Positions 1-64,000 of a DNA stretch of 64,000 nt are shown here, piece after piece (positions within the stretch are counted from its first letter, which is position 1; each line of letters begins with the position of its first letter). The DNA is taken from the IMG/VR virus record IMGVR_UViG_3300031992_000010. One strand, given 5' to 3'. The notes below the pieces were generated by a model. The model made no database searches. It saw only the letters and a program-made list of their open reading frames with translations, and was not told where the DNA came from. A program made the position numbers and the translations under genes. This DNA comes from a virus. Its lineage: Duplodnaviria; Heunggongvirae; Uroviricota; Caudoviricetes.

Positions 1-545
1 CTGCCAATACAATTACATTTGGTCCCATTCCATAGTTTTTCATACGACCAACGGTTTGGATTGAATTTGAGTGGGTACACAAGTTTTGCGGCCGCCGGGT
101 TAAACATAAATCCGTTTGTCCACGTATGTTTGTGGGGTGAAACATAGGGGGCGGCAACAACCGGTTCGTTTGTATCACAGACATTGAGGTACCAATCCTT
201 ATGGTTTATGAACTCGGATTTCCACATTTTTCTGACGGTTTTTTGCCAATCAAGTATTGAAACACCTTCGGGTGGGTAACATTCCGGACCTATATACTTG
301 ATTTCGTCCGATTTGGATAATGCCGGGTTACTGTTACCCGCCCCTTTGGTGTGTATGTATAGAACCGGTTCATTTATCCTCACCGATTCCTCAAGGGCAT
401 ATTTTATCGCCGGATATTCATACCGGGAGCCATTATGTACCACCGGGATAATGAAATAATCCTCCTGAAATGACTGTATCAATTCATCCCCTATTTCCAC
501 CCCCCGGGGTGTATCAAGAATACCTATTACACACGTTGGTCTCAT
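1..545 (-). CDS. partial CDS (N-terminal ~181 aa; C-terminus beyond window edge), hypothetical protein of the glycosylation module
   Basis: minus-strand frame open from ATG at 545..543 to position 1 with no stop (translates MRPTCVIGILDTPRG...); ATGA start/stop overlap with the gene at 542..1147; absent from the ORF track because no stop lies inside the window. Confidence 0.5.
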   Translation of the reverse strand, partial: MRPTCVIGILDTPRGVEIGDELIQSFQEDYFIIPVVHNGSRYEYPAIKYALEESVRINEPVLYIHTKGAGNSNPALSKSDEIKYIGPECYPPEGVSILDWQKTVRKMWKSEFINHKDWYLNVCDTNEPVVAAPYVSPHKHTWTNGFMFNPAAAKLVYPLKFNPNRWSYEKLWNGTKCNCIG

Positions 546-1147
546 TTTAAGGATTTGAGTATTTTACTATGTTCCCAAATATATTTTGCCAATGGCACCC
601 CATTCGTTAAAATATCATTTGGGAGTTTTATATATTCCCTGTTTTTGGTATTTATAAATAATATCTGTTCCTTTTGTGCAACAATTATTTTATATTTATT
701 TTTGGATTTGAGAACATCACATATTTGCCTCCGGGTATAGTAATTTTCTCCGGGTTGAACCGATCCGAGTATAAAAATTGGTTCCAAATCACCCATACGT
801 AATAATCTCTCATTATATTTGTTTAATATATATGTTTTAATATTTTTACTTTTAATATTGTGGTCAACATTATTTTCCTCAAAATTTATGGTATTATCGA
901 AAATATAATGAGGATAAAATATTACCACTTTATTGTCTATAATAATATTGAATTTATCCGGATGTGATTTGTTGGGTTCGAGCCGATAATTATTGAAATT
1001 TATTATTTCATAATTGTCAATAAGATATTTTATACTATTATAATCAACAATACAATATGCAAAAGGATTGCATATTTGTTGATTTAGTTTATTTTTATCA
1101 ACCATTATAAAACTTGCCGCACAACTATTACCTATTAAATTATGCAT
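542..1147 (-). CDS. hypothetical protein (201 aa), glycosylation-module member
   Basis: ORF track; translationally coupled to flanking minus-strand genes. Confidence 0.5.
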   Translation of the reverse strand: MHNLIGNSCAASFIMVDKNKLNQQICNPFAYCIVDYNSIKYLIDNYEIINFNNYRLEPNKSHPDKFNIIIDNKVVIFYPHYIFDNTINFEENNVDHNIKSKNIKTYILNKYNERLLRMGDLEPIFILGSVQPGENYYTRRQICDVLKSKNKYKIIVAQKEQILFINTKNREYIKLPNDILTNGVPLAKYIWEHSKILKSLK

Positions 1148-1157
1148 ATGAAATAAT

Positions 1158-1883
1158 TTAATTAAAATTAAAATTTTTATTAATTAATTCATCGATACAA
1201 AAATTATGTTTTTCACATCCATTCGCCTCATTTTGCAAACATAAACCCAAATTAAATACCTCCGGTGTTTGATCCACCACAAATTTATTTGGGTGCGGTA
1301 CATACCGGATAATTATATGATTTTTTAATTCCTTATAAAATAAAAATATATCATCGGTTGTAATATATTTTTTTATGGTTTCGATATCCCCATCACCAAT
1401 ATTTAATATATTTGGGGGATATAAAACACCACCAACACCGGTCGGCATTAATAATCCGGATGGATTATTTGTTTTATAATCACGAATCCAATCCTGATAA
1501 TGTTTCATTTTTTTATTTGAAAATGTTGGTTTATGTACCCGGTATGCGGATATATAATTTGGAAATTCAATATATGATTTCCATAATAATTCAACAAAAT
1601 CCCCCGGGTACCTACAATCATCATCAATTGTAATTATAGGTACATCCGGATACCTTTGCATTGCATAAAAATATTTTAGGTGGGACCTCAAATTATTATC
1701 GGCAACGATCACCTCACATTTATTATATAAATCATTTGGAATATTTACCTCATCATCCCGATATATGGTTAATACAATTTTTTTCGGCGTATACCTACCA
1801 CCCAAAATACAATCGATTGTTTTATAAACATGTTTTAATCTTTCGTGGTGGGATGTTAAAGAAACAATACAATTTACTTCCAT
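1158..1883 (-). CDS. putative glycosyltransferase (DxD-type, ITIDDDCRY motif)
   Basis: ORF track 241 aa; DXD-like IDDD motif typical of nucleotide-sugar transferases; 10-nt overlap with the gene at 1874..3238. Confidence 0.5.
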   Translation of the reverse strand: MEVNCIVSLTSHHERLKHVYKTIDCILGGRYTPKKIVLTIYRDDEVNIPNDLYNKCEVIVADNNLRSHLKYFYAMQRYPDVPIITIDDDCRYPGDFVELLWKSYIEFPNYISAYRVHKPTFSNKKMKHYQDWIRDYKTNNPSGLLMPTGVGGVLYPPNILNIGDGDIETIKKYITTDDIFLFYKELKNHIIIRYVPHPNKFVVDQTPEVFNLGLCLQNEANGCEKHNFCIDELINKNFNFN

Positions 1884-3238
1884 AAATTAATATATTTTGT
1901 TAACCAATCATTAATACCGATTTTCCCCCAACTTCCGGCACCAAAATGAACAATATAATTATTATTTATTATTTTCGACATATTGGATTTTGCGGCAATT
2001 AAAAAATACCCACCGGTATCATATCGTTCACCTTTATCCGATACGTTTAATCCGTGCATATAATTTTCATTAAAATAATGAATCCCATTCTTTTTACATA
2101 AAGGTGTATTTATATAACAAATAAATGGTGATATTCTATCGGTACCCAAACGTTGATGGTGAATAATGTCGGCAACACAATATTTTGTCGGATTAATTAA
2201 TCCGGAAATATCCTTTTTAAGTAAAATATCGGAATCAAGTAATATAAATTCATTTTTAAATATATCCATAAATTTTTCCACAGTCCAACAATGTTTTGCG
2301 GAACCACATTTATTTATTTTAAAACCATATGAATTTATGTGATTTGGATAATTTTTCAACCATTTATCAAAATCAATGATTTGTCCTTTGGTATTATCAA
2401 TATAGTGGATTAAAGGAAATTTTTCATATGGGAATGGCCTTGTGGTACTATTATCAAATATATATACATCCGAATTGGGTGTAAATTTGCATATCGACAT
2501 ATATAGTGCGGTCGTAAGTTCCGGGGTATTAAAATGCACTATGACAAGATTCACCCTTTTTTTATTTCCTTGTCCAATATGTTGGGGATTAATCTCAAAA
2601 TATTCGGAATCCCTCACGATCATTTTTGGAAGGCTGTGAACCCGATAACCGGTTTTCCATATACAATAATTAAACGATAATTGGTCCCGGTGTGAACCGT
2701 TTTTAATCTCATTCCACCACATATCATCCAATTCACAAACCCAATCGACATTATGACGAACCAATAGATTGGTTTCGTTCAGGCCGAAATGTACAGGAAA
2801 CCCCTCATTTTTATAACGTTTTATTTGGGCCTCCGATTCAACACCGTTATCCTTTTTCATCCTCACACACACAACACGTTCGTCATATATACAATTGCGT
2901 TGAGGATGTTGTGGAACCGAAAAGTCCTTATTTTTACATATTTCGTTCACCAACTTCCACATACCCACCTTAATATGAATATTGCCGTCGACATATACCG
3001 ACCATTCGTGGTCGGGTAGAAACCGGTGTGGTTGGGTTTTAATACATCGCTGGCGTTTAACCGGCGAAAGGTCCTTGAGTTCCTCCGGTATTGGGTGGAT
3101 TTCCCAAATATTATTTATTATGTTTTGATCGGTAAAACAAATATACCGCCATCCTTTTGAAATTGTTTTAGGTATTTTTAAGGTATCATACGGTCCACTA
3201 ATTATAGTGTAACATATATTATCCATATTTGAAATCAA
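1874..3238 (-). CDS. putative two-domain glycosyltransferase (N-terminal DUF616/TOD1-like region YTIISGPYD...ICFTDQ)
   Basis: ORF track 454 aa; N-terminal signature resembles the DUF616 glycosyltransferase-like family; first gene of the minus-strand operon. Confidence 0.45.
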   Translation of the reverse strand: MISNMDNICYTIISGPYDTLKIPKTISKGWRYICFTDQNIINNIWEIHPIPEELKDLSPVKRQRCIKTQPHRFLPDHEWSVYVDGNIHIKVGMWKLVNEICKNKDFSVPQHPQRNCIYDERVVCVRMKKDNGVESEAQIKRYKNEGFPVHFGLNETNLLVRHNVDWVCELDDMWWNEIKNGSHRDQLSFNYCIWKTGYRVHSLPKMIVRDSEYFEINPQHIGQGNKKRVNLVIVHFNTPELTTALYMSICKFTPNSDVYIFDNSTTRPFPYEKFPLIHYIDNTKGQIIDFDKWLKNYPNHINSYGFKINKCGSAKHCWTVEKFMDIFKNEFILLDSDILLKKDISGLINPTKYCVADIIHHQRLGTDRISPFICYINTPLCKKNGIHYFNENYMHGLNVSDKGERYDTGGYFLIAAKSNMSKIINNNYIVHFGAGSWGKIGINDWLTKYINLWK

Positions 3239-3282
3239 GTATTTTTCAAATAATAAAATTCAGGACAGACTTATTAAATAAA

Positions 3283-3321
3283 TTCCGGAGATTTTATATA
3301 TTAATGTATAAATTAACGGAT
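3283..3321 (+). promoter_or_regulatory. conserved phage promoter-like motif (TTTATATATTAATGTATAAATTAACGGATATG)
   Basis: matches the TATATATTAATATGTAA...AGGATATG consensus repeated at least 17 times in the window. Confidence 0.5.
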
Positions 3322-3585
3322 ATGAAAAAATATTTTTATAGATTTAAGGTAATCGCCGGTGATTCAATCACCAAATATGACGGTGATTTACTTAACGAGG
3401 CCCAAATGAAACAAATGGAGGGTATCCTGTCGGAACAGGTTATGGAATCCCGTATCCGGGAAAGATTTTCAAAGGTGTATCCCGGTATGAATATCGAGGT
3501 GGAATTAAATTGGTATTCCTGTCTAAATACATACGGTCATTCGGAACGATTGATAAAACATTCTAAAATTAATATAAAATTGTAA
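3322..3585 (+). CDS. hypothetical protein (87 aa; the ORF track starts earlier at 3229)
   Basis: start chosen at the ATG preceded by the conserved GGATATG initiation context and promoter motif. Confidence 0.45.
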   Translation: MKKYFYRFKVIAGDSITKYDGDLLNEAQMKQMEGILSEQVMESRIRERFSKVYPGMNIEVELNWYSCLNTYGHSERLIKHSKINIKL

Positions 3586-3586
3586 T

Positions 3587-3778
3587 ATGGAAAGTATACA
3601 TTTTCTCCCGTGGGCGTGGTTTACAACCATTATCCTCATTTTATTGAAGGCATTCGACCTTATCAACCTGGGTTGGATTTGGGTTTTTGCACCCGTATGG
3701 GCTACCGTGGCCCTTGTGTTGGTATTATTCGTGTTTGCATTCATTATACGCCTAATATTTGCCATATTAACCGACTAA
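3587..3778 (+). CDS. small double-TM membrane protein (paralogue of 51050..51274)
   Basis: GWIWVFAPVWATVALVL versus GWSWWWVLAPIWAPVALVL in the 51050 gene. Confidence 0.45.
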   Translation: MESIHFLPWAWFTTIILILLKAFDLINLGWIWVFAPVWATVALVLVLFVFAFIIRLIFAILTD

Positions 3779-3862
3779 TTTCGTCCACAAAAATCGCGGT
3801 TTTATCGATATTTGAAAAAAATTCCCCGATTTTTGGATATGGTATAATAAAAATTAAATGTT

Positions 3863-4312
3863 ATGAAAAGGTTTATTTTAACGATTGCGATATTTTTGAT
3901 GTCCTTATTTGGATTCTCGCAAAGTATGGTACTTGTAGGTACGTCATTAGGTTTTAACCGGTCGATTATTTGTTCGACATATTCACAGGAACGTTGGTGT
4001 CATTATTGCGAATGGAATGGATGGAGTCATTACCACTATTACGACTACGTATATCCAACACGTGTTGCGACCACGATTCGTGTTTACCATTCGGCACCTG
4101 CCCACCACCCGGCACATCATCATCATTACGTACCTCCGAAACCGAAACCGACACCACAACATACGGGCACGCACAACGTGGCGCCACGTCCAAAATCAAG
4201 TTCGACGGTACGACAATCGGCACCACAACACAAGCCGTCAAGTTCGTCAAGTGTCCGGTCGTCAAGCACCCGTACATCCACACCACGTTCAACCACAAAT
4301 ACGAGGAGGTAA
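3863..4312 (+). CDS. secreted protein with Sec signal peptide and His-rich / Ser-Thr-rich low-complexity C-terminus
   Basis: N-terminal MKRFILTIAIFLMSLFGFSQS; HHPAHHHHY and SSSSSVRSSSTRTST tracts. Confidence 0.45.
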   Translation: MKRFILTIAIFLMSLFGFSQSMVLVGTSLGFNRSIICSTYSQERWCHYCEWNGWSHYHYYDYVYPTRVATTIRVYHSAPAHHPAHHHHYVPPKPKPTPQHTGTHNVAPRPKSSSTVRQSAPQHKPSSSSSVRSSSTRTSTPRSTTNTRR

Positions 4313-4315
4313 ATT

Positions 4316-4501
4316 ATGATAAAAAAATATTATGAAATTTCGTGTGATCATTGCGAATGTGCCATTAGCCACGTGGCCGAACATCCTTCCAGGAGGACAT
4401 TACAGGAATTGGGGGTGATCGTATATAGGGGCAGGCATTTTTGTTCCGAACAATGTAAAGGGGCCTACCGATGGACGATGGGTGAAATAAATATTGGATA
4501 A
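4316..4501 (+). CDS. small zinc-ribbon protein (CDHCEC...CSEQC)
   Basis: ORF track; paired CxxC motifs. Confidence 0.4.
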   Translation: MIKKYYEISCDHCECAISHVAEHPSRRTLQELGVIVYRGRHFCSEQCKGAYRWTMGEINIG

Positions 4502-4506
4502 AAGTA

Positions 4507-4537
4507 GGACCGGGATTAAATTTTCCGGTCCTTTTTT
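4507..4537 (+). terminator. intrinsic terminator hairpin GGACCGGGA-TTAAATTTT-CCGGTCC plus T6
   Basis: perfect 7-bp GC-rich stem and U-tract directly after the stop of 4316..4501. Confidence 0.6.
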
Positions 4538-4570
4538 ATATATTAATATGTAAGTTAAATTAAAAGACAA
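4532..4570 (+). promoter_or_regulatory. conserved promoter-like motif TTTTTTATATATTAATATGTAAGTTAAATTAAAAG
   Basis: repeated motif; its upstream TTAAATTT element lies in the terminator loop. Confidence 0.5.
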
Positions 4571-4601
4571 AGTTATTATTAACAATTAAAATTAAACAGT
4601 T

Positions 4602-4850
4602 ATGAGTCCAGTAGTTCCACATTCGACATATACTCATCACAGTCATCATCAAGACAATTATAAACAAGTTTCGTTCACCTGTGATTCTTGTCATTCAAAA
4701 TGTTATGTAAGCATAAAAGATGATGACAATATTCCAAATGTGTGCAATTATTGTCAGATGACAACCTGTGAAAAAGCTGTATATGGCGGATTTGGAATAT
4801 TTGTTTTTATAATAATCGGAATTCTGATTGTAAAATGGTGCAGAGCATAA
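4602..4850 (+). CDS. Cys-rich small protein with C-terminal TM helix
   Basis: ORF track. Confidence 0.4.
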   Translation: MSPVVPHSTYTHHSHHQDNYKQVSFTCDSCHSKCYVSIKDDDNIPNVCNYCQMTTCEKAVYGGFGIFVFIIIGILIVKWCRA

Positions 4851-4857
4851 GAAAATC

Positions 4858-4920
4858 GGACCCGGGATTAAATTTTCCGGTCCTTTTTTATATATTAATA
4901 TGTAAGTTGAATTAAAAGGA
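4858..4920 (+). promoter_or_regulatory. second copy of the terminator hairpin plus promoter cassette (near-identical to 4507..4570)
   Basis: about 60-bp near-perfect repeat of the upstream cassette. Confidence 0.55.
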
Positions 4921-4927
4921 TAAGGAT

Positions 4928-5200
4928 ATGGCAAAGGTAACATTTGATAATTGCGTAGGTCACACGGTGGTAATCATAAGTAACTATGACGGAAGTGAAC
5001 ACCGGAAATCGGTAATCACCGGGGTGGAGCATTGGCACGGAAAATATGCAATCGATGATAAGATATTATTCTACGGTCCGATGAAGGATCCGTTCACCGG
5101 TGAATCATATATCGGTCAGGTTTTTGCCGGTGATTATAATAAACTGCACGGTAAATCCGAATGTTGTTATAATTGTGTGACCTGGAAAATTATCGACTAA
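4928..5200 (+). CDS. hypothetical protein (90 aa)
   Basis: ORF track; TAAGGATATGG initiation context. Confidence 0.45.
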   Translation: MAKVTFDNCVGHTVVIISNYDGSEHRKSVITGVEHWHGKYAIDDKILFYGPMKDPFTGESYIGQVFAGDYNKLHGKSECCYNCVTWKIID

Positions 5201-5219
5201 AATATAGGGGGATAAGGAT

Positions 5220-5504
5220 ATGGCAAAGGTATTTTATGTGGCAAGTGAACATCGTGGCAGAACCACGGTTTGGGCCGGAACAATCGATCAGTTGGTTAAC
5301 GTGTTTGGATATACATTGGAATGCGGCCACAGCCGGAATCCAAGGATCAACCGTCATCCAAAAACAATAAAGGCATTAATTTCGGCCTTGGATAAGGCCG
5401 TGGATGCAACGCAGGGCGGTTGTTACGATCGTGATTGTTATTATGAAACAACGAGGGAGAATGCCATTGCAAATGGATGGAATATTCGCGAACAAAATGA
5501 TTAA
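5220..5504 (+). CDS. hypothetical protein (94 aa)
   Basis: ORF track; GGATAAGGATATGG context identical to the preceding gene. Confidence 0.45.
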   Translation: MAKVFYVASEHRGRTTVWAGTIDQLVNVFGYTLECGHSRNPRINRHPKTIKALISALDKAVDATQGGCYDRDCYYETTRENAIANGWNIREQND

Positions 5505-5508
5505 GGAT

Positions 5509-5706
5509 ATGGTAAAGTATGTAATTGAATACGACACGGCAAATTCATTATCGTATACATATACCTGCGATACACATTGTACGGAGAAATTTGATGATTT
5601 GGATAAATTCAGGTGTCGTGCAAAAAGAATCCGGGACGATAAGGGTAAACGTAACATTGAATGTTACAAGATAATTAAGGAGTATATTGATATTAAAGCA
5701 TTTTAG
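5509..5706 (+). CDS. hypothetical protein (65 aa; in-frame internal start of track ORF 5404..5706)
   Basis: TTAAGGATATGG context at 5501..5511. Confidence 0.4.
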   Translation: MVKYVIEYDTANSLSYTYTCDTHCTEKFDDLDKFRCRAKRIRDDKGKRNIECYKIIKEYIDIKAF

Positions 5707-5708
5707 AT

Positions 5709-5906
5709 ATGAATGTATACGAATTGAGATATGCCATTCCGGCCGACCCCGAAATGTGCAGGAAATTGTTTGTGGATGATGGGAGTATCGAATATAAGGA
5801 GTTTATGAAACAAGTCAATTTATATTTGATGAATCCATTAATAGCAACAAACTACCATTCGTATAAGGTAATTAAGGATGGAATAAAAATGTTTTCAAAA
5901 AAATAA
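5709..5906 (+). CDS. hypothetical protein (65 aa)
   Basis: ORF track. Confidence 0.4.
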   Translation: MNVYELRYAIPADPEMCRKLFVDDGSIEYKEFMKQVNLYLMNPLIATNYHSYKVIKDGIKMFSKK

Positions 5907-5910
5907 AAAT

Positions 5911-6309
5911 ATGGAAAAATATAACAGTCACGAGGACTACGTAAGTTACGAAATAGGTGAACTCCTACAAATAAGTGGTTTTGAAGGAGATTGGCATAAA
6001 CATTGGTATGGCTATCAGGGTAAGGAACGTGCATTCCTCACCAGCGGACTATATAATTACGAATATGACGTCCCGGCACCGACATTGCAGGTTGCGGTAA
6101 AATGGGTATATGAAACATATAAGGTCCACATCCAGCCGGAGATATATTATTGTGAGGATGGAATGTCGTGGCTTGTGAAGATTTTCAAGGTGGGACCATA
6201 TAATACCACATTAATAAAAACAATCCTTCCAAATAATACAAAACAGGAGGCGATCGAAAAGGCATTGAATTATGTATTGGTAAAGATTAAAATAGAAGGT
6301 GAATTATGA
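5911..6309 (+). CDS. paralogue family A protein (EDYVSxExxxLL...APTLQVAxKW motif)
   Basis: shares motif with 13357, 13777 and 21216. Confidence 0.45.
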   Translation: MEKYNSHEDYVSYEIGELLQISGFEGDWHKHWYGYQGKERAFLTSGLYNYEYDVPAPTLQVAVKWVYETYKVHIQPEIYYCEDGMSWLVKIFKVGPYNTTLIKTILPNNTKQEAIEKALNYVLVKIKIEGEL

Positions 6310-6776
6310 TGCTATATAGTACGGGCAGCAAATGTGCGAAAATATTTGAGGATTATGCCTCGAAACGGAAGGCCTTCAATAAAAAACTAATGGGGCAAGG
6401 TGTAAAGGCATTCCGGCCTAACGATGGGTGGGTAAAACGTGGAAGGTCGTGTGTAATATTTTTCAATACCCGTATTTATGGAAAGGATCCTCGCAGTACC
6501 TCGTATTACCATCCAAATACACCGTTGCAGGCCGGTGACCTGATATTTATAGGTGATTATTCGTGTGGCGGCCGATATGCAAGGATCGAAAAGGTTTGGA
6601 TGAGGAGTGATTCATTTGCATACGAATATTCACCTCTATACGACTACGTGGATGGCCTCGATTATAAATACATAACGAGGAAAAACTATCCCCGCAAGGA
6701 TACACCTCTGTGGGAACGTATTAAATATCGGTTGGGATTATATGAACCGGAGTTTATGACGGATATTTATGAATAA
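6306..6776 (+). CDS. hypothetical protein (156 aa)
   Basis: ORF track; ATGA overlap with upstream gene. Confidence 0.45.
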   Translation: MMLYSTGSKCAKIFEDYASKRKAFNKKLMGQGVKAFRPNDGWVKRGRSCVIFFNTRIYGKDPRSTSYYHPNTPLQAGDLIFIGDYSCGGRYARIEKVWMRSDSFAYEYSPLYDYVDGLDYKYITRKNYPRKDTPLWERIKYRLGLYEPEFMTDIYE

Positions 6777-6789
6777 ATTTTTATAATAT

Positions 6790-7038
6790 ATGGGAAGGAA
6801 TAAACCGAGAACGGCCGTGGGCAGGGTTGTCAATCAAAAACTTGCCGAAAACGGTACCGAATGTGAATGGTGGGATGGTGGATATCCGGAATGTATGTTG
6901 AATTGGGCACATAAAGGGGACAAAGGTTGTAACGGCAATCCATTTGTATGTAGAAAACTTTATTACCAACATCTTGCATCATTAAGTGACGCGGAAAAGG
7001 CAAAAATAGGAGAATTATTTTTACATAAATTTGATTAA
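6790..7038 (+). CDS. hypothetical Cys-containing protein (82 aa)
   Basis: ORF track. Confidence 0.4.
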   Translation: MGRNKPRTAVGRVVNQKLAENGTECEWWDGGYPECMLNWAHKGDKGCNGNPFVCRKLYYQHLASLSDAEKAKIGELFLHKFD

Positions 7039-7044
7039 ACTATT

Positions 7045-7335
7045 ATGAAAGCATTTGATAAATATTATTTAAAAACCGCATTTCGGGGAAATATTGCATT
7101 TAGTAGTAGGGTACAAAGCATATTACAATGGTTCGGCATTGCCGTGCATAATCCCTGGAGGGACGAGTGTTGTGTGGACTTCGCCTGTTGTTCGCCAACC
7201 GGCAAGGAGCGTTGCTGGCTATCAATTCCGGCAAATAAACTACCATATCGCAGGGTTGTATGGTACGAACCTACGGCACCAATTGGGACACCGGGTAGGA
7301 CATTTAAAAAGTGTACAAAATTAGTAAGACAATAA
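7045..7335 (+). CDS. hypothetical Cys-rich protein (96 aa)
   Basis: ORF track. Confidence 0.4.
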   Translation: MKAFDKYYLKTAFRGNIAFSSRVQSILQWFGIAVHNPWRDECCVDFACCSPTGKERCWLSIPANKLPYRRVVWYEPTAPIGTPGRTFKKCTKLVRQ

Positions 7336-7339
7336 CAAT

Positions 7340-7618
7340 ATGAAACCAACAATTGACGACATCAAACGTGCGGAGGCACAATTAAAACCGTGCCCATTTT
7401 GTGGGGCAAAACCAACAATAGTATTATGTGACGATGAGGGAAACATCCACGGGTTCGAATATCTCGAGGACCCATATTCAGGCATTGGATTTATGATATC
7501 ACATCCTAAAAGTCCGAACAGTGACTGCCCGTTGGCAAGTTATTGGGAGGAGACGTTATTCCCTAACATATATGACGATCCCGAACAATTGGCCCGAATT
7601 TGGAACCGTCGACATTAA
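7340..7618 (+). CDS. putative Lar-family restriction alleviation protein
   Basis: N-terminal LKPCPFCGAKPTIV motif as in Lar-like restriction-alleviation proteins; size of 92 aa fits. Confidence 0.4.
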   Translation: MKPTIDDIKRAEAQLKPCPFCGAKPTIVLCDDEGNIHGFEYLEDPYSGIGFMISHPKSPNSDCPLASYWEETLFPNIYDDPEQLARIWNRRH

Positions 7619-7664
7619 ATTTTCCCGGAATCCTTTATATATTAATATATAAAAAATAAAGGAT

Positions 7665-8027
7665 ATGGATACAAGAAATTTTACAACGAAGGAACAAAGT
7701 GAAAGATTGATCGCCTGTGGTATTAACATTGAAACGGCTGATTATACAATCTCCGGAAAAACGATTGTTGACCACGAACAGGGAAATCCCCGTGATAAAA
7801 ATGAAATTCCCTGTTGGTCGATGAATGCATTAATGGATATCGTACCGGAATCGATTATTGAAGGCACCAACCGCATTGAATATCCACTCCACATGACTAA
7901 AAGTGACGGAATGTGGACCGTTGGGTATTTTTCAGGTAATATGAAATTCTCCTCAATCGATCCGATCGATTGTTTGGTTAATATCATCGAAAGATTCAAG
8001 ATTGAAGGGCGTGAGGTAAACGATTAA
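7665..8027 (+). CDS. paralogue family B protein (IPCWSxxAL motif)
   Basis: shared motifs with 24761 and 25808. Confidence 0.45.
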   Translation: MDTRNFTTKEQSERLIACGINIETADYTISGKTIVDHEQGNPRDKNEIPCWSMNALMDIVPESIIEGTNRIEYPLHMTKSDGMWTVGYFSGNMKFSSIDPIDCLVNIIERFKIEGREVND

Positions 8028-8059
8028 TTGTGTGTAGGTAAAAATAGGAGGATAAAACT

Positions 8060-8194
8060 ATGTATAATAAGATTAAGCGTGCAATTTTAAGATTTATACT
8101 TGGCAATAAGTTTTTGGATAAAACTATTGGGCGGACAAAACTATTTATAAAAATATGTGAAAAAGAAGCACATAAAATTATATGGGAATTGTAA
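8060..8194 (+). CDS. small hypothetical protein (44 aa), not in ORF track
   Basis: strong RBS AGGAGGATAAAACTATG; MYNKIKRAILRFILGNKFLDK... Confidence 0.35.
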   Translation: MYNKIKRAILRFILGNKFLDKTIGRTKLFIKICEKEAHKIIWEL

Positions 8195-8231
8195 CTAACG
8201 TAAGTCAATTTAATTTAATCCAAATAAAACT

Positions 8232-8426
8232 ATGAAGGCAAAGGAACTCGCGGAGAAATTATTAGAATATCCCGATTTTGACGTGGAATTTACGGCGTGG
8301 GAAAAAATCGCAAACAATGAAAGTGAAGGAGGATCGTTTCCATACATAATTAAATTCAATAATGTCGAAGTGGGAGATGTGGGGCATTCCGATAAGGTAA
8401 TCCTTCTTACCGGGGAAAGTGATTAA
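8232..8426 (+). CDS. hypothetical protein (64 aa)
   Basis: ORF track. Confidence 0.4.
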   Translation: MKAKELAEKLLEYPDFDVEFTAWEKIANNESEGGSFPYIIKFNNVEVGDVGHSDKVILLTGESD

Positions 8427-8637
8427 AATGAATAAGACTATGAGAACAAATTATAACAAAATGCCAAAGGCTGTTCATAGAGACAACAAACACTATGTCA
8501 ACCAAGGACATAAGTGGAATGACACCATCGGCATAGAGGAATCTGCAAACGATTTTGAATACGGCCGTCCCTGTGAAACGGAGCCCACTTCATTCGAAGA
8601 CTATATTAGCAGAGTTCCGTATTTACGAAAAATTTAA
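8419..8637 (+). CDS. hypothetical protein (72 aa)
   Basis: ORF track. Confidence 0.4.
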   Translation: MIKMNKTMRTNYNKMPKAVHRDNKHYVNQGHKWNDTIGIEESANDFEYGRPCETEPTSFEDYISRVPYLRKI

Positions 8638-8656
8638 AATAAAACGAAAGATAACA

Positions 8657-9076
8657 ATGAAAAAGATACGCACAATATTTAAGCTTATTAATAATTTTGT
8701 ATTAAGAAAACGAGAATTTTCACTATCATTCACGAAAGAAGATAGTAAATGGTACGTGTGTTTTTCAGACTGGGGATTCAAGAAGTCCCAGCTGGAGATG
8801 GTGAGTGGTGCAAACGTCATGCTTGACAAAATGGCAGGTGATGAATTAGAAGTGCACTTGACTGTCAAGATCCCAAAAGATAAAAGTCAGCATTTTGATG
8901 ATTGCATAGAATGCAATAAAGTCGATCAGCTCGGATTGAAGTATGGTGCAACATACAAGACAAATTACGGTGATGAGTTTTGGATTTGTCCAGTGACATT
9001 GTTTGTACTCGGAAGATATCCTGAAGTCATGTACATTTCGAAAACAAGTAAAGATTATTTATATGAAAAAAATTGA
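8657..9076 (+). CDS. hypothetical protein (139 aa; start trimmed from track ORF 8555)
   Basis: first ATG after the stop of the upstream gene. Confidence 0.4.
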   Translation: MKKIRTIFKLINNFVLRKREFSLSFTKEDSKWYVCFSDWGFKKSQLEMVSGANVMLDKMAGDELEVHLTVKIPKDKSQHFDDCIECNKVDQLGLKYGATYKTNYGDEFWICPVTLFVLGRYPEVMYISKTSKDYLYEKN

Positions 9077-9266
9077 ATTTATACAGAATGACCTTTGTGT
9101 TGAAAGTACACCAACAGGAGACAAGTTATATCTCTTCAATAAGATAGAAGGTGATTCCGCTTACTTCCTTGAGACGAATATCTTTGGCGAATCGAAGCAT
9201 GTCACGTTCCCTGTTGAAGGATTAGAAAACAGAATTAGGACGACAAAATACTTAAAAACTTGGTAA
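9063..9266 (+). CDS. hypothetical protein (67 aa; start trimmed from track ORF 9003)
   Basis: ATG MKKIEFIQ with short overlap. Confidence 0.35.
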   Translation: MKKIEFIQNDLCVESTPTGDKLYLFNKIEGDSAYFLETNIFGESKHVTFPVEGLENRIRTTKYLKTW

Positions 9267-9276
9267 TATATAAACT

Positions 9277-9615
9277 ATGACAAACGAGGAAATTGCAGCA
9301 ATGCTGGTGAATGAATTAGGTATTATCTATACTGAATGTAATCGTTCAACGATTAAAAATTTGTTAATTAAAATGGCGGAGCGGAAGGACAAACAGTTTG
9401 CCGAAGAAAACAAATGGATTAGTGTGAAGGATAAATTACCACGAATGGTTACAACGGAATCCGGTATCCGAAGGTCAAAACCGGTCCTTTGCAAAACGAA
9501 AAGTGGTGGGTATTGTGTGGCAAGATGTTTCCAATACAAAAATCAACCTCACTTTTGGCAGGATGATAATTATGAAAAATTGAATGTAAAATTTTGGAGG
9601 GGAATCGATAAATGA
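9277..9615 (+). CDS. DUF551-like phage protein
   Basis: WISVKDKLP...VLC...GYCVA pattern typical of the DUF551 family. Confidence 0.4.
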   Translation: MTNEEIAAMLVNELGIIYTECNRSTIKNLLIKMAERKDKQFAEENKWISVKDKLPRMVTTESGIRRSKPVLCKTKSGGYCVARCFQYKNQPHFWQDDNYEKLNVKFWRGIDK

Positions 9616-9701
9616 ACGAGGTATAATACAAATACGTTTCGACGAATTGGATGCCGCATTTAAAGTGATAATTAAGTTAAACGAATTAGAATATTAAAAT
9701 T

Positions 9702-9905
9702 ATGGAGGTAAAAGGTTCGGTAAAAATGGAGATAATGCCTATTGGTTGTCCGTTGCAAAATATTAACTGTATTGCCTGTAAATATTTGGTCGATACATAT
9801 CTTGAAGAAGATACGAAAGAAAACAAATTAGTGGCAACCATACTTTGTAATTGGAAAGAAGATACGAAAGAAAACAAATTAGTGGCAACCATACTTTGTA
9901 ATTAG
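9702..9905 (+). CDS. small protein containing a perfect 16-aa tandem duplication
   Basis: EEDTKENKLVATILCNWK x2 arising from a 48-50-bp tandem DNA repeat at 9805..9904. Confidence 0.35.
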   Translation: MEVKGSVKMEIMPIGCPLQNINCIACKYLVDTYLEEDTKENKLVATILCNWKEDTKENKLVATILCN

Positions 9906-9930
9906 GGAGAAAAATAAAAATAATAAAACT

Positions 9931-10290
9931 ATGGCAAATTTACCAAAAAATTTTTTTAGCAAGGTATGGGCGATAGATACCTATGGAAAGATAACGGAAT
10001 GTGAAGTTTTGGAGGCCACACAGGAGAAGATTACGGTAAAAAGTTATTGGAGTGACGGAAGTCCTACATCGGATGATTATGTTTTTAATGGGAAAACAAA
10101 TACGTGGGAGTGTTATTCGAGGGTTCTTGTTTTCGACATACACTCCGATGAGGCACAACAATTAATTAACGACCGAATAATCAAGCGTGCGCAGGATGTG
10201 GAAAATTCATATCGTAAGGCGTTTGATAGATACCTGACGGATATGAAGGAAATCGTGGCAATTAAGGAGTCGAATTTGAAATTTAAATAA
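9931..10290 (+). CDS. hypothetical protein (119 aa)
   Basis: ORF track. Confidence 0.45.
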   Translation: MANLPKNFFSKVWAIDTYGKITECEVLEATQEKITVKSYWSDGSPTSDDYVFNGKTNTWECYSRVLVFDIHSDEAQQLINDRIIKRAQDVENSYRKAFDRYLTDMKEIVAIKESNLKFK

Positions 10291-10328
10291 ATCCGGAGGA
10301 CCAACCTTCCCATACGGTAGTATTTGGG

Positions 10329-10355
10329 TTGACAGACATATTGTTTGACTATAAT
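10329..10355 (+). promoter_or_regulatory. consensus sigma70-type promoter hexamers TTGACA-N15-TATAAT
   Basis: perfect -35 and -10 hexamers in a 190-nt intergenic region; spacer is only 15 nt. Confidence 0.35.
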
Positions 10356-10481
10356 AAAACCAAATATCGGTTCGATATACATCAATAACAGGAATTGTGG
10401 GAATAAAATTAAATATTGTGTTTAATTTTTCCATAATCCTTTATATATTAATACATAAGTAAAAAGTAGGAGGATAAAATT

Positions 10482-10943
10482 ATGGAAAAAATACAAATAC
10501 CTAAAGAAATAAAGGATTACATTTTGGATGAGTTCTTTTACGATTCGGATGAAAGGGAATGGGCAAAGAAAGCAATGGACTATATAGAGGGTGGTAATTA
10601 CCCTTACTACTCCCAAGAGAATTATAACATCCAAAAAGTAAAGAGAGGACACTTTATTAGTTTTTCACGTTGTAACACTATTGACGATGCCATTAAGGTT
10701 CTTGAAAACTTAAAGTCACAAGGTTATAAAAGGTTAATACCTGATTATTGTAGTTTGGACGGGGAGGGGGATTTTGCATATAAGTTGGAAAACGAATCCA
10801 AGTACGAATATGCGAGGAGATTATGGGAAATAATCAAGGATGCAATCGAAGCACTAAAACGAAAGGAAAATGATAAAAAGTTGGAAAAGATAAAAGACCT
10901 GGAATCCCAAATAAACGATATAAAGAAAACAATCTATAAATAG
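10482..10943 (+). CDS. hypothetical protein (153 aa)
   Basis: ORF track; strong RBS GTAGGAGGATAAAATTATG. Confidence 0.5.
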   Translation: MEKIQIPKEIKDYILDEFFYDSDEREWAKKAMDYIEGGNYPYYSQENYNIQKVKRGHFISFSRCNTIDDAIKVLENLKSQGYKRLIPDYCSLDGEGDFAYKLENESKYEYARRLWEIIKDAIEALKRKENDKKLEKIKDLESQINDIKKTIYK

Positions 10944-10947
10944 AACC

Positions 10948-11760
10948 ATGGTACAGGATGAACTAAATAAAATTCTTGAAAACCACCTCAAATGGTTAAA
11001 ACATGAGGATGGAGGTGAGTGTGCAGATTTAAGCGATGCCAATTTGTGTGGCGTCAATTTGTGTGGTGCCTGTTTAATCAATGCCAATTTGTGTGGTGCA
11101 TGTTTAAGTGGCGCCGATTTAAGTAAAGCCAATTTAAGGGATGCAAATTTGTATGATGCCGATTTAAGGGATGCAAATTTGTATGGTGCAGATTTAAGTG
11201 GGACCAATTTAAGGCAGGCCAATTTGAAGTTTGCCTACCTGGATGGAGTTAATTTAAAGGATGCAAATTTGTATGGTGCAGATTTGTTTGCCGCCGATTT
11301 AAGTAAGGCGGTTTTGACAGGGGCCAATTTAAAGCAGGCCAATTTATCCGATTCCGTCCTAATTGGAGCAAATTTAACAGGATCCTATATGGATACGGCC
11401 AATTTATCCTGGGCTGTTTTGGATAAAGGTGAGCAGTACCGTTTAGGTATGATTTTAACGGAACCAATAAAGGGTTACAAGAAAACTGCGGAAGGAAATA
11501 TTATAGAGTTGGAAATCCCGGAGGGGGCAATTGTATTCTCCATTAACAACTGCGAATGCCGGGCAAATAAGGCCACCGTAACAAAATGCGAAGGCATCCA
11601 ACATTCGTGGTTTGACCCGGGGTTCGAATACAAGGAGGGGAACACAATTAATATCAAGGAATTTAATTTACAATACAACATGGAATGCGCCGAAGGTATA
11701 CATTTTTTCCGGACAAAGGAGGAGGCGGAAAAATATACAATAGTGGACTTTGGCATATAA
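10948..11760 (+). CDS. pentapeptide-repeat protein (about 30 A(D/N)LxG/C repeats) with a ~100-aa C-terminal globular domain
   Basis: ADLSDANLCGVNLCGACLINANLCGACLSGADLSKANL... quasi-repeats. Confidence 0.7.
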   Translation: MVQDELNKILENHLKWLKHEDGGECADLSDANLCGVNLCGACLINANLCGACLSGADLSKANLRDANLYDADLRDANLYGADLSGTNLRQANLKFAYLDGVNLKDANLYGADLFAADLSKAVLTGANLKQANLSDSVLIGANLTGSYMDTANLSWAVLDKGEQYRLGMILTEPIKGYKKTAEGNIIELEIPEGAIVFSINNCECRANKATVTKCEGIQHSWFDPGFEYKEGNTINIKEFNLQYNMECAEGIHFFRTKEEAEKYTIVDFGI

Positions 11761-11854
11761 CAATAAAACCCGGTTAAATGCAATGACAACCAGGCGTGAA
11801 TATTAAATTTTCCGGGTTTTTTTTGTATGTTAATGTAAATAAAAGGATAAAGTT

Positions 11855-12127
11855 ATGTCAAACAAGGAAAAGGCACAGGAGATTGCCAAAAGATACGGGG
11901 TACCGTGTCACGGAATGGGGGATTGTGAATTTGAAGCGTATCAATCCGCATTGGAAATGGCTCAATGGAAGGACGGGCAAACAAAGGAAACAGTCATTGA
12001 TGTATGGTTGTGCTCCATTATGAGTCAGGACCACGCCATATCAAATAAAGATCGTCAATACATCGATTTGGAGGTGTTAAAAAATATACTGGAGGATTTT
12101 TTCCATATTAAACTTGAAGAGGAATAG
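11855..12127 (+). CDS. hypothetical protein (90 aa)
   Basis: ORF track; promoter motif upstream. Confidence 0.45.
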   Translation: MSNKEKAQEIAKRYGVPCHGMGDCEFEAYQSALEMAQWKDGQTKETVIDVWLCSIMSQDHAISNKDRQYIDLEVLKNILEDFFHIKLEEE

Positions 12128-12183
12128 TTATGTCAAACGAGGAAAAATAACAATATACATACGAATATGCCAAATGTGTTGAT

Positions 12184-12369
12184 GTGGTAAATTCATGTAG
12201 GACGGTCGACCAGTTGATTTCCGCCGGGGGTTTTATTTGGTTGTTTTATGAAAAATGGAAGGGTAAGGCGGACGATGCATATAGGAGATGGGACCTTATC
12301 AATACGTTAAGGGACAAAAAACTGAATATAATTAGCGGTGGTAAGTGGTTTTTTTGGAAGAAAAGGTAA
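12184..12369 (+). CDS. hypothetical protein (61 aa)
   Basis: ORF track. Confidence 0.35.
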   Translation: MVNSCRTVDQLISAGGFIWLFYEKWKGKADDAYRRWDLINTLRDKKLNIISGGKWFFWKKR

Positions 12370-12394
12370 TTTATTTTGAAAATGAATAAATAAT

Positions 12395-12631
12395 ATGAGA
12401 ACAATAAGGGAAATAGAGTACAATCCACTCGTTGAAATTGGAAAATATTATGCGTATGAATCGCACGGGAAACTATGTGTCGGACAGGCAATTAAAAATC
12501 CGGATCCCAATGGATATAGTTGGGCAATGAAAAATCTGAATACCGGAAAAATAAACTACCCATATAGTCAGGAAGTTTTCATCACCGAAGAACCTTGTAA
12601 AAAAATAATTCCTACATACGAAACACTATGA
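12395..12631 (+). CDS. hypothetical protein (78 aa)
   Basis: ORF track. Confidence 0.4.
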   Translation: MRTIREIEYNPLVEIGKYYAYESHGKLCVGQAIKNPDPNGYSWAMKNLNTGKINYPYSQEVFITEEPCKKIIPTYETL

Positions 12632-13050
12632 CAAAAGAGGAACAACAACTTTTAAAAACGGAGGATTTATCTGCGAGATTACCGTATGGGGTATGTGTTG
12701 CAAAGGGTAATATAATATATCCTCTAACAGGAATAAATGTCGCATTGGGATACGTGGAATTGGCGGTATCCGAAAGAATTTCAATCGAGGAGGTAAAATA
12801 TTATCTCCGCCCGATGGAGAGTATGACTGATGAGGAGAAGAAGGAATTTATCCACTGTTCCGGATATGAGGTTGAAGAATCGGTAAATGGAAGACATTAT
12901 GAATATCATTTAAAGGATTATGTTGGAACGCCGGAAAAACCAATTTGCAATTACAATGCAATAGTTTGGCTCATCAAACACCACTTCGACTATCTTGGTC
13001 TTATTAAATTGGGCATCGCATTGGAGGCACCAAAGGGGATGTATGTATAA
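12628..13050 (+). CDS. paralogue family C protein (C-terminal HHFDYLGLIKLGIALEAPKGMY)
   Basis: shared with 14452 and 31165. Confidence 0.45.
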   Translation: MTKEEQQLLKTEDLSARLPYGVCVAKGNIIYPLTGINVALGYVELAVSERISIEEVKYYLRPMESMTDEEKKEFIHCSGYEVEESVNGRHYEYHLKDYVGTPEKPICNYNAIVWLIKHHFDYLGLIKLGIALEAPKGMYV

Positions 13051-13068
13051 TATAATTGATACCATATT

Positions 13069-13293
13069 ATGAATAGATTTCAACTAACGGAAAAATGGGT
13101 GGTAAAACACAGGTTTGAAGAAGAACATCGTGGATATGAGGTCTATATGGAGGATGCGATGAGACGAGGTGAGTACCGCTATCCTGTTAAAAAAGAAGAC
13201 ATACATATTACCGATGAGGAAAAGGAGAAGAAACTGATGGAGACGCTTGGTCCTATTATGTACAAGGATTTAAAGATATATGGACTAATTTAG
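13069..13293 (+). CDS. hypothetical protein (74 aa)
   Basis: ORF track. Confidence 0.4.
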   Translation: MNRFQLTEKWVVKHRFEEEHRGYEVYMEDAMRRGEYRYPVKKEDIHITDEEKEKKLMETLGPIMYKDLKIYGLI

Positions 13294-13356
13294 TTGTGAA
13301 TATTAAATTTCCCAAATTATCTTTGTATATTAAAATGTAATTTTAAATTTAAGGAT

Positions 13357-13770
13357 ATGGGACCAAAAGAAGATTACGTAAGTATTGAAACCGCCCAACT
13401 CCTAAATGAAAAGGGGTTTGATGTTCCCTGTAGGGCTGCATATATATGGAACCAGGGTTATGAATTATGCACATTATTTTCAAAACCCATTCATTTCAAC
13501 CGGGAAGGTGGACTGGAAGATTATGATGATACATCCGTACCAAGAATCTCCGCACCTACATTACAGGTGGTGATGAAATGGTTGAGGGAGATACATAACC
13601 TACACATCACAATAGACCCATATATCACCACTAAAGGAGTTATGTATACCTACAGGATTTATAACCTTGCACGGAATAAGGTATCGTTACTTAAAGCCAA
13701 GGGTGAATTTAAAAATAATGAAAGTGCATGTGAAGATGCAATTAGATATTGTCTTGAAACTCTAATTTAA
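13357..13770 (+). CDS. paralogue family A protein
   Basis: EDYVSIETAQLLNEKGFD...APTLQVVMKWL...CLETLI. Confidence 0.45.
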   Translation: MGPKEDYVSIETAQLLNEKGFDVPCRAAYIWNQGYELCTLFSKPIHFNREGGLEDYDDTSVPRISAPTLQVVMKWLREIHNLHITIDPYITTKGVMYTYRIYNLARNKVSLLKAKGEFKNNESACEDAIRYCLETLI

Positions 13771-13776
13771 ACAACT

Positions 13777-14241
13777 ATGATAACAGAAGATTATGTTTCG
13801 TTAGAAGTAGCGAAATTATTAAAAGAAAAGGGGTTTGACGAAGGATGTTTCAAATATGCCATAAATGATGAGATATATAATAAAGGTGACTACGTCATTT
13901 GCTCTACGGAAGATGTTGTAGTATGTATTCCAACTCTACAAATGGCAATGAAGTGGTTGAGAAATATGGGAATAGTTATAGAAATCGCAACGCGTTGGCC
14001 TTCAAATCCTGATTTTTGTATGATTCCCTATTGCTTCCGCATTGAGGATTATCGAAAAGAAAGGGATTTAACCCGTGAACACGGAAAATATTATACGGGA
14101 TATTGCTCGAACGCAGGAATGGACGTTTTTTTAAAAGAGAATCATTTACTTTTTGACGAACTTGGTTTTGGTGAATTTCCTACCTACGAAATTACCGTCG
14201 AAGCAGCGATCAAATATTGTTTAAATTATATAATTAAATAG
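13777..14241 (+). CDS. paralogue family A protein
   Basis: EDYVSLEVAKLLKEKGFD...PTLQMAMKWL. Confidence 0.45.
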   Translation: MITEDYVSLEVAKLLKEKGFDEGCFKYAINDEIYNKGDYVICSTEDVVVCIPTLQMAMKWLRNMGIVIEIATRWPSNPDFCMIPYCFRIEDYRKERDLTREHGKYYTGYCSNAGMDVFLKENHLLFDELGFGEFPTYEITVEAAIKYCLNYIIK

Positions 14242-14245
14242 AAAT

Positions 14246-14437
14246 ATGGAAAAGTGCAAAACATGCAGGAATTTCGATTTGATGTTCAGGCCATTTTCGT
14301 GTGATCTATGGATGGAGAGACGATTGAAAGAAATGAAGACGAATGATGTCAATAAGGTGAAGGCGTGCAATCAGTTTTGTCACAAATGGGATATAATCTC
14401 AATCTATGATAGGGATAAATTGTGGAAATGGTGTTAA
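14246..14437 (+). CDS. paralogue family D small Cys protein (CKTCRNFDLMFRPFSCDLW)
   Basis: paralogue at 25599..25775. Confidence 0.4.
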   Translation: MEKCKTCRNFDLMFRPFSCDLWMERRLKEMKTNDVNKVKACNQFCHKWDIISIYDRDKLWKWC

Positions 14438-14451
14438 AACAATATAAGACT

Positions 14452-14892
14452 ATGACAAACGAGGAAAAACAACTTTTGTTTAAAGATTTATCGGCGAGAT
14501 CGCCGTATGGGGTTAAAGCCACAACCACCTCAAATAGGTGGAGTGGTGTTTATACCGTGTCCGGGTGTAAGAACAATAGAGTTTATCTTGATTGCCCGGT
14601 CCTTGACGAAGGTGACGATGAATGGTTAATTGAATCTGTAAAACCTTATCTCCGCAAAATATCAAGTATGACGGAGGAGGAAAAAATTGAATTTTCTAAT
14701 ATCTTTAGTAAGTGGTTTGATGAAGAATTGTTCATCTTATCAGAAGAAACTTTTTTGGAGTATGCTTTATCTCGGATAAACTATTCAATTAGTCATGAAT
14801 TATTTGATTGGCTCAACGCACATCACTTTGACTATCGTGGCTTGATTGAAATGGGTCTTGCATTGGAGGCACCAAAGGGAATGTATAACTAA
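14452..14892 (+). CDS. paralogue family C protein (start at the conserved ATGACAAA junction)
   Basis: C-terminal HHFDYRGLIEMGLALEAPKGMYN; conserved junction DNA. Confidence 0.45.
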   Translation: MTNEEKQLLFKDLSARSPYGVKATTTSNRWSGVYTVSGCKNNRVYLDCPVLDEGDDEWLIESVKPYLRKISSMTEEEKIEFSNIFSKWFDEELFILSEETFLEYALSRINYSISHELFDWLNAHHFDYRGLIEMGLALEAPKGMYN

Positions 14893-14906
14893 TAAAAATT
14901 GCAGTT

Positions 14907-15198
14907 ATGAAAACAATGGAATTATTTGGAAATATCTATGAAGAGGTAGAGGACAATAATGTGGAATCCTCGTGTGCATTATGTGCATTTCTTGAGATCT
15001 GTAACGAATCCCATATGTCCATTTTACCGTGCGAAAGAGTGGATGGTAGTTGTAATAGGTATTTTGTCCTTGCCAATGAAAAATCAAATAATGGGAGTAA
15101 TTATGACGAGGTGGTTGATTCCGGCACGCGAATATTTTGATACATATGAAAGTACCTATGAAAATGTCATTAAACATCGTCTTGAAACTCTAATTTAA
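14907..15198 (+). pseudogene. possible frameshifted gene: frame-1 ORF 14907..15140 and frame-2 ORF 14959..15198 whose end carries the family-A C-terminal motif (...RLETLI)
   Basis: two overlapping ORFs; the 3' end CGTCTTGAAACTCTAATTTAA is identical to the end of 13357..13770. Confidence 0.3.
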
Positions 15199-15208
15199 TT
15201 TTATAAAT

Positions 15209-15760
15209 ATGGGACTGGATATTAGTTTACGTAGATTATATGGCACGGCCCAGGATGGGGAGGATGTCGATTATCTTATTCTTGATGAAGAAAGTAAGGA
15301 TTTATTTTCGAAATCCAACCTTATGGATAAGGTATTTCCTCGTATGGAGGAATATTATGATATCGAGGGTTACCTAACAAAAGTCGCCGTGCCGGGTAGC
15401 CGGATGGAGGATTGGGGGTGGAGAATGACATTTTGGCCGGAGGAATTTGATGATATTTGCTGGGTGTTCCGTTATGTCCCCTCCGACATCTGTTATGAGG
15501 TAAGAGGCGCCAATGTGGGAATTTATAAGAAACCGGAGCAGGTGGTGTATTATGAAACCATCGGTTATCAGCGAAAGGGTATGAAATCACGGTTTTATAA
15601 AGATTGTGAGGAGGGTAAACTTAATTATTTCGTGTTGGACAAGGCAACACTCGAAATGTATAAGGAAACCTATGTAGTGGATGACATGAAGGGGTATTTC
15701 CAGGAAAATATCATCGATCAATTCGTGGAAGGGGAGATGGTTGTAACGTTTAGTTGGTAA
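15209..15760 (+). CDS. hypothetical protein (183 aa)
   Basis: ORF track. Confidence 0.45.
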   Translation: MGLDISLRRLYGTAQDGEDVDYLILDEESKDLFSKSNLMDKVFPRMEEYYDIEGYLTKVAVPGSRMEDWGWRMTFWPEEFDDICWVFRYVPSDICYEVRGANVGIYKKPEQVVYYETIGYQRKGMKSRFYKDCEEGKLNYFVLDKATLEMYKETYVVDDMKGYFQENIIDQFVEGEMVVTFSW

Positions 15761-15830
15761 ATTATTTGACCCATATTAAATTTCCCAAATTATCTTTGTA
15801 TATTAAAATATAATTTTAAATTTATATAAT

Positions 15831-16967
15831 ATGGATTATAATGAAAAATTAAGATTGGCAAAAGAGGCATTGGAATCAGGCTCCTATGATACGGAGACAA
15901 TAGAATATATTTTCCCTGAACTCAAAGAGAATACGGATGAACGAATTAAACAAGCACTATTAGAATTCTTTTCAGCCGGGGCAAAGAATAATGAAACGAC
16001 TTGCGGTATTCCTGACTCTAAAATCGTTTCTTGGCTTGAAAAACAAGGAGAAAAGCCGGTAAATAAATTGCAGGTAGGTGATGAATTATATGAACATATA
16101 AGAAACACATGTGCCTGTATTGACGACGCCATTAGTAGTAAGACACTTGCCGATATAAATGATTATCTTTCAATGGCGGAACGTAGTGCAAACAGTGCCT
16201 TTGATATGATTGAAAAACAAGGCGAACATAAAGAAACACCTTGTGATAAATGTAAGGGAGAACAACCTTCTCATTCATGTCAGGATATAACGGAATTAGG
16301 GAGATGTTATCTTGAACATGAAAAACAACGTGAACAGAAACCTGTTACTATTAATAACGTACAGTGGGCTGAATTAACGTGGGAGGATATAAACACTCTT
16401 GAACGTATAATCAACAATGTACATTCCGAGTTCAGAAACGGTATTGGGGAAGAGAGTTTCGGTAAAGAAGTGCTTGAAAAATTTAGGGAGACAAAGGGTG
16501 ATGAATACATGGATGCATGTGGGCAGAAGCCTGCGGATAATGTTGGCCCAAAGTTCAAAGCCGGTGATTGGATTGCAGGTGAGGTAGTTCACGCGGCAAA
16601 GATAATAAATATTGACGATGATGAGTATGAGGTAGAATTTATTGATGGAAGCAAGGGGTTTCACTCTATTGATTTTATGGATAAATTTTATCATCTTTGG
16701 ACCATTGATGATGCAAAGGATGGTGATGTACTTGTAAGTGGTGGTGGCTGCCTGTTTATTTATAAAAATATTAATGATAGATTGTCACTATTTTATTGTT
16801 GTGTAAGTACTGATAATGATTTCCTTATCGGTAATGATAGAAGTTATTGTGGTCCTAAAAAAACAGCCAAGCCTGCAACCAAGGAACAACGGGACTACCT
16901 ATTCCAAAGAATGGAGGAGGCAGGTTATAAATGGGACGCGGACAAAAAGGAATTGCATGCAATATAA
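15831..16967 (+). CDS. modular repeat protein, family E (WLEKQG linkers; GDWIAGE...WTIDDAKDGDVL domain; PATKEQRDYLF..GYKWD module)
   Basis: ORF track; promoter motif upstream; shares modules with 17309 and 21798. Confidence 0.5.
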   Translation: MDYNEKLRLAKEALESGSYDTETIEYIFPELKENTDERIKQALLEFFSAGAKNNETTCGIPDSKIVSWLEKQGEKPVNKLQVGDELYEHIRNTCACIDDAISSKTLADINDYLSMAERSANSAFDMIEKQGEHKETPCDKCKGEQPSHSCQDITELGRCYLEHEKQREQKPVTINNVQWAELTWEDINTLERIINNVHSEFRNGIGEESFGKEVLEKFRETKGDEYMDACGQKPADNVGPKFKAGDWIAGEVVHAAKIINIDDDEYEVEFIDGSKGFHSIDFMDKFYHLWTIDDAKDGDVLVSGGGCLFIYKNINDRLSLFYCCVSTDNDFLIGNDRSYCGPKKTAKPATKEQRDYLFQRMEEAGYKWDADKKELHAI

Positions 16968-17023
16968 TACTACATTAAATTTTCAATACATTTTATCTAT
17001 TTTAATACATAAACTTTAAGATT

Positions 17024-17305
17024 ATGGAAAAAAAATTATTAAATTCAGAAGAAGAATATTTTGACTTGTGCAAAGGAGAAAATATTGGTGACGTATCAAG
17101 AAGATATTGTTCTCAATATTGCTCTATTGAAGATGGTATTCCTTGTGATGTTTCACACGTTTGGAATGACGAAACATTACATATAACAACAAAACCAGCA
17201 TCATATCCGTGTGTGTTTGTATGGCATTTGGAAGAAGATTGTAGGGACCACGATTATTTCATCGGTCAATTTATCTATGAAAAAGATTTTAAAGAGGAGG
17301 AATAG
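17024..17305 (+). CDS. hypothetical Cys-rich protein (93 aa)
   Basis: ORF track. Confidence 0.4.
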   Translation: MEKKLLNSEEEYFDLCKGENIGDVSRRYCSQYCSIEDGIPCDVSHVWNDETLHITTKPASYPCVFVWHLEEDCRDHDYFIGQFIYEKDFKEEE

Positions 17306-17308
17306 ATT

Positions 17309-19465
17309 ATGGAAAGAAAAGAAGCAATAGAAATAGTTAAAAAATATCTACCTAATAATGGTTTTACAATATCGCGTGAGGCATTGGAAACATTAATCCC
17401 CGAACTCCAGGAGAGCGAGGATGAGGATGACGATGACGGAATAAGAAAGGACCTTATTGAGTTTGTTCAACAATATGGTGATAACTATTATGGTCAATTT
17501 TCCAAGGCATCCGCAATTTCCTGGCTTGAAAAACAAGGTAAGAAGCAACATACGAATTTAAAAGAAGATAATACTAACGAAGAGACAAACGCTCCAACAG
17601 AATATGGTAAATATGTGGAAGAATGTCTTAATGAAGCGTCTAAACATTTCTTTTCAGAAGGAGAAGATAAATATTCTGTTGCAGATTTGTTTTATGCTGG
17701 CGTAAGATGTGGAAAGTCTTGGCTTGAAAAACAAGGGGGAATAGATTTGGAACACTATGAAGATAGTGAAAATGAAAAACGGAAATTTGTAGGTTACGGA
17801 TTCCTAAAATGTAAGGGTGATTTTCTTTCCTTCAAAGAGGGAAAAACATATTGGCTTGAGTATGTAGGTAAAGATAATTATAATGTGAGAAGTGATAATC
17901 TTCTTGGACAAACTTTCCACATCAAACCTGTTGAATTATATACAGTTTTTCGTCCTACAACTTGGCTTGAAAAGCAAGGAGTGAATAGTTCAATGCCGCC
18001 TAAAGAAATAGCCAAATCAATAAGCAAAAGCATTACACTTTCACTTATCAATTATCTTGATAATAACAGATACGAGGGTTCCATGAACATGTCAAGCATG
18101 GAATGCGAGGATTTAGAGAACGCAATCCTTGATTTGGATTGGGGGAAAGTGTACCGTTATATGCGGAAGAAGCTTGAAAAACAAGGTGAGCAGAATGGAA
18201 TAAATCTTATCGAAACACTAAAGCACTGCCCAAGAGAAACAGAATTATACTCTCCACTATATGGTAAACTTTGGCTTGCCGAAGTAGATGAAGAGAATGA
18301 AATAATTACATGTTATAAGCATTGTTTAGATGAAGGATGTACAAGGGCGATATTAGAACAAGAAGATACTGTTTCTTTTTACTCTGATGGAACTACAGGG
18401 TTGCCTGATTTTAATGTATCTAAAGATTGTATGTTATTCCTTTATGATATTACAAAGCAAGGTGAACAGAAATCCGCTAATACGATTGAATCAAAGTTTA
18501 AGGTTGGGGATTGGATTGCAGGTGAGGGAGTTTACACGGCAAAGATAATAAACATTGACAATGATAAGTATGAAGTCGAATTTATTGATGGAAGCAAAGG
18601 ACTTTACCTTATTGATTTTATATATAAATTTTACCACCCCTGGACCATCAACGATGCGAAGGATGGTGATGTAGTTGTTGATAAATCCGATGGAGCCATT
18701 GGTATATTTCAAAGTATAGGACATCACCCTGATGGCGGTAGTTATAACGACCCTTCTTATTGTTTCCTGCATTGTCGTTATGATGATGGATTCCTTTATG
18801 CGGATTTTGAAAATGGAAATATGATTGATTCGGATGATTTAATCCCGGCCACCAAGGAACAACGTGACCTACTATTTTCAAAAATGGATAAAGCCGGATA
18901 TGAATGGGATGTCGAAAATAAGGTATTAAGAAAACAAGGAAAACAGGAAACCACCAATAAGGTCGAACCAAAGTTTGAACCAAAGTTCAAGGTTGGTGAT
19001 TGGATTGTTGCCAACGATGGAATTAATACCAACAATGGGACAAACACATTTTTAATAACGAATATCAATTGTAACCACTGTTCATCAGGAGACGTTGGAA
19101 TTATTAGTATATACTGTGCATTAGAAGACACTGAAGGTGTTACCCATTATCCTTGCTTACTATCCGAAAACTTCTTCCATCGATGGACCATTGAGGATGT
19201 GAGGGATGGCGATATACTCGTTGATGAAGATAATAATATAGGCATTTATAAGGAAAAGGATGATTTAAATTTAAATTGGGGTTCCCACATTTATCTTGGT
19301 TGTGATAATCGTCTTCGCGGCTTTAGTATAGGTGGTTATCATAAGATTAAAAATACCAAGCCGGCAACAAAGGAACAACGTAAATTGTTATTCCAAAATT
19401 TGGGGCAGGTGGGTTATGAATGGGATTCCGATGAGAAAAGATTGAAAAATATAATGGAATGGTAA
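17309..19465 (+). CDS. modular repeat protein, family E (718 aa; three GDWI...DGD[IV]LV plus PATKEQR modules, at least five xLEKQG linker motifs)
   Basis: ORF track; 190-bp segment about 85% identical to 16552..16742. Confidence 0.55.
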   Translation: MERKEAIEIVKKYLPNNGFTISREALETLIPELQESEDEDDDDGIRKDLIEFVQQYGDNYYGQFSKASAISWLEKQGKKQHTNLKEDNTNEETNAPTEYGKYVEECLNEASKHFFSEGEDKYSVADLFYAGVRCGKSWLEKQGGIDLEHYEDSENEKRKFVGYGFLKCKGDFLSFKEGKTYWLEYVGKDNYNVRSDNLLGQTFHIKPVELYTVFRPTTWLEKQGVNSSMPPKEIAKSISKSITLSLINYLDNNRYEGSMNMSSMECEDLENAILDLDWGKVYRYMRKKLEKQGEQNGINLIETLKHCPRETELYSPLYGKLWLAEVDEENEIITCYKHCLDEGCTRAILEQEDTVSFYSDGTTGLPDFNVSKDCMLFLYDITKQGEQKSANTIESKFKVGDWIAGEGVYTAKIINIDNDKYEVEFIDGSKGLYLIDFIYKFYHPWTINDAKDGDVVVDKSDGAIGIFQSIGHHPDGGSYNDPSYCFLHCRYDDGFLYADFENGNMIDSDDLIPATKEQRDLLFSKMDKAGYEWDVENKVLRKQGKQETTNKVEPKFEPKFKVGDWIVANDGINTNNGTNTFLITNINCNHCSSGDVGIISIYCALEDTEGVTHYPCLLSENFFHRWTIEDVRDGDILVDEDNNIGIYKEKDDLNLNWGSHIYLGCDNRLRGFSIGGYHKIKNTKPATKEQRKLLFQNLGQVGYEWDSDEKRLKNIMEW

Positions 19466-19489
19466 ACTACGTAAAATAATTATTTAATT

Positions 19490-19717
19490 ATGAAAAACAA
19501 ATGTATAACAATAAAAGGCAGAAAATATGAATTGACCTATCATCAGGATAATTCAGCCCCTTGTTCAAAATGTGCATTTTGGGATAGTTGGAATGTTAAA
19601 TGTCGTTTCCCAAAAAATAGAAAAAGGGGATGCAGAATCGACATAGGGACATCCAAAGGATGGAATACATATGAATACCAGGAAATTCCCAATGAACAAA
19701 AAATAAGTATTGAATAA
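19490..19717 (+). CDS. small zinc-ribbon protein
   Basis: CSKCAFW...CRFPKNRKRGC. Confidence 0.4.
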   Translation: MKNKCITIKGRKYELTYHQDNSAPCSKCAFWDSWNVKCRFPKNRKRGCRIDIGTSKGWNTYEYQEIPNEQKISIE

Positions 19718-19719
19718 AA

Positions 19720-20226
19720 ATGAAAACCATGGAACCAACAAAAAAGACAATAAAGGATTACCCGGTCATTTCCGGCCTGGTTGAAAAATACTTCGGGGAC
19801 TCCCGGTCGGAAAGTGAAAAAGCGGAGAATGAACTCATCAATATATGTGAACCCATTATCAACAGGTATTGCAAGGCGATCGAAAAATATATCGAACAAA
19901 TTGGTGGTGATTTTAGATTAAGGGACGTTTATTTCGATTTTGATTACAGTTGTAGTCGTGGCGGTATCGATGATTTTGAAGGATATGATGAGGAGATCGG
20001 GGCATTGGAGTTTTGGTATAGTGATGGATGTAGGGGTGAAATATACGAATGTGGTGTATATATGCCCTTTGAATGGCTCGATGAGGACAAATTTGATGAT
20101 AATATGGCGACAATCAAGGATGAAATAAAATCCCGCCTAATTGAATATATAACAAATAAAATTACCGAACAGGAAAAAACATTAAATTGTTTGAAGGAAC
20201 ATCTTGAAAAATTAAAAAACAACTAA
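19720..20226 (+). CDS. paralogue family F protein
   Basis: similar to 24273..24746 (INICEPIINRYCKAIEKY versus IDFCEPLIQKYYNAIGEF). Confidence 0.45.
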   Translation: MKTMEPTKKTIKDYPVISGLVEKYFGDSRSESEKAENELINICEPIINRYCKAIEKYIEQIGGDFRLRDVYFDFDYSCSRGGIDDFEGYDEEIGALEFWYSDGCRGEIYECGVYMPFEWLDEDKFDDNMATIKDEIKSRLIEYITNKITEQEKTLNCLKEHLEKLKNN

Positions 20227-20228
20227 TT

Positions 20229-20576
20229 ATGGCGGAATTAATTGACAAACTTAATATTATTGGCAACCTAAAAACGTCAATAAAATGTATCGAGGACAAA
20301 ATTACGGATATTGTAAGGCTATATTTTGATATGCGGTTAAAAGGCCTTGTGGTTGATGGAAAGGCGTATTTCGAAACGTGGTGGATTCGACAGCCGGATA
20401 ACCCGATGTTAAAACAAAACCCATACATCACCATCGAATATTCGATTGAAAATTTCAATTGGTTGAAGAATGATTTTGAAAAACGGGTACTGACGATCGA
20501 CATATTAATTGACGACATCGATAAATTTATGGCGCATAGCAATGACAAACACAAATCATATTTAATAAAAATTTAA
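20229..20576 (+). CDS. hypothetical protein (115 aa)
   Basis: ORF track. Confidence 0.45.
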   Translation: MAELIDKLNIIGNLKTSIKCIEDKITDIVRLYFDMRLKGLVVDGKAYFETWWIRQPDNPMLKQNPYITIEYSIENFNWLKNDFEKRVLTIDILIDDIDKFMAHSNDKHKSYLIKI

Positions 20577-20581
20577 TTGAT

Positions 20582-20797
20582 ATGGATACAAATTTGGAGG
20601 CCGAATTACGTTCGACCATATTTCATCAAAACCGGCGGATCCACGAACTGGAGGAAACCATCCACAGGTATGAAACCGGGCTGGAAACCATCAATACCAC
20701 GTGGTATGCCTGGTGGGCCGATTATATGGATGAGGTTTCCCCGTCAAGGATGGAACGGTTCATCGATTATATTAATGAAAATATGACAAAAAAGTAA
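20582..20797 (+). CDS. hypothetical protein (71 aa)
   Basis: ORF track. Confidence 0.4.
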   Translation: MDTNLEAELRSTIFHQNRRIHELEETIHRYETGLETINTTWYAWWADYMDEVSPSRMERFIDYINENMTKK

Positions 20798-20872
20798 CAA
20801 TCGGGATTAAATCCCCTTGGAGTTTTTTATATATTAATATATAATTTAAAGGATTAAGGATAGGAGGTAATT

Positions 20873-21211
20873 ATGGGTATAAAAAATAATACTGATTTTG
20901 ATATTGATTGGCTGCGAAGTAAAGGATTTGTTGGTAATCGGGATACAGGTGATGAGGTGGATCCTGCCTGCCCGGAGAAATCCGAAACATTCCGTTATCG
21001 GGAATTGATGGATTATGAAGGATACAAGGAAATAAAAATCCTTATAGAGATTGATCTTCGTATTCCTGCAGTAAGTAGTATTTTATATCACTATAATCCG
21101 TTTGGTTCGCTAAAAACTCGTGAATATAATGGCGATATAACCTCAAAGGAAATGCTAATCCTGCTTTTGGAGGCAATTTGTCCTGAATATGTGAAAAAAT
21201 TTAATAATTAA
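20873..21211 (+). CDS. hypothetical protein (112 aa)
   Basis: ORF track; AGGAGG RBS; promoter motif. Confidence 0.45.
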   Translation: MGIKNNTDFDIDWLRSKGFVGNRDTGDEVDPACPEKSETFRYRELMDYEGYKEIKILIEIDLRIPAVSSILYHYNPFGSLKTREYNGDITSKEMLILLLEAICPEYVKKFNN

Positions 21212-21215
21212 GGAT

Positions 21216-21617
21216 ATGTTAAAAGAGGATTACGTAAGTTTCGAAACGGCAAAACTCCTGAAAGATAAAGGGTTTGATGGATGTTGTTTTATGGTATACG
21301 ACAAGTATGGCGCCATTGATTATGCTATGGAATCATATGGTGTGGATGAAGTTTGTAATAGTGAATGTAGTGAGGGCGATGTTGCCGCCCCTACAATACA
21401 AACGGCAATGAGATCAATACGTGAGAAAAAAGGCCTTTGTATTGAACCATATAGAACCGCGGCCGGATATCTTTATACCATAAGCCGTATACCAACAGGT
21501 AGTTGTTTGGCGAATCCTTCGGAAGGCGGTGATGATGAGGATAGCGGTCAATGGACGACGTATGAAGGTGCCTGCGAGGCGGCAATAAAATATAGTTTGG
21601 AACATAAGTTTTATTAA
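21216..21617 (+). CDS. paralogue family A protein
   Basis: EDYVSFETAKLLKDKGFD...APTIQTAMRS. Confidence 0.45.
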   Translation: MLKEDYVSFETAKLLKDKGFDGCCFMVYDKYGAIDYAMESYGVDEVCNSECSEGDVAAPTIQTAMRSIREKKGLCIEPYRTAAGYLYTISRIPTGSCLANPSEGGDDEDSGQWTTYEGACEAAIKYSLEHKFY

Positions 21618-21655
21618 TATATGGATAAACGTGAAAAATATATGGTCGATTAAAA

Positions 21656-21769
21656 ATGGTGGGGGAGTTTGTCCATAAAAATATGCACATTCACACTGAT
21701 TGGACCGGGTCGTATGCGGAGTCGATATCCAAATGTGAGGATCTTGACGAATTTGTTGAAAAATTGTGA
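21656..21769 (+). CDS. possible small protein (37 aa), not in ORF track
   Basis: ATG-initiated ORF in a 180-nt gap. Confidence 0.25.
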   Translation: MVGEFVHKNMHIHTDWTGSYAESISKCEDLDEFVEKL

Positions 21770-21797
21770 AACGATATAAAAAATAAGGAGGAATAAA

Positions 21798-22991
21798 ATG
21801 AAAGGTATAAATTTGGCCAATGCATTATTGAATGCACCAAAGGGGCTGGATGATGGATTAAAATTGTATAGTCCGTATTGTGGGGAATGTATCCTGAAAT
21901 GGGTTGATGTGGTAAACTGCAATGAAATGTCGGTTATTACCGAAAATGGTGATGTTATCATAACCGATGGTGATGGCCGCCTTGCCGAAACCGATTGTAT
22001 CATATTTCCTTCGGAGGACCAAAATTGGAACATACTTGCCCCCATATTTTCACAAACGTGTTGTTTGGGAAAGGTGGTTGTAATCGATGGTGAATTTTAT
22101 ATGGTTGATGGAAAGGGGTTGGTTGATATAAGGGGAGTTCATTGGAAATATACCGATGTTATGTTTGATGTGACGTTTAGATTCGCATCCGAAAAGGAAT
22201 CAACCGATTTTGGGTATCAACTCAAACATTATGGATATCAATTCGATCCGCAAAAAATGGAGGTCGGACGGATTTTCAACGAAGGTGATTGGATCGTGAC
22301 CACTGATGGATTATGTGTGGCGGATGGGGTTCCTTCAAAACTTTATATCGATAATATCACGTGGAGCGGCGACCTGAAGTGTAAATATATTGATTGTTTC
22401 GGTGAGGTGCAGTATTGGACGGTATGTTGCCCGTCGGACCTTGATAAATACCGTTTGTGGACCGTTGATGATATAAAAAATGGCGATATATTGGAATATT
22501 CCGGTACCGGCATTACATTCGTGGCCGATAAGGTTTGTAAGGATTTTATAACGGCGTTGGTATATTACAGTAAACATATGACGGAAATTAATGGTTTTCA
22601 GGTATTTGATATACCCGTGTCATTCTCACGGGATAATGTCAAACCGGTTGGTATAAATGATTATCTTGAGTTTTGCAATAACACCTTGAAATCCTATGGT
22701 TATGGCTGGGATTATTCAAAACGTACACTTTTAAAACTTCAGGAGGAAACCAAACAAGAGGAAACCAAACAGGAAACTCCTCAACTACGGCCATACGATA
22801 AAATCATTGTGGGCACCCATGCCGGGTGGGCGGCCACACATTTTTCACATTTCATAAACGGCAATATAATAACAACCGATGGCCGCACCCGTTCGGAATG
22901 TATCATATACAATGATGAGACCAAACACCTACTCGGTAAATATGGTGATTATACCGGCAAATATGTTGTTCGATATAAAATGGATGATTAA
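21798..22991 (+). CDS. family E-related protein (GDWIVTTDG...WTVDDIKNGDILEY domain)
   Basis: ORF track; AGGAGG RBS; ETKQEETKQET micro-repeat. Confidence 0.5.
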   Translation: MKGINLANALLNAPKGLDDGLKLYSPYCGECILKWVDVVNCNEMSVITENGDVIITDGDGRLAETDCIIFPSEDQNWNILAPIFSQTCCLGKVVVIDGEFYMVDGKGLVDIRGVHWKYTDVMFDVTFRFASEKESTDFGYQLKHYGYQFDPQKMEVGRIFNEGDWIVTTDGLCVADGVPSKLYIDNITWSGDLKCKYIDCFGEVQYWTVCCPSDLDKYRLWTVDDIKNGDILEYSGTGITFVADKVCKDFITALVYYSKHMTEINGFQVFDIPVSFSRDNVKPVGINDYLEFCNNTLKSYGYGWDYSKRTLLKLQEETKQEETKQETPQLRPYDKIIVGTHAGWAATHFSHFINGNIITTDGRTRSECIIYNDETKHLLGKYGDYTGKYVVRYKMDD

Positions 22992-22992
22992 T

Positions 22993-23283
22993 ATGGAAGG
23001 AAAACTATTTGAATGTGATGGGTGTAGACATTTCTCATCGGAGGAAATATGTCAAAGGCGAAAACAGGACCTATCATGTTATGAGGAACAATTTCCAACG
23101 GTATCGTCCATATTCGTGCAATACATCAACGAACATACAGGGGGATGCGGTCTCGATTATGATAAATTGAAGGAAATTGCCAATAATTACGGTCTATATG
23201 TGAGACGTGCGTGTGCAAATGATATTGTTCCACTTGATTTTGAGGGTTGGTGCGAGGAAATGAAAAGAATAACGAATGTATAA
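22993..23283 (+). CDS. hypothetical Cys-rich protein (96 aa; start trimmed from track ORF 22879)
   Basis: ATG overlapping the upstream stop (TAATATGG). Confidence 0.4.
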   Translation: MEGKLFECDGCRHFSSEEICQRRKQDLSCYEEQFPTVSSIFVQYINEHTGGCGLDYDKLKEIANNYGLYVRRACANDIVPLDFEGWCEEMKRITNV

Positions 23284-23319
23284 ATTGGATTATTTATAAA
23301 TTAAAAATTTGAATATATA

Positions 23320-23637
23320 ATGGAAATAACGCTTTTAGTATTGGCAACAGTTTGTATTATAGGTTTGGTGATTTGTTTTTATTTCGCAATGCGCAACAGG
23401 CGGGTATATGGGTTTCGATTAAAGGTAATCGATAATGTATTCGACAAGATCGATAAAAAACTTTGGTCCTATAAAGGTGACGAGGAGTTTACGGCACATT
23501 ATAATGAATACGATGAATACCGGAACAAATTAATGAAAATACAACAAATGTATACCTATGACGAAATGTTATACTCATTAAAGCCACTAAAAATGGAAAA
23601 ATGGTTTACGCCGGAGGAATTGGATTTATTGAAATAA
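23320..23637 (+). CDS. hypothetical protein with N-terminal TM helix
   Basis: ORF track. Confidence 0.4.
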   Translation: MEITLLVLATVCIIGLVICFYFAMRNRRVYGFRLKVIDNVFDKIDKKLWSYKGDEEFTAHYNEYDEYRNKLMKIQQMYTYDEMLYSLKPLKMEKWFTPEELDLLK

Positions 23638-23661
23638 AATACGGTAAAATAGAGGAATAAT

Positions 23662-23997
23662 ATGGATGAGAAACTTTACGATACGCAAACCACAATTCAA
23701 AGGATTCCTGATTCCAAAATATGGGATTTCTGTTCAAGGACATCCCACGAATGGTGGCAAATTGCCATGAATAAATGGAATACCTTATCGGATGAAGAAC
23801 AGAAAAAATATAATCAATTTATAGGGTTTAATGACTTTAGTGATTATTTAATGAATATAATGGCCGGAGCACTTATAAAACTCCGGGACACAGGTAAACT
23901 TGATTACGAAGAAGGTTCATTACTTTTAGAAAAACAAAGGCAAAAACCTTGTGATATTGGAACTTATAATGACGTATCAATGATTTCGCAGGAATAA
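23662..23997 (+). CDS. hypothetical protein (111 aa)
   Basis: ORF track; AGAGGAATAATATG. Confidence 0.45.
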   Translation: MDEKLYDTQTTIQRIPDSKIWDFCSRTSHEWWQIAMNKWNTLSDEEQKKYNQFIGFNDFSDYLMNIMAGALIKLRDTGKLDYEEGSLLLEKQRQKPCDIGTYNDVSMISQE

Positions 23998-24037
23998 CTT
24001 CGGATAAATTGTGGAAATGGTCTTAAACAATACGATA

Positions 24038-24214
24038 ATGACAAAAGAAGAATTTGAAAAATTGCCAAAAGAAGAAAAGGATAAAATACTTTCGAGATAC
24101 AATGAACATATAAACAATCTTGAAAATAGCATATGGGACCACGACCCAGGTGAATATGAATTAGAGTGGTTTTTGCTTTTTAAATGCAGAGACTATGATA
24201 AAGATAAATTGTAG
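24038..24214 (+). CDS. hypothetical protein (58 aa; start at the conserved ATGACAAA junction)
   Basis: junction repeat GATAAATTGTGGAAATGGT.TTAAA. Confidence 0.35.
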   Translation: MTKEEFEKLPKEEKDKILSRYNEHINNLENSIWDHDPGEYELEWFLLFKCRDYDKDKL

Positions 24215-24272
24215 AAATGAATAAACTAATCTTTTGAGTGATTCTATAAATTTATATTAGAAAAATAAAACT

Positions 24273-24746
24273 ATGGAAGAGATGAACATTTCAGACACGA
24301 TCAAGAGGATTGAAGGCGACTCAAAGAGTGACAGTAAGAAAGCATTGCATGAGTTGATTGACTTTTGTGAGCCATTGATTCAGAAGTACTACAATGCGAT
24401 TGGAGAGTTTCTCGATGAAAATGCACATATGGTGTTTGGACACTTTATGAGCATATGGTTCAACAACTACAATTCAAGTGATGACATCAATGAGTTTCTT
24501 GGTTTTGATAAAGAACGTAATGTGTTGAGATTCTATTGCAGCTACAATGATGCAATTGTTGAAATGCCGATTCAGTGGCTCGATGTAGAACAATTCGGGA
24601 TAAACATGAAGAGCATAAAAGAAAAAGTCCTAAATGAGTACATTGAAATACAAAAGAGACAAATTGACGACTATAGGCATTACATGGAAATACACGAAGA
24701 AGAAATCAGGAAGTCTAAAGCAAAATTAGAGGAGTTACATAAATAA
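24273..24746 (+). CDS. paralogue family F protein
   Basis: see 19720. Confidence 0.45.
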   Translation: MEEMNISDTIKRIEGDSKSDSKKALHELIDFCEPLIQKYYNAIGEFLDENAHMVFGHFMSIWFNNYNSSDDINEFLGFDKERNVLRFYCSYNDAIVEMPIQWLDVEQFGINMKSIKEKVLNEYIEIQKRQIDDYRHYMEIHEEEIRKSKAKLEELHK

Positions 24747-24760
24747 GTTAGTTTAACATT

Positions 24761-25213
24761 ATGAAATCATATACGGATTTGGAACAAAGTAGGAAATTGG
24801 CAGAGATATTACCAATTGAAAGTGCAGATATGGAGTATATACTTGAACAATGGAGAGACGAAGAAACGCATCGTCTCAAGAAAGGATATTCAGAATATCC
24901 TGTTGTAAAGGTTGATGATGATGATGACCAATTTCAAGTAATTACACTTCCCTGCTGGAGTCTTGCGGCATTGATGGAACTTTTACCTTCTGAATTGGAA
25001 TTGCACGATACCTTTGAAACTACCAAGTTTGAAATTCGTATAAGAAAATATAATCATATTGTAAATGGACTAAACTTGTATCAAATTGCTTATGGTAACA
25101 ACAAAGGACGTTCCTATAGTTGGCATGATCTATTTAATACATCGGAGCACGAAAACTTACTTGATGCAGTATTTGAAATGGTATGTTATCTTAAAGAAAA
25201 TAAATTTATATAA
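24761..25213 (+). CDS. paralogue family B protein
   Basis: MKSYTDLEQSRKLAEILPIESAD...LPCWSLAALMELL. Confidence 0.45.
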   Translation: MKSYTDLEQSRKLAEILPIESADMEYILEQWRDEETHRLKKGYSEYPVVKVDDDDDQFQVITLPCWSLAALMELLPSELELHDTFETTKFEIRIRKYNHIVNGLNLYQIAYGNNKGRSYSWHDLFNTSEHENLLDAVFEMVCYLKENKFI

Positions 25214-25216
25214 GTT

Positions 25217-25546
25217 ATGGAAAATTTTAACTATACTATGAAGAAAATCAATTTTAAATCTTTACGATGGAGGGTAACAATTCTATGGTATGGTCTAAAA
25301 GATCGATTGCTATATACTATTCGTAAATTGAGGCAAAAATCCATGATATCCGTTATAGGTGATGGAAGTAGACTTTTATGCAAGTTTCCAAATGAGAATC
25401 CATGTATTGTTGTAATTAAGAGAGTATGGGTTGAATTTGGTCATAATGGTGATTATGATAAGTTTTATATTATGGCGGACACGTCATTGGGAATGTCAAC
25501 ATTAAACGCTATACTTCAACATGCGGAGTATGTAGAAATTTTATAA
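25217..25546 (+). CDS. hypothetical protein (109 aa)
   Basis: ORF track. Confidence 0.4.
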   Translation: MENFNYTMKKINFKSLRWRVTILWYGLKDRLLYTIRKLRQKSMISVIGDGSRLLCKFPNENPCIVVIKRVWVEFGHNGDYDKFYIMADTSLGMSTLNAILQHAEYVEIL

Positions 25547-25598
25547 ATTGATATTGAAGTTTCATTTGAGTAAAAAGAAAATAAATTGATATAAGATT

Positions 25599-25775
25599 AT
25601 GGCGAAGAAGTGTAAGTTATGCAGGAATTTCGATTTAATGTTCAGACCATTCTCGTGTGACTTGTGGATAGAACGGCGGCTGAAAGATGGTGGGACTGAT
25701 GACGTCAACAGAGTGAAGGCGTGTAACCGGTTTGTTCACAAAGGAGATTTAATCTATGATGAATCATGGAAGTAA
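25599..25775 (+). CDS. paralogue family D small Cys protein (58 aa), not in ORF track
   Basis: MAKKCKLCRNFDLMFRPFSCDLWIERRLK paralogous to 14246..14437. Confidence 0.4.
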   Translation: MAKKCKLCRNFDLMFRPFSCDLWIERRLKDGGTDDVNRVKACNRFVHKGDLIYDESWK

Positions 25776-25807
25776 AATGAAACGTATAATATAAAATGTT
25801 TGAAGTT

Positions 25808-26209
25808 ATGAAATCATATACGAATTTGGAACAAAGTACAAAATTGGTCGAAATTCTTCCAATTGAAAGTGCGGACCAAACATGGGAAAGAGTAGCAATA
25901 GCCGGGGCAAATCTTGGTATACCGGAGGAATTGCAATATAGACACAATGGAGACCTTCCGTTTGAAGCTTACAGTGGTATTGGAATTCCTTGTTGGTCCT
26001 TGGCCGCATTGATTGAACGGTTGGATGAAACTGTTACCACGGATGATGGTGACTTTGAACTCCATATTTATATAGAAAATGGCGGTTATTATGTCCAATA
26101 TGATGAATCTTATGATGGAAGGATTCTTGTCGAATCCGGATTTCAGGAACGCCTGATAGACGCGGTATATAAGATTGTGCTAAAATTGGGCGAATTAAAA
26201 CTAATATAA
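25808..26209 (+). CDS. paralogue family B protein
   Basis: MKSYTNLEQSTKLVEILPIESAD...IPCWSLAALIERL. Confidence 0.45.
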   Translation: MKSYTNLEQSTKLVEILPIESADQTWERVAIAGANLGIPEELQYRHNGDLPFEAYSGIGIPCWSLAALIERLDETVTTDDGDFELHIYIENGGYYVQYDESYDGRILVESGFQERLIDAVYKIVLKLGELKLI

Positions 26210-26214
26210 ACAAT

Positions 26215-26382
26215 ATGACCATGGAGAATATACAGGAAATAAAAGGGTTGTTTGAGAATGGATTCTATGTGAATACCGGTGTGATTGATTATATCAATAT
26301 GATTTTGGATGCCCCCGGGAATTTGATATGTATAGGGAAATTAAAGGAACCGGTAAGGCGACGTGAGGAGAGGAAAAAGTAA
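26215..26382 (+). CDS. possible small protein (55 aa), not in ORF track
   Basis: ATG-initiated ORF filling the gap. Confidence 0.3.
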   Translation: MTMENIQEIKGLFENGFYVNTGVIDYINMILDAPGNLICIGKLKEPVRRREERKK

Positions 26383-26427
26383 TAAAAAAAACATATGTGA
26401 TTATTATATATAAAAATAGATAAAAAA

Positions 26428-26919
26428 ATGAAGCATTTGGATGAATCGTTATTAAATAATGAAAATTTTGAAAACATAAACGAATCCGCATTAATGTATT
26501 TGGTACAAAATGATTTTAAAAATGGTTTCAGGGATCTTCGATTAAATAAAATGTTCCCGGTATCGGATATAAATAAGGTTACCTGTGAATGTAGATTTAG
26601 ATTATTTGGGAATTTTTTAACAATCTCAAAGGTATTGAATAAAATGATATCCGATAAAACCATTGATTTGGATACCTTTTATAATTTTGTGGTATCACAA
26701 AAAATGGTGGATCCGGAGAAAAAATGGACAGCGTTCGACGACGGTGACAAGAAATGGTTTTTAAATGAAAATACACGTGTGGGTGTTATGTCGGTTGCCC
26801 CTGTAATTGAAAATGTTCCATTAAAATTTGCAACGTATTTTTATGCACCGTGGTGTGGAAAATGGATGTCGGCAAAGGATTGGACGGATGAATTTGTTAA
26901 GGCGGTAACCAAATACTAA
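26428..26919 (+). CDS. hypothetical protein (163 aa)
   Basis: ORF track. Confidence 0.45.
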   Translation: MKHLDESLLNNENFENINESALMYLVQNDFKNGFRDLRLNKMFPVSDINKVTCECRFRLFGNFLTISKVLNKMISDKTIDLDTFYNFVVSQKMVDPEKKWTAFDDGDKKWFLNENTRVGVMSVAPVIENVPLKFATYFYAPWCGKWMSAKDWTDEFVKAVTKY

Positions 26920-26941
26920 ACAATAAATACATACGATATTA

Positions 26942-26973
26942 AAACCACAAACCAAAAGTTTGTGGTTTTTTTA
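26942..26973 (+). terminator. intrinsic terminator AAACCACAAACC-AAAAG-TTTGTGGTTT plus T7
   Basis: perfect 10-bp stem, U-tract. Confidence 0.65.
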
Positions 26974-27030
26974 TTTAATTTTCCGGTATATCTTTATATA
27001 TTAATATGTAAATTTTAAAGGTATAAGGAT
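26971..27030 (+). promoter_or_regulatory. promoter-like motif TTAATTTTCC-N-TATATATTAATATGTAAATTTTAAAGG
   Basis: consensus motif. Confidence 0.5.
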
Positions 27031-27825
27031 ATGAAAAATGTATGTATGAAACCACGTAGTAAATCAGGATTAGTTAAAACATTAAAGGTACTCGTTTCAC
27101 AACGTGGATTGTGTGGTGATTTTAATGACATCGATGTTTCAAAGGTTTTCGATATGTCCGGATTGTTTGGTGAGGATGAGGATTTTATCGGTTTTAATGG
27201 TGATATTTCAAAATGGGACGTATCGAATGTTACTGATATGTCGAGAATGTTTTATGGTTGTGTAAAATTCAATCAGGATATTTCAAAATGGGACGTATCA
27301 AATGTTACCAATATGTGGGGAATGTTTTATGCAGCGTATGAGTTTGATCAGGACATTTCAAAATGGAATGTATCGAATGTTACCGATATGTATCGAATGT
27401 TTTGTTCGGCGATAGAATTCAATCAGGATATTTCAAAATGGGACGTATCAAATGTTACCAATATGTGGGAAATGTTTGCACATACGGACAAATTCGATCA
27501 ACCTATCGGTAAATGGGATGTATCGAATGTAAAAAATATGCAGGAAATGTTCTCTTTCTCCCGCAAATTCAATCAGGATATTTCAAAATGGGACGTATCG
27601 AATGTGAATAGTATGTATGCAATGTTTTCAAATTCCATTTTCAACCGGGATATCTCCGGATGGAACGTATCAAACGTGGAATATATGTCGTGGATGTTTG
27701 CGGATTCAAAGTTTAAAGGCGATATTTCAAAATGGGATTTTAATCCGAAGGTGGATAAGGAATCATTATTTTGGGAATCGTCATATTGTCCGGATGAATT
27801 AAGAAAACCCAAAATAATTGGATAA
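27031..27825 (+). CDS. DUF285-type repeat protein (FNQDISKWDVSNVTxMxxMF repeats)
   Basis: at least 8 tandem ~26-aa repeats matching the DUF285 surface-protein repeat signature. Confidence 0.6.
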   Translation: MKNVCMKPRSKSGLVKTLKVLVSQRGLCGDFNDIDVSKVFDMSGLFGEDEDFIGFNGDISKWDVSNVTDMSRMFYGCVKFNQDISKWDVSNVTNMWGMFYAAYEFDQDISKWNVSNVTDMYRMFCSAIEFNQDISKWDVSNVTNMWEMFAHTDKFDQPIGKWDVSNVKNMQEMFSFSRKFNQDISKWDVSNVNSMYAMFSNSIFNRDISGWNVSNVEYMSWMFADSKFKGDISKWDFNPKVDKESLFWESSYCPDELRKPKIIG

Positions 27826-27832
27826 TAATATT

Positions 27833-27922
27833 AAAACCACAAACCCGAAATTTGTGGTTTTTTTATTTAATTTCCCGGTATATCTTTATATATTAATATG
27901 TAAATTTTAAAGGAGTAAGGAT
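27833..27922 (+). promoter_or_regulatory. second copy of terminator AAAACCACAAACCCGAAATTTGTGGTTTTTTT plus promoter motif (~90-bp near-duplicate of 26941..27030)
   Basis: direct repeat flanking the DUF285 gene. Confidence 0.55.
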
Positions 27923-28123
27923 ATGACAAGGGAACAATTTTTTGAATTACCGCAGGAACAACAATGGGAAATTATTATGGATTACGGCCGTGAATGTTAC
28001 GGTGCAGGTGTGTCCGATACAACGTCATTCGAATGGGGTGTGGGTGATTTTAGTACCAAAGAAACGTTTGAGGATTATATTAGTTGTTACACAGTATATG
28101 CGGATGGAATTGTTGGATATTAA
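27923..28123 (+). CDS. hypothetical protein (66 aa)
   Basis: ORF track; GGAGTAAGGATATG. Confidence 0.4.
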   Translation: MTREQFFELPQEQQWEIIMDYGRECYGAGVSDTTSFEWGVGDFSTKETFEDYISCYTVYADGIVGY

Positions 28124-28134
28124 AATATAAGGAT

Positions 28135-28350
28135 ATGAACAAGGAGAATAAAAAATATACGGCGAAACGATTAGGTAAAGGTCTCTACCTATACCGGGGA
28201 TTCCGGATAGAATGTGTGGGATATTACAACCCCGATCACCGGGTTTGTTGGGAGGCCATTGATGAAAATGGCATAAACGGTTGGGCACATAGTTACACGT
28301 TGAAGGAGGTAAAACGGGAAATTGATGACGAATTGGATAAACAAAAATAA
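28135..28350 (+). CDS. hypothetical protein (71 aa; start trimmed from track ORF 28084)
   Basis: TAAGGATATG context. Confidence 0.4.
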   Translation: MNKENKKYTAKRLGKGLYLYRGFRIECVGYYNPDHRVCWEAIDENGINGWAHSYTLKEVKREIDDELDKQK

Positions 28351-28353
28351 AAA

Positions 28354-28500
28354 ATGATTAAAATAACGGCTACAACACAGGTTATAAACAAAAATACCGG
28401 AAAGGTTGAGCAAACCATTACGGAAACATATACCGGGTATCTTGCCCGTAAATATTTAAATACAACAATAAATATACCAAAATGGCAACGTACAAAATAG
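28354..28500 (+). CDS. possible small protein (48 aa), not in ORF track
   Basis: ATG ORF bridging the gap. Confidence 0.25.
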   Translation: MIKITATTQVINKNTGKVEQTITETYTGYLARKYLNTTINIPKWQRTK

Positions 28501-28688
28501 AGGATTGGCAACTAAAGGAGTTGGAGGAAATTGTCCGGGTTTCCCGGAATGTATACTATGGCCTGGATGCATTGATGAACGACGATGAAATTGCGGCCGC
28601 GATTGCCTCCAAACCGGAAACGTGTTACGTCCGGATGCTAAAGCATTGTAAGAAAATAATCAACGACGTTAAAAATCAAAAGGTATAA
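28482..28688 (+). CDS. hypothetical protein (68 aa)
   Basis: ORF track. Confidence 0.4.
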   Translation: MATYKIEDWQLKELEEIVRVSRNVYYGLDALMNDDEIAAAIASKPETCYVRMLKHCKKIINDVKNQKV

Positions 28689-28692
28689 TACC

Positions 28693-29154
28693 ATGGATCA
28701 AAAGAAAATACAGGAGATTCGTGATCGAATTGATCAACTAAACCGCAAATTACAGGCAAATCACGAGGCGTTCATTAAAAAAATGCACAAATTAAATGAA
28801 TGCAAACAGGAGTTGGAGGATGAGATCTTTAATGATATCCTCAACCAAATGAAGGAAAAATATCTTTGTAAGGCAATAAAGGTTGTTTCCCCCTTCGGAA
28901 CGAAATATTATTTCATCGTCGATATTCAAAAGGAGTATTCGGTGGAACAATGCAATTTCAAGTTAACCGGCCGCCTTGTTTCCGATTATAATAATGGTTC
29001 CATTAATTTGGAGTCGCCGAATGAATTGGAGGACATATACCCGGTGGAATGTACCGAGTTGAATTACGAACTTGCGACAAAGGATGAATTATTGGAATTG
29101 AAGGCCAAAATGAATAAAACATTCGACACCATATTTTCCGGGCTCCTTAATTAA
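28693..29154 (+). CDS. hypothetical coiled-coil protein (153 aa)
   Basis: ORF track. Confidence 0.45.
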   Translation: MDQKKIQEIRDRIDQLNRKLQANHEAFIKKMHKLNECKQELEDEIFNDILNQMKEKYLCKAIKVVSPFGTKYYFIVDIQKEYSVEQCNFKLTGRLVSDYNNGSINLESPNELEDIYPVECTELNYELATKDELLELKAKMNKTFDTIFSGLLN

Positions 29155-29207
29155 ATTTTTCGGTATATCTTCGTATATTAATATGTAAATTTTAAAGGAG
29201 TACGGAT

Positions 29208-29429
29208 ATGAATAGAACGGTTTACGATGTAATTTTGGCCGATACAAAAGGCCGTTGGAACGCGGTTAAAAATGCATTATGTGCATTGGATTCCTACGAG
29301 GATATACCCGGTGTAACACCGGCACAGGTTGTCGCCGCCATGAGGGGATATCTTACAACACTGGCATCCGAGTTGGAAAAGGATTACATCCACGACGAAA
29401 CGATGGCCAAAATGCATAGAAACATATGA
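29208..29429 (+). CDS. hypothetical protein (73 aa)
   Basis: ORF track; promoter motif. Confidence 0.4.
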   Translation: MNRTVYDVILADTKGRWNAVKNALCALDSYEDIPGVTPAQVVAAMRGYLTTLASELEKDYIHDETMAKMHRNI

Positions 29430-29617
29430 AGGTAAAAATTAGACATAATGACGACATCGAGGTGGAGGGTTTTTATATTGAAAGTAACGACACCCTCTAC
29501 CTCATAAAGGAACAGGCGGATGGAATCCACATAATCGAGTGTACCGATAAGGTGATTTTCATCCAGCCTCAAACGGCAAATTCATTGGTTTTAATCGATA
29601 AAAATAAATTGAAATGA
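29426..29617 (+). CDS. hypothetical protein (63 aa)
   Basis: ORF track; ATGA overlap. Confidence 0.4.
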   Translation: MKVKIRHNDDIEVEGFYIESNDTLYLIKEQADGIHIIECTDKVIFIQPQTANSLVLIDKNKLK

Positions 29618-29838
29618 CAACAACGATGGCCTTAATTTTAGCAACACTTTTTCTTGGATTGATGCTTTGCGCCATTTTTTCGGCGGTGGAACTATTCCGG
29701 GACATACAACCGACGTCATTCCAGCCGGAAATGAGAATAAAACACCAGGTTCTAAAAATCAACCTAATAAAATTGGTATTATATGCCATCCTGTTTGGGT
29801 TGTATGTGGGAATAGGTATAGGTTTAATTTTGGTATAA
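29614..29838 (+). CDS. small double-TM membrane protein
   Basis: ORF track; hydrophobic. Confidence 0.4.
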   Translation: MTTTMALILATLFLGLMLCAIFSAVELFRDIQPTSFQPEMRIKHQVLKINLIKLVLYAILFGLYVGIGIGLILV

Positions 29839-29839
29839 T

Positions 29840-30154
29840 ATGAGGACATTTTATAATTGTGATCATACATACCTTATCCTTGAAATCCATCAAACCGGCG
29901 AGGTGAGATCCATATGGGTTAAATCGGTGGTGGATAATGCCGGTTGGCTTGAACTCTTCGACGAACACGATGAGTTGATAATAATGGTGGATCCATGGGA
30001 TAAATTTGCCGATACCACATTTGATGATCAAATACGTTACTACGTCGGTTGGGAGGTATATTCCAAATATCATCAGGGTCAGGAAACCCCTGAGGTTTTC
30101 CACGCGCGTACCGTAACGGAATTTCATACAGGTTGTAGAACAATAAAAGAATAA
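29840..30154 (+). CDS. hypothetical protein (104 aa)
   Basis: ORF track. Confidence 0.4.
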   Translation: MRTFYNCDHTYLILEIHQTGEVRSIWVKSVVDNAGWLELFDEHDELIIMVDPWDKFADTTFDDQIRYYVGWEVYSKYHQGQETPEVFHARTVTEFHTGCRTIKE

Positions 30155-30158
30155 TATT

Positions 30159-30440
30159 ATGGTTGATAAAATGGAGCGGCAATTTAATTCGGTAAAGGAT
30201 GCACTTTATACCGTATGGCAAAATGGATATGACGAGGCCTGCCACGATATGTCGGCAAAAAACGGCTGGCATAATGCCGACGAAAAACCGGATAACGGCA
30301 AGAAAATCATCGTGGCATCATTGGATCCCGAATGGAATGGATGGGATTACTACGTAATCGATGTCGATACGAATGGGTATGCGTCATTGATGCCATCCGG
30401 CAACGATAAGTGGATGTATATATTTGAACCTAAACTATAA
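30159..30440 (+). CDS. hypothetical protein (93 aa)
   Basis: ORF track. Confidence 0.4.
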   Translation: MVDKMERQFNSVKDALYTVWQNGYDEACHDMSAKNGWHNADEKPDNGKKIIVASLDPEWNGWDYYVIDVDTNGYASLMPSGNDKWMYIFEPKL

Positions 30441-30455
30441 ATCATAACCAATGTT

Positions 30456-30486
30456 ATAATCCCGGTTCGAGTCCGGGTTGGGGGTC
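30456..30486 (+). other. tRNA-like 3' fragment (T-arm CCCGG-TTCGAGT-CCGGG plus TTGGGGG acceptor 3' strand); no matching 5' half
   Basis: GGTTCGAGTCC T-loop consensus with a 5-bp stem; the complementary CCCCCAA is absent within 100 nt. Confidence 0.35.
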
Positions 30487-30577
30487 GTATGAAAGTACCG
30501 TCATAAATGGTTGGCGGCAAACCTCGATTAACAATTGGAAGGTTCCTCATTGGTTGTGATTTTTAAAATTTTTATAT

Positions 30578-30886
30578 ATGGAAAAAACGGATTTTTTACA
30601 AACATTGGAAGGTGATTTATGCAAGGTAACCGGGAAGCCGGTGGAGGTAATTTTGGACGATGGTAATAAGGCCGAGGTAACACCTACCGTACCGGACGCC
30701 CCTGTTATTATGGCCCCTATTATTGTGGATACCACACATCTCACAAAAACGGCTCCACTCACACCCATCTATACCGATCATCGGCCAGGTAAAAACCGCG
30801 GCCCGCAGGAGCCAAAATATACACATAAACAATACCAAAAGGCACGTACAAAAAAACGTAAGGCACGCCGAAAAGGCCGTCGATAA
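30578..30886 (+). CDS. hypothetical protein with highly basic C-terminus (KKRKARRKGRR)
   Basis: ORF track. Confidence 0.4.
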   Translation: MEKTDFLQTLEGDLCKVTGKPVEVILDDGNKAEVTPTVPDAPVIMAPIIVDTTHLTKTAPLTPIYTDHRPGKNRGPQEPKYTHKQYQKARTKKRKARRKGRR

Positions 30887-30924
30887 ATATATTATTAATT
30901 TAGAATATTAAAAAAATATCAACA

Positions 30925-31134
30925 ATGATGACCCCGGAGGATAAAAAATATTTGGAAACCCATAAGGATTCCATCGTGGCAATAACACAGGTAGGCAATT
31001 CCATCATATTAATCCACGATGATGGTGAAACCCATAAGATTGAATGCGATGATATCGAGGCGACATATAAGGAGGTATGTTCAATAAAAAATTTCAGACC
31101 TCATTTAATTTCCCCCGAAACTTATATATATTAA
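30925..31134 (+). CDS. hypothetical protein (69 aa)
   Basis: ORF track. Confidence 0.4.
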   Translation: MMTPEDKKYLETHKDSIVAITQVGNSIILIHDDGETHKIECDDIEATYKEVCSIKNFRPHLISPETYIY

Positions 31135-31164
31135 TACATAACAAACATATAGGATAAAACCATA

Positions 31165-31545
31165 ATGGATGCGAAATTAAAAAATATATTGGTCAGGGAA
31201 GTTTCCATGCGGCTCCCGTTTGCCACCTGGTTGGAATTTGATGGTACAATATCCGGTCGCATTGGGAATATTGAGGTTGTACCTCATTTTAATAATACTG
31301 ATTTTCCACAGGAATTGGATGCATGGGTGGATTTATTCGGTGATGGGGATAAATTAAATATCGCCTATTTTAAACTCCTATTGCGCCCCACGTCGGACCT
31401 AACGGAGATGGAGCGTAAGGAATTGGAAGGATTAAAAACGGCCCGGGAACGCCACATGTTTTATCTTTCGCATCATATCGACGACGGTGAATTGATCCGA
31501 ATGGGTCTTGCCAAACCGGTAACATATACATATTATTTCGCATAA
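31165..31545 (+). CDS. paralogue family C-related protein
   Basis: C-terminal HHIDDGELIRMGLAKP. Confidence 0.4.
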   Translation: MDAKLKNILVREVSMRLPFATWLEFDGTISGRIGNIEVVPHFNNTDFPQELDAWVDLFGDGDKLNIAYFKLLLRPTSDLTEMERKELEGLKTARERHMFYLSHHIDDGELIRMGLAKPVTYTYYFA

Positions 31546-31597
31546 AAACCCGAATATAAAATCAAAACAATTTATAAACATTTAAAAATCAATAAAT

Positions 31598-32419
31598 ATG
31601 AAGAAAATTTTTCAAAAAATGGTGCTCCTTATGAGCGTGGTGGTTATGATGGCAAGTTGTGCCGCAGTGGATTCCGGTGAGGTGGGAATCAAATTCAAAA
31701 AATTCAGTGTTGACGAACAGGGCGAACTTGTGGCAACCCCTTGTAGTGGGTGGAACGTTTACAACCCTTTCACGACAAGTGTTTATAAGTATCCGGTGTT
31801 TGTCCAACGAAAGGACTATGAATCATTCGATGTAACGTCCAAGGATGCGGCCGTATTTAAAATGGACCCGAACATTGCATATCAGTTGGATAAATCCAAG
31901 GCGGTTGATATATTTAAGAAATACCGTGTAAATCTACAGGACATTGAGGACGGATTTATGCGTACGGTCATAAAGGATGCGTACCGTATTACCGCCAATA
32001 GATATTCATCCGACTCGTTGATGTCCAACCGGGCACGTTTTGAAGGTGAGGTTCGTATTATGCTTGATTCATCCCTTGCAAAAGAAGGATTTATCGTTAC
32101 GGAATTTACCTCACAAATTGATCCGCCCGAGTCCCTATCGAAGATGATCGAGGAGAAAAATGCGGCAATACAATCGGCATTGAAGGCTGAAAATGAGGTA
32201 AAAGAAGCGGAGGCCAATGCAAAAATAAAAATCGCAAGGGCTGAAGGTGATGCGCGTGCGATGAAAATTAAGGCCGATGCGGAGGCGTACTACAACCGGA
32301 CAATATCGGCGTCCCTATCCCCTATGATAGTACAGGAGGACTGGATAGAAAAGTGGGATGGAAAATTACCCCACTATCAGGCCGGACAAAATGGGTCGAT
32401 TATGATGAATTTTAAATAA
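31598..32419 (+). CDS. SPFH/band-7 (prohibitin/HflC-like) domain lipoprotein
   Basis: signal peptide with lipobox-like VMMASC; GEVGIKFKKF SPFH-type N-terminal region; Ala/Glu/Lys-rich coiled-coil tail. Confidence 0.55.
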   Translation: MKKIFQKMVLLMSVVVMMASCAAVDSGEVGIKFKKFSVDEQGELVATPCSGWNVYNPFTTSVYKYPVFVQRKDYESFDVTSKDAAVFKMDPNIAYQLDKSKAVDIFKKYRVNLQDIEDGFMRTVIKDAYRITANRYSSDSLMSNRARFEGEVRIMLDSSLAKEGFIVTEFTSQIDPPESLSKMIEEKNAAIQSALKAENEVKEAEANAKIKIARAEGDARAMKIKADAEAYYNRTISASLSPMIVQEDWIEKWDGKLPHYQAGQNGSIMMNFK

Positions 32420-32474
32420 TATTATATAACACATCGAGGTGGGTATTTACCCACCTCATTAATCAACAATACAT

Positions 32475-32771
32475 ATGAATATTTTTGCAATAGTAATACC
32501 GGGGATTCTTAATTTCCTATGTTGGTTCCTACACCTGAATGCAACACATAGAATGAGTGTATTAAAGTTCCTTATGATTGTGTTGACATCAATATGTCCT
32601 ATATTAAACTTTATAACATTGGTGGCATTCATAATTTGTGCGTGTGTGCGCGCCGGCGATATCGACAATTGCCGGGAAATAGGTTCAAATCATCCTTGGG
32701 GGTTTGGGGAGGAATATGACTATACCACATTCTGCGGAAGGATACTGTTATTTTTCACCCTGGATAGATAA
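32475..32771 (+). CDS. small polytopic membrane protein
   Basis: ORF track. Confidence 0.4.
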   Translation: MNIFAIVIPGILNFLCWFLHLNATHRMSVLKFLMIVLTSICPILNFITLVAFIICACVRAGDIDNCREIGSNHPWGFGEEYDYTTFCGRILLFFTLDR

Positions 32772-32859
32772 TACAAGGATAATATCAAATAATGACCTTC
32801 GGAATTAAATTTCCCGGGGTTTTTTTATATATTAATATGTAAATTAAAAGGAGGTAAAT

Positions 32860-32985
32860 ATGAAAACGATGGTTGAAATTTGGAAATCAATGGACAGGAA
32901 CGAACGTGTCGAATATGTAATGTCAACGGTATGTTTCGTTGGAGCCGGATTCTTTATGTATGTAATGAGTTGGATTTTTTGTTAA
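32860..32985 (+). CDS. possible 41-aa TM peptide, not in ORF track
   Basis: promoter motif plus AAGGAGGTAAATATG RBS. Confidence 0.35.
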   Translation: MKTMVEIWKSMDRNERVEYVMSTVCFVGAGFFMYVMSWIFC

Positions 32986-32998
32986 AATATAAATAATT

Positions 32999-33451
32999 AT
33001 GGATCAAATTGCCAAAAACATTGTGGGCATCGCCGTGGATTTTATAAAAAGCGGCATCTACGTATTTGAAATCAACGACACGGCCGGTAATAACATTCTT
33101 ACCGCCGATGGATTCCTTGACACCTCATACACAAACTCCGACGAGGATTATTTCGACCATTATGTTGGTATCGGTATGGCCTGGAATCAAACCTGCTCGA
33201 ATGAAGGTGTATGGGATGAGTTTGAGGAAAAGTTTTGTAAACATATACCCGACGAGAACGTACAACCCATACTTAATCCGGATGCATTCAAGGAACCGTA
33301 CGAGGCAAAAAAGGCAACGTGTGTGGTTGATACCGATGGAAATATCCTGGGCGATGTTAAAATAAAATCGACATATATTGTCGTTGATGAACACGGGGAG
33401 ATTTGTTATCTGCCTGATGGAATGTATCACAATTTAACAAAGGAAAACTAA
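32999..33451 (+). CDS. hypothetical acidic protein (150 aa)
   Basis: ORF track. Confidence 0.45.
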   Translation: MDQIAKNIVGIAVDFIKSGIYVFEINDTAGNNILTADGFLDTSYTNSDEDYFDHYVGIGMAWNQTCSNEGVWDEFEEKFCKHIPDENVQPILNPDAFKEPYEAKKATCVVDTDGNILGDVKIKSTYIVVDEHGEICYLPDGMYHNLTKEN

Positions 33452-33753
33452 TGGCTAAAAAAATTAAACCAATATTACTACCAAATCGATACGGGGATAA
33501 GAATTATCTTGTCCCGTTACAGGAATGGAAAGGTGATGCCATCACCAAAGGCGCATATAAATTCGAAGGTGATAAAAACGCCGGGGATACAATGCGTTTC
33601 ATTTTGGGTGACGATAATAAATCCATCGAGGCATTCGATCCATCCGGCGGTCCTATGTTGGGCATCGGCGATGAGGTAAGACCCGGTGAAAAAATAACCG
33701 GTATTGTATTTAAAAAAGGTGAAGGATTAATAATTTATACAACGATTGATTAA
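33451..33753 (+). CDS. hypothetical protein (100 aa)
   Basis: ORF track. Confidence 0.45.
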   Translation: MAKKIKPILLPNRYGDKNYLVPLQEWKGDAITKGAYKFEGDKNAGDTMRFILGDDNKSIEAFDPSGGPMLGIGDEVRPGEKITGIVFKKGEGLIIYTTID

Positions 33754-34843
33754 AATGTACGGGACTGTGGAAAATATATGGGATGCATTGAATAAACTTC
33801 GTGACGAAGGATTAATAAGTATTCGCCGTCACCCGGTATATCCAATAAGTGTCATCAAATACACCGCGGAGGCAATGTATGATGGATGGCTGAAAGGACC
33901 TGAATCCCATAATTATCCTTATACATTATTGCCATACCTGCGTGGTATTGTAATCGACGACAAAGGTAAAATTGTCAGCGGTTGTTTGAAAAAATTCTTC
34001 AACGTGGAGGAATTACCGGAAAACGAGGCCGATTATATTATGGCACACGCCAACGCCATTACCGAGAAGTTTGATGGTACCTGTATGTTATTGTCGGAAT
34101 ATGACGGTGAAAAATTCTTCCGTACATTGGGATCGTTTGATTCCGGGCAGGCCTTAAATTCAAATAAACTATTTCTCACCACCGTTTCCAACCTGAACAC
34201 CCGGAAATATACATATATGTTTGAATATATATCACCGGAGGACCGTAAGGTGGTAAACTATGGTAACGAAACACAACTTGTATTTATATGTCGAATCGAT
34301 AACGAAACAGGCCGGGATGAATTTTTTGAGGAGATTAATGATGATGATATATTTTCATTAATGGATTTTAAACACGTCATAATTCAACACCTGGATAAAA
34401 ATATATCGGCATTAAAAGGTCTTGATATCGATAATGCGGAGGGATTTGTTATCCGTGCGGAGAATGGGGCACGTATGAAAATCAAATTCGAAAACTACCT
34501 TGAAAAATTCCGTTCAAAGTTCCAATATACCATCAACGATGCACGGATGGATTGGCTTGAAAATGCCGGCGGAGATTATGATAAACTTGCCGCCGAATAT
34601 AAGTGGGACGAGGAAATGGCGACATATGTTAAAGGATTGTTTGCCCGCTGGGATGACCAATATGAGGCAACCCGGAAGGTGATATATGATATTTATGCAC
34701 AATATAAGGATCTTCCAACGATAAAGGATTTCGCCATGGCGGTAAATGAAAATCCATATCGCGCGGCCTTGATAATGTTATATAAAAACAAAAACCGGGA
34801 CTGTATGGGGTGGATAAAAAAATTCGTCATAAAATCAAAATAA
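33746..34843 (+). CDS. rnlA: RNA ligase 1 (T4 RnlA-like)
   Basis: nucleotidyltransferase motif I TEKFDGT; N-terminal stretch YLRGIVIDDKGKIVSGCLKKFFNVEE parallels T4 Rnl1 [30 protein letters not shown]; C-terminal MKIKFENY parallels FKIKSDWY. Confidence 0.6.
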   Translation: MIKMYGTVENIWDALNKLRDEGLISIRRHPVYPISVIKYTAEAMYDGWLKGPESHNYPYTLLPYLRGIVIDDKGKIVSGCLKKFFNVEELPENEADYIMAHANAITEKFDGTCMLLSEYDGEKFFRTLGSFDSGQALNSNKLFLTTVSNLNTRKYTYMFEYISPEDRKVVNYGNETQLVFICRIDNETGRDEFFEEINDDDIFSLMDFKHVIIQHLDKNISALKGLDIDNAEGFVIRAENGARMKIKFENYLEKFRSKFQYTINDARMDWLENAGGDYDKLAAEYKWDEEMATYVKGLFARWDDQYEATRKVIYDIYAQYKDLPTIKDFAMAVNENPYRAALIMLYKNKNRDCMGWIKKFVIKSK

Positions 34844-34894
34844 TATTAAATTTTCAATTCAATAGGAATATATTAATAAAAAATTATTTATAAT

Positions 34895-35980
34895 ATGAGA
34901 AAATTGGCAAGTATAAGAACAATTAGTTCAACCTACCCAATTAAAGGTAAGGATCGTGTTGAAATGGCCGTTGTCGACGGTTGGACCTGTATGGTAAGCA
35001 AGGCTGACAATTTTAAGCCGGGTAGTCCATGTGTATTTTGTGAACCCGATTCGGTTTTTCCACAAACGGAAAGATGGGAGTTCCTAAAAAAATACAACTA
35101 CCGCATCAAAACACAAAAATTCAAGGATGAGGATGGCAACGCCATTTATTCACAAGGTTTGGTACTCCCAATGAGTGCGGTAACCGGTGGAAAGGTGGGC
35201 GACGACGTAACGGAACAATTAGGTATCACCCAATACGAGAAAACCATGGATATCGAAAAGGATGAACCGGTTAAATCAAAAAATCCTTTGATGAGATACA
35301 AATGGTTCCGTAACCTTAATGCCAAACTATTCGGCAACGTGGTTACCCGCGAACGATTCCCGGAGGAGGTATCAAAAACCGACGAGGAACGTATCCAAAA
35401 CTGTCCTAACAAACCGGCATTGTCCGCGATTTGGACCATGACCGAGAAGGTTGACGGCCAATCGGGCACATTCCTATTGAGAAAACATAAGGGGTTGTTT
35501 GGTACCAAATATGAGTTTGTTGTTTGTTCGCGTAACTTTAAGACCAATAATAAAAATACCTCATATTGGAAATGTGCGGAAAAATACCACATTGAGGAGG
35601 CATTAAAAAATATTATTGGCGATAACGAATGGATTTGCCTTCAAGGTGAATGTCTTGGTCCTGGCATTCAAGGCAATAAGTATAAGTTTACCGACTATGA
35701 ATTTCGTGGGTTTAATTTGATTACACCAAAGAAACGTTTGGGTAGTGGATATTCGGCGGAATTAATGGCGGAACAAAACATTCCGTGGGTACCAATACTT
35801 GGTGAAATTTCAGGTGATCAATTAATGGAATTGGGTGTTGATGGTATATTAAGGGCGGCAAATGGACCTTCCAAATTAAATCCGAATACCAAACGTGAAG
35901 GTATTGTATTTAGAAGTACCAATGGTACACTATCATTCAAGGCGGTTTCACCGGAATTTTTGATCAAATATAACGAATAA
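34895..35980 (+). CDS. ATP-dependent RNA ligase of the NgrRnl/DraRnl type (Rnl5-like)
   Basis: N-terminal MRKLASIRTISSTYPIKGKDRVEMAVVDGWTCMV...FKPGSPCVFCEPDSVFP signature domain; lysyl-AMP motif TEKVDGQS. Confidence 0.5.
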   Translation: MRKLASIRTISSTYPIKGKDRVEMAVVDGWTCMVSKADNFKPGSPCVFCEPDSVFPQTERWEFLKKYNYRIKTQKFKDEDGNAIYSQGLVLPMSAVTGGKVGDDVTEQLGITQYEKTMDIEKDEPVKSKNPLMRYKWFRNLNAKLFGNVVTRERFPEEVSKTDEERIQNCPNKPALSAIWTMTEKVDGQSGTFLLRKHKGLFGTKYEFVVCSRNFKTNNKNTSYWKCAEKYHIEEALKNIIGDNEWICLQGECLGPGIQGNKYKFTDYEFRGFNLITPKKRLGSGYSAELMAEQNIPWVPILGEISGDQLMELGVDGILRAANGPSKLNPNTKREGIVFRSTNGTLSFKAVSPEFLIKYNE

Positions 35981-35981
35981 T

Positions 35982-36359
35982 ATGGAGACACAAAATAAAA
36001 TTAGTGTTGAGGCAAAATATACCATTGCAGGATTAATGAAGGCGGAGGAGACCACCGCCCTTCATTTCCATCTTAAACCGGTATACATATATGTTGACGA
36101 CGATACGTATGATATTATTAAGGAGATTGCAAATTTACCGAATGATCCCATACGTTCATCATTACGTAACAGTTTTAAGGTTGAAAATAATTTGGTATAT
36201 TTTAATGATATAATTGTGATTCCGATTGAGAACCAAACGATAACGTCACCGGTCATGTATGCGGTGGGAAGGGTCAACGAAGTGTATGTACACCTCACAA
36301 AACTAACCGATGGCAAGTGGACGGTTGTATATGTAAACGAGGCATATAAACAAAAATAA
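35982..36359 (+). CDS. hypothetical protein (125 aa)
   Basis: ORF track; ATAATATGG overlap. Confidence 0.45.
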   Translation: METQNKISVEAKYTIAGLMKAEETTALHFHLKPVYIYVDDDTYDIIKEIANLPNDPIRSSLRNSFKVENNLVYFNDIIVIPIENQTITSPVMYAVGRVNEVYVHLTKLTDGKWTVVYVNEAYKQK

Positions 36360-36443
36360 AATTAAATATTATGGAATTTTTCGAACTGTTTTTTACGATT
36401 GCATTTATTATTGGATTTCCAATATGTGTATCAGGTAAGGTGT

Positions 36444-36764
36444 ATGAATTATATACAAAATTGTATGGAAAAATTAGGAATATCGCCTGTTGATATAAAA
36501 CAATTCATTTCCCGGTTCGGCGATAACAATTGGACGAGCGGTAACTGTTATTGGTTCGCGGTAATATTAAAGGAAAGGTTTGGGGGTGAAATATATTACG
36601 AATTATATAATGGTCACTTTATAACCAAAATCGGCGACAGGTACTACGATTATAATGGCGAATATTGTATTAAATATTTGGAAAATGAATTGGTACCGTG
36701 GGATAACTTCAAGGAATATGACGAACTGCAGTACGAAAGAATAATAAGGGATTGTATTAAATAA
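36444..36764 (+). CDS. hypothetical protein (106 aa; start trimmed from track ORF 36399)
   Basis: in-frame ATG MNYIQNCMEKLG. Confidence 0.4.
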   Translation: MNYIQNCMEKLGISPVDIKQFISRFGDNNWTSGNCYWFAVILKERFGGEIYYELYNGHFITKIGDRYYDYNGEYCIKYLENELVPWDNFKEYDELQYERIIRDCIK

Positions 36765-36774
36765 ATTATATATT

Positions 36775-37032
36775 ATGGAACGCGAGGAGATACTTAATAA
36801 ATGCGATGGGGGGGCCGTAATATTGGAGCCCTCATATTTGGATGAGGCCATCGTTGGGGTTAATAACGAAGGTAAACTAATCTACGACTATGACCGATTG
36901 GTCAAGGCAAACATCGAACACGGAGGTATGACGTATAATGAGGCGGTCGAATGGATTGAATTTAATACCATACGTTCCCTACCGCATATGGGACGTTTAC
37001 ATCCGGAGGTTATGTATAAAATTGAGGATTAA
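36775..37032 (+). CDS. hypothetical protein (85 aa)
   Basis: ORF track. Confidence 0.4.
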   Translation: MEREEILNKCDGGAVILEPSYLDEAIVGVNNEGKLIYDYDRLVKANIEHGGMTYNEAVEWIEFNTIRSLPHMGRLHPEVMYKIED

Positions 37033-37049
37033 TTATATACTAATAAAAT

Positions 37050-37562
37050 TTGAATATTATGAAAGGTTGTAAAAATTTTTACATCGACGGGAGACAAATA
37101 TTTCTCGATGGAAAGGCAATCCCACAAGGTGGTGATAAGCCAACAAAAGGAAAGGTAATTATTTGTAAATTGGCGTGGTCATTGGATTCCCACTACCAAT
37201 GGTTTAGTGGTACGGAAATCGGACGTGCGGAGGTTCACGATGATGACAATTTCGATTTCGACAAGGGATGTGATATCGCCTACGAACGTGCAAAACGTGC
37301 GGCCATCACAAAATGTATGCAAATTGTTGATAAACAATGCGGCAGGTTGTGTGAATTGTATAATGAATTGGGTGACGTAAAGGATTACTGTAACTACATC
37401 CTCACCGCCCTGGAGGCACGACGTGAACAAACGGAGGATTCGTCACAAATTAAGACAATCGCCACGACAAGATTGTTCTCATTGTTATCCAACATTTCAA
37501 AAACGGAGGACGAGGAACTCGAACGTATGCTGGCCGTGTTGGAACGTGAAAATTTCATTTAA
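37050..37562 (+). CDS. hypothetical protein (170 aa)
   Basis: ORF track. Confidence 0.45.
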   Translation: MNIMKGCKNFYIDGRQIFLDGKAIPQGGDKPTKGKVIICKLAWSLDSHYQWFSGTEIGRAEVHDDDNFDFDKGCDIAYERAKRAAITKCMQIVDKQCGRLCELYNELGDVKDYCNYILTALEARREQTEDSSQIKTIATTRLFSLLSNISKTEDEELERMLAVLERENFI

Positions 37563-37583
37563 ACCAAAAATATTTTTATTATA

Positions 37584-37766
37584 ATGGAAATGAATTTATC
37601 GAAACTAATTGATGTTTTATCTCAATTGGAATATGATATTCAAAAGGAGGCCGGGGATGGTGTGGAGGTGGCCATCCCCGTTATAGGCTCCCACGGAAAG
37701 CCCGTAACAATAAAATTGTTGAAGGATCCGGAGACCTCCAAATTGGTAAAAATAATGTTGGTATGA
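37584..37766 (+). CDS. hypothetical protein (60 aa)
   Basis: ORF track. Confidence 0.35.
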   Translation: MEMNLSKLIDVLSQLEYDIQKEAGDGVEVAIPVIGSHGKPVTIKLLKDPETSKLVKIMLV

Positions 37767-37939
37767 ACGAACTAAAACTATTTTTCGAAGGATGCGAAAT
37801 TGTGGCGATCGGCAATAAGGCCGTCAAAAAGGCCCAAAACGAATCACGTCAAAAAGGTGTACCAAATGTTTATTCAAACGATGGGAAAATCTTTTACGAA
37901 TTGCCGTCAGGTAAAATTACCAAAAAGTCGCCATTTTAA
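37763..37939 (+). CDS. possible small protein (58 aa), not in ORF track
   Basis: ATGA overlap with the upstream gene. Confidence 0.3.
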   Translation: MNELKLFFEGCEIVAIGNKAVKKAQNESRQKGVPNVYSNDGKIFYELPSGKITKKSPF

Positions 37940-38101
37940 TTTTTCATTTTAAGGCGGTTTTAAGGCGAGATCTCAAAAAAGATATATAATTATATTATTT
38001 TTGCAAGATCTCTTGTTAAATCGAAGAAAAATGCGAAAAAATCGGATGTTTAAATTAAATATCCGATTTTATTTTTATATATTATCCAAAATCGGCAAAA
38101 A
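37940..38101. promoter_or_regulatory. long intergenic regulatory region (candidate origin/ncRNA)
   Basis: contains TTAAGGCGGTTTT, palindrome GAGATCTC-N31-AGATCTC around an AT palindrome, and the inverted repeat AAAATCGGAT-N13-ATCCGATTTT. Confidence 0.45.
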
Positions 38102-38611
38102 ATGAAAAAAAATATTACATTCGAATATCTCCCGGTACACGGCGATCCTGCAACGGTTGGTATTGAAATCGTGTTTCCTGATTTTGAGGAATATACCGAT
38201 GAGGTTGTTTTAAATGGACAATGCCTGTCCATAACAATCACGGTCGAGGATCAAATTATGGAATACCTCGACGATATGGATAAATCCGATATTATGGCAA
38301 AATATGATATGGAAATTATTATGGATTACCATATTACCCCACCGCCGGTGGATGAAATGGAGGACTTTAAAACATTCCTTTACTATTGGTGCAAGGTATG
38401 TCATATTGGCCCGGAAATGTTAATGTTGGTAATTGAATACGCCGCAAATTCAAAAACAATATTTGGATGCGGCAAGACCAATATTCAAAAACTTGCGGAT
38501 ATACTTGACGGTATCAACCTTTGTTTCAGATCGAAGGATGCCGCATATAAGGAGGCGATCCAAATAATGCGTGGTGGGGATAAAAAACCGGCCGGGATGT
38601 TAAATTTTTGA
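38102..38611 (+). CDS. hypothetical acidic protein (169 aa)
   Basis: ORF track. Confidence 0.45.
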   Translation: MKKNITFEYLPVHGDPATVGIEIVFPDFEEYTDEVVLNGQCLSITITVEDQIMEYLDDMDKSDIMAKYDMEIIMDYHITPPPVDEMEDFKTFLYYWCKVCHIGPEMLMLVIEYAANSKTIFGCGKTNIQKLADILDGINLCFRSKDAAYKEAIQIMRGGDKKPAGMLNF

Positions 38612-38659
38612 CCGGGTTTTTATATATTAAATTGTAAATTAAATTAAAAGGATATTGAT

Positions 38660-39049
38660 ATGGAAATAAAAACAAAATTTAATCTTGGGCAAATGGTTTA
38701 TGTGGTTCAACCATCGACGGAGGATATTTGGGAGGATTGCCCGATCTGCGGTGGCACCGGGTATGTGGACATAAAAGGTAAAAAATATGAATGCCCGGAT
38801 TGGGACTGTCGTCAAGGTAAGGTGTTTAAAGACACGAGGTATAACCAATACAAAATCGCGTGTCATTCAAAAATTGGACAGGTACGTGTTGAAATTAATA
38901 AGGATTCATATACGGAATGCTATATGCTTGTTGCAACCGGTATAGGAACAGGTGCACTGTGGTATGATGACGAGGAACATGGAAGTAGAATGTTCGCCAC
39001 AAAACAGGAGGCCGAGGAATATTGTAATGAAAAAAATAATAAAAAATAA
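38660..39049 (+). CDS. zinc-finger protein (CPICGGTGY...CPDWDC); C-terminal ATKQEAEEY motif
   Basis: ORF track; promoter motif upstream. Confidence 0.45.
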   Translation: MEIKTKFNLGQMVYVVQPSTEDIWEDCPICGGTGYVDIKGKKYECPDWDCRQGKVFKDTRYNQYKIACHSKIGQVRVEINKDSYTECYMLVATGIGTGALWYDDEEHGSRMFATKQEAEEYCNEKNNKK

Positions 39050-39055
39050 TGAATT

Positions 39056-39475
39056 ATGATTAGCGAGATTACTTATGATGGTGGAAAATATGGGTTTCAA
39101 GCGTTGTCACACGTTGAATACCAACCAATGGAACCCAGCGGAATTAAACGTATCTATAAAAAAGGTGACCGTATCCACTATCGTGGCCTATTTGGTACCG
39201 AAAAGGTAAGCAAGGACAAGGTTTATGAGGAGGATGGATATACCGTTTATAATAGCGAATTGGAACGTATATGTCCGTATACCATCAAACAGTTGTTTGA
39301 AATCGGCCATATTGATTGGGATACACATATTATAATCGACGGGGAAATATACCTGAAACCATATATTGTAGTTTACTTTTTGAATGGTGATAAATTGATA
39401 TCACACTTTAATACAGATGAGGAGGCGCAGGAAAAATATTACGAAACATTAAAATCAATGGAAACCAATGAATAA
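39056..39475 (+). CDS. hypothetical protein (139 aa)
   Basis: ORF track. Confidence 0.45.
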   Translation: MISEITYDGGKYGFQALSHVEYQPMEPSGIKRIYKKGDRIHYRGLFGTEKVSKDKVYEEDGYTVYNSELERICPYTIKQLFEIGHIDWDTHIIIDGEIYLKPYIVVYFLNGDKLISHFNTDEEAQEKYYETLKSMETNE

Positions 39476-39866
39476 AAATTTAATCATATTACGAGGCCTG
39501 CCCGGGGCAGGAAAAAGTACCTTCGCGGAACTTATTTCCGGGGGCAATGCGGATATCGTTTGTACCGCGGACGATTACTTTATGGTCGATGGTGAATATA
39601 AATTCGACCCGGCAAAACTTGCCACGGTTCATTCATTATGCCGGGAAAAGTGTGAAAACCTTATGAAAAAGGATGCGCCGCTTGTTATTGTCGCCAATAC
39701 AAACGTACGTGAACAACACTTCGAGGAGTATATCAATATGGCGAAAAAATATGGGTACCGATGGTTTTCCATCGTGGTTGAAAACCGCCACGGGGGTAAA
39801 AGTATCCACAATGTACCTGCCGAAAAGGTGAATTTATTAGGACAAATATTTAACATAAACCTATGA
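39468..39866 (+). CDS. polynucleotide 5'-kinase (T4 Pnk kinase-domain-like, P-loop)
   Basis: ILRGLPGAGKSTFAE Walker A; ...CTADDYFM follows like the T4 Pnk N-terminal domain; 132 aa stand-alone kinase domain. Confidence 0.5.
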   Translation: MNKNLIILRGLPGAGKSTFAELISGGNADIVCTADDYFMVDGEYKFDPAKLATVHSLCREKCENLMKKDAPLVIVANTNVREQHFEEYINMAKKYGYRWFSIVVENRHGGKSIHNVPAEKVNLLGQIFNINL

Positions 39867-40414
39867 AAAATCAAAGTCAGTGGAAATATTTTAAGGATGG
39901 GTTACCAAAAGAGGGCAGTTATATTGAGGTTGCAAAATATTTTGATGGCGACCCTGAACCTGAAATAATCACATATACGTGCATTGACCGGGATGAAATA
40001 GAAAAATTAAGAAATGACGCCCGTAACAAGTGGTGTTCACTGGTAAATACGGAGGGAATAGACCCATATGGCATACGGAATGTATGTTTTTCACTAATCG
40101 ACCCAAAGAATGCTGCTTGGGAACAATCCAAGAATGACCGTCTCAAACATGGGTTCGACCAAAGCGAGACATGGAGCCTTGACCGCACCATTATCAGATT
40201 CATACTCCCCCGCCTTAAAATGTTCCGGGAATGTACCATAGGCCATCCGACAAACTACACAGGGGAAGAATGGGATGAAATATTGGGTAAGATGATATTT
40301 TGGATGGAAAACTACGACATATGTCCTATGTATTTGCCTAATCCGGAACTGTTGTCAAAAATGGAGGAGGGTAAGAAATTGTTTTTCGAAAACTTCGAGC
40401 ATCTTTGGTGGTAG
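39863..40414 (+). CDS. hypothetical protein (183 aa), DUF551-like N-terminus
   Basis: ORF track. Confidence 0.4.
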   Translation: MKNQSQWKYFKDGLPKEGSYIEVAKYFDGDPEPEIITYTCIDRDEIEKLRNDARNKWCSLVNTEGIDPYGIRNVCFSLIDPKNAAWEQSKNDRLKHGFDQSETWSLDRTIIRFILPRLKMFRECTIGHPTNYTGEEWDEILGKMIFWMENYDICPMYLPNPELLSKMEEGKKLFFENFEHLWW

Positions 40415-40471
40415 AAAAATAAACAAACGTATATTAAATTTTTGGCCCATATTGCCCATATTAAATCATTA

Positions 40472-40540
40472 AAGGAATGCGGTACAGGCATTCACTTTTT
40501 CAAAACGAAAACGGAGGCGGAGGAATATGATTATTTTTAA
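40472..40540 (+). pseudogene. gene remnant encoding ...ECGTGIHFFKTKTEAEEYDYF*, homologous to the C-terminus of the pentapeptide-repeat protein (10948..11760)
   Basis: no in-frame ATG; matches MECAEGIHFFRTKEEAEKY of 11680..11740. Confidence 0.4.
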
Positions 40541-40566
40541 TGGATTATTTTTAATGGATTATTTAT

Positions 40567-40749
40567 ATGGAAAAAGAAGGAAAATGTTGCTTTTGTGGCA
40601 GTAAATATACCAACTATGGCAATTCAACGTGGGGATGCTGGTCCAGGGAGGAGGAAATGTTGGGTGTGGGTGAGAAAAAGAGATGTTGCAATAAATGTAA
40701 TATTGAGGTTGTGATCCCCTCAAGAATTGCAATGAGGAATAAATTTTAA
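40567..40749 (+). CDS. small Cys-rich zinc-finger-like protein
   Basis: ORF track. Confidence 0.35.
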   Translation: MEKEGKCCFCGSKYTNYGNSTWGCWSREEEMLGVGEKKRCCNKCNIEVVIPSRIAMRNKF

Positions 40750-40769
40750 CATAAAACAATAAGGATATT

Positions 40770-40970
40770 ATGAATGAGCGGGATAAACTTATAATAAAGG
40801 TTGCAAACGTTATAATTTCGTTACAGGAATTAAATTTTGATTTTTCCTTTAATATATTAAAAACACTTGTTGATATGGACCGGGATAAATTGCAGCAATT
40901 TTATAAGGATGTCAAATCCATACCACTTAATGATGTATATGAAAAATATAATTTAACAAAACCATTATAG
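40770..40970 (+). CDS. hypothetical protein (66 aa)
   Basis: ORF track. Confidence 0.4.
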   Translation: MNERDKLIIKVANVIISLQELNFDFSFNILKTLVDMDRDKLQQFYKDVKSIPLNDVYEKYNLTKPL

Positions 40971-40974
40971 AATT

Positions 40975-41232
40975 ATGTATAAAATAGGCGAGGAAAAAAA
41001 ATCAAAATACAATGTCGGTGATTTCCTAACATTCACACGATTGGATGGTACAACCGGGTATATAAAGGTTACAAAAATCTCGAAATATCCCAACGAGCCA
41101 ATATGGTACGAGGATTATGATGGTGATTACGTTGAGGAAAACGATATCGATGGCAAACTCGAAGGTAAGGAACTTGAGGAAATTGAAAATGAATATAAAC
41201 TATATTTGAAATTAAAAACTAAATTTGAATAA
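40975..41232 (+). CDS. hypothetical protein (85 aa)
   Basis: ORF track. Confidence 0.4.
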   Translation: MYKIGEEKKSKYNVGDFLTFTRLDGTTGYIKVTKISKYPNEPIWYEDYDGDYVEENDIDGKLEGKELEEIENEYKLYLKLKTKFE

Positions 41233-41234
41233 TT

Positions 41235-41753
41235 ATGGAACCGGTGGAAATAATTTTAGATAAAAATACAAATCCAATAAACCAGGAGATACATATAGAA
41301 GTGCCGGCCGGATATGAGATAGACCGGGAAAACAGCACGTTTGAGTGCATTAAGTTAAAACCGGTTAAAAAATCCAAATTCAGCGACTATGATGGTACAT
41401 ATGAAATGATGGGATACTATTTAAATAATGATAAAGTTGATCCCCTACCAACCCACAACCGTGTTACCAGTAAGGATGTATTTGCCACCGAAAAATATGC
41501 CAAATCGGCATTGGCAATGGCCCAAATCAGCCAAATTATGGCTAATGATGAAAGGTTTGGTGGTGCCATCACTGACGGGGATTGGGAAGATGAAACTATA
41601 ATAAAACATTGTATTTTTAAATATAACAATAAATTAACTATTGATTCATTACAAAACACATATCATCTCCTTGCTTTTTATACAAGGAATCAACGTGACC
41701 TGTTCCTAAAAGAGAACGAACAATTGGTTAAGGATTATTTAATGATAGACTAA
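41235..41753 (+). CDS. hypothetical protein (172 aa)
   Basis: ORF track. Confidence 0.45.
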   Translation: MEPVEIILDKNTNPINQEIHIEVPAGYEIDRENSTFECIKLKPVKKSKFSDYDGTYEMMGYYLNNDKVDPLPTHNRVTSKDVFATEKYAKSALAMAQISQIMANDERFGGAITDGDWEDETIIKHCIFKYNNKLTIDSLQNTYHLLAFYTRNQRDLFLKENEQLVKDYLMID

Positions 41754-41837
41754 TGATTTCAAATTATATGACGTTGACATTTGAATTGTCACCGGAGGAT
41801 GATGAGGTTAAAATTTTAACATTAAAAGGAATTAAAA

Positions 41838-42329
41838 ATGAATGTTAGGGAACAATTAGAAGAGATTTATGCCAAGAACAGCAAGGAAAAGACTGCCGAG
41901 GATGTTCTTGAGGAACTTTACGACGAATTGATGTCGTTGCCAGTCACTACGATAAATGACGATAGCGACCCGAACACCACGATTATGTTGAACTGGTCCG
42001 GCAAGAACATACACCTACAGCATACGCTGGTCTTATTTGTATCAGACATAATTTACTACGAAAATGATGGAACACCAGCGAACCGTAGCTGGTCTGTATA
42101 TTGGGAAAGTACATATACTCCGACGTTCGAAGACTTCAAAAAATGGTGTGGAAAGCATATTGAAGGAATTGTCAACAATAAAAAATGCTACATACCACGG
42201 AAAGTTTTGGAACAAGCCAAGTTCATCCATATATGCCAATTATGGGGTGACAAGTCGAAACAAATTCCCGTAAACTGTGGCAAGGGTGTTGACTTATGTG
42301 AGTATTTAAAAGATTTAAAAAATTTATAA
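41838..42329 (+). CDS. hypothetical protein (163 aa)
   Basis: ORF track. Confidence 0.45.
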   Translation: MNVREQLEEIYAKNSKEKTAEDVLEELYDELMSLPVTTINDDSDPNTTIMLNWSGKNIHLQHTLVLFVSDIIYYENDGTPANRSWSVYWESTYTPTFEDFKKWCGKHIEGIVNNKKCYIPRKVLEQAKFIHICQLWGDKSKQIPVNCGKGVDLCEYLKDLKNL

Positions 42330-42345
42330 ATATTTATAAATCACT

Positions 42346-42579
42346 ATGACAAAGGAATTTATTAAAAATAGGGACTCGTTCATACAAGAATTGTCGACAA
42401 TTATAAATCGGTATTGTATGGACACTTTCACTGAAATGCCGGATTTCATATTGGCCGATTATCTTTGGCGACAAATTGAGTTGATAGAAAATTTTAACGA
42501 CCTGAAGAATTGGTGGTCGGGAAAAAAGACCCAACATGGGAGGCCGGCAAATGCAGGTAACACTATAAACACAATATAA
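42346..42579 (+). CDS. hypothetical protein (77 aa)
   Basis: ORF track. Confidence 0.4.
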   Translation: MTKEFIKNRDSFIQELSTIINRYCMDTFTEMPDFILADYLWRQIELIENFNDLKNWWSGKKTQHGRPANAGNTINTI

Positions 42580-42612
42580 ACATACCATAAATACATTTAT
42601 AACGATAAGATT

Positions 42613-42993
42613 ATGAACGAATATCCAAAACAGGTAAAGATAGGTGGGCAAACCATTAATGTAAAGGAGGTCAATTATAGTGATAATAGTGAAACCGATA
42701 TGGGTAACGCCTATATGGGTGAAGGCCTTTTGACAATTAGTAAAAACTATAAAAGCGGCGGGGTACCGGTGGCACAATGTCACGATTCGAAGGTAAACAC
42801 ATTTTACCACGAACTTACCCACCTCATATTGATAGTGATGGGACGTTTCGATCTTAATGATGATGAGGTGTTTGTAAGTTGTTTTGGTAGTTTTCTTTGT
42901 GAGGCAATGCGCTCGGCCGGGGCAAAATTCCCGGATATGGACGGCGTTAAAAAACTAAAGGAACCAATCGATACACAAATAATCAATGAATAA
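42613..42993 (+). CDS. small HExxH zinc metallopeptidase-like protein
   Basis: FYHELTHLIL motif; 126 aa. Confidence 0.45.
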   Translation: MNEYPKQVKIGGQTINVKEVNYSDNSETDMGNAYMGEGLLTISKNYKSGGVPVAQCHDSKVNTFYHELTHLILIVMGRFDLNDDEVFVSCFGSFLCEAMRSAGAKFPDMDGVKKLKEPIDTQIINE

Positions 42994-43004
42994 AAATATA
43001 TAAT

Positions 43005-43667
43005 ATGGGAAAACAATGTATTGATAGGATTAAGGCAATCCTCAAAAAAATTTGGGACGCCAAATGGAAAATTTTACTTGGTATAATTTTTGGGACAATA
43101 TTAGGGGCGGTTTGTTGCGGTAGCGCCATTATGTTCCCGGTTTATAACCTTACTGCCGGGGTAATTGGATGTATATATGGTATCGCCATTTTCGTCACAT
43201 ACCTTGTGGCCGCGTGGTGGCTTTTTGGTGTAACACGGTCAATATCAATTACATACTACTATGTAAATCCCCGATGGTTATTTCAAATGTTTATGTGGGG
43301 GGCGATTTTTAGTATCCTTATTATAGGGCAATGCTGGTGGAGTGCCGTGGTAGGATTTTTATTTGGAGTAATGACAATGAACCCAAGCGTAAATGGAGGT
43401 AATATATATTTTATCCCCCATATGGTATCGGCCATTTCGGCAATAGCCATTGGTAATATAAGTTTAGGTGTTATGTATGGTTTGTGGTGGATGGTTGGGT
43501 TGCTTGCATTGATATTAGGACTTATTTTCATCATTACCCAAAATCGCAACCATGAGGAACATCCCCTGTTTAATAAGGAGAATCGACTATATTGGATTGA
43601 GGTGGTATCAATTTCATTCTATATCATTGGCCTAATTTTAGGTAATATTGTACCTTTCATTATATAA
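43005..43667 (+). CDS. polytopic inner-membrane protein (at least 6 TM helices)
   Basis: ORF track; hydrophobic throughout. Confidence 0.5.
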   Translation: MGKQCIDRIKAILKKIWDAKWKILLGIIFGTILGAVCCGSAIMFPVYNLTAGVIGCIYGIAIFVTYLVAAWWLFGVTRSISITYYYVNPRWLFQMFMWGAIFSILIIGQCWWSAVVGFLFGVMTMNPSVNGGNIYFIPHMVSAISAIAIGNISLGVMYGLWWMVGLLALILGLIFIITQNRNHEEHPLFNKENRLYWIEVVSISFYIIGLILGNIVPFII

Positions 43668-43696
43668 AAGTAACGAATAAAAAAATATATAATATT

Positions 43697-43879
43697 ATGG
43701 CAACAAAGGTAAAAACATTCAAAACATCATATATTGGTGATTTGGAAAATACGATTAATAATTTTTTGGGCGGTCTAACGGAACAATCCGAATTGGTTGA
43801 TATTAAATATACATCGGAGGTGACAAATATGGTTCCAACCGGAATCGTATATACCGCAATGGTTATATATAAGGAATAA
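43697..43879 (+). CDS. hypothetical protein (60 aa)
   Basis: ORF track. Confidence 0.35.
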   Translation: MATKVKTFKTSYIGDLENTINNFLGGLTEQSELVDIKYTSEVTNMVPTGIVYTAMVIYKE

Positions 43880-43948
43880 CCGGTCCAAAACCCTAATTAA
43901 ATTTTTGGTAATTTTTTTATATATTAAATCAAATAAAAAATTTATATT

Positions 43949-44485
43949 ATGAAGATAGGATTAAGAATGAAACAAAAACCGGTGTATGATGTCAAATATC
44001 TCATCGCCGAATTTGATCCCCGTTATTGGGAGGATACCGATGTCGAGAATCCTGAAACAGGTGAATTGGAACAGGAACCGGAGGAATTTGAAAAGGCAAG
44101 AATTTCCGGCAAGGTGGATATCAACGATGTGGCCGAAAAACCTCATTTTTGTGACAAATACGCCAAAGGTTTTATCCATTGGAAAATTGATTTGGAGGAG
44201 GGCAGAATCCTCGACTGGAATGGATTGGCCGCAAACGTATATTACAAACCTTGTGACTGTGGCCTTTACACCATCCTCGACGTGGATAATAACGTCATAT
44301 TCGAATCGAAATCATATGTACCAGGCATATTGAGTATTGATGATCAAGGTTATGGGGATTATCTTTATATAACGGTTGACAAGGATGGTTATATTAAGGA
44401 TTGGGTATGTAATGAACGTCTTGTTCAGGATATATATAATAATGGATCCGGTCACGATATGAATAACGATGATGACGATTATTAA
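43949..44485 (+). CDS. hypothetical acidic protein (178 aa)
   Basis: ORF track; promoter motif upstream. Confidence 0.45.
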   Translation: MKIGLRMKQKPVYDVKYLIAEFDPRYWEDTDVENPETGELEQEPEEFEKARISGKVDINDVAEKPHFCDKYAKGFIHWKIDLEEGRILDWNGLAANVYYKPCDCGLYTILDVDNNVIFESKSYVPGILSIDDQGYGDYLYITVDKDGYIKDWVCNERLVQDIYNNGSGHDMNNDDDDY

Positions 44486-44537
44486 TCGTTAAATTTTCGG
44501 TAAAAATTATATATATTATTTCAAATCAAAAAATGAC

Positions 44538-45203
44538 ATGTCAACTACTGTAAATTACGTTGTGGAGGTTAAAAAGAATGGGGAATGGCAACCGGCCGTT
44601 CCCCTTTCATTCAAGGAAAACCCATACGATAATAATTGGATCCTTGAATGTGGAGGTACCATATATGAAATATTGAGGGAACATACCGCCAATTTAAAGG
44701 CATTCCCGGAGGATTCACCCATAATTTCCCAACTTGAGTTTATGTATCCAAGTGTCAATCCGCCTAAATGGGTAACCGGATTGAGAAACACCTGTATGGC
44801 CGCATACCAAAAGGTACCGGGAAAAATTGTCGGCAAGCCATTAATAAAGGCAATCAATAAACTCCGTGGGATGGAAAATGGTTGTAAGGGGATATTTGAC
44901 GGTATATATGCATATTCATATATAACCATTTCCGAACTACAAAAAATTGGCGATGGTTTATTAAATGAATTGACTGATTCGATTGATACCTACGCCAACG
45001 AAAACAAACTAATTCAAATGGTCCGCGAGGCCATTGGAAAACCGGCGGATGATGGTTATTATATGACGATGGATGATATTACCGATTTTCCACTATATCG
45101 ATATGGATTATGGCGGAGTTTATTGGCATCCGCATATACGTTGGCCGCAATTAACGGCATTTATGAACCTGATGATATTAGAATTATTTGGTGGGTGGAA
45201 TAA
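44538..45203 (+). CDS. hypothetical protein (221 aa)
   Basis: ORF track. Confidence 0.5.
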   Translation: MSTTVNYVVEVKKNGEWQPAVPLSFKENPYDNNWILECGGTIYEILREHTANLKAFPEDSPIISQLEFMYPSVNPPKWVTGLRNTCMAAYQKVPGKIVGKPLIKAINKLRGMENGCKGIFDGIYAYSYITISELQKIGDGLLNELTDSIDTYANENKLIQMVREAIGKPADDGYYMTMDDITDFPLYRYGLWRSLLASAYTLAAINGIYEPDDIRIIWWVE

Positions 45204-45547
45204 TGAAAAACAAGGATAAATATACACCAATAACATACGTATTCGATTGTGCATTCAACCTTGACATTCACAATGAATGGCTGGGGGAGAATACGTGGAT
45301 GATTTGGGATAATTATTTTAAATGTTTCCGGTATTGGATTACCCACCAAAATGCGGATAATTTCCCATATGTTATTTTTGAATTTGATGATATAAGAATA
45401 AAATTATACTTTCGCAAGGAGGAGTTTACACATTGTTTTTCCATGTCCACGTTATATTTTATTGGTCAGGAGGATTATGAAATGTGCGCATATATCCGGG
45501 ATCTTGCGAAGGAATTTAATATTGAATTAAAATTGGAGGATAAATAA
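45203..45547 (+). CDS. hypothetical protein (114 aa; start trimmed from track ORF 45188)
   Basis: TAATG stop/start overlap. Confidence 0.4.
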   Translation: MKNKDKYTPITYVFDCAFNLDIHNEWLGENTWMIWDNYFKCFRYWITHQNADNFPYVIFEFDDIRIKLYFRKEEFTHCFSMSTLYFIGQEDYEMCAYIRDLAKEFNIELKLEDK

Positions 45548-45982
45548 ATGTATATAGCGGTTGATTTTGATGGGACGTGCGTAACACACGCATATCCGGA
45601 AATAGGAAAGGATATCGGTGCGGTTCCTATATTAAAACGTATTGTGGAACGAGGTCATAAATTAATATTATTGACTATGCGTTCCCATCCAAAAAACGGT
45701 CAGGATTCACCTAACCTTAAACAACAAGGCCTTACGCCTATACCAAAAACCCGTGACACCTTAAACGAGGCGATCGAATGGTTTAGGAATAATGGTGTGG
45801 AATTATATGCGGTGAATGGAAATCCATCACAATATGGGTGGACCAATTCAAAAAAGGTATATGCAAATCTTTATATCGACGATGCCGCATTGGGTGTACC
45901 ATTAAAATTCGATGAAACCGGACGTGGATATGTCGATTGGGAAACGGTTGAACGTGTTTTGGAATTATATGGAATAATATGA
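45548..45982 (+). CDS. HAD-family phosphatase resembling the T4 Pnk 3'-phosphatase domain
   Basis: motif I AVDFDGT (T4 FDVDGT); HKLILLTMRS versus T4 YQIVVVSGRE; LYIDDAAL versus T4 LAIDDRTQ. Confidence 0.5.
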   Translation: MYIAVDFDGTCVTHAYPEIGKDIGAVPILKRIVERGHKLILLTMRSHPKNGQDSPNLKQQGLTPIPKTRDTLNEAIEWFRNNGVELYAVNGNPSQYGWTNSKKVYANLYIDDAALGVPLKFDETGRGYVDWETVERVLELYGII

Positions 45983-46569
45983 TGATAATACAATACATAC
46001 GAAATTTTTTCGGCCACCTGGGAACAATACTCAAACATAAGTATTATGTGGGCAAATATTGTTTCAAGGCCGGATTATATTTACAGGGGATTACCCACGA
46101 CCTATCAAAGTTCCACCCGGTGGAATTTTTTGAATCCGTCCGCTGGTATGATGGTCACATATCGCCCATAGATAAATGTAAGAAGGCAAAAGGTTACTCC
46201 AATGCCTGGTTCCACCATCGCGGTAGAAATAAACATCACTATGAATTTTGGTGCGATAATTTCGAAAAGGGGATCACGTGTGTGGATATGCCATATAAAT
46301 ATGCGTTGGAAATGTTATGCGATTATATAGGTGCCGGGAGAGCATATATGGGTGGAAAGTTTTCATTTTCAAAGGAATATGAGTGGTGGTCAAAAACAAA
46401 ACAGCCGGTTGCAAAAATGTCGGATAATACAAAACAATTTATTGATTCCTGTTTATTTTCATTGGCGCAGTTGGAGGAAAGATGGCCGGATGAGATTGAT
46501 AATTTTTGGAAAAATAAAACATATAAAACAATTTGGAATTTAACAAATAAACAACAAAAGAATGGATAA
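45979..46569 (+). CDS. hypothetical protein, weak HD-like His/Asp signature (GHLG...ITHDLSKFH)
   Basis: ORF track. Confidence 0.3.
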   Translation: MMIIQYIRNFFGHLGTILKHKYYVGKYCFKAGLYLQGITHDLSKFHPVEFFESVRWYDGHISPIDKCKKAKGYSNAWFHHRGRNKHHYEFWCDNFEKGITCVDMPYKYALEMLCDYIGAGRAYMGGKFSFSKEYEWWSKTKQPVAKMSDNTKQFIDSCLFSLAQLEERWPDEIDNFWKNKTYKTIWNLTNKQQKNG

Positions 46570-47170
46570 AAGTAACGTTTTTAGATTGGAATTGGTACAA
46601 ATCAAAAACACCGAATTACGGAACGCCATTATCGGTTATTTCGAGAATTGCGTGCCCGAATATTTTTGGACTATGCCTGCATCGTCGACAGGTAAATACC
46701 ATCCGGATCAGGACTCCGGTGAGGGTGGCCTGGTAAGACATTCGCGTATGGTAACACAGGTGGCGATTGCGTTGTTGCAGTTGGAAATGTGGTCGACATT
46801 GAAACCTTATGAGGACGACATATATGCTGCCTGTTTAATCCACGATACGTGGAAGTTGGGTGATATGGTAACCGAATACGAACAAGGTAAAACATACTCG
46901 GTTCACGACCACCCATTATTTGCAAGCCACAAATTCTATGGATTTGTGCAGACGTGGCCCAACGCAAGCGATGAATTGAAAAAACATTGTCAAACAATAT
47001 GTCAATGTGTGGAAACACATATGGGTCAATGGAACAAGCCAAAGTTTCCCGGTGCCGGGCAGGTATTGAAAAAACCGGAATCGGCAATACAAAAATTCGT
47101 CCATTTATGTGATTATATCGCCTCACGGAATTTTATAGGCAATTTGGATAAGATTGATGGTAAAATATAA
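46562..47170 (+). CDS. HD-domain 5'-deoxynucleotidase (YfbR-like)
   Basis: LVRHSRMVTQVAIALL parallels YfbR NVSEHSLQVAMVAHALA; ACLIHDTWKLGDMVTE parallels LAMYHDASEVLTGDLPT. Confidence 0.5.
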   Translation: MDKSNVFRLELVQIKNTELRNAIIGYFENCVPEYFWTMPASSTGKYHPDQDSGEGGLVRHSRMVTQVAIALLQLEMWSTLKPYEDDIYAACLIHDTWKLGDMVTEYEQGKTYSVHDHPLFASHKFYGFVQTWPNASDELKKHCQTICQCVETHMGQWNKPKFPGAGQVLKKPESAIQKFVHLCDYIASRNFIGNLDKIDGKI

Positions 47171-47237
47171 TCGTAAATAATTAAAAATCATTACCATAAA
47201 TTTATTTTTATATAAATAACAAAAATTTAATAATTTT

Positions 47238-48011
47238 ATGTATAAGTATATAGGAATACGAGGTCATCGTGGGTCGGGGAAATCCTCGATCGCATTGTTG
47301 ATTGCATCCATTCTCGACACCTTAAAAACCGGTGGCAATGTGGATGAGGTTTATGGTAATGTGGTTGATTGTATCCACACCGGCAAGGATTGCGGCAGTT
47401 TCCATAACGTTTATATTGAAACATTCTCCGACACGCCAATAACATTAATTCATATGATATTTGGAATACCAATGGAGGATTGTTATGATGATTGGAAGAA
47501 GGATAATATGTTTATAAACCTGAAAACATATGAATATACCGACACGGTTCCGGAGGAAAGGTGGAATGCCACCGAATATTTCGAAAAACGATGTAACGAG
47601 GTGGATTGTGAGGCATCCCCCCATAAAATCAAGGACGATGTGTGGTTTTCGTTGCGTGAGTTGATATCATATTACGGCAACTATGTGATGAAATATTTTT
47701 TCGGCGCCAACGTATGGATAAAATCGATGAATGTATTTGAATCCGAAATGGAGGAATTTTATACCGGCGATGAGGTTGTATGGAAAATTTACTCGGACGT
47801 GAAGTTTACGTCGGAGGTGGATTTCATCAAAAAACGTGGCGGCATAATCATCAATCTAAAGCGCCCGCACAAGGATAAGGGGAACCTCGATACGTCCACC
47901 AACCTCAAATACGACAAACGTATTGACTTTGAATTGGAATATGATGAGATAGGTTCCGAAAGTACAATGAATAAAATCAAGGAAATTTCAACTAAAATTT
48001 ATGAAGGTTAA
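47238..48011 (+). CDS. deoxynucleoside monophosphate kinase (T4 gp1-like)
   Basis: N-terminal MYKYIGIRGHRGSGKSSIALLIA parallels T4 gp1 MKLIFLSGVKRSGKDTTADFIM; length of 257 aa matches. Confidence 0.5.
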   Translation: MYKYIGIRGHRGSGKSSIALLIASILDTLKTGGNVDEVYGNVVDCIHTGKDCGSFHNVYIETFSDTPITLIHMIFGIPMEDCYDDWKKDNMFINLKTYEYTDTVPEERWNATEYFEKRCNEVDCEASPHKIKDDVWFSLRELISYYGNYVMKYFFGANVWIKSMNVFESEMEEFYTGDEVVWKIYSDVKFTSEVDFIKKRGGIIINLKRPHKDKGNLDTSTNLKYDKRIDFELEYDEIGSESTMNKIKEISTKIYEG

Positions 48012-49632
48012 GAAAATAGCCATCGATGGTTTCAAGTCCTTTTATAAAAGAACGGAAATCGATTTCGATGATGTGAAAGGTTTGTGGAGAATTTCCGGTG
48101 ATGTAGGTGCCGGAAAAACAACCATTGGCGAGGCGATAATGTATGGATTATTCGGTGATGTTAAAGGTAAGAATAACGCCGCCCTTGTCTCGTGGGGCTT
48201 AAAAAAAGGATTTATAGAGGTATGGTGTGAAAGCGCCGGCCGGGACATATATATCAAACGTGAGTTTCGACTTCAAGGTCAGGCGTCATTATATGTAACC
48301 GTGGATGGTGAGGAATTAATATTCACCAACAAACGTGATGCGCAAGGCCAACTCGAAAGTGATTACTACGATATTTCCCGGATGACGTTGGAATTGTTGT
48401 GTATAGTAAGTTTTAATAACTTCAAGTCAATCACCACATTAAACGCGGCGGATACCAAAAAGTTCCTCGACCAGGTATTTGGTTTTTATATTATAACCCA
48501 ATATGCGGACGCCACAAAGGATCTCCGGAATGAATCGATTGAATTGGAGGGGGAAATAAAACAATCCATTAATAACATCCAAATGCAAATCAATAAGATT
48601 ATTGAGATGTCCAATAAAACCAAAATTGAGGGTGATATGGATAAAACCTTTGCCGATATGAAATCCCAAATATCATTGCAAAAACAGGCGAAGGAAAAAT
48701 TCATTAAATTCCAAACCGAACAAAATAAAATACTCCGGGAACTCCAATCAAAATTGTCGGAAATTAAGACGTTGGGTCTGAATAAGAAAAAGGAAATTGA
48801 TTTCATCAAACAAGGCATATGTCCTACCTGCGGTGCCCCGATAGACCAATCACAGTTGCCTATAAAGGAAAAGGAAAAGGAAATGTTGGGTGAACAATAT
48901 AAGGAGGTAAATGAAAAATACCAAACGGTTTCCGGCAGAATCACGGACCAACAAACCAAGTGGAGTAAAATTGATACCGAGTATGGCAGTAAGATAGTGG
49001 AATTGAGTTCGTTATATAATCGTCTTTTGGATCAATCAAAACGCACAAAAATCAATACGTCCGAGATAGATAAGTTAAATGGCGATATAAAGGATTTACA
49101 GGATAAACTCCTACTTGCGGAAAAGGATACGGAGGAATGGAATCAATTATTCGATTTGTTTACAACAAACATGAGGACGAATACCCTATCGAACTTCATT
49201 CCTATCCTAAATCAAAACATTGCGCGGTATATGTCGCAATTGCACCAACCTTACGAATTGAAGTTTTCAAACGACTTCAAAAGCGAGTTGATAATCTTTG
49301 GAGTCGACCGGCCAATACCGGTGAGTTCACTTTCGACCGGTCAATTAAAAACGGTGGATATGACCGCGATGTTGGGTGTGTTGAGTGTTATTATGCATAA
49401 TGTAAATTTTAATATAATGTTTTTGGATGAGTTAATTTCCAATATGCATAGTGACCTACGTGATATGGTTTGTGAGGTGTTGCGTTCATCCTTACATAAG
49501 GATCAAACAATATTCCTCATTTCCCATACCGACCTAAACAATACATACCTCGATGGCGAGATTGAGGCCAAAATGGAAATGACTAAAAAATTCAGTAGGG
49601 AAACCACAATAAAAATCAATAAGTTTAATTAA
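48001..49632 (+). CDS. Rad50/SbcC-like SMC-type ATPase (T4 gp46-like) with zinc hook
   Basis: N-terminal KIAIDGFKSFYKRTEIDF...GDVGAGKTTIGEAI Walker A; central coiled coils with CPTCG hook; C-terminal LSTGQ signature and MFLDE Walker B. Confidence 0.6.
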   Translation: MKVKKIAIDGFKSFYKRTEIDFDDVKGLWRISGDVGAGKTTIGEAIMYGLFGDVKGKNNAALVSWGLKKGFIEVWCESAGRDIYIKREFRLQGQASLYVTVDGEELIFTNKRDAQGQLESDYYDISRMTLELLCIVSFNNFKSITTLNAADTKKFLDQVFGFYIITQYADATKDLRNESIELEGEIKQSINNIQMQINKIIEMSNKTKIEGDMDKTFADMKSQISLQKQAKEKFIKFQTEQNKILRELQSKLSEIKTLGLNKKKEIDFIKQGICPTCGAPIDQSQLPIKEKEKEMLGEQYKEVNEKYQTVSGRITDQQTKWSKIDTEYGSKIVELSSLYNRLLDQSKRTKINTSEIDKLNGDIKDLQDKLLLAEKDTEEWNQLFDLFTTNMRTNTLSNFIPILNQNIARYMSQLHQPYELKFSNDFKSELIIFGVDRPIPVSSLSTGQLKTVDMTAMLGVLSVIMHNVNFNIMFLDELISNMHSDLRDMVCEVLRSSLHKDQTIFLISHTDLNNTYLDGEIEAKMEMTKKFSRETTIKINKFN

Positions 49633-49677
49633 ATTTTTTCCGGTTTCACAATATATTAATCCATAAAAATTCAATAT

Positions 49678-50490
49678 ATGCAAATAAATAGTGAGTTACC
49701 ATTATGTATGTTAAATATAGGAACGGCATTAAATGACTATGATTTTGTCCTCCTACATTTAATGGATAATGAAAAATACCTCAATTGGGTATTACGTCAA
49801 CGCCGGGAATGGCCGGATCGTTTGATGATAATGGATAATAGTGCATACGAATATTTTGTAAAAGGTGAGGAATTTAATCCAAAGTGGTATGCCGAAATGA
49901 TTGGTATTGTCAAACCGGACTATTATATTCTTCCGGATAAATTAATGGATAAGGATGTCACGTTGGAAAGATCCATCGAATATTTAAAAAAATATTCAAC
50001 GCGAGGCCTCGAACGACCACTTGCGGTGGCACAAGGCAATTCGGAGGAGGATTTGGTGGAATGTATCCTAAAATACAAGGAAATTGGTATTGAATACTTG
50101 GGTATTCCATTCCATCTAAAGTTCTACACCAAAATGGAACACGACTTCGATATTATAAAGGTTTTCAAGTCAAAATATCCGGAAATATCGGAGGATATAT
50201 TATATGCCATGGGCAGGGTACAATTCGTCCGCAATCATATGGATATAATAAATGAATTTCCAAAGGTTCATTTTCTTGGATCACATTGTCCGCTCGAAAA
50301 GGTTTTTTACAAATGGGGCAATGCCACGATGGATACCGGTTATCCGGTCAAGTTGGCGATGGAAGGTATAAAGTTATTCAAGGAGACCAAAAAACCGGAA
50401 ATTATCATTGATGATTTCCTATATAATAAATTAACGGACGAACAACAAGGTTTAATTATAAATAACGTAATGAAATTCAAATTGTTATGA
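49678..50490 (+). CDS. hypothetical protein; possible TGT/DpdA-like 7-deazaguanine DNA transglycosylase (speculative, based on position next to queC)
   Basis: 270 aa, Asp-rich conserved stretches; no motif verified. Confidence 0.25.
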   Translation: MQINSELPLCMLNIGTALNDYDFVLLHLMDNEKYLNWVLRQRREWPDRLMIMDNSAYEYFVKGEEFNPKWYAEMIGIVKPDYYILPDKLMDKDVTLERSIEYLKKYSTRGLERPLAVAQGNSEEDLVECILKYKEIGIEYLGIPFHLKFYTKMEHDFDIIKVFKSKYPEISEDILYAMGRVQFVRNHMDIINEFPKVHFLGSHCPLEKVFYKWGNATMDTGYPVKLAMEGIKLFKETKKPEIIIDDFLYNKLTDEQQGLIINNVMKFKLL

Positions 50491-51050
50491 GAATAATATT
50501 TACAGGGGCACAAGGAACCGGGAAAACAACGATTCTAAATCACTTTCAAGGCAAGCAACCTATTATAACGAATGTATGTAGAACGTTGGCAAAAAATGGG
50601 GTAAAAATAAATGAAATGGGCGATGACGAATCACAGGCGGCAATTTTTGATGTATATTACGACCTATTATCCCGAAAGAATTATATCAGCGACCGTGGTC
50701 TAACGGATGTGATGGCATATAGTAAGTGGTTATTTGAACACGGCCGTTTGAGTGAAAAGGAATGGAACCGTGAACAACGTATATTCAAAACATTCATCAA
50801 GGCATATCCGGCGATATACTTTTATTTCCCAATAGAATTTAGGATTGAGGATGATGGCGTCCGTTCCACGGATGAGGACTTCCGTAAGGAAATCGATACA
50901 AACATTCTAAAATCATTACAGGATAATCCGGAAATTCCGGGTCTTACGGTACACGGTAGTGTGGAGGAACGACTTGAATTTATCAACCGGATGCTACAAT
51001 TTTCAACAAGATTAATTAACGCATTTTCAATAAATGGAAAAATTATATAA
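50487..51050 (+). CDS. P-loop NTPase/kinase (AAA_28/NadR-C-like nucleoside or nucleotide kinase)
   Basis: IIFTGAQGTGKTTIL Walker A at the extreme N-terminus; ~185 aa. Confidence 0.45.
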   Translation: MRIIFTGAQGTGKTTILNHFQGKQPIITNVCRTLAKNGVKINEMGDDESQAAIFDVYYDLLSRKNYISDRGLTDVMAYSKWLFEHGRLSEKEWNREQRIFKTFIKAYPAIYFYFPIEFRIEDDGVRSTDEDFRKEIDTNILKSLQDNPEIPGLTVHGSVEERLEFINRMLQFSTRLINAFSINGKII

Positions 51051-51274
51051 TGAAAAATAATATGGAAAAGGAAACAACGGAAAAAACAACAACAGGCGGA
51101 ATCTCATTTTGTGGATTACTTACAATTGTATTTATAGTATTAAAATTAACCGGATTTATCGGTTGGAGTTGGTGGTGGGTATTGGCACCAATATGGGCTC
51201 CGGTGGCATTGGTCCTAACCTGTTGGATAATATTATGGACAATTGTTGGCATAAAAATTGGAATGAAAAAATAA
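51050..51274 (+). CDS. small double-TM membrane protein (paralogue of 3587..3778)
   Basis: see 3587. Confidence 0.45.
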   Translation: MKNNMEKETTEKTTTGGISFCGLLTIVFIVLKLTGFIGWSWWWVLAPIWAPVALVLTCWIILWTIVGIKIGMKK

Positions 51275-51286
51275 ATATTAAATAAT

Positions 51287-52021
51287 ATGGAAAAAAAGGT
51301 AGTTTTAAGTTTAAGTGGTGGGTTGGATTCCACGTGTCTTTTGATGACCTATTTGGCGAAAGGTGCGGAGGTCAAGGCCTATTCATTTAAGTATGGACAA
51401 AAACATTCCATCGAATTGGAGAAGGTTGTAAAAAACATCAAATTTCTTCAGGAAAAAGGTTTCAAGGTCGAACATCACATTATTGACCTAACGTCGGTAT
51501 TCAACGAAAGTTCAAGTTCATTATGCGGTGATGGGGGTGATATCCCGGAAGGCCATTATGCGGATGAAAATATGAAGTCCACCGTGGTTGAAAATCGTAA
51601 CGTAATCTTTAGTTCGATTATATTCGGTAAGGCATTAAGTTGGGCAAAACATACTGATTCGAATGTGGTAATTTCACTTGGCATCCACGCAGGCGACCAC
51701 GCCATCTATCCGGATTGTACACCACAATCACAACAGGCGGCCGAACATTTGTTTAAGATTTCAAACTGGGAATCGGAACGTGTATCCTATATGGCGCCGT
51801 TTGTAAATGTGGATAAAGGTGAGGTTCTTGGATTTGGATTGGAGGCAATGAAACAATTGAACTTTACGGAGGATGAAATCAACTTCGTATTGGGTAATAC
51901 CCACACCTGCTATAATCCCAACGAAAAAGGTGAAAGTTGTGGTAAATGTGGATCCTGCACGGAACGTTTGGAGGCATTCGAACATAACCATATCAAGGAT
52001 CCGGTACCTTATCAAAAGTAA
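51287..52021 (+). CDS. queC: 7-cyano-7-deazaguanine synthase QueC
   Basis: SLSGGLDS PP-loop, YGQKH, ENRNVIF (VPGRN), YPDC, C-terminal zinc cluster CGKCGSC; 244 aa. Confidence 0.8.
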   Translation: MEKKVVLSLSGGLDSTCLLMTYLAKGAEVKAYSFKYGQKHSIELEKVVKNIKFLQEKGFKVEHHIIDLTSVFNESSSSLCGDGGDIPEGHYADENMKSTVVENRNVIFSSIIFGKALSWAKHTDSNVVISLGIHAGDHAIYPDCTPQSQQAAEHLFKISNWESERVSYMAPFVNVDKGEVLGFGLEAMKQLNFTEDEINFVLGNTHTCYNPNEKGESCGKCGSCTERLEAFEHNHIKDPVPYQK

Positions 52022-52040
52022 TAACAAACAATTAAACAAT

Positions 52041-52313
52041 ATGGAACAACAGGATAACAAACAAAAAATGGTATGGTTTTCCATACCAAAGGAGGCGATC
52101 AAAAATAAAACGGCAAAGGCGGTATTGATAGCATTTGGCGGACCGGAAATATATTCCCACAAGGATATTCCATTACAATATAAGTGTTGGCTTCCATTTT
52201 CGAGGGTGACCGTAACGTCAATGAATGCGAATATGATGAAGGTTGAGTTGCCATTATGGCTGGCCGAAAAAAGTATTGTATCACAATATGCAACTTTACA
52301 GGGCCTGAATTAA
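52041..52313 (+). CDS. hypothetical protein (90 aa; start trimmed from track ORF 51873)
   Basis: first ATG after the queC stop. Confidence 0.4.
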   Translation: MEQQDNKQKMVWFSIPKEAIKNKTAKAVLIAFGGPEIYSHKDIPLQYKCWLPFSRVTVTSMNANMMKVELPLWLAEKSIVSQYATLQGLN

Positions 52314-52354
52314 ATTTTTTGATACAACCGTATATTTTAATAAAATTTTATATT

Positions 52355-52864
52355 ATGCAATTAACAGGAAAACAAATAACCGAAAAACAAATAATCACCA
52401 ACGTAGGCGAAAAATCCATCCAGCAACAAGGGGTGGATCTCCGCCTCAAACGTATAGGCCGCATTGACTATCGAGGCGATATGGGTGAAATGGGCTTCAT
52501 TCCTGCGGATGGCAGGACATCAACGCCTAAAACCGAATGGTATGAATCCGAATTTGAACAATACTCCATAACACTAATACCCGGATATTACGAGGTTGAA
52601 TTTATGGAGGGTTGCAATATCCCGGTAAATTGTTCCTTACAATTAAAATCACGTTCGTCGGTGGTGCGATGCGGCGGTGAGATTCGTAGTGGTCAATTTG
52701 ATGCGGGATTTAAGACCGACAATATCGGATGTTTTCTAAAGGTGGAGATACCAATGAGTGTGGAAATCGGTGCGAGAATGGCGCAGGCGTTGGTATTTGA
52801 ATCCTACCCGGTGGAAAACCTATATGATGGCCAATGGCAGGGGGATAAACAAAGAAAATCATAA
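52355..52864 (+). CDS. dCTP deaminase/dUTPase-superfamily protein
   Basis: GVDLRL (Dcd VDVRLG-like) and FDAGFKT (IDPGW/IDAGYRG-like) motifs. Confidence 0.45.
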   Translation: MQLTGKQITEKQIITNVGEKSIQQQGVDLRLKRIGRIDYRGDMGEMGFIPADGRTSTPKTEWYESEFEQYSITLIPGYYEVEFMEGCNIPVNCSLQLKSRSSVVRCGGEIRSGQFDAGFKTDNIGCFLKVEIPMSVEIGARMAQALVFESYPVENLYDGQWQGDKQRKS

Positions 52865-52987
52865 AAAATCCCCGGAATTATTAACAAAAAGGAGGTTGAA
52901 AACATATTATTTATATGAATTTAATTTCCAAGTCAGTAAACAATTTTAATTAACAATATTATCAACTTTTAAAAAATTTTTAACATT

Positions 52988-54082
52988 ATGGCACAAAATC
53001 AAAATGCAAACGATGATTTCGTAAACTCGTTAATGGATTTCGATCCACAAAACCTTTCAGTTTTCAAGGAACCGGAGAAAAAGGATTACAATGTAAACAT
53101 CTACAAAACCAATCCGGTTAAGTTCTCAAAATCCGAAGATGGACACTACCGCTCAAAGGTACGTATTATTTACAATCCATTCAGTACGGAACAATCAATT
53201 GTACGTAAGGTCTCATACGCATTAACGGATGCAAATGGTTTCTTTATGGCCGATTCAAAATTGTCAACCGGCGACCGTTCCTGCCCTATATTCACGGCCT
53301 GGAAAAAGGTATGGTTCAATAAAAACAAACCGGAGGACGAACGTAAGGCATTCTGCAAGGAGGTTTTCCAGCAAAATGATGAAAACTATGTATTGGTGCA
53401 AATTTTGGAGGATGAAAACCAACCTGATCTTGTAGGTCAATTCAAGGTATGGAAATTACCAAAGGCCGTTTACGACATTATGGAGGCAAAAATGAATCCA
53501 AAGCCTGAATCAAAGAAGAAACCGGTTGCGATTATGGACTACCTATTCGGTAAACCATTGGAAATCGACGTTGCACCAGGACCTGACGATCCAAAACATC
53601 CTGAACGTAAACAACGTGAGATTTCATACTCATTATGTTCATTCGCGGACGACAGCGAGCCAATCCGTAAGATTGATAATACCCCATTATTTACGGAGGA
53701 TGAACTTGAGTTGATCGAAACGTATATGGATGCGAAGGCAAAATACGAAAAGGCAAAGGAGGCCGATAAGGCAAAGAAATTGGCCGCCGCACAGGAATTG
53801 GTACCACAGGTGCGTGAGTTGTACAAAAAGGCGTTGGATTACCTACGTGAAAATTGCCTTGACATTGTTGAGGAGGTTGGATACAAGGAATGGTCTCCTG
53901 AATTGAGTCAACGTGTGGCAAAATTCATTGCAAATGCGGTACAATTCATCGATCCAAAAACGGTAATTGACAACCCATTACTACAAGGTGCGCCTGCATC
54001 GCCGGAGGAAACAAAACAGGTTGTTGAGGAAATGCAACCGACGGTTGTATCCGGAGGTGAAACCGACGACCTTCCATTCTAA
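52988..54082 (+). CDS. single-stranded DNA-binding protein (T4 gp32-like fold) with acidic C-terminal tail ending DDLPF
   Basis: basic/aromatic N-terminal region, Cys/His cluster; acidic tail with SSB-Ct-like DDLPF; 364 aa. Confidence 0.45.
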   Translation: MAQNQNANDDFVNSLMDFDPQNLSVFKEPEKKDYNVNIYKTNPVKFSKSEDGHYRSKVRIIYNPFSTEQSIVRKVSYALTDANGFFMADSKLSTGDRSCPIFTAWKKVWFNKNKPEDERKAFCKEVFQQNDENYVLVQILEDENQPDLVGQFKVWKLPKAVYDIMEAKMNPKPESKKKPVAIMDYLFGKPLEIDVAPGPDDPKHPERKQREISYSLCSFADDSEPIRKIDNTPLFTEDELELIETYMDAKAKYEKAKEADKAKKLAAAQELVPQVRELYKKALDYLRENCLDIVEEVGYKEWSPELSQRVAKFIANAVQFIDPKTVIDNPLLQGAPASPEETKQVVEEMQPTVVSGGETDDLPF

Positions 54083-54139
54083 CAAGTAACAAACGAACCG
54101 GGTGGGAAACCATCCGGTTTAAAAAAAATATGTATTAAT

Positions 54140-54664
54140 ATGACATTTAGTGAATTAAAGGCAAAAATAATTAGAGCCTGCGGTACAACCGTTTTAAATC
54201 GCCAATTGATTGAAAAACCAACGGATGCCGGATTTAGGAAAATATTGAGGTCCTGTACAATTCCGGGATTTCAAAAATACATCCGTCAATATTTTGAAAC
54301 GGTACTTGGTAAAATACAACCCGATCCACTTTCGGAAGTAAAAATTGTAACGGAGGATGAACCTGTTGAGGTTGAGGAAATTCCTACGGAGGAACCTGTA
54401 ACCGTAACGGAGGATGAACCTGTTAAGGTTGAGGAAACCATTGAGGAACAAACGGAGGAAACAACCGAACAACCCGAACCTGTTGATGATCAGGCAGCGG
54501 ATGTGGTTGAACAACCTACGGAGGTGATAATCCCCGACGAATCAATCGAGGAGCAACCCGAACCTGTTGATGATCAGGCAGCGGATGTAGTTGAACAACC
54601 TACGGAGGAACCTGTTGAGGCCGTTGAGGCAAAACCTAAAAAGAGAAAGGGACGTAAAAAATAA
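54140..54664 (+). CDS. acidic tandem-repeat protein with basic C-terminal tag (KPKKRKGRKK)
   Basis: EEPVEVEE / EQPEPVDDQAADVVEQPTE repeats from ~81-bp DNA repeats. Confidence 0.45.
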   Translation: MTFSELKAKIIRACGTTVLNRQLIEKPTDAGFRKILRSCTIPGFQKYIRQYFETVLGKIQPDPLSEVKIVTEDEPVEVEEIPTEEPVTVTEDEPVKVEETIEEQTEETTEQPEPVDDQAADVVEQPTEVIIPDESIEEQPEPVDDQAADVVEQPTEEPVEAVEAKPKKRKGRKK

Positions 54665-54675
54665 TCGTCATCATT

Positions 54676-54755
54676 AAAAAAAAAGGTCCGGGAATTAAAT
54701 TTTTCGGACCTTTTTTATATATTAATATGTAAGTTAAATTTAAAGGATTAAGGAT
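54676..54755 (+). promoter_or_regulatory. terminator hairpin AAAGGTCCGGGAATTAAATTTTTCGGACCTTTTTT plus promoter motif cassette
   Basis: near-identical to the cassettes at 4507..4570 and 4858..4920. Confidence 0.55.
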
Positions 54756-55076
54756 ATGAAAACAATATTTACATTCGGCGAAATAACAGGTGTTGATCTT
54801 TATATGAAAATTATACCAACGGATGAGTTCCGCTCGGTATGGGTTAAAAAGGTTGTTCGCAACGGCAATATGGTAACGTTGTATGACGCCCGCGATAAGG
54901 AATTGGTAACGGTTCCGGCCGATGCGACAAGCCATATCGGCAACAACTGCATCTTCTACTCGACCTACGGGGAAATCAATCAGGATAATCCAAAATATCA
55001 GGATGAATTCGGATATATTCGGGTTGCACGTTACCGTAACGGGGAGGAATTTTGGTCAGGCAAGTATTCATTTTAA
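54756..55076 (+). CDS. hypothetical protein (106 aa)
   Basis: ORF track; TAAGGATATG. Confidence 0.45.
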   Translation: MKTIFTFGEITGVDLYMKIIPTDEFRSVWVKKVVRNGNMVTLYDARDKELVTVPADATSHIGNNCIFYSTYGEINQDNPKYQDEFGYIRVARYRNGEEFWSGKYSF

Positions 55077-55096
55077 TAAAATAAAGGAGGATAAAT

Positions 55097-55339
55097 ATGG
55101 ATGTGGAACCTAATTTTTTGGAAATACCATATGTGGACGGAATCTCATACATTCGAATGTGTAAGGTTTCAAAGATTGAGTTTGAGGTGGATGAAAATAT
55201 TAACGGTGTAAACTACCGCATCACCATTCGATACGACGACGGAGGCATTGAGAGATTTTGCCTCCACGATGAAAACAAATGGAAAAAAATACGTGACAAA
55301 TTTTTGGATTATTGTGAGAAGTTAAATTCAAATGCATAA
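55097..55339 (+). CDS. hypothetical protein (80 aa)
   Basis: ORF track; AAGGAGGATAAATATG. Confidence 0.45.
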   Translation: MDVEPNFLEIPYVDGISYIRMCKVSKIEFEVDENINGVNYRITIRYDDGGIERFCLHDENKWKKIRDKFLDYCEKLNSNA

Positions 55340-55562
55340 TACAATGTGGCAGGCGGATAAGGTAAAAATTTTCGATTTCAAACTCGATGATACATCGGCC
55401 GTACATAATCAAACGGAGTTAAATGATTTTATTGAAAAACATACGGTCACAAACGTCCTCGCAAATACATATACCATAACCATCCGCTCGGCGGTGTTCA
55501 CATACATCCGCTATACGGTTTTTTATGAGGATAATTATTATACTCCGGAAAGTGACGAATAA
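55332..55562 (+). CDS. hypothetical protein (76 aa)
   Basis: ORF track. Confidence 0.4.
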   Translation: MHNTMWQADKVKIFDFKLDDTSAVHNQTELNDFIEKHTVTNVLANTYTITIRSAVFTYIRYTVFYEDNYYTPESDE

Positions 55563-55753
55563 TCGAAAATAAAATTTCAAAATTAAGGCGGTTTTTCTTG
55601 AGTTTAACAGGAGATCCGCCTTAACATAATAAATTATAAATGCCATGATGAGATCTCGCGGTAGGGCTCAAATAAATGGCAAAAAATTTTTTAAGGAAAA
55701 TATTAAATATTTTTCAAATTCTAAATATATTATGTTTAAATTTGTAAAATAAT
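55563..55753. promoter_or_regulatory. long intergenic regulatory region (candidate origin/ncRNA) sharing TTAAGGCGGTTTT and GAGATCTC with 37940..38101
   Basis: 9-bp stem hairpin TTAAGGCGG-N25-CCGCCTTAA; GAGATCTC palindrome; AT-rich run before the replication gene. Confidence 0.45.
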
Positions 55754-58700
55754 ATGAACGTTTCGTTAGAGCAAAGTTTGCAGGCATATAGGGTTTACCA
55801 TACTCCGGTAAATTTGACGTGGAAGCAGCATTATGTTACGGAACGATTTTCAAACGACAATATATTACTATGTCCGAAGGATGAGAGGGATAAATTCCTG
55901 GGCCGTTTGATGGAAGGTAATATAATGATAGCACCTAATATTAAGGCGCGTGAGGGTCAGGTATGTCATTTAAAGGATTTGATAAACACCGTGGTGAATC
56001 CGGCCAATAAAAATATATTGAAGGCAAACCGTAAGGTGGTATATAGTTCATCAACCACGGCACGTCCTATTGGTAAGGCCGCATTCGATTTATGGAATGG
56101 ATTTCAGGTAATCGATATGGATATCAAGGATGCCGGGATTTCCAACCGATTGAAGTCGGCGTTGTTTGAACGATTAAAAAAATTCAATTGGTTTTTGGGC
56201 ATCGCATTATCATCATCCGGGAAAGGCCTACACATATATACAAAAATACAAATACCGGAAAATGAAACCGACCCGGTTCAAAAACGTATATTATTCTTTA
56301 CCAATTTCCGTCATAAATATTCATTTGTATACCTTGCATGTATGAAATTGCAGGATGAAATTGGTTTTAATACGGATCAACTCATTCATTGGATGGACCT
56401 TGCGATGTTTAAGCCACAGCAAGGTGCATTTATTGGTTATGATGAAAATATATTGGTTAACTCCAACTTTTTTGAGGATTTTATTTATGTCAACTTCGAT
56501 AATATCGAGGATATTGGATACGATGGGGTAATCGATTGGGTTACGTATCCGGATTTAAAGGAGTTATTCAAACGTTGGGAATGGTTTGCGGAGGATAAGG
56601 ATGAGGAGATAGAGATTAATGTTAAGGAGGCCAGGCCATTGGAGGTGGATACCCATAATAAATTCCACTATAAACACCACGAACGTTGGAGGCTGGCAAA
56701 TACGCTGGTTAAACTTTATGGCCTACAAACAGGTACAAGATACCTTCGTATGATTTGTACCAACGATATTCCGACAAAGGAAATACAGGCCGACTGTGTT
56801 ACCGCCTCGCGTCACCAAAAGCCAATAGATGTTTGGGCCGTAAACCGTTTGAATACACAACACGGTTTCAAAATCAAACTTGACGTTGATTCCGCGGAGG
56901 AAAAAAAAGATGAGGATGATGCGATGTCGGTGATGGGGAAGGTTGAGTTGATAGATTCGCCCACGGCGATCAAATCATCCAAATTTTATAAGGAATTTCA
57001 TATAACAAAGGATCAATATTTGGGCGATATTAAAGGGGATTTATTAAAAAACGTGGGGAGGGTCACATTAATTGAGGCCGGGGCTGGTGTGGGTAAAACC
57101 GAAATGGTTAAGTCCCTCGTACGTGATGGAAAAAAGGTCATTATGGTGATGCCATTCACCTCGACGATTAAATCGAAGGTGGAAAATGTGGATGATTGGT
57201 ATTATTCATATGGTAACCGCAAGGTAAAACTCGATGGCAGCAAGGGGTTGGCAATGACAATAGATAAATTTTCCCGCCTGAATCTTATGGATGTCAAGGA
57301 GTGGGGATTTGATTATATATTTATTGATGAGTCCCACCTTCTATTTCAATCCGAATACCGGCCTATTATGCCAAAGGTAATCGAAATGATTTGTAATACG
57401 GAGGTACCGATTATATTAATGTCGGGAACCCCTGTTGGTGAAACCATTTTCTTTGAAAATCTTATACATTTAAAGGTTATAAAGGAGGAAACAAGACAAA
57501 AGGAGTTCCGGGTACATATTACGGATAATCCCGGTCACCAATTGTTTTACCTATGTAATGCGATGGCGGAGGATATAGTTAACGGCCGCCGTGTATTATT
57601 TCCGACAAATAAGGGAACCGCATTTAAGGAACAGGTCGAGGCCGGGTTGAAGGAAATACTTGAATCCAAATATGCGTGGTTTGAGGACCTGAATGTAAAC
57701 TATTATAAAAAATCAAACGTGGGTGAGGAGTTTATGAATAAGATAAATGTGGACAAAACAATCAAGGATACCCACGTACTTATGTGCTCGACATACCTAT
57801 CCGTAGGTGTGGATATTTTGGATAAATATAAATTTAATATATATTTCGACGAATTATGGATGCCACAGGAGGTGGAACAGTTCGCCAATAGATTGAGGGC
57901 AAACGATTTGTTCATAAATCTATTTATAGCAAAAAATACCAACGAAGGTGAGTCCCGGAATATATATACATATCGTAAACTTGACCTTAATCTCGACCCT
58001 AATGAGGTAAAGGATGCCCACGCCCTGGTTCAATTGGCAAACGCCTCAATACAACGTTCTCCGCTTGAATATCGGTATAATACGTTGGTGTCCAATATTA
58101 TTAAGGCAAGTAAGTTTATTGAATATGATGATGTGGATAATCGTTATAGAATCAACGCAATAGCATATAAGGTAATAAATTTTGAACATCGTTATCGGGA
58201 TTATGTACAGCAACTTATGGTCCTCATCCGTGGGATGCAGGATTATGGATACCAATATTCCATCACCGATAAATCCGGTGAAAACCTCAATAGTGATGCT
58301 TGGCAGGCCTTCAATGTGGTAACACACGCGGCGAAGGATGAACGTGAACGTATCAATGCCAAACATATTGATGAGTTATTGGATATTATTACCGACGACC
58401 GCCTGGGTATATACAAATCGGTTTTGTCCGGTGAGTTTGATATCAAAAAGGGTGCGGATTGGACCGAGAATATTAGAAAACGGGAAATGACCGTAAAAAA
58501 TATTGAAATATTTGAAAAGGTTATTCCGTTATTTGTGTCCATGACGAAAATGTATTCGGTGGATGATGTGAAGGAAATATTTTACTTTTGTCGAAAAGGT
58601 AATTTATACAATTTCGCCGCAATTAGAAGATTGAGAACATTAATTAACATATTTTATTATAACAAACAAAAAAGATTGGATATACCATTTGCCGATTATA

Positions 58701-59032
58701 TGAAGGATGTATATGAATTGGCGGAGGAGCCGAGAACCAAACAGGAGATGTTTGATTTCCTCGAAAATGAAACCAATAAGTATGCCAAAAATGATTCCAC
58801 GGAGGATATTGATATAACGAAATCACCGTTAACGATGGAAGGAATCAAAAAGGCGTTGGATGGTATATTAAAATGTTTATGTACCGTAAAAAGAAAAAAT
58901 AAAAAATTTATATTGGAAAAAAATGAATTAATATGGAAGGAAAAGGAAACGGACTCCGAGTTTATAAATAAAAAATTCGAATTGAGTGAGTTCCTCGACG
59001 ACCTGATTGTAACTATGGAGGAGGCAAAGTAA
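55754..59032 (+). CDS. putative primase-helicase: N-terminal AEP/PrimPol-like domain fused to a DExH-box helicase
   Basis: IDMDIKD (hhhDhD), GKGLHIYTK (sGxGxH), GAGVGKTE Walker A, IFIDESHLLF DExH box; 1092 aa. Confidence 0.5.
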   Translation: MNVSLEQSLQAYRVYHTPVNLTWKQHYVTERFSNDNILLCPKDERDKFLGRLMEGNIMIAPNIKAREGQVCHLKDLINTVVNPANKNILKANRKVVYSSSTTARPIGKAAFDLWNGFQVIDMDIKDAGISNRLKSALFERLKKFNWFLGIALSSSGKGLHIYTKIQIPENETDPVQKRILFFTNFRHKYSFVYLACMKLQDEIGFNTDQLIHWMDLAMFKPQQGAFIGYDENILVNSNFFEDFIYVNFDNIEDIGYDGVIDWVTYPDLKELFKRWEWFAEDKDEEIEINVKEARPLEVDTHNKFHYKHHERWRLANTLVKLYGLQTGTRYLRMICTNDIPTKEIQADCVTASRHQKPIDVWAVNRLNTQHGFKIKLDVDSAEEKKDEDDAMSVMGKVELIDSPTAIKSSKFYKEFHITKDQYLGDIKGDLLKNVGRVTLIEAGAGVGKTEMVKSLVRDGKKVIMVMPFTSTIKSKVENVDDWYYSYGNRKVKLDGSKGLAMTIDKFSRLNLMDVKEWGFDYIFIDESHLLFQSEYRPIMPKVIEMICNTEVPIILMSGTPVGETIFFENLIHLKVIKEETRQKEFRVHITDNPGHQLFYLCNAMAEDIVNGRRVLFPTNKGTAFKEQVEAGLKEILESKYAWFEDLNVNYYKKSNVGEEFMNKINVDKTIKDTHVLMCSTYLSVGVDILDKYKFNIYFDELWMPQEVEQFANRLRANDLFINLFIAKNTNEGESRNIYTYRKLDLNLDPNEVKDAHALVQLANASIQRSPLEYRYNTLVSNIIKASKFIEYDDVDNRYRINAIAYKVINFEHRYRDYVQQLMVLIRGMQDYGYQYSITDKSGENLNSDAWQAFNVVTHAAKDERERINAKHIDELLDIITDDRLGIYKSVLSGEFDIKKGADWTENIRKREMTVKNIEIFEKVIPLFVSMTKMYSVDDVKEIFYFCRKGNLYNFAAIRRLRTLINIFYYNKQKRLDIPFADYMKDVYELAEEPRTKQEMFDFLENETNKYAKNDSTEDIDITKSPLTMEGIKKALDGILKCLCTVKRKNKKFILEKNELIWKEKETDSEFINKKFELSEFLDDLIVTMEEAK

Positions 59033-59033
59033 A

Positions 59034-59951
59034 ATGGAATCAACCGACAAAAACATTATTCAAATTTATTTCAAGGAAATAAATGACATCTACACGGCAA
59101 ATAATAACGACTATGATATAGAGTATTGTGCCGAGAATCGTGAGAAACTAATTCAAATGAACCTAAAATCGGTAATACATATTGCCAAAAAATATGTGGG
59201 TTTGGGTGTACCGTTGGAGGATCTTATATCCGCGGGCAATGTGGGATTATGTATAGCATACGATCACTATGACCCTAACCGCAATACATTAAAACAACAG
59301 GTTCTAAAAATCCTGAAGGAAAAGGACGATTTTATTCCATATGATGAAATGGGTGAGGTATTCACATTGATATCGTATGGTGCGTTGAGTAAAAAGTTTG
59401 CGGCCGATTTTCCGGAGGAGGGAATGTATAACAAACAAAAACTAATTGATTGGGTGCATAAGAATGTATTCTCCGCAAAATTTAATTCGATTGCGGCTAT
59501 GTGGATTCGTGCCCATATAATGCAGGAAATTGATAATAACTCCCGCCTTGTAAGAAAACCGAAGGTGATAATTTATAAGGATAAACAGGAATCCAATACA
59601 TATCAAACGGAAATACTTACGGACCTGACCGGGTTGGATAAGGATGATGATTATGCAGTGGATGGTAATACAATCCCGGAGGTAAAGGAATCATACAAAA
59701 CATTCAAGGCAAACCTGAACCTGTTATTGGACGGTGTTTGTTCCCGCGATAGGGGAATATTGTTGAAAAAATTTGGTATTGGCCTTCCACGTCCAATGTT
59801 ACCAAAGGAGATAGCGGATCAGGAGGGATTATCAATTGCCCGTATATCGCAAATCATCCAAAATACCACCGAAAAAATGATTGTGAATAGTAAAAAATAC
59901 AATATAAATAGTAAACAGATGTATGACGATTTACAAAATATGACGTTCTAA
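59034..59951 (+). CDS. sigma-70-family RNA polymerase sigma factor
   Basis: region 2 LIQMNLKSVIHIAKKYVGLGVPLEDLISAGNVGLCIAYDHYDP; region 4 HTH LPKEIADQEGLSIARISQIIQNTTEKM. Confidence 0.7.
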   Translation: MESTDKNIIQIYFKEINDIYTANNNDYDIEYCAENREKLIQMNLKSVIHIAKKYVGLGVPLEDLISAGNVGLCIAYDHYDPNRNTLKQQVLKILKEKDDFIPYDEMGEVFTLISYGALSKKFAADFPEEGMYNKQKLIDWVHKNVFSAKFNSIAAMWIRAHIMQEIDNNSRLVRKPKVIIYKDKQESNTYQTEILTDLTGLDKDDDYAVDGNTIPEVKESYKTFKANLNLLLDGVCSRDRGILLKKFGIGLPRPMLPKEIADQEGLSIARISQIIQNTTEKMIVNSKKYNINSKQMYDDLQNMTF

Positions 59952-59954
59952 AAA

Positions 59955-59981
59955 AATAACGGGGCTCACGCCCCGTTTTTT
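59955..59981. terminator. bidirectional intrinsic terminator AAAAAATAACGGGGC-TCAC-GCCCCGTTTTTTAT between convergent genes
   Basis: 8-bp GC stem flanked by A-tract and T-tract. Confidence 0.7.
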
Positions 59982-62900
59982 ATGCATTTGGTTTATATTG
60001 AACCTTAACGCCATCGGCAATAAGTGTATTATTAATATCCGAAAGTTCCTCAAGAATATCCTTAAATACCTGCATTTGTTCCTCGTCATATTCCTTACGT
60101 TCCTTTTTCTCGGCATCACTTTCACCACCTGCAACAAAATCAACGGCGTCGCCGATAAAGCCACCAATACCCGATTTAACCCTACCGGCCATGGCACTGA
60201 TCTTTGCACCCAAACCTTCACTGCCACCATTCGCATCCTCAAGGGCGCCGGAAAGTCTTTCAAGGGCGTTTATAAGTCTATCGCTTATGGCATCCGCAAG
60301 TTTATCAAAATTACCATCGATGGTATCGCTGAATTTTGTAAGTTTATCAAGAACACCGGCCAATGCATTTGCCTTACTTGTATCTATCTTATTGATACTT
60401 TCAATAAATTTGGTATTATTATCAATAAATTCCGGGAATCCATCACCGAACTCGGCATCACTTACATTTTCAACAACCCTACTTAAATCCTTTGATATAT
60501 CGACCAATTTACCGGAAATATCGGCGGCCTTTTCAATATTATTAAAATCAACCTTTCCAACCCAATCGGATATACCGAGAACCATATTGGCCACATTTGT
60601 TGAAAGTAAAGGTAACTCCGACCGAAGCGAACCCTCATTGAATGCATCACAAATTGTTTGACAACCTTCCAACACGGCCATCAATCCCTCCATAACATCA
60701 GGAACCTCATCAAGCCCATCCTTCGCGGCATCCATATACTCCTCAAATACATCATCCCACCAATCCTCCGCCTCACTTAACTGCATACCCATTGCCATCG
60801 CATCCATAAAGCCAAGTATAAGTTGTTGGATTGTATATGTAATCATACCTTGATTTCCGTGTACCCAATCAATAAGATTGATGGTTTCACCATTAACCTC
60901 GATGGTACCCTCGGCAAAGTTTTTAACCATATCAATCAGGTCATAAACAGGACCGACACATTCACCCAATTCCTCCATAAAATCAACACGGTGGGCGACA
61001 CGTTTACACGTTTGCCAGTCGATTGAGGATATGGCATTTGCAAAACCTGTTATTAATGTGGTAAGATTATCACCTATTTTATCCAACATACCATTATTGA
61101 ACATTTCAATAATGTTATACTCAACCTCCCGGCCATCCCTTGTAAATGTAAATCTACCATCGGCCATATCCTTAATGACACCAATCATTTGGGCCAATGC
61201 CGCGGACGCAGGACCTATTGTCATCGCAATTAAATTTGCCTTAACAATGGCCTTTCCGAGGGATGCCAATGGAACCGAAAGGATTGCATCAACAAATGAT
61301 GTTATCAATGTAGGAATATTTGCCATCGCCTCCGTAACCTTTTCCTTATTGGATGCAACTTCGACGATTATTTGAATTGCCTCCACAATCGTTTTTATGG
61401 CGGTTGCCAACATTAACGCCGCCGCTCCAATGGAAATAAATGCGGCAATTGCCAATGCTATTACCACCCCGCCTACCCCGGATGCACAAAATGTTCCCAC
61501 GGCGATAAACATTCCAACCAACATCATTGCGGTAACAACAAACGAACCTACGGCAACAAGGGCCATACCACTATCCACCGATTCGGTTACAATTTTAATC
61601 GCATATGCTATCGCCAATACACCAACGGAAAGTGCAAGAATGGAGAATATTGTCCCCATATCAATATTGGCCTCCTGAATGGCCTTTTCCATAAATATCA
61701 CGGCGGCCACAACACCTCCTAATATTAACATATCAATAAGGATTTGCCCGATTGAAATACCCTCAAACATCCAATTAATAATCCACAATACACCGGCAAG
61801 TAATAATGTGGCGGCGGTAACCGTTATAAGATTTTTGGCAATTTCCGCCCATCCGCCCAATACGTCATTTACACCAAATTGAACGAATTTTAATAATATT
61901 AACATACCAATGGTGATAAGAAGTAATCCGCCAAGACCCAACAAGGCCTTTCCAATATGTTTGGTATTTATCTCACCAAGTATATACAATACCCCTGTCA
62001 ATAATAATAATGCACCGGATAATATCAATAACGATAACATTGGTTTTGTAAGGTCCTCCGGTTTAAGGAATTTACCTATCAGCCAAAATATTCCAACAAC
62101 AATACCCATTATAAGGATGACCGCCCCAAGTCCAAGCATAATATCCTTGAAGTTTTCCTTTACGGTTAAACTCATAACCGATATAAGGAATAACGAGGTT
62201 GTAAATGAAAGGAATACAACACTAATCAATGCCATACTCTTTAATGCATTCCAAAGGCCTTTGTTGAACTTCTCATCGTTTAATGCCCCGCATAATTTTT
62301 CAACCGACCAAATTACCAAACGGAATACCCACACAAATCCTGCAAATACCAACGCTGCAGGGATGGCCACGATTGATAACAACCCCATAACAATCATTGT
62401 GGTCGTCATACTTGTAATTAGGGATTTAAATGAACCCCAACTTTTCTCAAATTCCTTTTGTTTTTTGGTCCAACGATTTGAAAATACGGTAAGTGTTGCA
62501 ACCACCTTTTTAATGACATCAAATAAATTATCGATTGTTTTATATACCAATTTTGCGGCGATATTAACCGCAATTGATTTCTTACCCAATCCAATTACCG
62601 TTTGGGCAATATCCTTCATTGATGACATAATAATGGCAAGTTCCTTGAATGCACCTCCGGTTCCCGGCTCGATCCATTTTTTCTCCTCCGTTTTTTGTTT
62701 ATTACCCACTATTTCGGTAACAACGGCATTCATAACCTTTTCGGTTTTTATGGTGGATAAAAATTCCTTGTTATCCTTCAAAATTTTATCCATCCCCTTG
62801 AATATATCCTTGAAAACAAGTTGAAGTTTCTTCATATATACCGGCATCAAAAATACCGTTTTCCAATCAACCAACTTCAACATTTCCATCGTACCGCTCA

Positions 62901-63234
62901 CAATACTTACAAATGGTGATATAATGGATGCGATATTTCCTTTTTCATCGACCACAAATTTACCTTGTCCGTCCCGAAGGGCAAGATTTTTAACAAATTC
63001 GTTTACATCCAAAATACTTTTGGTATCAATTTCATTACATATATCCTTGAGTGAGCCAATGGCCGACATCAAACTTGTAACAATAATCGGAAATGTTCTT
63101 CCAAAGTTTATTGCATCCTTCACCTTTATACTTTTATTGAAGGATGTTACCAATTCCGATATGTTTGGTAACATTTTTTGGGTGAGATTGACAAGTTCGG
63201 TTATATCCTCAACTTTGGGTAAGTTTAATGCCAT
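59980..63234 (-). CDS. large membrane-spanning virion protein (tape-measure-like or ejection protein), 1084 aa
   Basis: ORF track; at least 8 predicted TM helices in the central third; long helical N-terminal and C-terminal regions; strand switch suggests a structural module. Confidence 0.45.
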   Translation of the reverse strand: MALNLPKVEDITELVNLTQKMLPNISELVTSFNKSIKVKDAINFGRTFPIIVTSLMSAIGSLKDICNEIDTKSILDVNEFVKNLALRDGQGKFVVDEKGNIASIISPFVSIVSGTMEMLKLVDWKTVFLMPVYMKKLQLVFKDIFKGMDKILKDNKEFLSTIKTEKVMNAVVTEIVGNKQKTEEKKWIEPGTGGAFKELAIIMSSMKDIAQTVIGLGKKSIAVNIAAKLVYKTIDNLFDVIKKVVATLTVFSNRWTKKQKEFEKSWGSFKSLITSMTTTMIVMGLLSIVAIPAALVFAGFVWVFRLVIWSVEKLCGALNDEKFNKGLWNALKSMALISVVFLSFTTSLFLISVMSLTVKENFKDIMLGLGAVILIMGIVVGIFWLIGKFLKPEDLTKPMLSLLILSGALLLLTGVLYILGEINTKHIGKALLGLGGLLLITIGMLILLKFVQFGVNDVLGGWAEIAKNLITVTAATLLLAGVLWIINWMFEGISIGQILIDMLILGGVVAAVIFMEKAIQEANIDMGTIFSILALSVGVLAIAYAIKIVTESVDSGMALVAVGSFVVTAMMLVGMFIAVGTFCASGVGGVVIALAIAAFISIGAAALMLATAIKTIVEAIQIIVEVASNKEKVTEAMANIPTLITSFVDAILSVPLASLGKAIVKANLIAMTIGPASAALAQMIGVIKDMADGRFTFTRDGREVEYNIIEMFNNGMLDKIGDNLTTLITGFANAISSIDWQTCKRVAHRVDFMEELGECVGPVYDLIDMVKNFAEGTIEVNGETINLIDWVHGNQGMITYTIQQLILGFMDAMAMGMQLSEAEDWWDDVFEEYMDAAKDGLDEVPDVMEGLMAVLEGCQTICDAFNEGSLRSELPLLSTNVANMVLGISDWVGKVDFNNIEKAADISGKLVDISKDLSRVVENVSDAEFGDGFPEFIDNNTKFIESINKIDTSKANALAGVLDKLTKFSDTIDGNFDKLADAISDRLINALERLSGALEDANGGSEGLGAKISAMAGRVKSGIGGFIGDAVDFVAGGESDAEKKERKEYDEEQMQVFKDILEELSDINNTLIADGVKVQYKPNA

Positions 63235-63305
63235 TATAATTTTACATATTTTCTTTAATAATAACGATAAAAATATTTATTATAAAAGAAAATAATTCAA
63301 CACAA

Positions 63306-64000
63306 ATGATTTTTTCGAAAATTCAAACTTATAATTCGATGCCGGTATTTGAATCACGGCCGGTAAATGAATTTTTGGGATTGGCATCCATATTTTTATT
63401 GATGTATTTTTCAAAAATGTTTGATAAGGACTCCGACAAAGGAAAGGAAAACGGCAAGGAAAGTGGTAAAGGTGAGGATGAAAAAACCGCAGGAACCGCA
63501 AAGGAACCAAAGGAGGTAGGAACCGTTGATCTTAATGATCAGGATTCGTTGGCATCGATGTTTGCCGCTATGCAAAAAAATATTGACAAAGGTGGTGAAC
63601 TTTCTGATGAGGAACAAACCGAATATGACCTTATGACATCATCGGTATTCGATGAGAAAGGAAATATGCGTTCGAAGGAGGCACAGGAGGCCGCCTTAAA
63701 GGAAAATCCATATTTTAAAAATGCCGATGGTGAATTTGATGAGGAGAAGTTCAATAAATTTAACGAAAATATAAACACCAAATACAAACAGGCGGCGGAC
63801 GATGGTTCATTGACAAAAGCGGAGGATGAGGCCTCAAAAATAACTCCGGAGGAACGCAAGGCCGCGTTGGATAAGGCAAAGGATCACGCCGCCGCGGTAC
63901 ACGAAACCGATAAACAAATCGCGGAGGAAATAAAATCATATTCCGAAAATAAAGAACAAAAGAAAAAGGAATTTGAGGATATGGTCGATCCTGAAAAGAT
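63306..64000 (+). CDS. partial CDS (N-terminal 231 aa; continues beyond window end), Lys/Glu-rich protein with N-terminal hydrophobic segment
   Basis: open frame from ATG 63306 (MIFSKIQTYNSMPVFESRPVNEFLGLASIFLLMYFSK...) to window end; not in track because no stop lies inside the window. Confidence 0.5.
   Translation, partial: MIFSKIQTYNSMPVFESRPVNEFLGLASIFLLMYFSKMFDKDSDKGKENGKESGKGEDEKTAGTAKEPKEVGTVDLNDQDSLASMFAAMQKNIDKGGELSDEEQTEYDLMTSSVFDEKGNMRSKEAQEAALKENPYFKNADGEFDEEKFNKFNENINTKYKQAADDGSLTKAEDEASKITPEERKAALDKAKDHAAAVHETDKQIAEEIKSYSENKEQKKKEFEDMVDPEK

Follow-up and report, generated by a model that had tools for sequence, protein, structure and literature searches.

The window analysed here, by which we mean the whole stretch of 64,000 nucleotides, belongs to a 210-kb uncultured phage, and its positions 45,548 to 52,864 hold a run of genes on the plus strand. 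Every ORF that the initial annotation had listed in this region was recovered on that strand at the coordinates it had given; three further ORFs, overlooked at the time, were observed at 45979-46569 (DUF5662), 51050-51274 (74 aa) and 52041-52313 (90 aa). The features are as follows:

45548..45982, + strand: HAD-type phosphatase (phrog_1238, 1.4e-29)
45979..46569, + strand: DUF5662 protein, context (PF18907, 1e-29)
46562..47170, + strand: HD-domain phosphohydrolase, context (Pfam HD PF01966, 22.9 bits, cutoff 22; phrog_5889, 5e-40)
47238..48011, + strand: candidate T4 gp1-like dNMP kinase, nucleotide-metabolism context (phrog_139, 4.4e-15)
48001..49632, + strand: SbcC/Rad50 (T4 gp46-like) ATPase (phrog_77, 5e-53; SMC_N, AAA_23)
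49678..50490, + strand: predicted DpdA3-like guanine transglycosylase (minimal TGT-fold TIM barrel, 270 aa, without the Zn subdomain)
50487..51050, + strand: P-loop nucleoside/nucleotide-kinase-fold protein (AAA_28, 1.5e-15)
51050..51274, + strand: small hydrophobic two-helix membrane protein, 74 aa (phrog_1374, 3e-22)
51287..52021, + strand: QueC, 7-cyano-7-deazaguanine (preQ0) synthase (PF06508, 160.5 bits, 5e-47)
52041..52313, + strand: 90-aa ORF between QueC and the DCD-like gene (called on identical and related contigs)
52355..52864, + strand: predicted dUTPase-type dNTP pyrophosphatase of the DCD family (PF22769, 3.6e-11)

The HAD-type phosphatase, which scores 82.5 bits against the BT0820-family model (cutoff 165), had been described as Pnk-like and counted among the modification genes. 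It is a phosphatase indeed, but since an AAA_33 kinase and two RNA ligases are encoded at 33746-39866, it probably belongs with these RNA-repair genes and not with DNA modification. The synteny of the DUF5662 gene was seen in close relatives only. As for the HD-domain protein, a generic HD domain was all that matched; neither a YfbR-type model nor any NCBIfam model did, sequence comparison turned up no solved relative, and the proposed YfbR-like deoxynucleotidase is not supported. In CP220, a fusion of HD and AAA_33 lies directly upstream of DpdA3, an analogy of domains to the HD protein of the window with no detectable homology between the two. The product of 47238..48011, presented earlier as a T4 gp1-like dNMP kinase, keeps its match to PHROG 139 but stays under the Pfam DNMK threshold (PF21448, 14.4 bits against 27.1) and would be at best a distant relative of gp1; in L171, another phage, a homologue precedes QueC by about 1.6 kb. 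The Rad50/SbcC-like ATPase was confirmed as such and is a recombination gene lying inside the island and outside the pathway.

The core idea of the initial annotation, namely that QueC marks a 7-deazaguanine DNA-modification system, stands. The PF06508 score of this protein is well above the cutoff of 22, while against the stricter equivalog model TIGR00364 it falls slightly short (136.9 for a cutoff of 150.3). A SGGxDS PP-loop and C-terminal Zn-binding cysteines define QueC, as in the B. subtilis QueC structure, and both are intact here (SLSGGLDST and the Cys cluster HTCY...SCGKCGSC). Upstream, the genes form an operon in which the kinase start overlaps the stop codon of the DpdA3-like gene (ATGA) and the start of the 74-aa gene, itself conserved in close relatives, overlaps the kinase stop codon (TAATG, read in the sequence); the 90-aa ORF downstream of QueC has no Pfam or PHROG family match. 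The P-loop kinase call at 50487-51050 was borne out as well, the protein combining a Walker A motif with a kinase fold and substrate lid of the NadR-RNK/dNK/TMPK type.

The last gene of the island had been listed as an ORF at 52256-52864; the start called on identical contigs is 52355 (169 aa). Its product bears the RSS and DAG(F/Y) motifs, matches the NF002598 dUTPase model at 1.7e-19 (70 bits, cutoff 130), finds its best solved relative in 9w59, a 'probable dUTPase' (1.5e-9), and looks by these comparisons like an archaeal-type dUTPase. Of the earlier assignment to the dCTP-deaminase/dUTPase family, a candidate dUTPase is what remains; a dCTP deaminase was ruled out, as HMMER alignment to the dCTP deaminase 4xjc places a Gly in the column of the catalytic Glu (...TLE... 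motif). Homologues adjoin DpdA3-like genes in L002, L003, L009, L010 and in the Chryseobacterium phage MA9V-3.

Taken together with the HD enzyme, the dNMP kinase and a supposed glycosyltransferase operon at 1..3238, this DCD-family enzyme had led to the proposal of a second, pyrimidine-directed hypermodification, maybe glycosylated as in T4. The gp1-like candidate and the DCD-family gene are at most 5 kb apart, and one glycosyltransferase-like domain is encoded at 1874-3238; however, the operon shrinks to this single TOD1/MUCI70-like domain, the two adjacent ORFs having no Pfam match, and the gene lies 42 kb off on the opposite strand among neighbours without a family match. Moreover, a scan of 62 window ORFs turned up no member of the thymidylate-synthase, dCMP/dUMP hydroxymethylase or DNA glucosyltransferase families, the deaminase Glu is missing from the DCD-family protein, and a DCD-like gene accompanies DpdA3-like genes in other phages, all of which makes a second modification of this kind very improbable.

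The 270-aa ORF at 49678-50490 had been noted for occupying the place where phage clusters carry DpdA, and it turned out to encode a DpdA3 homologue. While it has 0 matches in Pfam and NCBIfam, its fold is a TGT-type (beta/alpha)8 barrel, it aligns over its full length with DpdA3 of CP220 (gp056) and immuto (gp206) at 24-26% identity (5e-19 to CP220; 5e-18 to immuto by tblastn), and tblastn matched it to 18 phage records; judged from its sequence, it is homologous to DpdA3 of phages whose DNA is proven to be modified. Three Asp residues (D53, D87, D219) do not vary in any of the DpdA3-like sequences aligned, be it among 46 relatives or across the homologues from immuto, CP220, Bacillus, Weizmannia and Chryseobacterium; their candidate roles are nucleophile for D219, acid/base for D53 and base recognition for D87. 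The motifs MDNSAYEF, ILPD, AQGN, HFLGSHCPLE and MDTGYPVK follow one another in the same order as their counterparts in E. coli Tgt (TDSGGFQV, FDEC, IQGS, LMGVGKPED, MFDCVMPTR); it is this resemblance of motifs that makes D53 and D219 candidate TGT catalytic residues, the hhalign comparison with E. coli Tgt being weak (E 0.24) and aligning the D87/QG region alone. A CxCxxC...H Zn-binding subdomain is typical of tRNA TGTs and is not defining for DpdA3. The window protein has no Cys cluster and hence no such subdomain, as is likewise the case for the Cys cluster in DpdA3 of CP220 and immuto, and its C-terminus comes about 50 residues past strand 8.

These features bear on whether the genes might instead boost preQ0 for queuosine in host tRNA, or the TGT-like enzymes modify tRNA, the DNA remaining unmodified. 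The TGT family consists of tRNA enzymes by ancestry, and Q-boosting was raised by Hutinet 2019 for phages with preQ0 genes but without DpdA. Against this, the DpdA3-like protein (270 aa, compared with 375 for E. coli Tgt) has neither the Zn subdomain nor the C-terminal domains that tRNA TGTs possess, the DNA of its nearest characterised relatives, CP220 and immuto, is fully modified (PMC10516641), the genes are placed in a DNA replication and recombination module with a gp32-like SSB, the SbcC-like ATPase and a helicase-like protein nearby, and no tRNA genes were found in the window. We thus give very little credit to a role directed at RNA or limited to precursor supply.

QueC lies 0.8 kb downstream of the DpdA3-like gene, and across 78 non-redundant DpdA3-like loci the same-strand neighbours within 2.5 kb include QueC in 62, QueE in 46 and QueD in 46. 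FolE, QueD and QueE are absent from the window ORFs, as initially stated, and the suggestion that they might lie elsewhere proved right: the contig ERZ27257202:k141_6601392 (210,090 bp), which matches the window at 100% identity over 14 kb, carries the DpdA3-like gene at ~58 kb and QueD-QueE-FolE2 at ~134-137 kb, about 76 kb away, with FolE2 passing its NCBIfam cutoff (247 vs 215). The neighbours of this second locus are a ParB-like gene (L194 13715-14149; ParB_N 31.6 bits, cutoff 26.3; product of 144 aa) and, adjoining it, a second TGT-like gene whose 277-aa product matches phrog_887, 'queuine tRNA-ribosyltransferase' (8.8e-15). A protein with a ParB N-terminal domain is thus encoded beside a TGT-like gene, as expected of a DpdB-like partner, and the ParB-paired second enzyme probably also acts on DNA. 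Since QueD, QueE, FolE2 and the second TGT-like gene share the contig, the preQ0 pathway of this genome is complete and its candidate transglycosylases number two; the window encodes half of the modification pathway.

It seems reasonable to argue, and we consider it likely, that the phage swaps guanine in its own DNA for a 7-deazaguanine base, with 49678-52864 as one of two loci devoted to this function. From these genes we infer DNA as the substrate, the identity of the base and the extent of its replacement, as well as the roles of the coupled kinase and of the dUTPase-type enzyme. Following the established queuosine/Dpd pathway, FolE2, QueD and QueE, encoded 76 kb away in the same genome, would convert GTP to 7-carboxy-7-deazaguanine, which QueC would turn into preQ0 with ATP and ammonia; the TGT-fold transglycosylase would then excise guanine and insert the deazapurine via a covalent aspartyl-deoxyribose intermediate. 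Because the window ORFs include no gene or domain for QueF, an amidotransferase, ArcS or a formyltransferase, the expected end base would be dPreQ0, with dADG as the alternative should QueC stop early. The phage would be expected to gain resistance to host restriction enzymes. The presence of a second TGT-like enzyme in the same genome is a point against this reading, as either of the two may carry out the exchange; so are the low identity of the window protein to DpdA3 of characterised phages (about 25%) and its lack of Pfam and NCBIfam matches. To our knowledge, DpdA3 activity has never been reconstituted. Attempts in E. coli are reported by Hutinet et al. to have failed (PMC10516641).

The kinase coupled to the DpdA3-like gene suggests another route, in which the transglycosylase would swap the base on free dG or dGMP and not on DNA, the kinase would phosphorylate the product, the remaining steps to the triphosphate would fall to the phage NDK together with the gp1-like dNMP kinase, canonical dGTP would be cleared by the dUTPase-fold or HD hydrolase, and the polymerase would incorporate the 7-deaza-dGTP analogue up to complete replacement, leaving the ParB-paired second TGT-like enzyme as the true DNA-level insertase. 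We know of no enzyme that turns dGMP into 7-deaza-dGMP. Small kinase-type P-loop genes are found beside or within a few genes of DpdA3 or DpdA3-like genes in unrelated lineages, including the window, immuto and the Chryseobacterium phage MA9V-3; the order in CP220 is HD and AAA_33 fusion, DpdA3, AAA_28, and in Bacillus BSTP12 and Weizmannia Youna2 a kinase-type gene (in BSTP12 of the thymidylate-kinase family phrog_761, 9.5e-16) ends on the start of the DpdA3-like gene, with DNA Pol I next. The fold of the window kinase is that of nucleoside/nucleotide kinases, as opposed to the ParB-like fold of DpdB, NTP pyrophosphatases or phosphohydrolases of three folds occur near DpdA3 (MazG/PRA-PH in immuto, dUTPase-fold in the window and MA9V-3, HD in CP220), and NDK is encoded by the phage itself. 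An earlier proposal of a modified dGTP in Campylobacter phages is on record in Hutinet 2019, and ADG in nucleoside form was reported from infected cells (PMC10516641). On the other side, a small P-loop gene lies within 2.5 kb in only 16 of the 78 non-redundant DpdA3-like loci, many of them visible in part only, and numerous compact QueC-QueD-QueE-DpdA3 clusters show no kinase in the stretch visible; phages without a DpdA3 match carry this AAA_28 kinase too (Bacteroides SJC03, Streptomyces and Rhodococcus phages), dNMP kinases and dUTPases are common to large T4-like phages regardless, and the TGT-family enzymes characterised to date all act on polynucleotides. We regard a pre-replicative route as unlikely, a minority reading that the kinase-type gene beside DpdA3 in several unrelated phages keeps alive, and we favour base exchange in the DNA itself.

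Pre-replicative base replacement in T4 employs the gp56 dCTPase, the gp42 hydroxymethylase, the gp1 dNMP kinase and NDK, and Z-genome phages employ MazZ, PurZ and DatZ. The surroundings of the DpdA3-like gene share this gene logic (dNTP pyrophosphatase, nucleoside/nucleotide kinases, HD hydrolase, phage NDK), a likeness of gene neighbourhood only, in an association that is not universal. The closest parallel is found in phages bearing DpdA3, CP220 and immuto among them, which replace 100% of G (PMC10516641). Common to these and our phage are a minimal transglycosylase of ~260-270 aa, homologous over its full length, the co-occurrence of QueC, QueD and QueE with a GTP cyclohydrolase, an orthologous AAA_28 kinase adjoining or two genes off (31-35% identity), and a large myovirus-type genome. 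However, the window protein, 24-26% identical to DpdA3 of CP220 and immuto when these share 44% with each other, falls in a metagenomic clade of its own, which comprises at least 390 clusters and has no Pfam model; the pathway is divided between two loci 76 kb apart, the GTP cyclohydrolase is FolE2 (type IB) in place of the FolE of immuto, an extra TGT-like gene has a ParB-like partner, and no QueF (window) or DpdN is present, for which reason a different end product is expected. Compared with DpdA of the bacterial DpdA/DpdB preQ0 insertase (Salmonella Montevideo dpd cluster; PDB 7ui4; PMC10164549), the window protein is shorter (270 vs 413 aa), 14% identical and without the Zn-binding cluster; the partner coupled to it folds like a nucleoside kinase, whereas DpdB is a ParB-like ATPase, the phage ParB-like protein measures only 144 aa, and neither DpdC nor any restriction gene (dpdD-K) was seen in this phage. 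The second locus recalls, in gene arrangement, the cluster B mycobacteriophages Rosebush and CRB2, where DpdA and a DpdB-like (ParB) protein occur with QueC/D/E (PMC6392294, PMC6884629): both have a two-gene ParB-like and DpdA-like cassette by the preQ0 genes, although here that cassette lies outside the window and the DpdA3-like/kinase pair comes in addition. The kind of system is already known, and the version carried by this phage is a divergent one.

The region is best read as one half of a 7-deazaguanine DNA modification system of the DpdA3 kind that is divided between two loci, the window holding the half with the transglycosylase and QueC (49678-52864). All ORFs of the surrounding island, from 45548 to 52864, are co-directional on the + strand.

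Gene content of 45548-52864
45548-45982, + strand: HAD phosphatase (profile search)
45979-46569, + strand: DUF5662 protein (profile search)
46562-47170, + strand: generic HD-domain protein (profile search)
47238-48011, + strand: distant gp1-like dNMP kinase (PHROG 139, 4e-15; Pfam DNMK below threshold)
48001-49632, + strand: SbcC/Rad50-type ATPase (profile search)
49678-50490, + strand: 270-aa protein without Pfam or NCBIfam match
50487-51050, + strand: AAA_28 P-loop kinase (profile search)
51050-51274, + strand: 74-aa hydrophobic protein
51287-52021, + strand: QueC (PF06508, 160 bits)
likely start 52355, + strand: DCD-family protein, last ORF of the island

Stop and start codon overlap between the DpdA3-like gene (the 270-aa ORF) and the kinase (ATGA) and again between the kinase and the 74-aa ORF (TAATG); QueC begins 12 nt after the 74-aa ORF. 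The DCD-family protein does not have the deaminase glutamate and is nearest to a probable dUTPase. On the strength of these profile searches the gene list of the initial annotation was correct at the superfamily level; its labels "YfbR-like" (the domain is a generic HD) and "Pnk-like" are unsupported, and three ORFs, small or uncharacterised, had escaped it. None of 50,697 phage records matched the 7.3-kb region by megablast. Over the window (1-64000), ARAGORN detected no tRNA genes, and between ~4 kb and ~60 kb the GC skew is positive, with a flip of sign at both ends that matches the switch of coding strand.

The product of 49678-50490 is a DpdA3-like transglycosylase, in line with the hint in the initial annotation that phage clusters carry the TGT-like DpdA at this position; both the fold model and full-length homology bear this out. 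In tblastn searches of phage genomes, full-length matches at 24-26% identity were obtained with a protein of Flavobacterium phage vB_FspM_immuto (hereafter immuto) annotated "DNA guanine transglycosylase DpdA" and with a hypothetical protein of Campylobacter phages CP220, CPt10 and CP21. The immuto and CP220-type proteins make up the DpdA3 subfamily of Hutinet et al. 2023, whose phages have all DNA guanines replaced by a 7-deazaguanine derivative (PMC10516641). At least 390 relatives are present in the protein database, all lacking a Pfam domain; the contigs that carry them reach 218 kb. Because a search of PDB sequences with the family profile gave chance matches only, a comparison of folds was needed; the AlphaFold2 model, built on 46 relatives, has a pLDDT of 94 and comprises eight strand-helix units. 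The invariant positions in an alignment of the window protein with its metagenomic relatives, the immuto and CP220 DpdA3 proteins and distant homologues from Bacillus, Weizmannia and Chryseobacterium phages include D53, D87 and D219, and also H198, G201 and R180. The motifs around these aspartates follow the order of those holding D89, D143, the QG pair and D264 in E. coli Tgt, and hhalign against the single E. coli Tgt sequence aligned the D87/QG part weakly (E 0.24). We infer that the aspartates are catalytically equivalent to those of TGT. TGT and DpdA are reported to have three invariant catalytic aspartates in common (PMC10164549). The zinc-binding cluster of tRNA TGTs is missing from the window protein, likewise from the DpdA3 proteins of CP220 and immuto. 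We know of no reconstitution of DpdA3 in vitro.

The initial annotation had noted that FolE, QueD and QueE were missing from the window and might lie elsewhere, and this is what we found. With immuto FolE, QueD, QueE, QueF, DpdN, ThyA and PRT as tblastn queries nothing was detected in the window; when 52 further ORFs of the window were scanned with Pfam, none matched a PTPS, radical-SAM, GTP-cyclohydrolase, QueF, thymidylate-synthase or ArcS family. The window is, over 14 kb, 100% identical to ENA contig ERZ27257202:k141_6601392 (210,090 bp), on which the DpdA3-like gene lies at ~58 kb and an operon of QueD (PTPS), QueE (radical SAM) and FolE2 (GCHY-1) at ~134-137 kb. The reading of this genome covered the window and ~30 kb beyond it. 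FolE2 scores above its NCBIfam cutoff; for the other two genes the best-matching models are those of QueD and QueE, with scores under the equivalog cutoffs. A 204,027-bp relative whose DpdA3-like protein is 89% identical shows this division into two loci as well. With QueC in the window and the other three genes on the same contig, the phage therefore encodes a complete preQ0 pathway. For steps beyond preQ0 the window showed neither QueF nor a glutamine amidotransferase domain, nor ArcS/DUF5591 or a formyltransferase, and we accordingly predict dPreQ0 as the end product, or dADG should QueC release the amide intermediate.

The QueC of immuto (L001 18607-19488, L001 being the immuto genome), a phage whose DNA holds a preQ1 derivative according to the literature, carries two insertions and lacks the C-terminal cysteines (TCY...CGKCGSC) kept in the window QueC and its relatives. 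In the IMG/VR locus L171, on the same contig as L008, a 652-aa ORF (2989-4947) begins like QueC, with 70% identity to the window QueC over residues 4-143, then diverges, which could reflect an insertion, an intein or a fusion; ~1.6 kb upstream of it lies a homologue of the window gp1-like kinase. Relatives of this phage in L003 (13933-15219), L007, L008 and L010 encode a 428-492-aa protein close to the DpdA3-like, QueE and FolE2 genes; its match to DUF5591, the core domain of ArcS, is weak (E 9e-4, below cutoff), on which basis it may be an archaeosine-type tailoring enzyme. Absent from the window is a small phosphoribosyltransferase-like gene, immuto gp211 (L001 31931-32326), which recurs within the deazaguanine clusters of phages of the immuto type and is matched at 30 IMG/VR QueE/QueC loci; its product could make a nucleotide from the free base.

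Beyond FolE2 the 210-kb contig encodes a homing endonuclease, then a ParB-N-domain protein of 144 aa, and then a protein of 277 aa whose gene overlaps the end of the ParB-like gene.

Second locus
L194 13715-14975 (L194 being a stretch of the 210-kb contig): ParB-like and TGT-like pair, ~76 kb from 49678-52864

The 277-aa protein matches PHROG 887, "queuine tRNA-ribosyltransferase" (8.8e-15), and carries the motifs LDSGGF, ELDNEY, AIGGLA, HLLGCQN and VDYS. Its profile had no match among PDB sequences, and hhalign against the DpdA3 alignment matched the HLLG motif alone. The cassette adjoins QueE or FolE2 in many IMG/VR contigs, is present in L005, L015, L094, L043-L048 and L056, and is carried, at 58% identity, by Campylobacter phage CC_R7. 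Pairs of a DpdB-like (ParB) and a DpdA-like protein are known from cluster B mycobacteriophages (PMC6392294), and bacterial DpdA requires the ParB-like ATPase DpdB (PMC10164549). The phage thus has two candidate insertases with different partners, one ParB-like and the other a kinase. In L056 (4827-6628) the ParB-associated TGT-like gene stands in two tandem copies. The 530-aa homing endonuclease between FolE2 and the ParB-like gene (L194 12055-13647) matches phrog_3339, DUF7487 and Vsr, and Mom weakly below threshold; it is missing at the same place (L181 10969-12508) in the relative with the 89%-identical DpdA3-like protein, and thus represents a presence/absence polymorphism of a mobile gene. 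A member of its family splits the family-B DNA polymerase gene in L010 (6321-7940).

The kinase beside the DpdA3-like gene raises the question of the stage at which guanine is replaced. Around 15 non-redundant DpdA3-like loci, with 10-kb flanks, we counted QueE in 8, QueD and FolE2 in 7 each, QueC and the AAA_28 kinase in 6 each and a DCD-like gene in 5; around 78 non-redundant loci, many of which end at 3 kb, QueC, QueE and QueD dominate as neighbours. A constant kinase neighbour is rejected, a small P-loop gene lying within 2.5 kb in only 16 of the 78. The window kinase is orthologous to CP220 gp057 (31% identity), directly after DpdA3, and to immuto gp203 (35%), two genes downstream of it. 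CP220 has an HD and AAA_33 kinase fusion directly upstream of DpdA3; in immuto a pyrophosphatase of the MazG/PRA-PH type is encoded two genes before it. Bacillus phage BSTP12 and Weizmannia phage Youna2 each encode a 183-187-aa Walker-A protein whose gene runs up to the DpdA3-like start codon and ends on it, and DNA polymerase I comes after the DpdA3-like gene; the BSTP12 Walker-A protein matches phrog_761, a family of thymidylate kinases. Chryseobacterium phage MA9V-3 has a 156-aa P-loop protein directly before its DpdA3-like gene and, 1.6 kb upstream, a DCD-like gene 40% identical to that of the window. A phage NDK of 133 aa (L019 4444-4845) is encoded ~5.5 kb to the right of the window; the NCBIfam models that fit it best are NDK models without exception, with scores under their cutoffs. 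Four relatives (L011, L014, L016 and L008; for example L016 10912-11952 and L008 10795-11736) have a calcineurin-like metallophosphoesterase of 313-346 aa directly after the DpdA3-like gene, in three of the four between it and the AAA_28 kinase; this phosphoesterase may be an SbcD/gp47-type nuclease.

From the translational coupling of the kinase to the DpdA3-like gene in the window, and its adjacency to such genes in several unrelated lineages, one could argue that all guanine is replaced through the nucleotide pool and not by post-replicative exchange. DpdA3 would then make a 7-deaza-deoxyguanosine nucleoside or nucleotide, the coupled kinase would phosphorylate it, a hydrolase would clear dGTP, and the ParB-paired TGT-like protein would be the DNA-level insertase. 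We keep this route as a minority reading and think it unlikely, as we do the casting of the dUTPase-fold protein here, the MazG-like protein of immuto and the HD protein of CP220 as the dGTP-clearing hydrolases. Against it, the AAA_28 kinase is not exclusive to DpdA3 phages, but also occurs in Streptomyces and Rhodococcus phages and Bacteroides SJC03 that have no DpdA3 match; near the SJC03 kinase there is no DpdA3-like gene. Both kinases, the AAA_28 and the gp1-like one, as well as the HD protein and the dUTPase-type enzyme, may be ordinary nucleotide-metabolism genes of large T4-like phages, and the contigs carry gp23-like capsid, T4-type portal and gp32-like genes. The AAA_28 kinase has a nucleoside/nucleotide-kinase fold, not a ParB-like one, which speaks against a DpdB-like role for it. 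Charge is no guide to a DNA or a nucleotide substrate: the family's median pI of 5.1 does not discriminate, since E. coli Tgt is also acidic. For Campylobacter phages a modified dGTP was put forward in 2019 (as cited in PMC6884629), whereas a 2023 proposal holds all 7-deazaguanine DNA modifications to be post-replicative (PMC10516641); the literature searched yielded no paper resolving the disagreement, and the word "kinase" is absent from the main text of Hutinet et al. 2023 (PMC10516641). Were the nucleotide-pool route true, this conflict would be settled, and DpdA3 would be the first TGT-family enzyme acting on free nucleotides. The recurring DpdA3-kinase pairing offers a testable handle on whether complete G replacement takes place in DNA after replication or via the pool.

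The initial annotation had further raised a second, pyrimidine-directed and possibly glycosylated modification, for which the window gives no support. It holds no detectable thymidylate-synthase-like or hydroxymethylase gene, the DCD protein, without its glutamate, is not a deaminase, and the supposed glycosyltransferase operon amounts to a single glycosyltransferase-like domain (1874-3238, minus strand), 42 kb away, among neighbours without family match. The HAD phosphatase at 45548-45982 looks instead like part of a tRNA/RNA repair set, together with:

33746-34843: Rnl1-like RNA ligase
34895-35980: PHA02142/Rnl2-like RNA ligase
39468-39866: AAA_33 (Pnk-type) kinase

Two RNA ligases, a kinase and a phosphatase are the usual make-up of such sets in phages.

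Related contigs, by their record names, may derive from the rumen, and a Parabacteroides MAG is the annotated source of one kinase homologue; on this footing our guess is a Bacteroidota host. The DpdA3-like system of the window would extend this type of modification to a large unannotated metagenomic clade (at least 390 protein clusters without a Pfam model, on contigs of up to ~218 kb), and indicates that one phage can hold two different candidate TGT-family transglycosylases, a ParB-like partner standing beside one and a kinase beside the other. Fully G-modified DNA resists many restriction enzymes and can bias the sequencing and cloning of such phages. Taken against what has been described, the ParB-like/TGT-like pair resembles a miniature DpdB/DpdA pair, and the system itself is a new, divergent member of an already known kind of modification system.

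Follow-up and report, generated by a model that had tools for sequence, protein, structure and literature searches.

The locus considered here, a 305-aa reading frame that closes a long gene array in a phage genome, raises the questions of whether its product, hereafter sigma-A, is a genuine sigma factor and, if so, which promoters of the phage it would direct. The window, that is, the whole stretch of 64,000 nucleotides analysed, matches a 210,090-bp metagenomic phage contig (ENA ERZ27257202, k141_6601392) with 100% identity, and its source appears to be an uncultured 210-kb gut or rumen phage, a jumbo phage of the T4 superfamily; contigs of the same species encode portal, tail sheath, major head protein, DNA polymerase B and terminase of the T4 type, the cultured relative MA9V-1 has a T4 gp17-like terminase, and gp13-, gp32- and gp2-like Pfam matches are found in relatives. 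The phage is a distant relative of Bacteroidota jumbo phages of the PAU, PTm1 and MA9V type, and the nearest cultured phages have Bacteroidota as hosts. Shine-Dalgarno sequences are missing from 81% of the genes and 63% carry an A at -3, and few Shine-Dalgarno sequences together with A at -3 is the pattern described for Bacteroidota (PMC6847099). Phages of the PAU/PTm1/MA9V-type group are reported to have no RNA polymerase of their own and to carry sigma factors (PMC7824862; PMC13282480); no RNA polymerase gene was found in the ~140 kb of the present genome that were examined, and homologues of gp55 or gp33 may lie in the remaining ~70 kb. The phage genome has 37% G+C, and tRNA and Rfam scans of the 64-kb window gave no match.

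The immediate surroundings of the gene are as follows.

55754..59032, plus strand: primase/helicase-like gene, 1092 aa, with a 1-nt gap to sigma-A
59034..59951, plus strand: sigma-A gene, 305-aa sigma-70-family protein, ATG start, stop codon within the coordinates
59958..59977, both strands: bidirectional intrinsic terminator, AACGGGGC-TCAC-GCCCCGTT, predicted on both strands
59980..63234, minus strand: convergent 1084-aa gene, no family assigned, product with a long hydrophobic middle between coiled-coil ends

The start of sigma-A is fixed on its upstream side, where the reading frame is closed at 59010-59012. As the earlier note had placed it, the gene is the last of a plus-strand array that runs from 3304 to 59951 (56.6 kb), with a positive GC skew over the whole array and a change of sign at either end, and it does converge on its neighbour through a bidirectional terminator, the gap to the 1084-aa gene being 28 nt and the 8-bp stem (six G-C pairs, a loop of 4, an A-run upstream and a T-run downstream) scoring on both strands. 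The label of structural-type gene for this neighbour found no backing in the Pfam and PHROG scans, neither of which assigned it to a family, and the proposed boundary between early and structural genes holds only as a strand switch in this phage, whereas in relatives the sigma gene follows a ~1090-aa helicase within a co-directional replication module. Three related contigs have a ~1090-aa homologue upstream of the sigma gene; in two of them the genes adjoin, and in the third, L009, a 243-aa methyltransferase gene separates them. The 1092-aa protein itself matches phrog_3022 (DNA primase, E 8e-5), reaches 24.8 bits with Pfam DEAD, under the gathering score of 26, and shares 25-28% identity with its counterparts in PAU (gp68), PTm1 (helicase) and MA9V; its gene and that of sigma-A are predicted to be co-transcribed as a single operon.

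Regarding the identity of sigma-A, Pfam Sigma70_r2 (PF04542) matches with 32.6 bits over a gathering score of 24, the match being partial (aa 39-84 on profile positions 1-46 of 71), and NCBIfam TIGR02937, a superfamily model unspecific for ECF sigmas, scores 67.3 over a cut-off of 42.9 at aa 144-282. The protein also matches phrog_351 'RNA polymerase sigma factor' (E 1.6e-21) and Bacillus subtilis SigA in phmmer (E 4.7e-12 overall), and Foldseek with the structural model returned 116 PDB matches at E<=1e-3, of which all of the 50 listed are sigma factors or RNA polymerase complexes with sigma, the alignment to sigma factors running over the whole length of sigma-A. The RpoD and RpoS equivalog models leave it far under every cut-off (RpoS 71.7 vs 378.7). 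Because profiles, fold and genomic context agree, sigma-A is called a sigma-70-family factor, apparently a genuine but oddly built one, which bears out the original identification of a phage factor of this family. The accompanying description of clear regions 2 and 4, for which the Sigma70_r2 and Sigma70_r4 profiles had been named as the check, needs qualification, since the first passes but the region is split by an insert, and the second (PF04545), taken alone, remains sub-threshold at 11.3 bits, under 24.1 (E 0.25); region 4 of sigma-A is detectable only with family profiles or structure.

Sigma-A-family matches comprise 986 proteins at E<=1e-3 and 61 representative clusters at E<=1e-30, the full-length single-stretch matches among those listed being assumed to include the insert. 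Fourteen metagenomic contigs encode the identical protein, samples with the phage include those behind JGI 3300021387, 3300028833 and 3300031994, and searches of GenBank phages with sigma-A and 14 kb of DNA gave no useful match. That the gene is cellular, either a mis-binned bacterial sigma or a recent host capture with no phage function, would agree with its best profile matches, which are cellular RpoS, RpoD and SigA, and with two matches among bacterial genomes, in MAG-labelled contigs assigned to Clostridia in one case and to Parabacteroides in the other. Nevertheless, the MAG contigs are fragments of 13.9 and 1.9 kb, identity to cellular sigmas is restricted to short stretches, and the insert-bearing family forms a discrete group whose ~15 members with known context examined sit on phage-like contigs, which reach 130-240 kb in several cases, and adjoin the phage helicase gene, so that a cellular origin of this kind is hardly credible. 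As a basis for host assignment, the two MAG contigs, short and with differing labels, were uninformative.

The protein can be divided into the following parts.

59046..59099, plus strand: region 1.2-like N-terminal helix, aa ~5-22, NIIQIYFKEIND, from profiles and AlphaFold
59130..59282, plus strand: regions 2.1-2.2, core-binding helices, aa ~33-83, from Pfam Sigma70_r2 and phmmer against SigA 131-181
59283..59474, plus strand: insert specific to the family, a small module of four helices separating region 2.2 from 2.3, aa ~84-147
59475..59576, plus strand: regions 2.3-2.4, aa ~148-181, KFNSIAAMWIRAHIMQEIDNNSRLVRKP, from the phmmer alignment with SigA and TIGR02937 coverage
59577..59681, plus strand: short linker replacing the sigma-3 domain, with the acidic 3.2-like stretch LTGLDKDDDYAVDG, from the profile against SigA
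59682..59897, plus strand: region 4, helix-turn-helix, aa ~217-288, recognition helix LSIARISQI, from TIGR02937, the family profile and the model

The order is thus region 1.2, regions 2.1-2.2, an insert of ~65 aa, regions 2.3-2.4, an acidic 3.2-like linker and region 4. At the N-terminus, the RpoS model TIGR02394 aligns aa 5-83, the family profile pairs this part with B. subtilis SigA 97-181, beginning DPVRMYLKEIG, and the AlphaFold model places a helix at aa 2-22. Regions 2.1-2.2 match SigA through the family profile with an independent E of 3.5e-11, and their invariant residues in the family include N43, L44, A51, K52, G68, N69, G71, L72, D80 and R83. The helical insert that follows is conserved in the family and parts these regions from 2.3-2.4, where phmmer aligns KFNSIAAMWIRAHIMQEIDNNSRLVRKP with a 28-residue stretch of SigA; because of this separation, the match of regions 2.3-2.4 on its own is weak (independent E 11-36). 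From region 2.4 to the 3.2-like stretch there are only ~20 aa, the Sigma70_r3 and r1 profiles give no match on sigma-A even at E<=10, the family profile aligns the linker stretch with the SigA 3.2 region PIGEEDDSHLGDFIED, and pLDDT falls below 50 at aa 196-213. Region 4 is matched to SigA 264-358 by the family profile (independent E 7e-4) and modelled as a helix-turn-helix domain at aa 214-288 with pLDDT of 85-94; G248, I249, G250, P252, R253, P254, E259, I260, Q263, E264, S267, A269, R270, Q273 and I274 are invariant in the family, and the recognition helix, LSIAR[IV]SQI, is invariant among the relatives of sigma-A.

All the regions needed to work as a sigma factor are retained. In a mapping of the alignment made for this analysis onto E. 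coli sigma-70 numbering, W434 and R436 are retained, but Y430 is replaced by I, W433 by M, Q437 by A and T440 by M; the loss of the melting aromatics Y430 and W433, together with the interruption of domain 2 by a large insert, would suit a decoy that shuts off host transcription by sitting on the host core RNA polymerase, or by binding a host factor, with no initiation of its own. This role is very improbable, since conservation in the family is highest in regions 2.3-2.4 and in the recognition helix of region 4, as expected of DNA contacts, and many functional alternative sigmas lack melting aromatic residues.

Turning to the promoters, the window contains a two-box cassette that is represented, among others, by the following features.

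3275..55731, plus strand: cassette class, at least 24 copies from motif and matrix searches, with boxes starting at 3275, 4516, 4868, 7615, 10421, 11803, 13303, 15776, 16975, 20807, 26974, 27866, 29151, 31104, 32805, 34846, 38600, 40830, 43897, 44489, 49629, 52310, 54695 and 55703
54685..54723, plus strand: full cassette 5' of the sigma-A operon, exact motif match
55703..55731, plus strand: variant cassette TTAAATAT-N15-TATATT, at a distance of 22 nt 5' of the helicase/sigma operon

The pattern TTAAATTT-N13-17-TATATT has 15 exact copies in the window (0.16 expected; maximum of 2 in 100 shuffled controls), all on the plus strand, and a matrix built from them finds 21 sites on the plus strand and none on the minus strand. 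The boxes lie at about -35..-28 and -12..-7, mostly in intergenic gaps and 20-40 nt 5' of a start codon, and TTAAAT-17-TATATT is the top dyad in an unbiased dyad count. Behind the cassettes are small genes and genes of replication and nucleotide metabolism, including those for DNA polymerase B, NrdD, helicase, phosphoesterase and the sigma-A operon, and no cassette was found upstream of the portal, sheath, neck, amidase and 1084-aa genes. At 54685..54723 the motif is built into a terminator hairpin, GGTCCGGGAA-TTAAATTT-TTCGGACC plus a T-run, with TTAAATTT in the loop and TATATT following (fold energy -20.4 kcal/mol); no strong terminator was detected between this cassette and 59958, and the sigma-A operon sits behind two predicted cassette promoters. 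Host-type promoters are not enriched in the window, either as TAnnTTTG (95 vs 84+-10 expected) or as the two-box TTTG-N15-23-TAnnTTTG (3 vs 5.6 expected). All cassettes carry A-6 and A-5, whereas T-6 and G-5 are near-invariant in the promoters of the Bacteroidota hosts (PMC6847099), from whose consensus the cassette departs; since A-6/A-5 replace the host T-6/G-5, a phage factor is favoured as its reader.

Two phage factors come into question. A paralogue of sigma-A, sigma-B (476 aa), is encoded ~37 kb away in the same phage and on the same contigs; in both proteins region 1.2 is retained and domain 2 carries insertions. The sigma-B recognition helix, MTPAMVTHIV, does not retain the Arg and Gln of the sigma-A helix and differs among lineages, a first type occurring with cassettes in two lineages and a second type without them in one, a suggestive covariation of helix and cassette presence with n=3-4. 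No cassette was found upstream of sigma-B, which itself looks like a late gene, and a gene that is cassette-less and late-looking would be a poor fit with a product that reads early cassettes. Compared by BLASTP with MA9V-1 ORF23, sigma-B gives an E of 0.028. In the window and its flanks, a family-profile hmmsearch and PHROG scans of 118 window and 28 flank ORFs revealed no further sigma, gp55 or gp33 genes among the matches listed.

Sigma-A, with a canonical-looking region 4 in which R270 and Q273 are retained, is the other candidate. If it read the cassette itself, region 4 would contact TTAAATTT (-35..-28) and regions 2.4 and 1.2 would contact TATATTAA (-12..-5), the whole early and replication array, its own operon included, being driven in a self-reinforcing loop, and it would fall to sigma-B or a gp55-like factor to serve the structural genes. 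The geometry of the cassette is that of a sigma-70-family promoter, it is the sole over-represented promoter-like signal in the 64 kb, every copy breaks two near-invariant host positions, the recognition-helix Arg and Gln are lost in sigma-B, and similar boxes precede the helicase gene in L009 (TTAA[AG]TTT...TATATT) and, in L011 and L017, a reading frame identified as helicase by eye alone. Nevertheless, this reading is a possibility on the unlikely side, in view of the position of sigma-A's own gene behind those promoters, with no other promoter visible, and of the relatives L019-L021, in which the recognition helix is identical and the box absent from the 21 kb around the sigma gene. More generally, relatives with the invariant helix have 0-1 TTAARTTT boxes per 21-kb locus, against 3.5-5 expected. 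Known phage sigma genes, namely SPO1 28, 33 and 34 and T4 55, depend for their transcription on the preceding class. The earlier proposal that the conserved motif marks a promoter class is hence sustained for the motif but weakened for its link to sigma-A, whose operon appears to be cassette-driven, whose helix is invariant in the absence of the box and which is accompanied by a second sigma. L016 is likewise devoid of the box, its helix having been missed by the pattern used. In IMG/VR scans, the short cassette pattern gave mostly single chance matches among the matches listed, and the longer one turned up further portions of this phage.

The regions upstream of the cassette-less portal, sheath, neck, amidase and 1084-aa genes are enriched for TTTTTT, TTTTAT and TATTAT, and a T-run with TATAT/TATTAT lies 5' of genes in most relatives inspected by eye (L008, L015, L016, L020); as an AT-rich, weakly defined signal near start codons, it could also be a translation signal. 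A T4-like late motif, TTTTTATAAAAA or TATAAATA, was discarded as a promoter class, the cases being too few; the striking ones are the neck/terminase divergent region, amidase and sigma-B in two relatives. Unbiased dyad counts for other two-box promoters in relatives yielded only coding repeats and terminators. Sigma-A might alternatively be the general sigma for all phage promoters, recognizing a T-run followed by TATATT/TATTAT, with the TTAAATTT box as a timing or strength add-on read by sigma-B, by a MotA-like activator or by a dimeric regulator on the near-palindrome TTATATATTAATAT[AG]TAA, whose 18 bp overlie the -10 region in 8 cassettes. Both promoter classes do share a T-run with a TAT(A/T)AT-type element, and relatives without the box have such an element before replication genes near sigma-A. 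This explanation is nonetheless improbable, given that an element so short and AT-rich may be shared trivially at 37% G+C and that the second sigma would be left without a role.

The reading tentatively preferred here, although its chance as a whole is put somewhat below even, is a relay in which the cassette-driven sigma-A directs cassette-less promoters and another factor, sigma-B or the host holoenzyme, reads the cassettes. Sigma-A would bind host core RNA polymerase and oust the host primary sigma; because the cassette class drives its own gene, it would be produced in the early and replication phase, alongside DNA polymerase, NrdD, helicases and many small genes. It would most likely direct the next class, whose cassette-less promoters consist of a T-run followed by a TATTAT/TATAAA-like -10 element and would serve portal, sheath, neck, terminase and lysis genes and sigma-B, an order of classes that follows the logic of the SPO1 relay. 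Region 4 would mainly anchor the sigma to the beta flap, and the domain 2 insert, which adjoins the residues that in other sigmas make up the pocket for the -11 base, may, at a guess, replace the sigma-3 domain. As a decidedly long shot, jumbo phages of Bacteroidota might run a two-sigma programme free of host-type promoters, in which the late-looking sigma-B would be packaged, be injected into the next cell and there open the TTAAATTT/TATATTAA cassettes, these would yield sigma-A, sigma-A would open the cassette-less late promoters, and its four-helix module would do the job of the lost sigma-3 domain by touching the spacer or a partner protein.

To our knowledge, almost nothing is known about transcription control in phages of Bacteroidota, the dominant gut phylum, whose promoters differ from the textbook type. 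The present case is a widespread uncultured 200-kb lineage with two sigma paralogues, a sharp non-host cassette and no host-type promoter visible, in which two proteins and two short promoter types form a concrete system for Bacteroides core RNA polymerase; for Bacteroides engineering, an orthogonal expression part could be made of the cassette, whether its built-in terminator is kept or removed. Phage sigmas are a known means for large phages to redirect host RNA polymerase, and sigma-A adds a family member rather than a new principle.

Among known systems, RpoD-like sigmas have been described in the 'group 2' jumbo phages that have no RNA polymerase (Iyer et al. 2021, PMC7824862). The PAU and MA9V-1 phages share with this one the T4-type core, a size of ~210-235 kb, Bacteroidota hosts and the lack of an own RNA polymerase, and their annotated sigma-70-family sigmas, PAU gp1 and MA9V-1 ORF23, are thought to recruit host core enzyme; the accounts cited here describe no experimental test of sigmas of this type. 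The sigma-A family is only marginally matched to ORF23 (hhalign E 0.005, probability 7%), which, unlike sigma-A, has no 2.2/2.3 insert, carries a long C-terminal extension and is encoded by a gene that does not adjoin helicase. In SPO1, the phage sigmas gp28 and gp33/gp34 replace the host sigma on host core in a timed relay (PMC13401047); as here, the factors belong to the sigma-70 family and there is more than one per phage, but the host is of another phylum and the late factor is split into two proteins. A kinship of sigma-A to gp28/gp34, the comparison proposed as a check, was not recovered at the sequence level, tblastn against 50,697 GenBank phage records (E<=1e-5) hitting only two uncultured fragments.

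T4 and this phage belong to the same superfamily, and the cassette-less promoters look -10-only and TATAAATA-like. T4 gp55, which works with gp33 and the sliding clamp, differs from sigma-A, which has regions 4 and 1.2 and whose PHROG match is the general phrog_351; the retention of region 4 led to the rejection of sigma-A as a gp55-type minimal late sigma, and scans of ~170 ORFs of the phage turned up neither a gp55 nor a gp33 family member among the matches listed. T4 gp55 is a minimal sigma without region 4 (PMC7824862). The best profile and structure matches of sigma-A are the cellular RpoS, RpoD and SigA (groups 1-2) and group 3, with the same order of regions, although it has neither region 1.1 nor a sigma-3 domain and carries the 65-aa 2.2/2.3 insert; a primary-like (group 1-2) sigma was discarded for want of an r3/r1 match and because of equivalog scores far too low. 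The ECF (group 4) sigmas, to which the phage sigma phiEco32 gp36 is similar, combine sigma-2 and sigma-4 through a short linker, as sigma-A does, from which they are set apart by its region 1.2-like helix at aa 5-22 and its primary-sigma-like regions 2.1-2.2, the grounds on which an ECF assignment was rejected.

The sigma-A gene closes the plus-strand gene array (3304 to 59951), within which the GC skew is positive and to either side of which it is negative, and it faces a convergent neighbour:

59034..59951, plus strand: sigma-A ORF, ATG start, 305 aa
59980-63234, minus strand: 1084-aa gene, product with coiled-coil-like ends and a run of hydrophobic segments of about 400 aa

Since the frame is closed just upstream of the ATG, sigma-A cannot be longer. 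The stop of the 1092-aa primase/helicase-like gene (helicase gene) and the sigma-A start are 1 nt apart, and 28 nt separate the sigma-A end from the stop of the 1084-aa gene on the opposite strand; this gap holds AACGGGGC-TCAC-GCCCCGTT, with an A-run and a T-run on its flanks, and scores as a terminator on both strands. The ORF, the end of the array, the two-way terminator and the convergent neighbour were all found as the earlier note had described them, and the two-box cassette to which it had drawn attention is real, with TTAAATTT-N13-17-TATATT occurring 15 times against 0.16 expected, on the plus strand in every case; the observation is thus real and no chance effect.

The 1084-aa protein matches no Pfam or PHROG family; its composition resembles that of a tape-measure or ejection protein, for which it is a candidate only. 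The start of its gene is just 79-84% identical among strains, and the stretch just past it (63235-64000, and in the compared strains L001, L002, L003 14200-16100) differs among otherwise 99%-identical strains, with a 372-aa minus-strand gene in one and a 566- or 596-aa plus-strand gene in the others. The left-end block (1-3238, minus strand) encodes glycosyltransferase-like proteins (TOD1_MUCI70), and the left flank (locus L022, 1-711 and 18194-19270) carries two pentapeptide-repeat proteins (DUF5758) and an Amidase_3 endolysin operon. The early array (20000-37000 and 51287-52018) includes RNA-ligase-family genes (phrog_968, 562, 548 and 8238), a polynucleotide kinase and QueC, to which relatives add QueD-like (PTPS) and radical-SAM genes; these genes suggest RNA repair and 7-deazaguanine DNA modification.

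Profile searches and the structural model both identify sigma-A as a sigma factor. Pfam Sigma70_r2 (32.6 against a gathering score of 24) and NCBIfam TIGR02937 (67.3 against a cut-off of 42.9) are passed, PHROG 351 'RNA polymerase sigma factor' matches aa 34-282 (E 1.6e-21), and among proteins of solved structure SigA, RpoS and RpoD are the nearest in sequence. The AlphaFold model (pLDDT 76) matched 116 PDB chains at E<=1e-3, and each of the best 50 of these 116 is a sigma factor or an RNA polymerase complex with one. Regions 2 and 4 had both been called clear; region 4 falls short of this by Pfam alone (11.3 bits, E 0.25), its presence being upheld by TIGR02937, by the match of the family profile to SigA residues 264-358 (region 4; independent E 7e-4) and by the model, which shows a helix-turn-helix with high confidence. 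Sigma-A is very probably a working sigma that redirects the host core polymerase.

Alignments with Bacillus subtilis SigA divide the protein as follows:

aa 5-22: region 1.2-like helix
aa 33-83: regions 2.1-2.2
aa 84-147: insert of about 65 aa, with a counterpart in no solved sigma
aa 148-181: regions 2.3-2.4
position of the sigma-3 domain: merely about 20 aa in place of the domain
acidic stretch LTGLDKDDDYAVDG: aligned with the region 3.2 finger
aa 217-288: region 4

By manual mapping in Escherichia coli sigma-70 numbering, the insert separates the equivalents of R423 and K426 at the junction of regions 2.2 and 2.3; in other sigmas these two residues help to form the pocket for the flipped -11 base. 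The same mapping gives the changes Y430->I, W433->M, Q437->A and T440->M and, in region 4.2, R584->I, E585->A and R588->S, with R586 and Q589 kept. This layout and these replaced and kept residues thus give sigma-A the domain count of an ECF sigma and the sequence flavour of RpoD/RpoS; its build, with an insert in domain 2 and the sigma-3 domain lost, is unusual.

An identical copy of the protein is encoded by 14 contigs of up to about 210 kb, and a search of 1.84 billion representatives returned 61 clusters of relatives at E<=1e-30. Relatives listed as full-length, single-stretch matches were assumed to cross the insert, whereas ordinary cellular sigmas gave only piecewise matches that stop at it. 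Most relatives reach about 400 aa because of an extra 90 aa or so at the N-terminus; the clade of the window's sigma-A (305-317 aa) is without this domain in the family alignment A1. In three related contigs the sigma gene lies amid co-directional replication and nucleotide-metabolism genes with the helicase gene (about 1090 aa) upstream, directly adjacent in two and separated in L009 by a 243-aa methyltransferase gene; the helicase linkage is therefore the conserved feature and the position at a strand switch is not. One related phage contig (L007, 15196-16912) carries an IS605-type OrfB/TnpB gene (Cas12f-like TNB domain) and a Y1 transposase, inserted with a NUDIX gene on one side and a gp32-like gene on the other; the sister contig L008 is without this insertion.

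Over 14,967 nt the window matches the ENA contig k141_6601392 (210,090 bp) with 100% identity, and no close relative was found among GenBank phages. Homologues of its helicase, with 25-28% identity, occur in Sphingomonas phage PAU, Chryseobacterium phages MA9V-1 and MA9V-2 and Tenacibaculum phages PTm1, PTm5 and pT24, 213-235-kb phages published as jumbo myoviruses. The host of PAU is reportedly a Sphingobacterium, according to a reference cited in PMC10537231, so that the hosts of all these cultured phages are Bacteroidota. The MA9V-1 terminase is T4 gp17-like, and portal, tail sheath, major head protein and DNA polymerase B lie on other pieces of the window's phage species. A Shine-Dalgarno-like sequence precedes 22 of 119 window ORFs (81% are without), and the start-codon context has A at -3 in 63% and T at -1 in 71% of genes; a general lack of Shine-Dalgarno sequences with A at -3 is the pattern published for Bacteroidota (PMC6847099). 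Shine-Dalgarno sequences are commoner in first genes after cassettes (10/24 vs 11/84, Fisher p=0.006).

The window has at least 24 cassettes. Each is on the plus strand, and with few exceptions a start codon follows 20-40 nt downstream; their spacer is variable and their boxes constant, and some have clearly arisen as duplicates along with paralogous genes. Numbering the first T of TATATT as -12 puts the TTAAATTT box at -35 to -28, and the resulting dyad TTAAAT-17-TATATT, which has classical sigma-70 geometry, is exactly the commonest in an unbiased count. Two subsets have additional structure:

4500-4545, 4852-4897, 32790-32835, 38585-38630 and 54679-54725, plus strand: five hairpin cassettes, by fold energy
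4536, 4888, 7635, 20827, 26994, 27886, 32825 and 54715, plus strand: eight near-palindrome cassettes, perfect at 7635 and 20827

In the former, a strong G+C-rich hairpin (-9.5 to -20 kcal/mol) has the TTAAATTT box as its loop and a T-run after it; these are thus fusions of terminator and promoter, an intrinsic terminator and the -35-like box of the promoter that follows lying within the same 40 nt. In the latter, the -10 box falls within the 18-bp near-palindrome TTATATATTAATAT[AG]TAA, which could be a putative operator for a dimeric regulator or the mere result of TA repeats. In Flavobacterium promoters, T at -12, A at -11, T at -8, -7 and -6 and G at -5 are nearly invariant (PMC6847099); all cassettes have AA, AT or TT at -6/-5, and on this comparison the cassette does not fit the host consensus. 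Neither host-type TAnnTTTG (95 vs 84+-10 expected) nor its two-box form (3 vs 5.6 expected) is enriched in the window. In the cultured relatives PAU, PTm1 and MA9V-1, by contrast, genes, among them the MA9V-1 sigma gene, have upstream of them a T-run and then TATATTTG or TATATTTA, of the host-like form TAnnTTTG; PAU also has a repeated TTTAGTATAAT.

An IMG/VR pattern scan for the cassette yielded two further contigs of the same phage species, one of which encodes a second sigma, sigma-B (476 aa; phrog_351, E 2e-18):

L159 10001-11431 (ENA ERZ27256871 k141_5301785): sigma-B gene, about 37 kb beyond window position 59951

From region 2.3 to region 4.2 sigma-B has 32% identity with sigma-A (E 4e-10); it shares with sigma-A the DDDYA motif and the missing sigma-3 domain, and has N- and C-terminal extensions and, by inspection, a shorter insertion of about 24 aa at the same 2.2/2.3 junction. 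On a 162,418-bp contig that carries sigma-A, a 99%-identical copy of sigma-B stands about 37 kb from it on the opposite strand; members of its 90% cluster come from the same samples as sigma-A, on 210,240- and 204,027-bp contigs whose lengths match sigma-A-carrying contigs. Across its family the sigma-B recognition helix is of at least four types, differing by lineage, and that of sigma-A, LSIAR[IV]SQI, is invariant. The sigma-B gene neighbours a T4-like terminase, a gp13-like neck gene, NrdD and DNA polymerase B, and has no cassette upstream.

On the two further contigs and at the sigma-B locus, cassettes stand in front of DNA polymerase B, NrdD, a DEAD-type helicase, a phosphoesterase and small genes; none was found upstream of the portal, sheath, gp13-like neck gene, terminase operon, amidase operon or 1084-aa gene. 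Cassette-less upstream regions are enriched for TTTTTT, TTTTAT, TATTAT and TTATTA relative to internal genes (58 vs 98 regions), and some have TTTTTATAAAAA- or TATAAATA-like strings; this motif class is poorly defined and could in part be a translation signal. Two cassettes (54695 and 55703) precede the sigma-A operon, with no strong terminator between. The arrangement tentatively favored here is a relay, in which the cassette class would give rise to sigma-A and sigma-A would then serve the cassette-less late class. That sigma-A itself reads the cassettes in a self-reinforcing loop would agree with their non-host type, their two boxes and a region 4 more canonical in sigma-A than in sigma-B, but the sigma-A gene itself stands behind cassettes, known phage sigmas are themselves expressed from the class that comes before the one they activate, and the loci L019-L021, with an identical recognition helix, contain 0-1 TTAARTTT boxes per 21 kb vs 3.5-5 by chance. 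The loop, which is rather doubtful, therefore ranks below the relay, and the improbable case of a general phage sigma serving all phage promoters comes last.

Three known types were rejected for sigma-A: gp55 on account of its region 4, a strict ECF sigma on account of its region 1.2, and a primary-like sigma for want of a sigma-3 domain. The finding on sigma-A is correct and helps annotation, and to a specialist it is unsurprising; its setting is interesting, with a pair of paralogous sigmas, a cassette of non-host type and promoters fused to terminators. According to Iyer et al., PTm1 belongs to jumbo-phage 'group 2.2', without its own RNA polymerase, and all group 2 phages have sigma factors, some minimal and some RpoD-like, and a gp33 homologue (PMC7824862); a 2026 review agrees in general terms (PMC13282480). 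The annotated sigma factors MA9V-1 ORF23 and PAU gp1 are barely similar to the sigma-A family and are without the insert. Sigma-A is of the already noted RpoD-like kind of jumbo phages without their own polymerase, and its way of working would be like that of the SPO1 phage sigmas.
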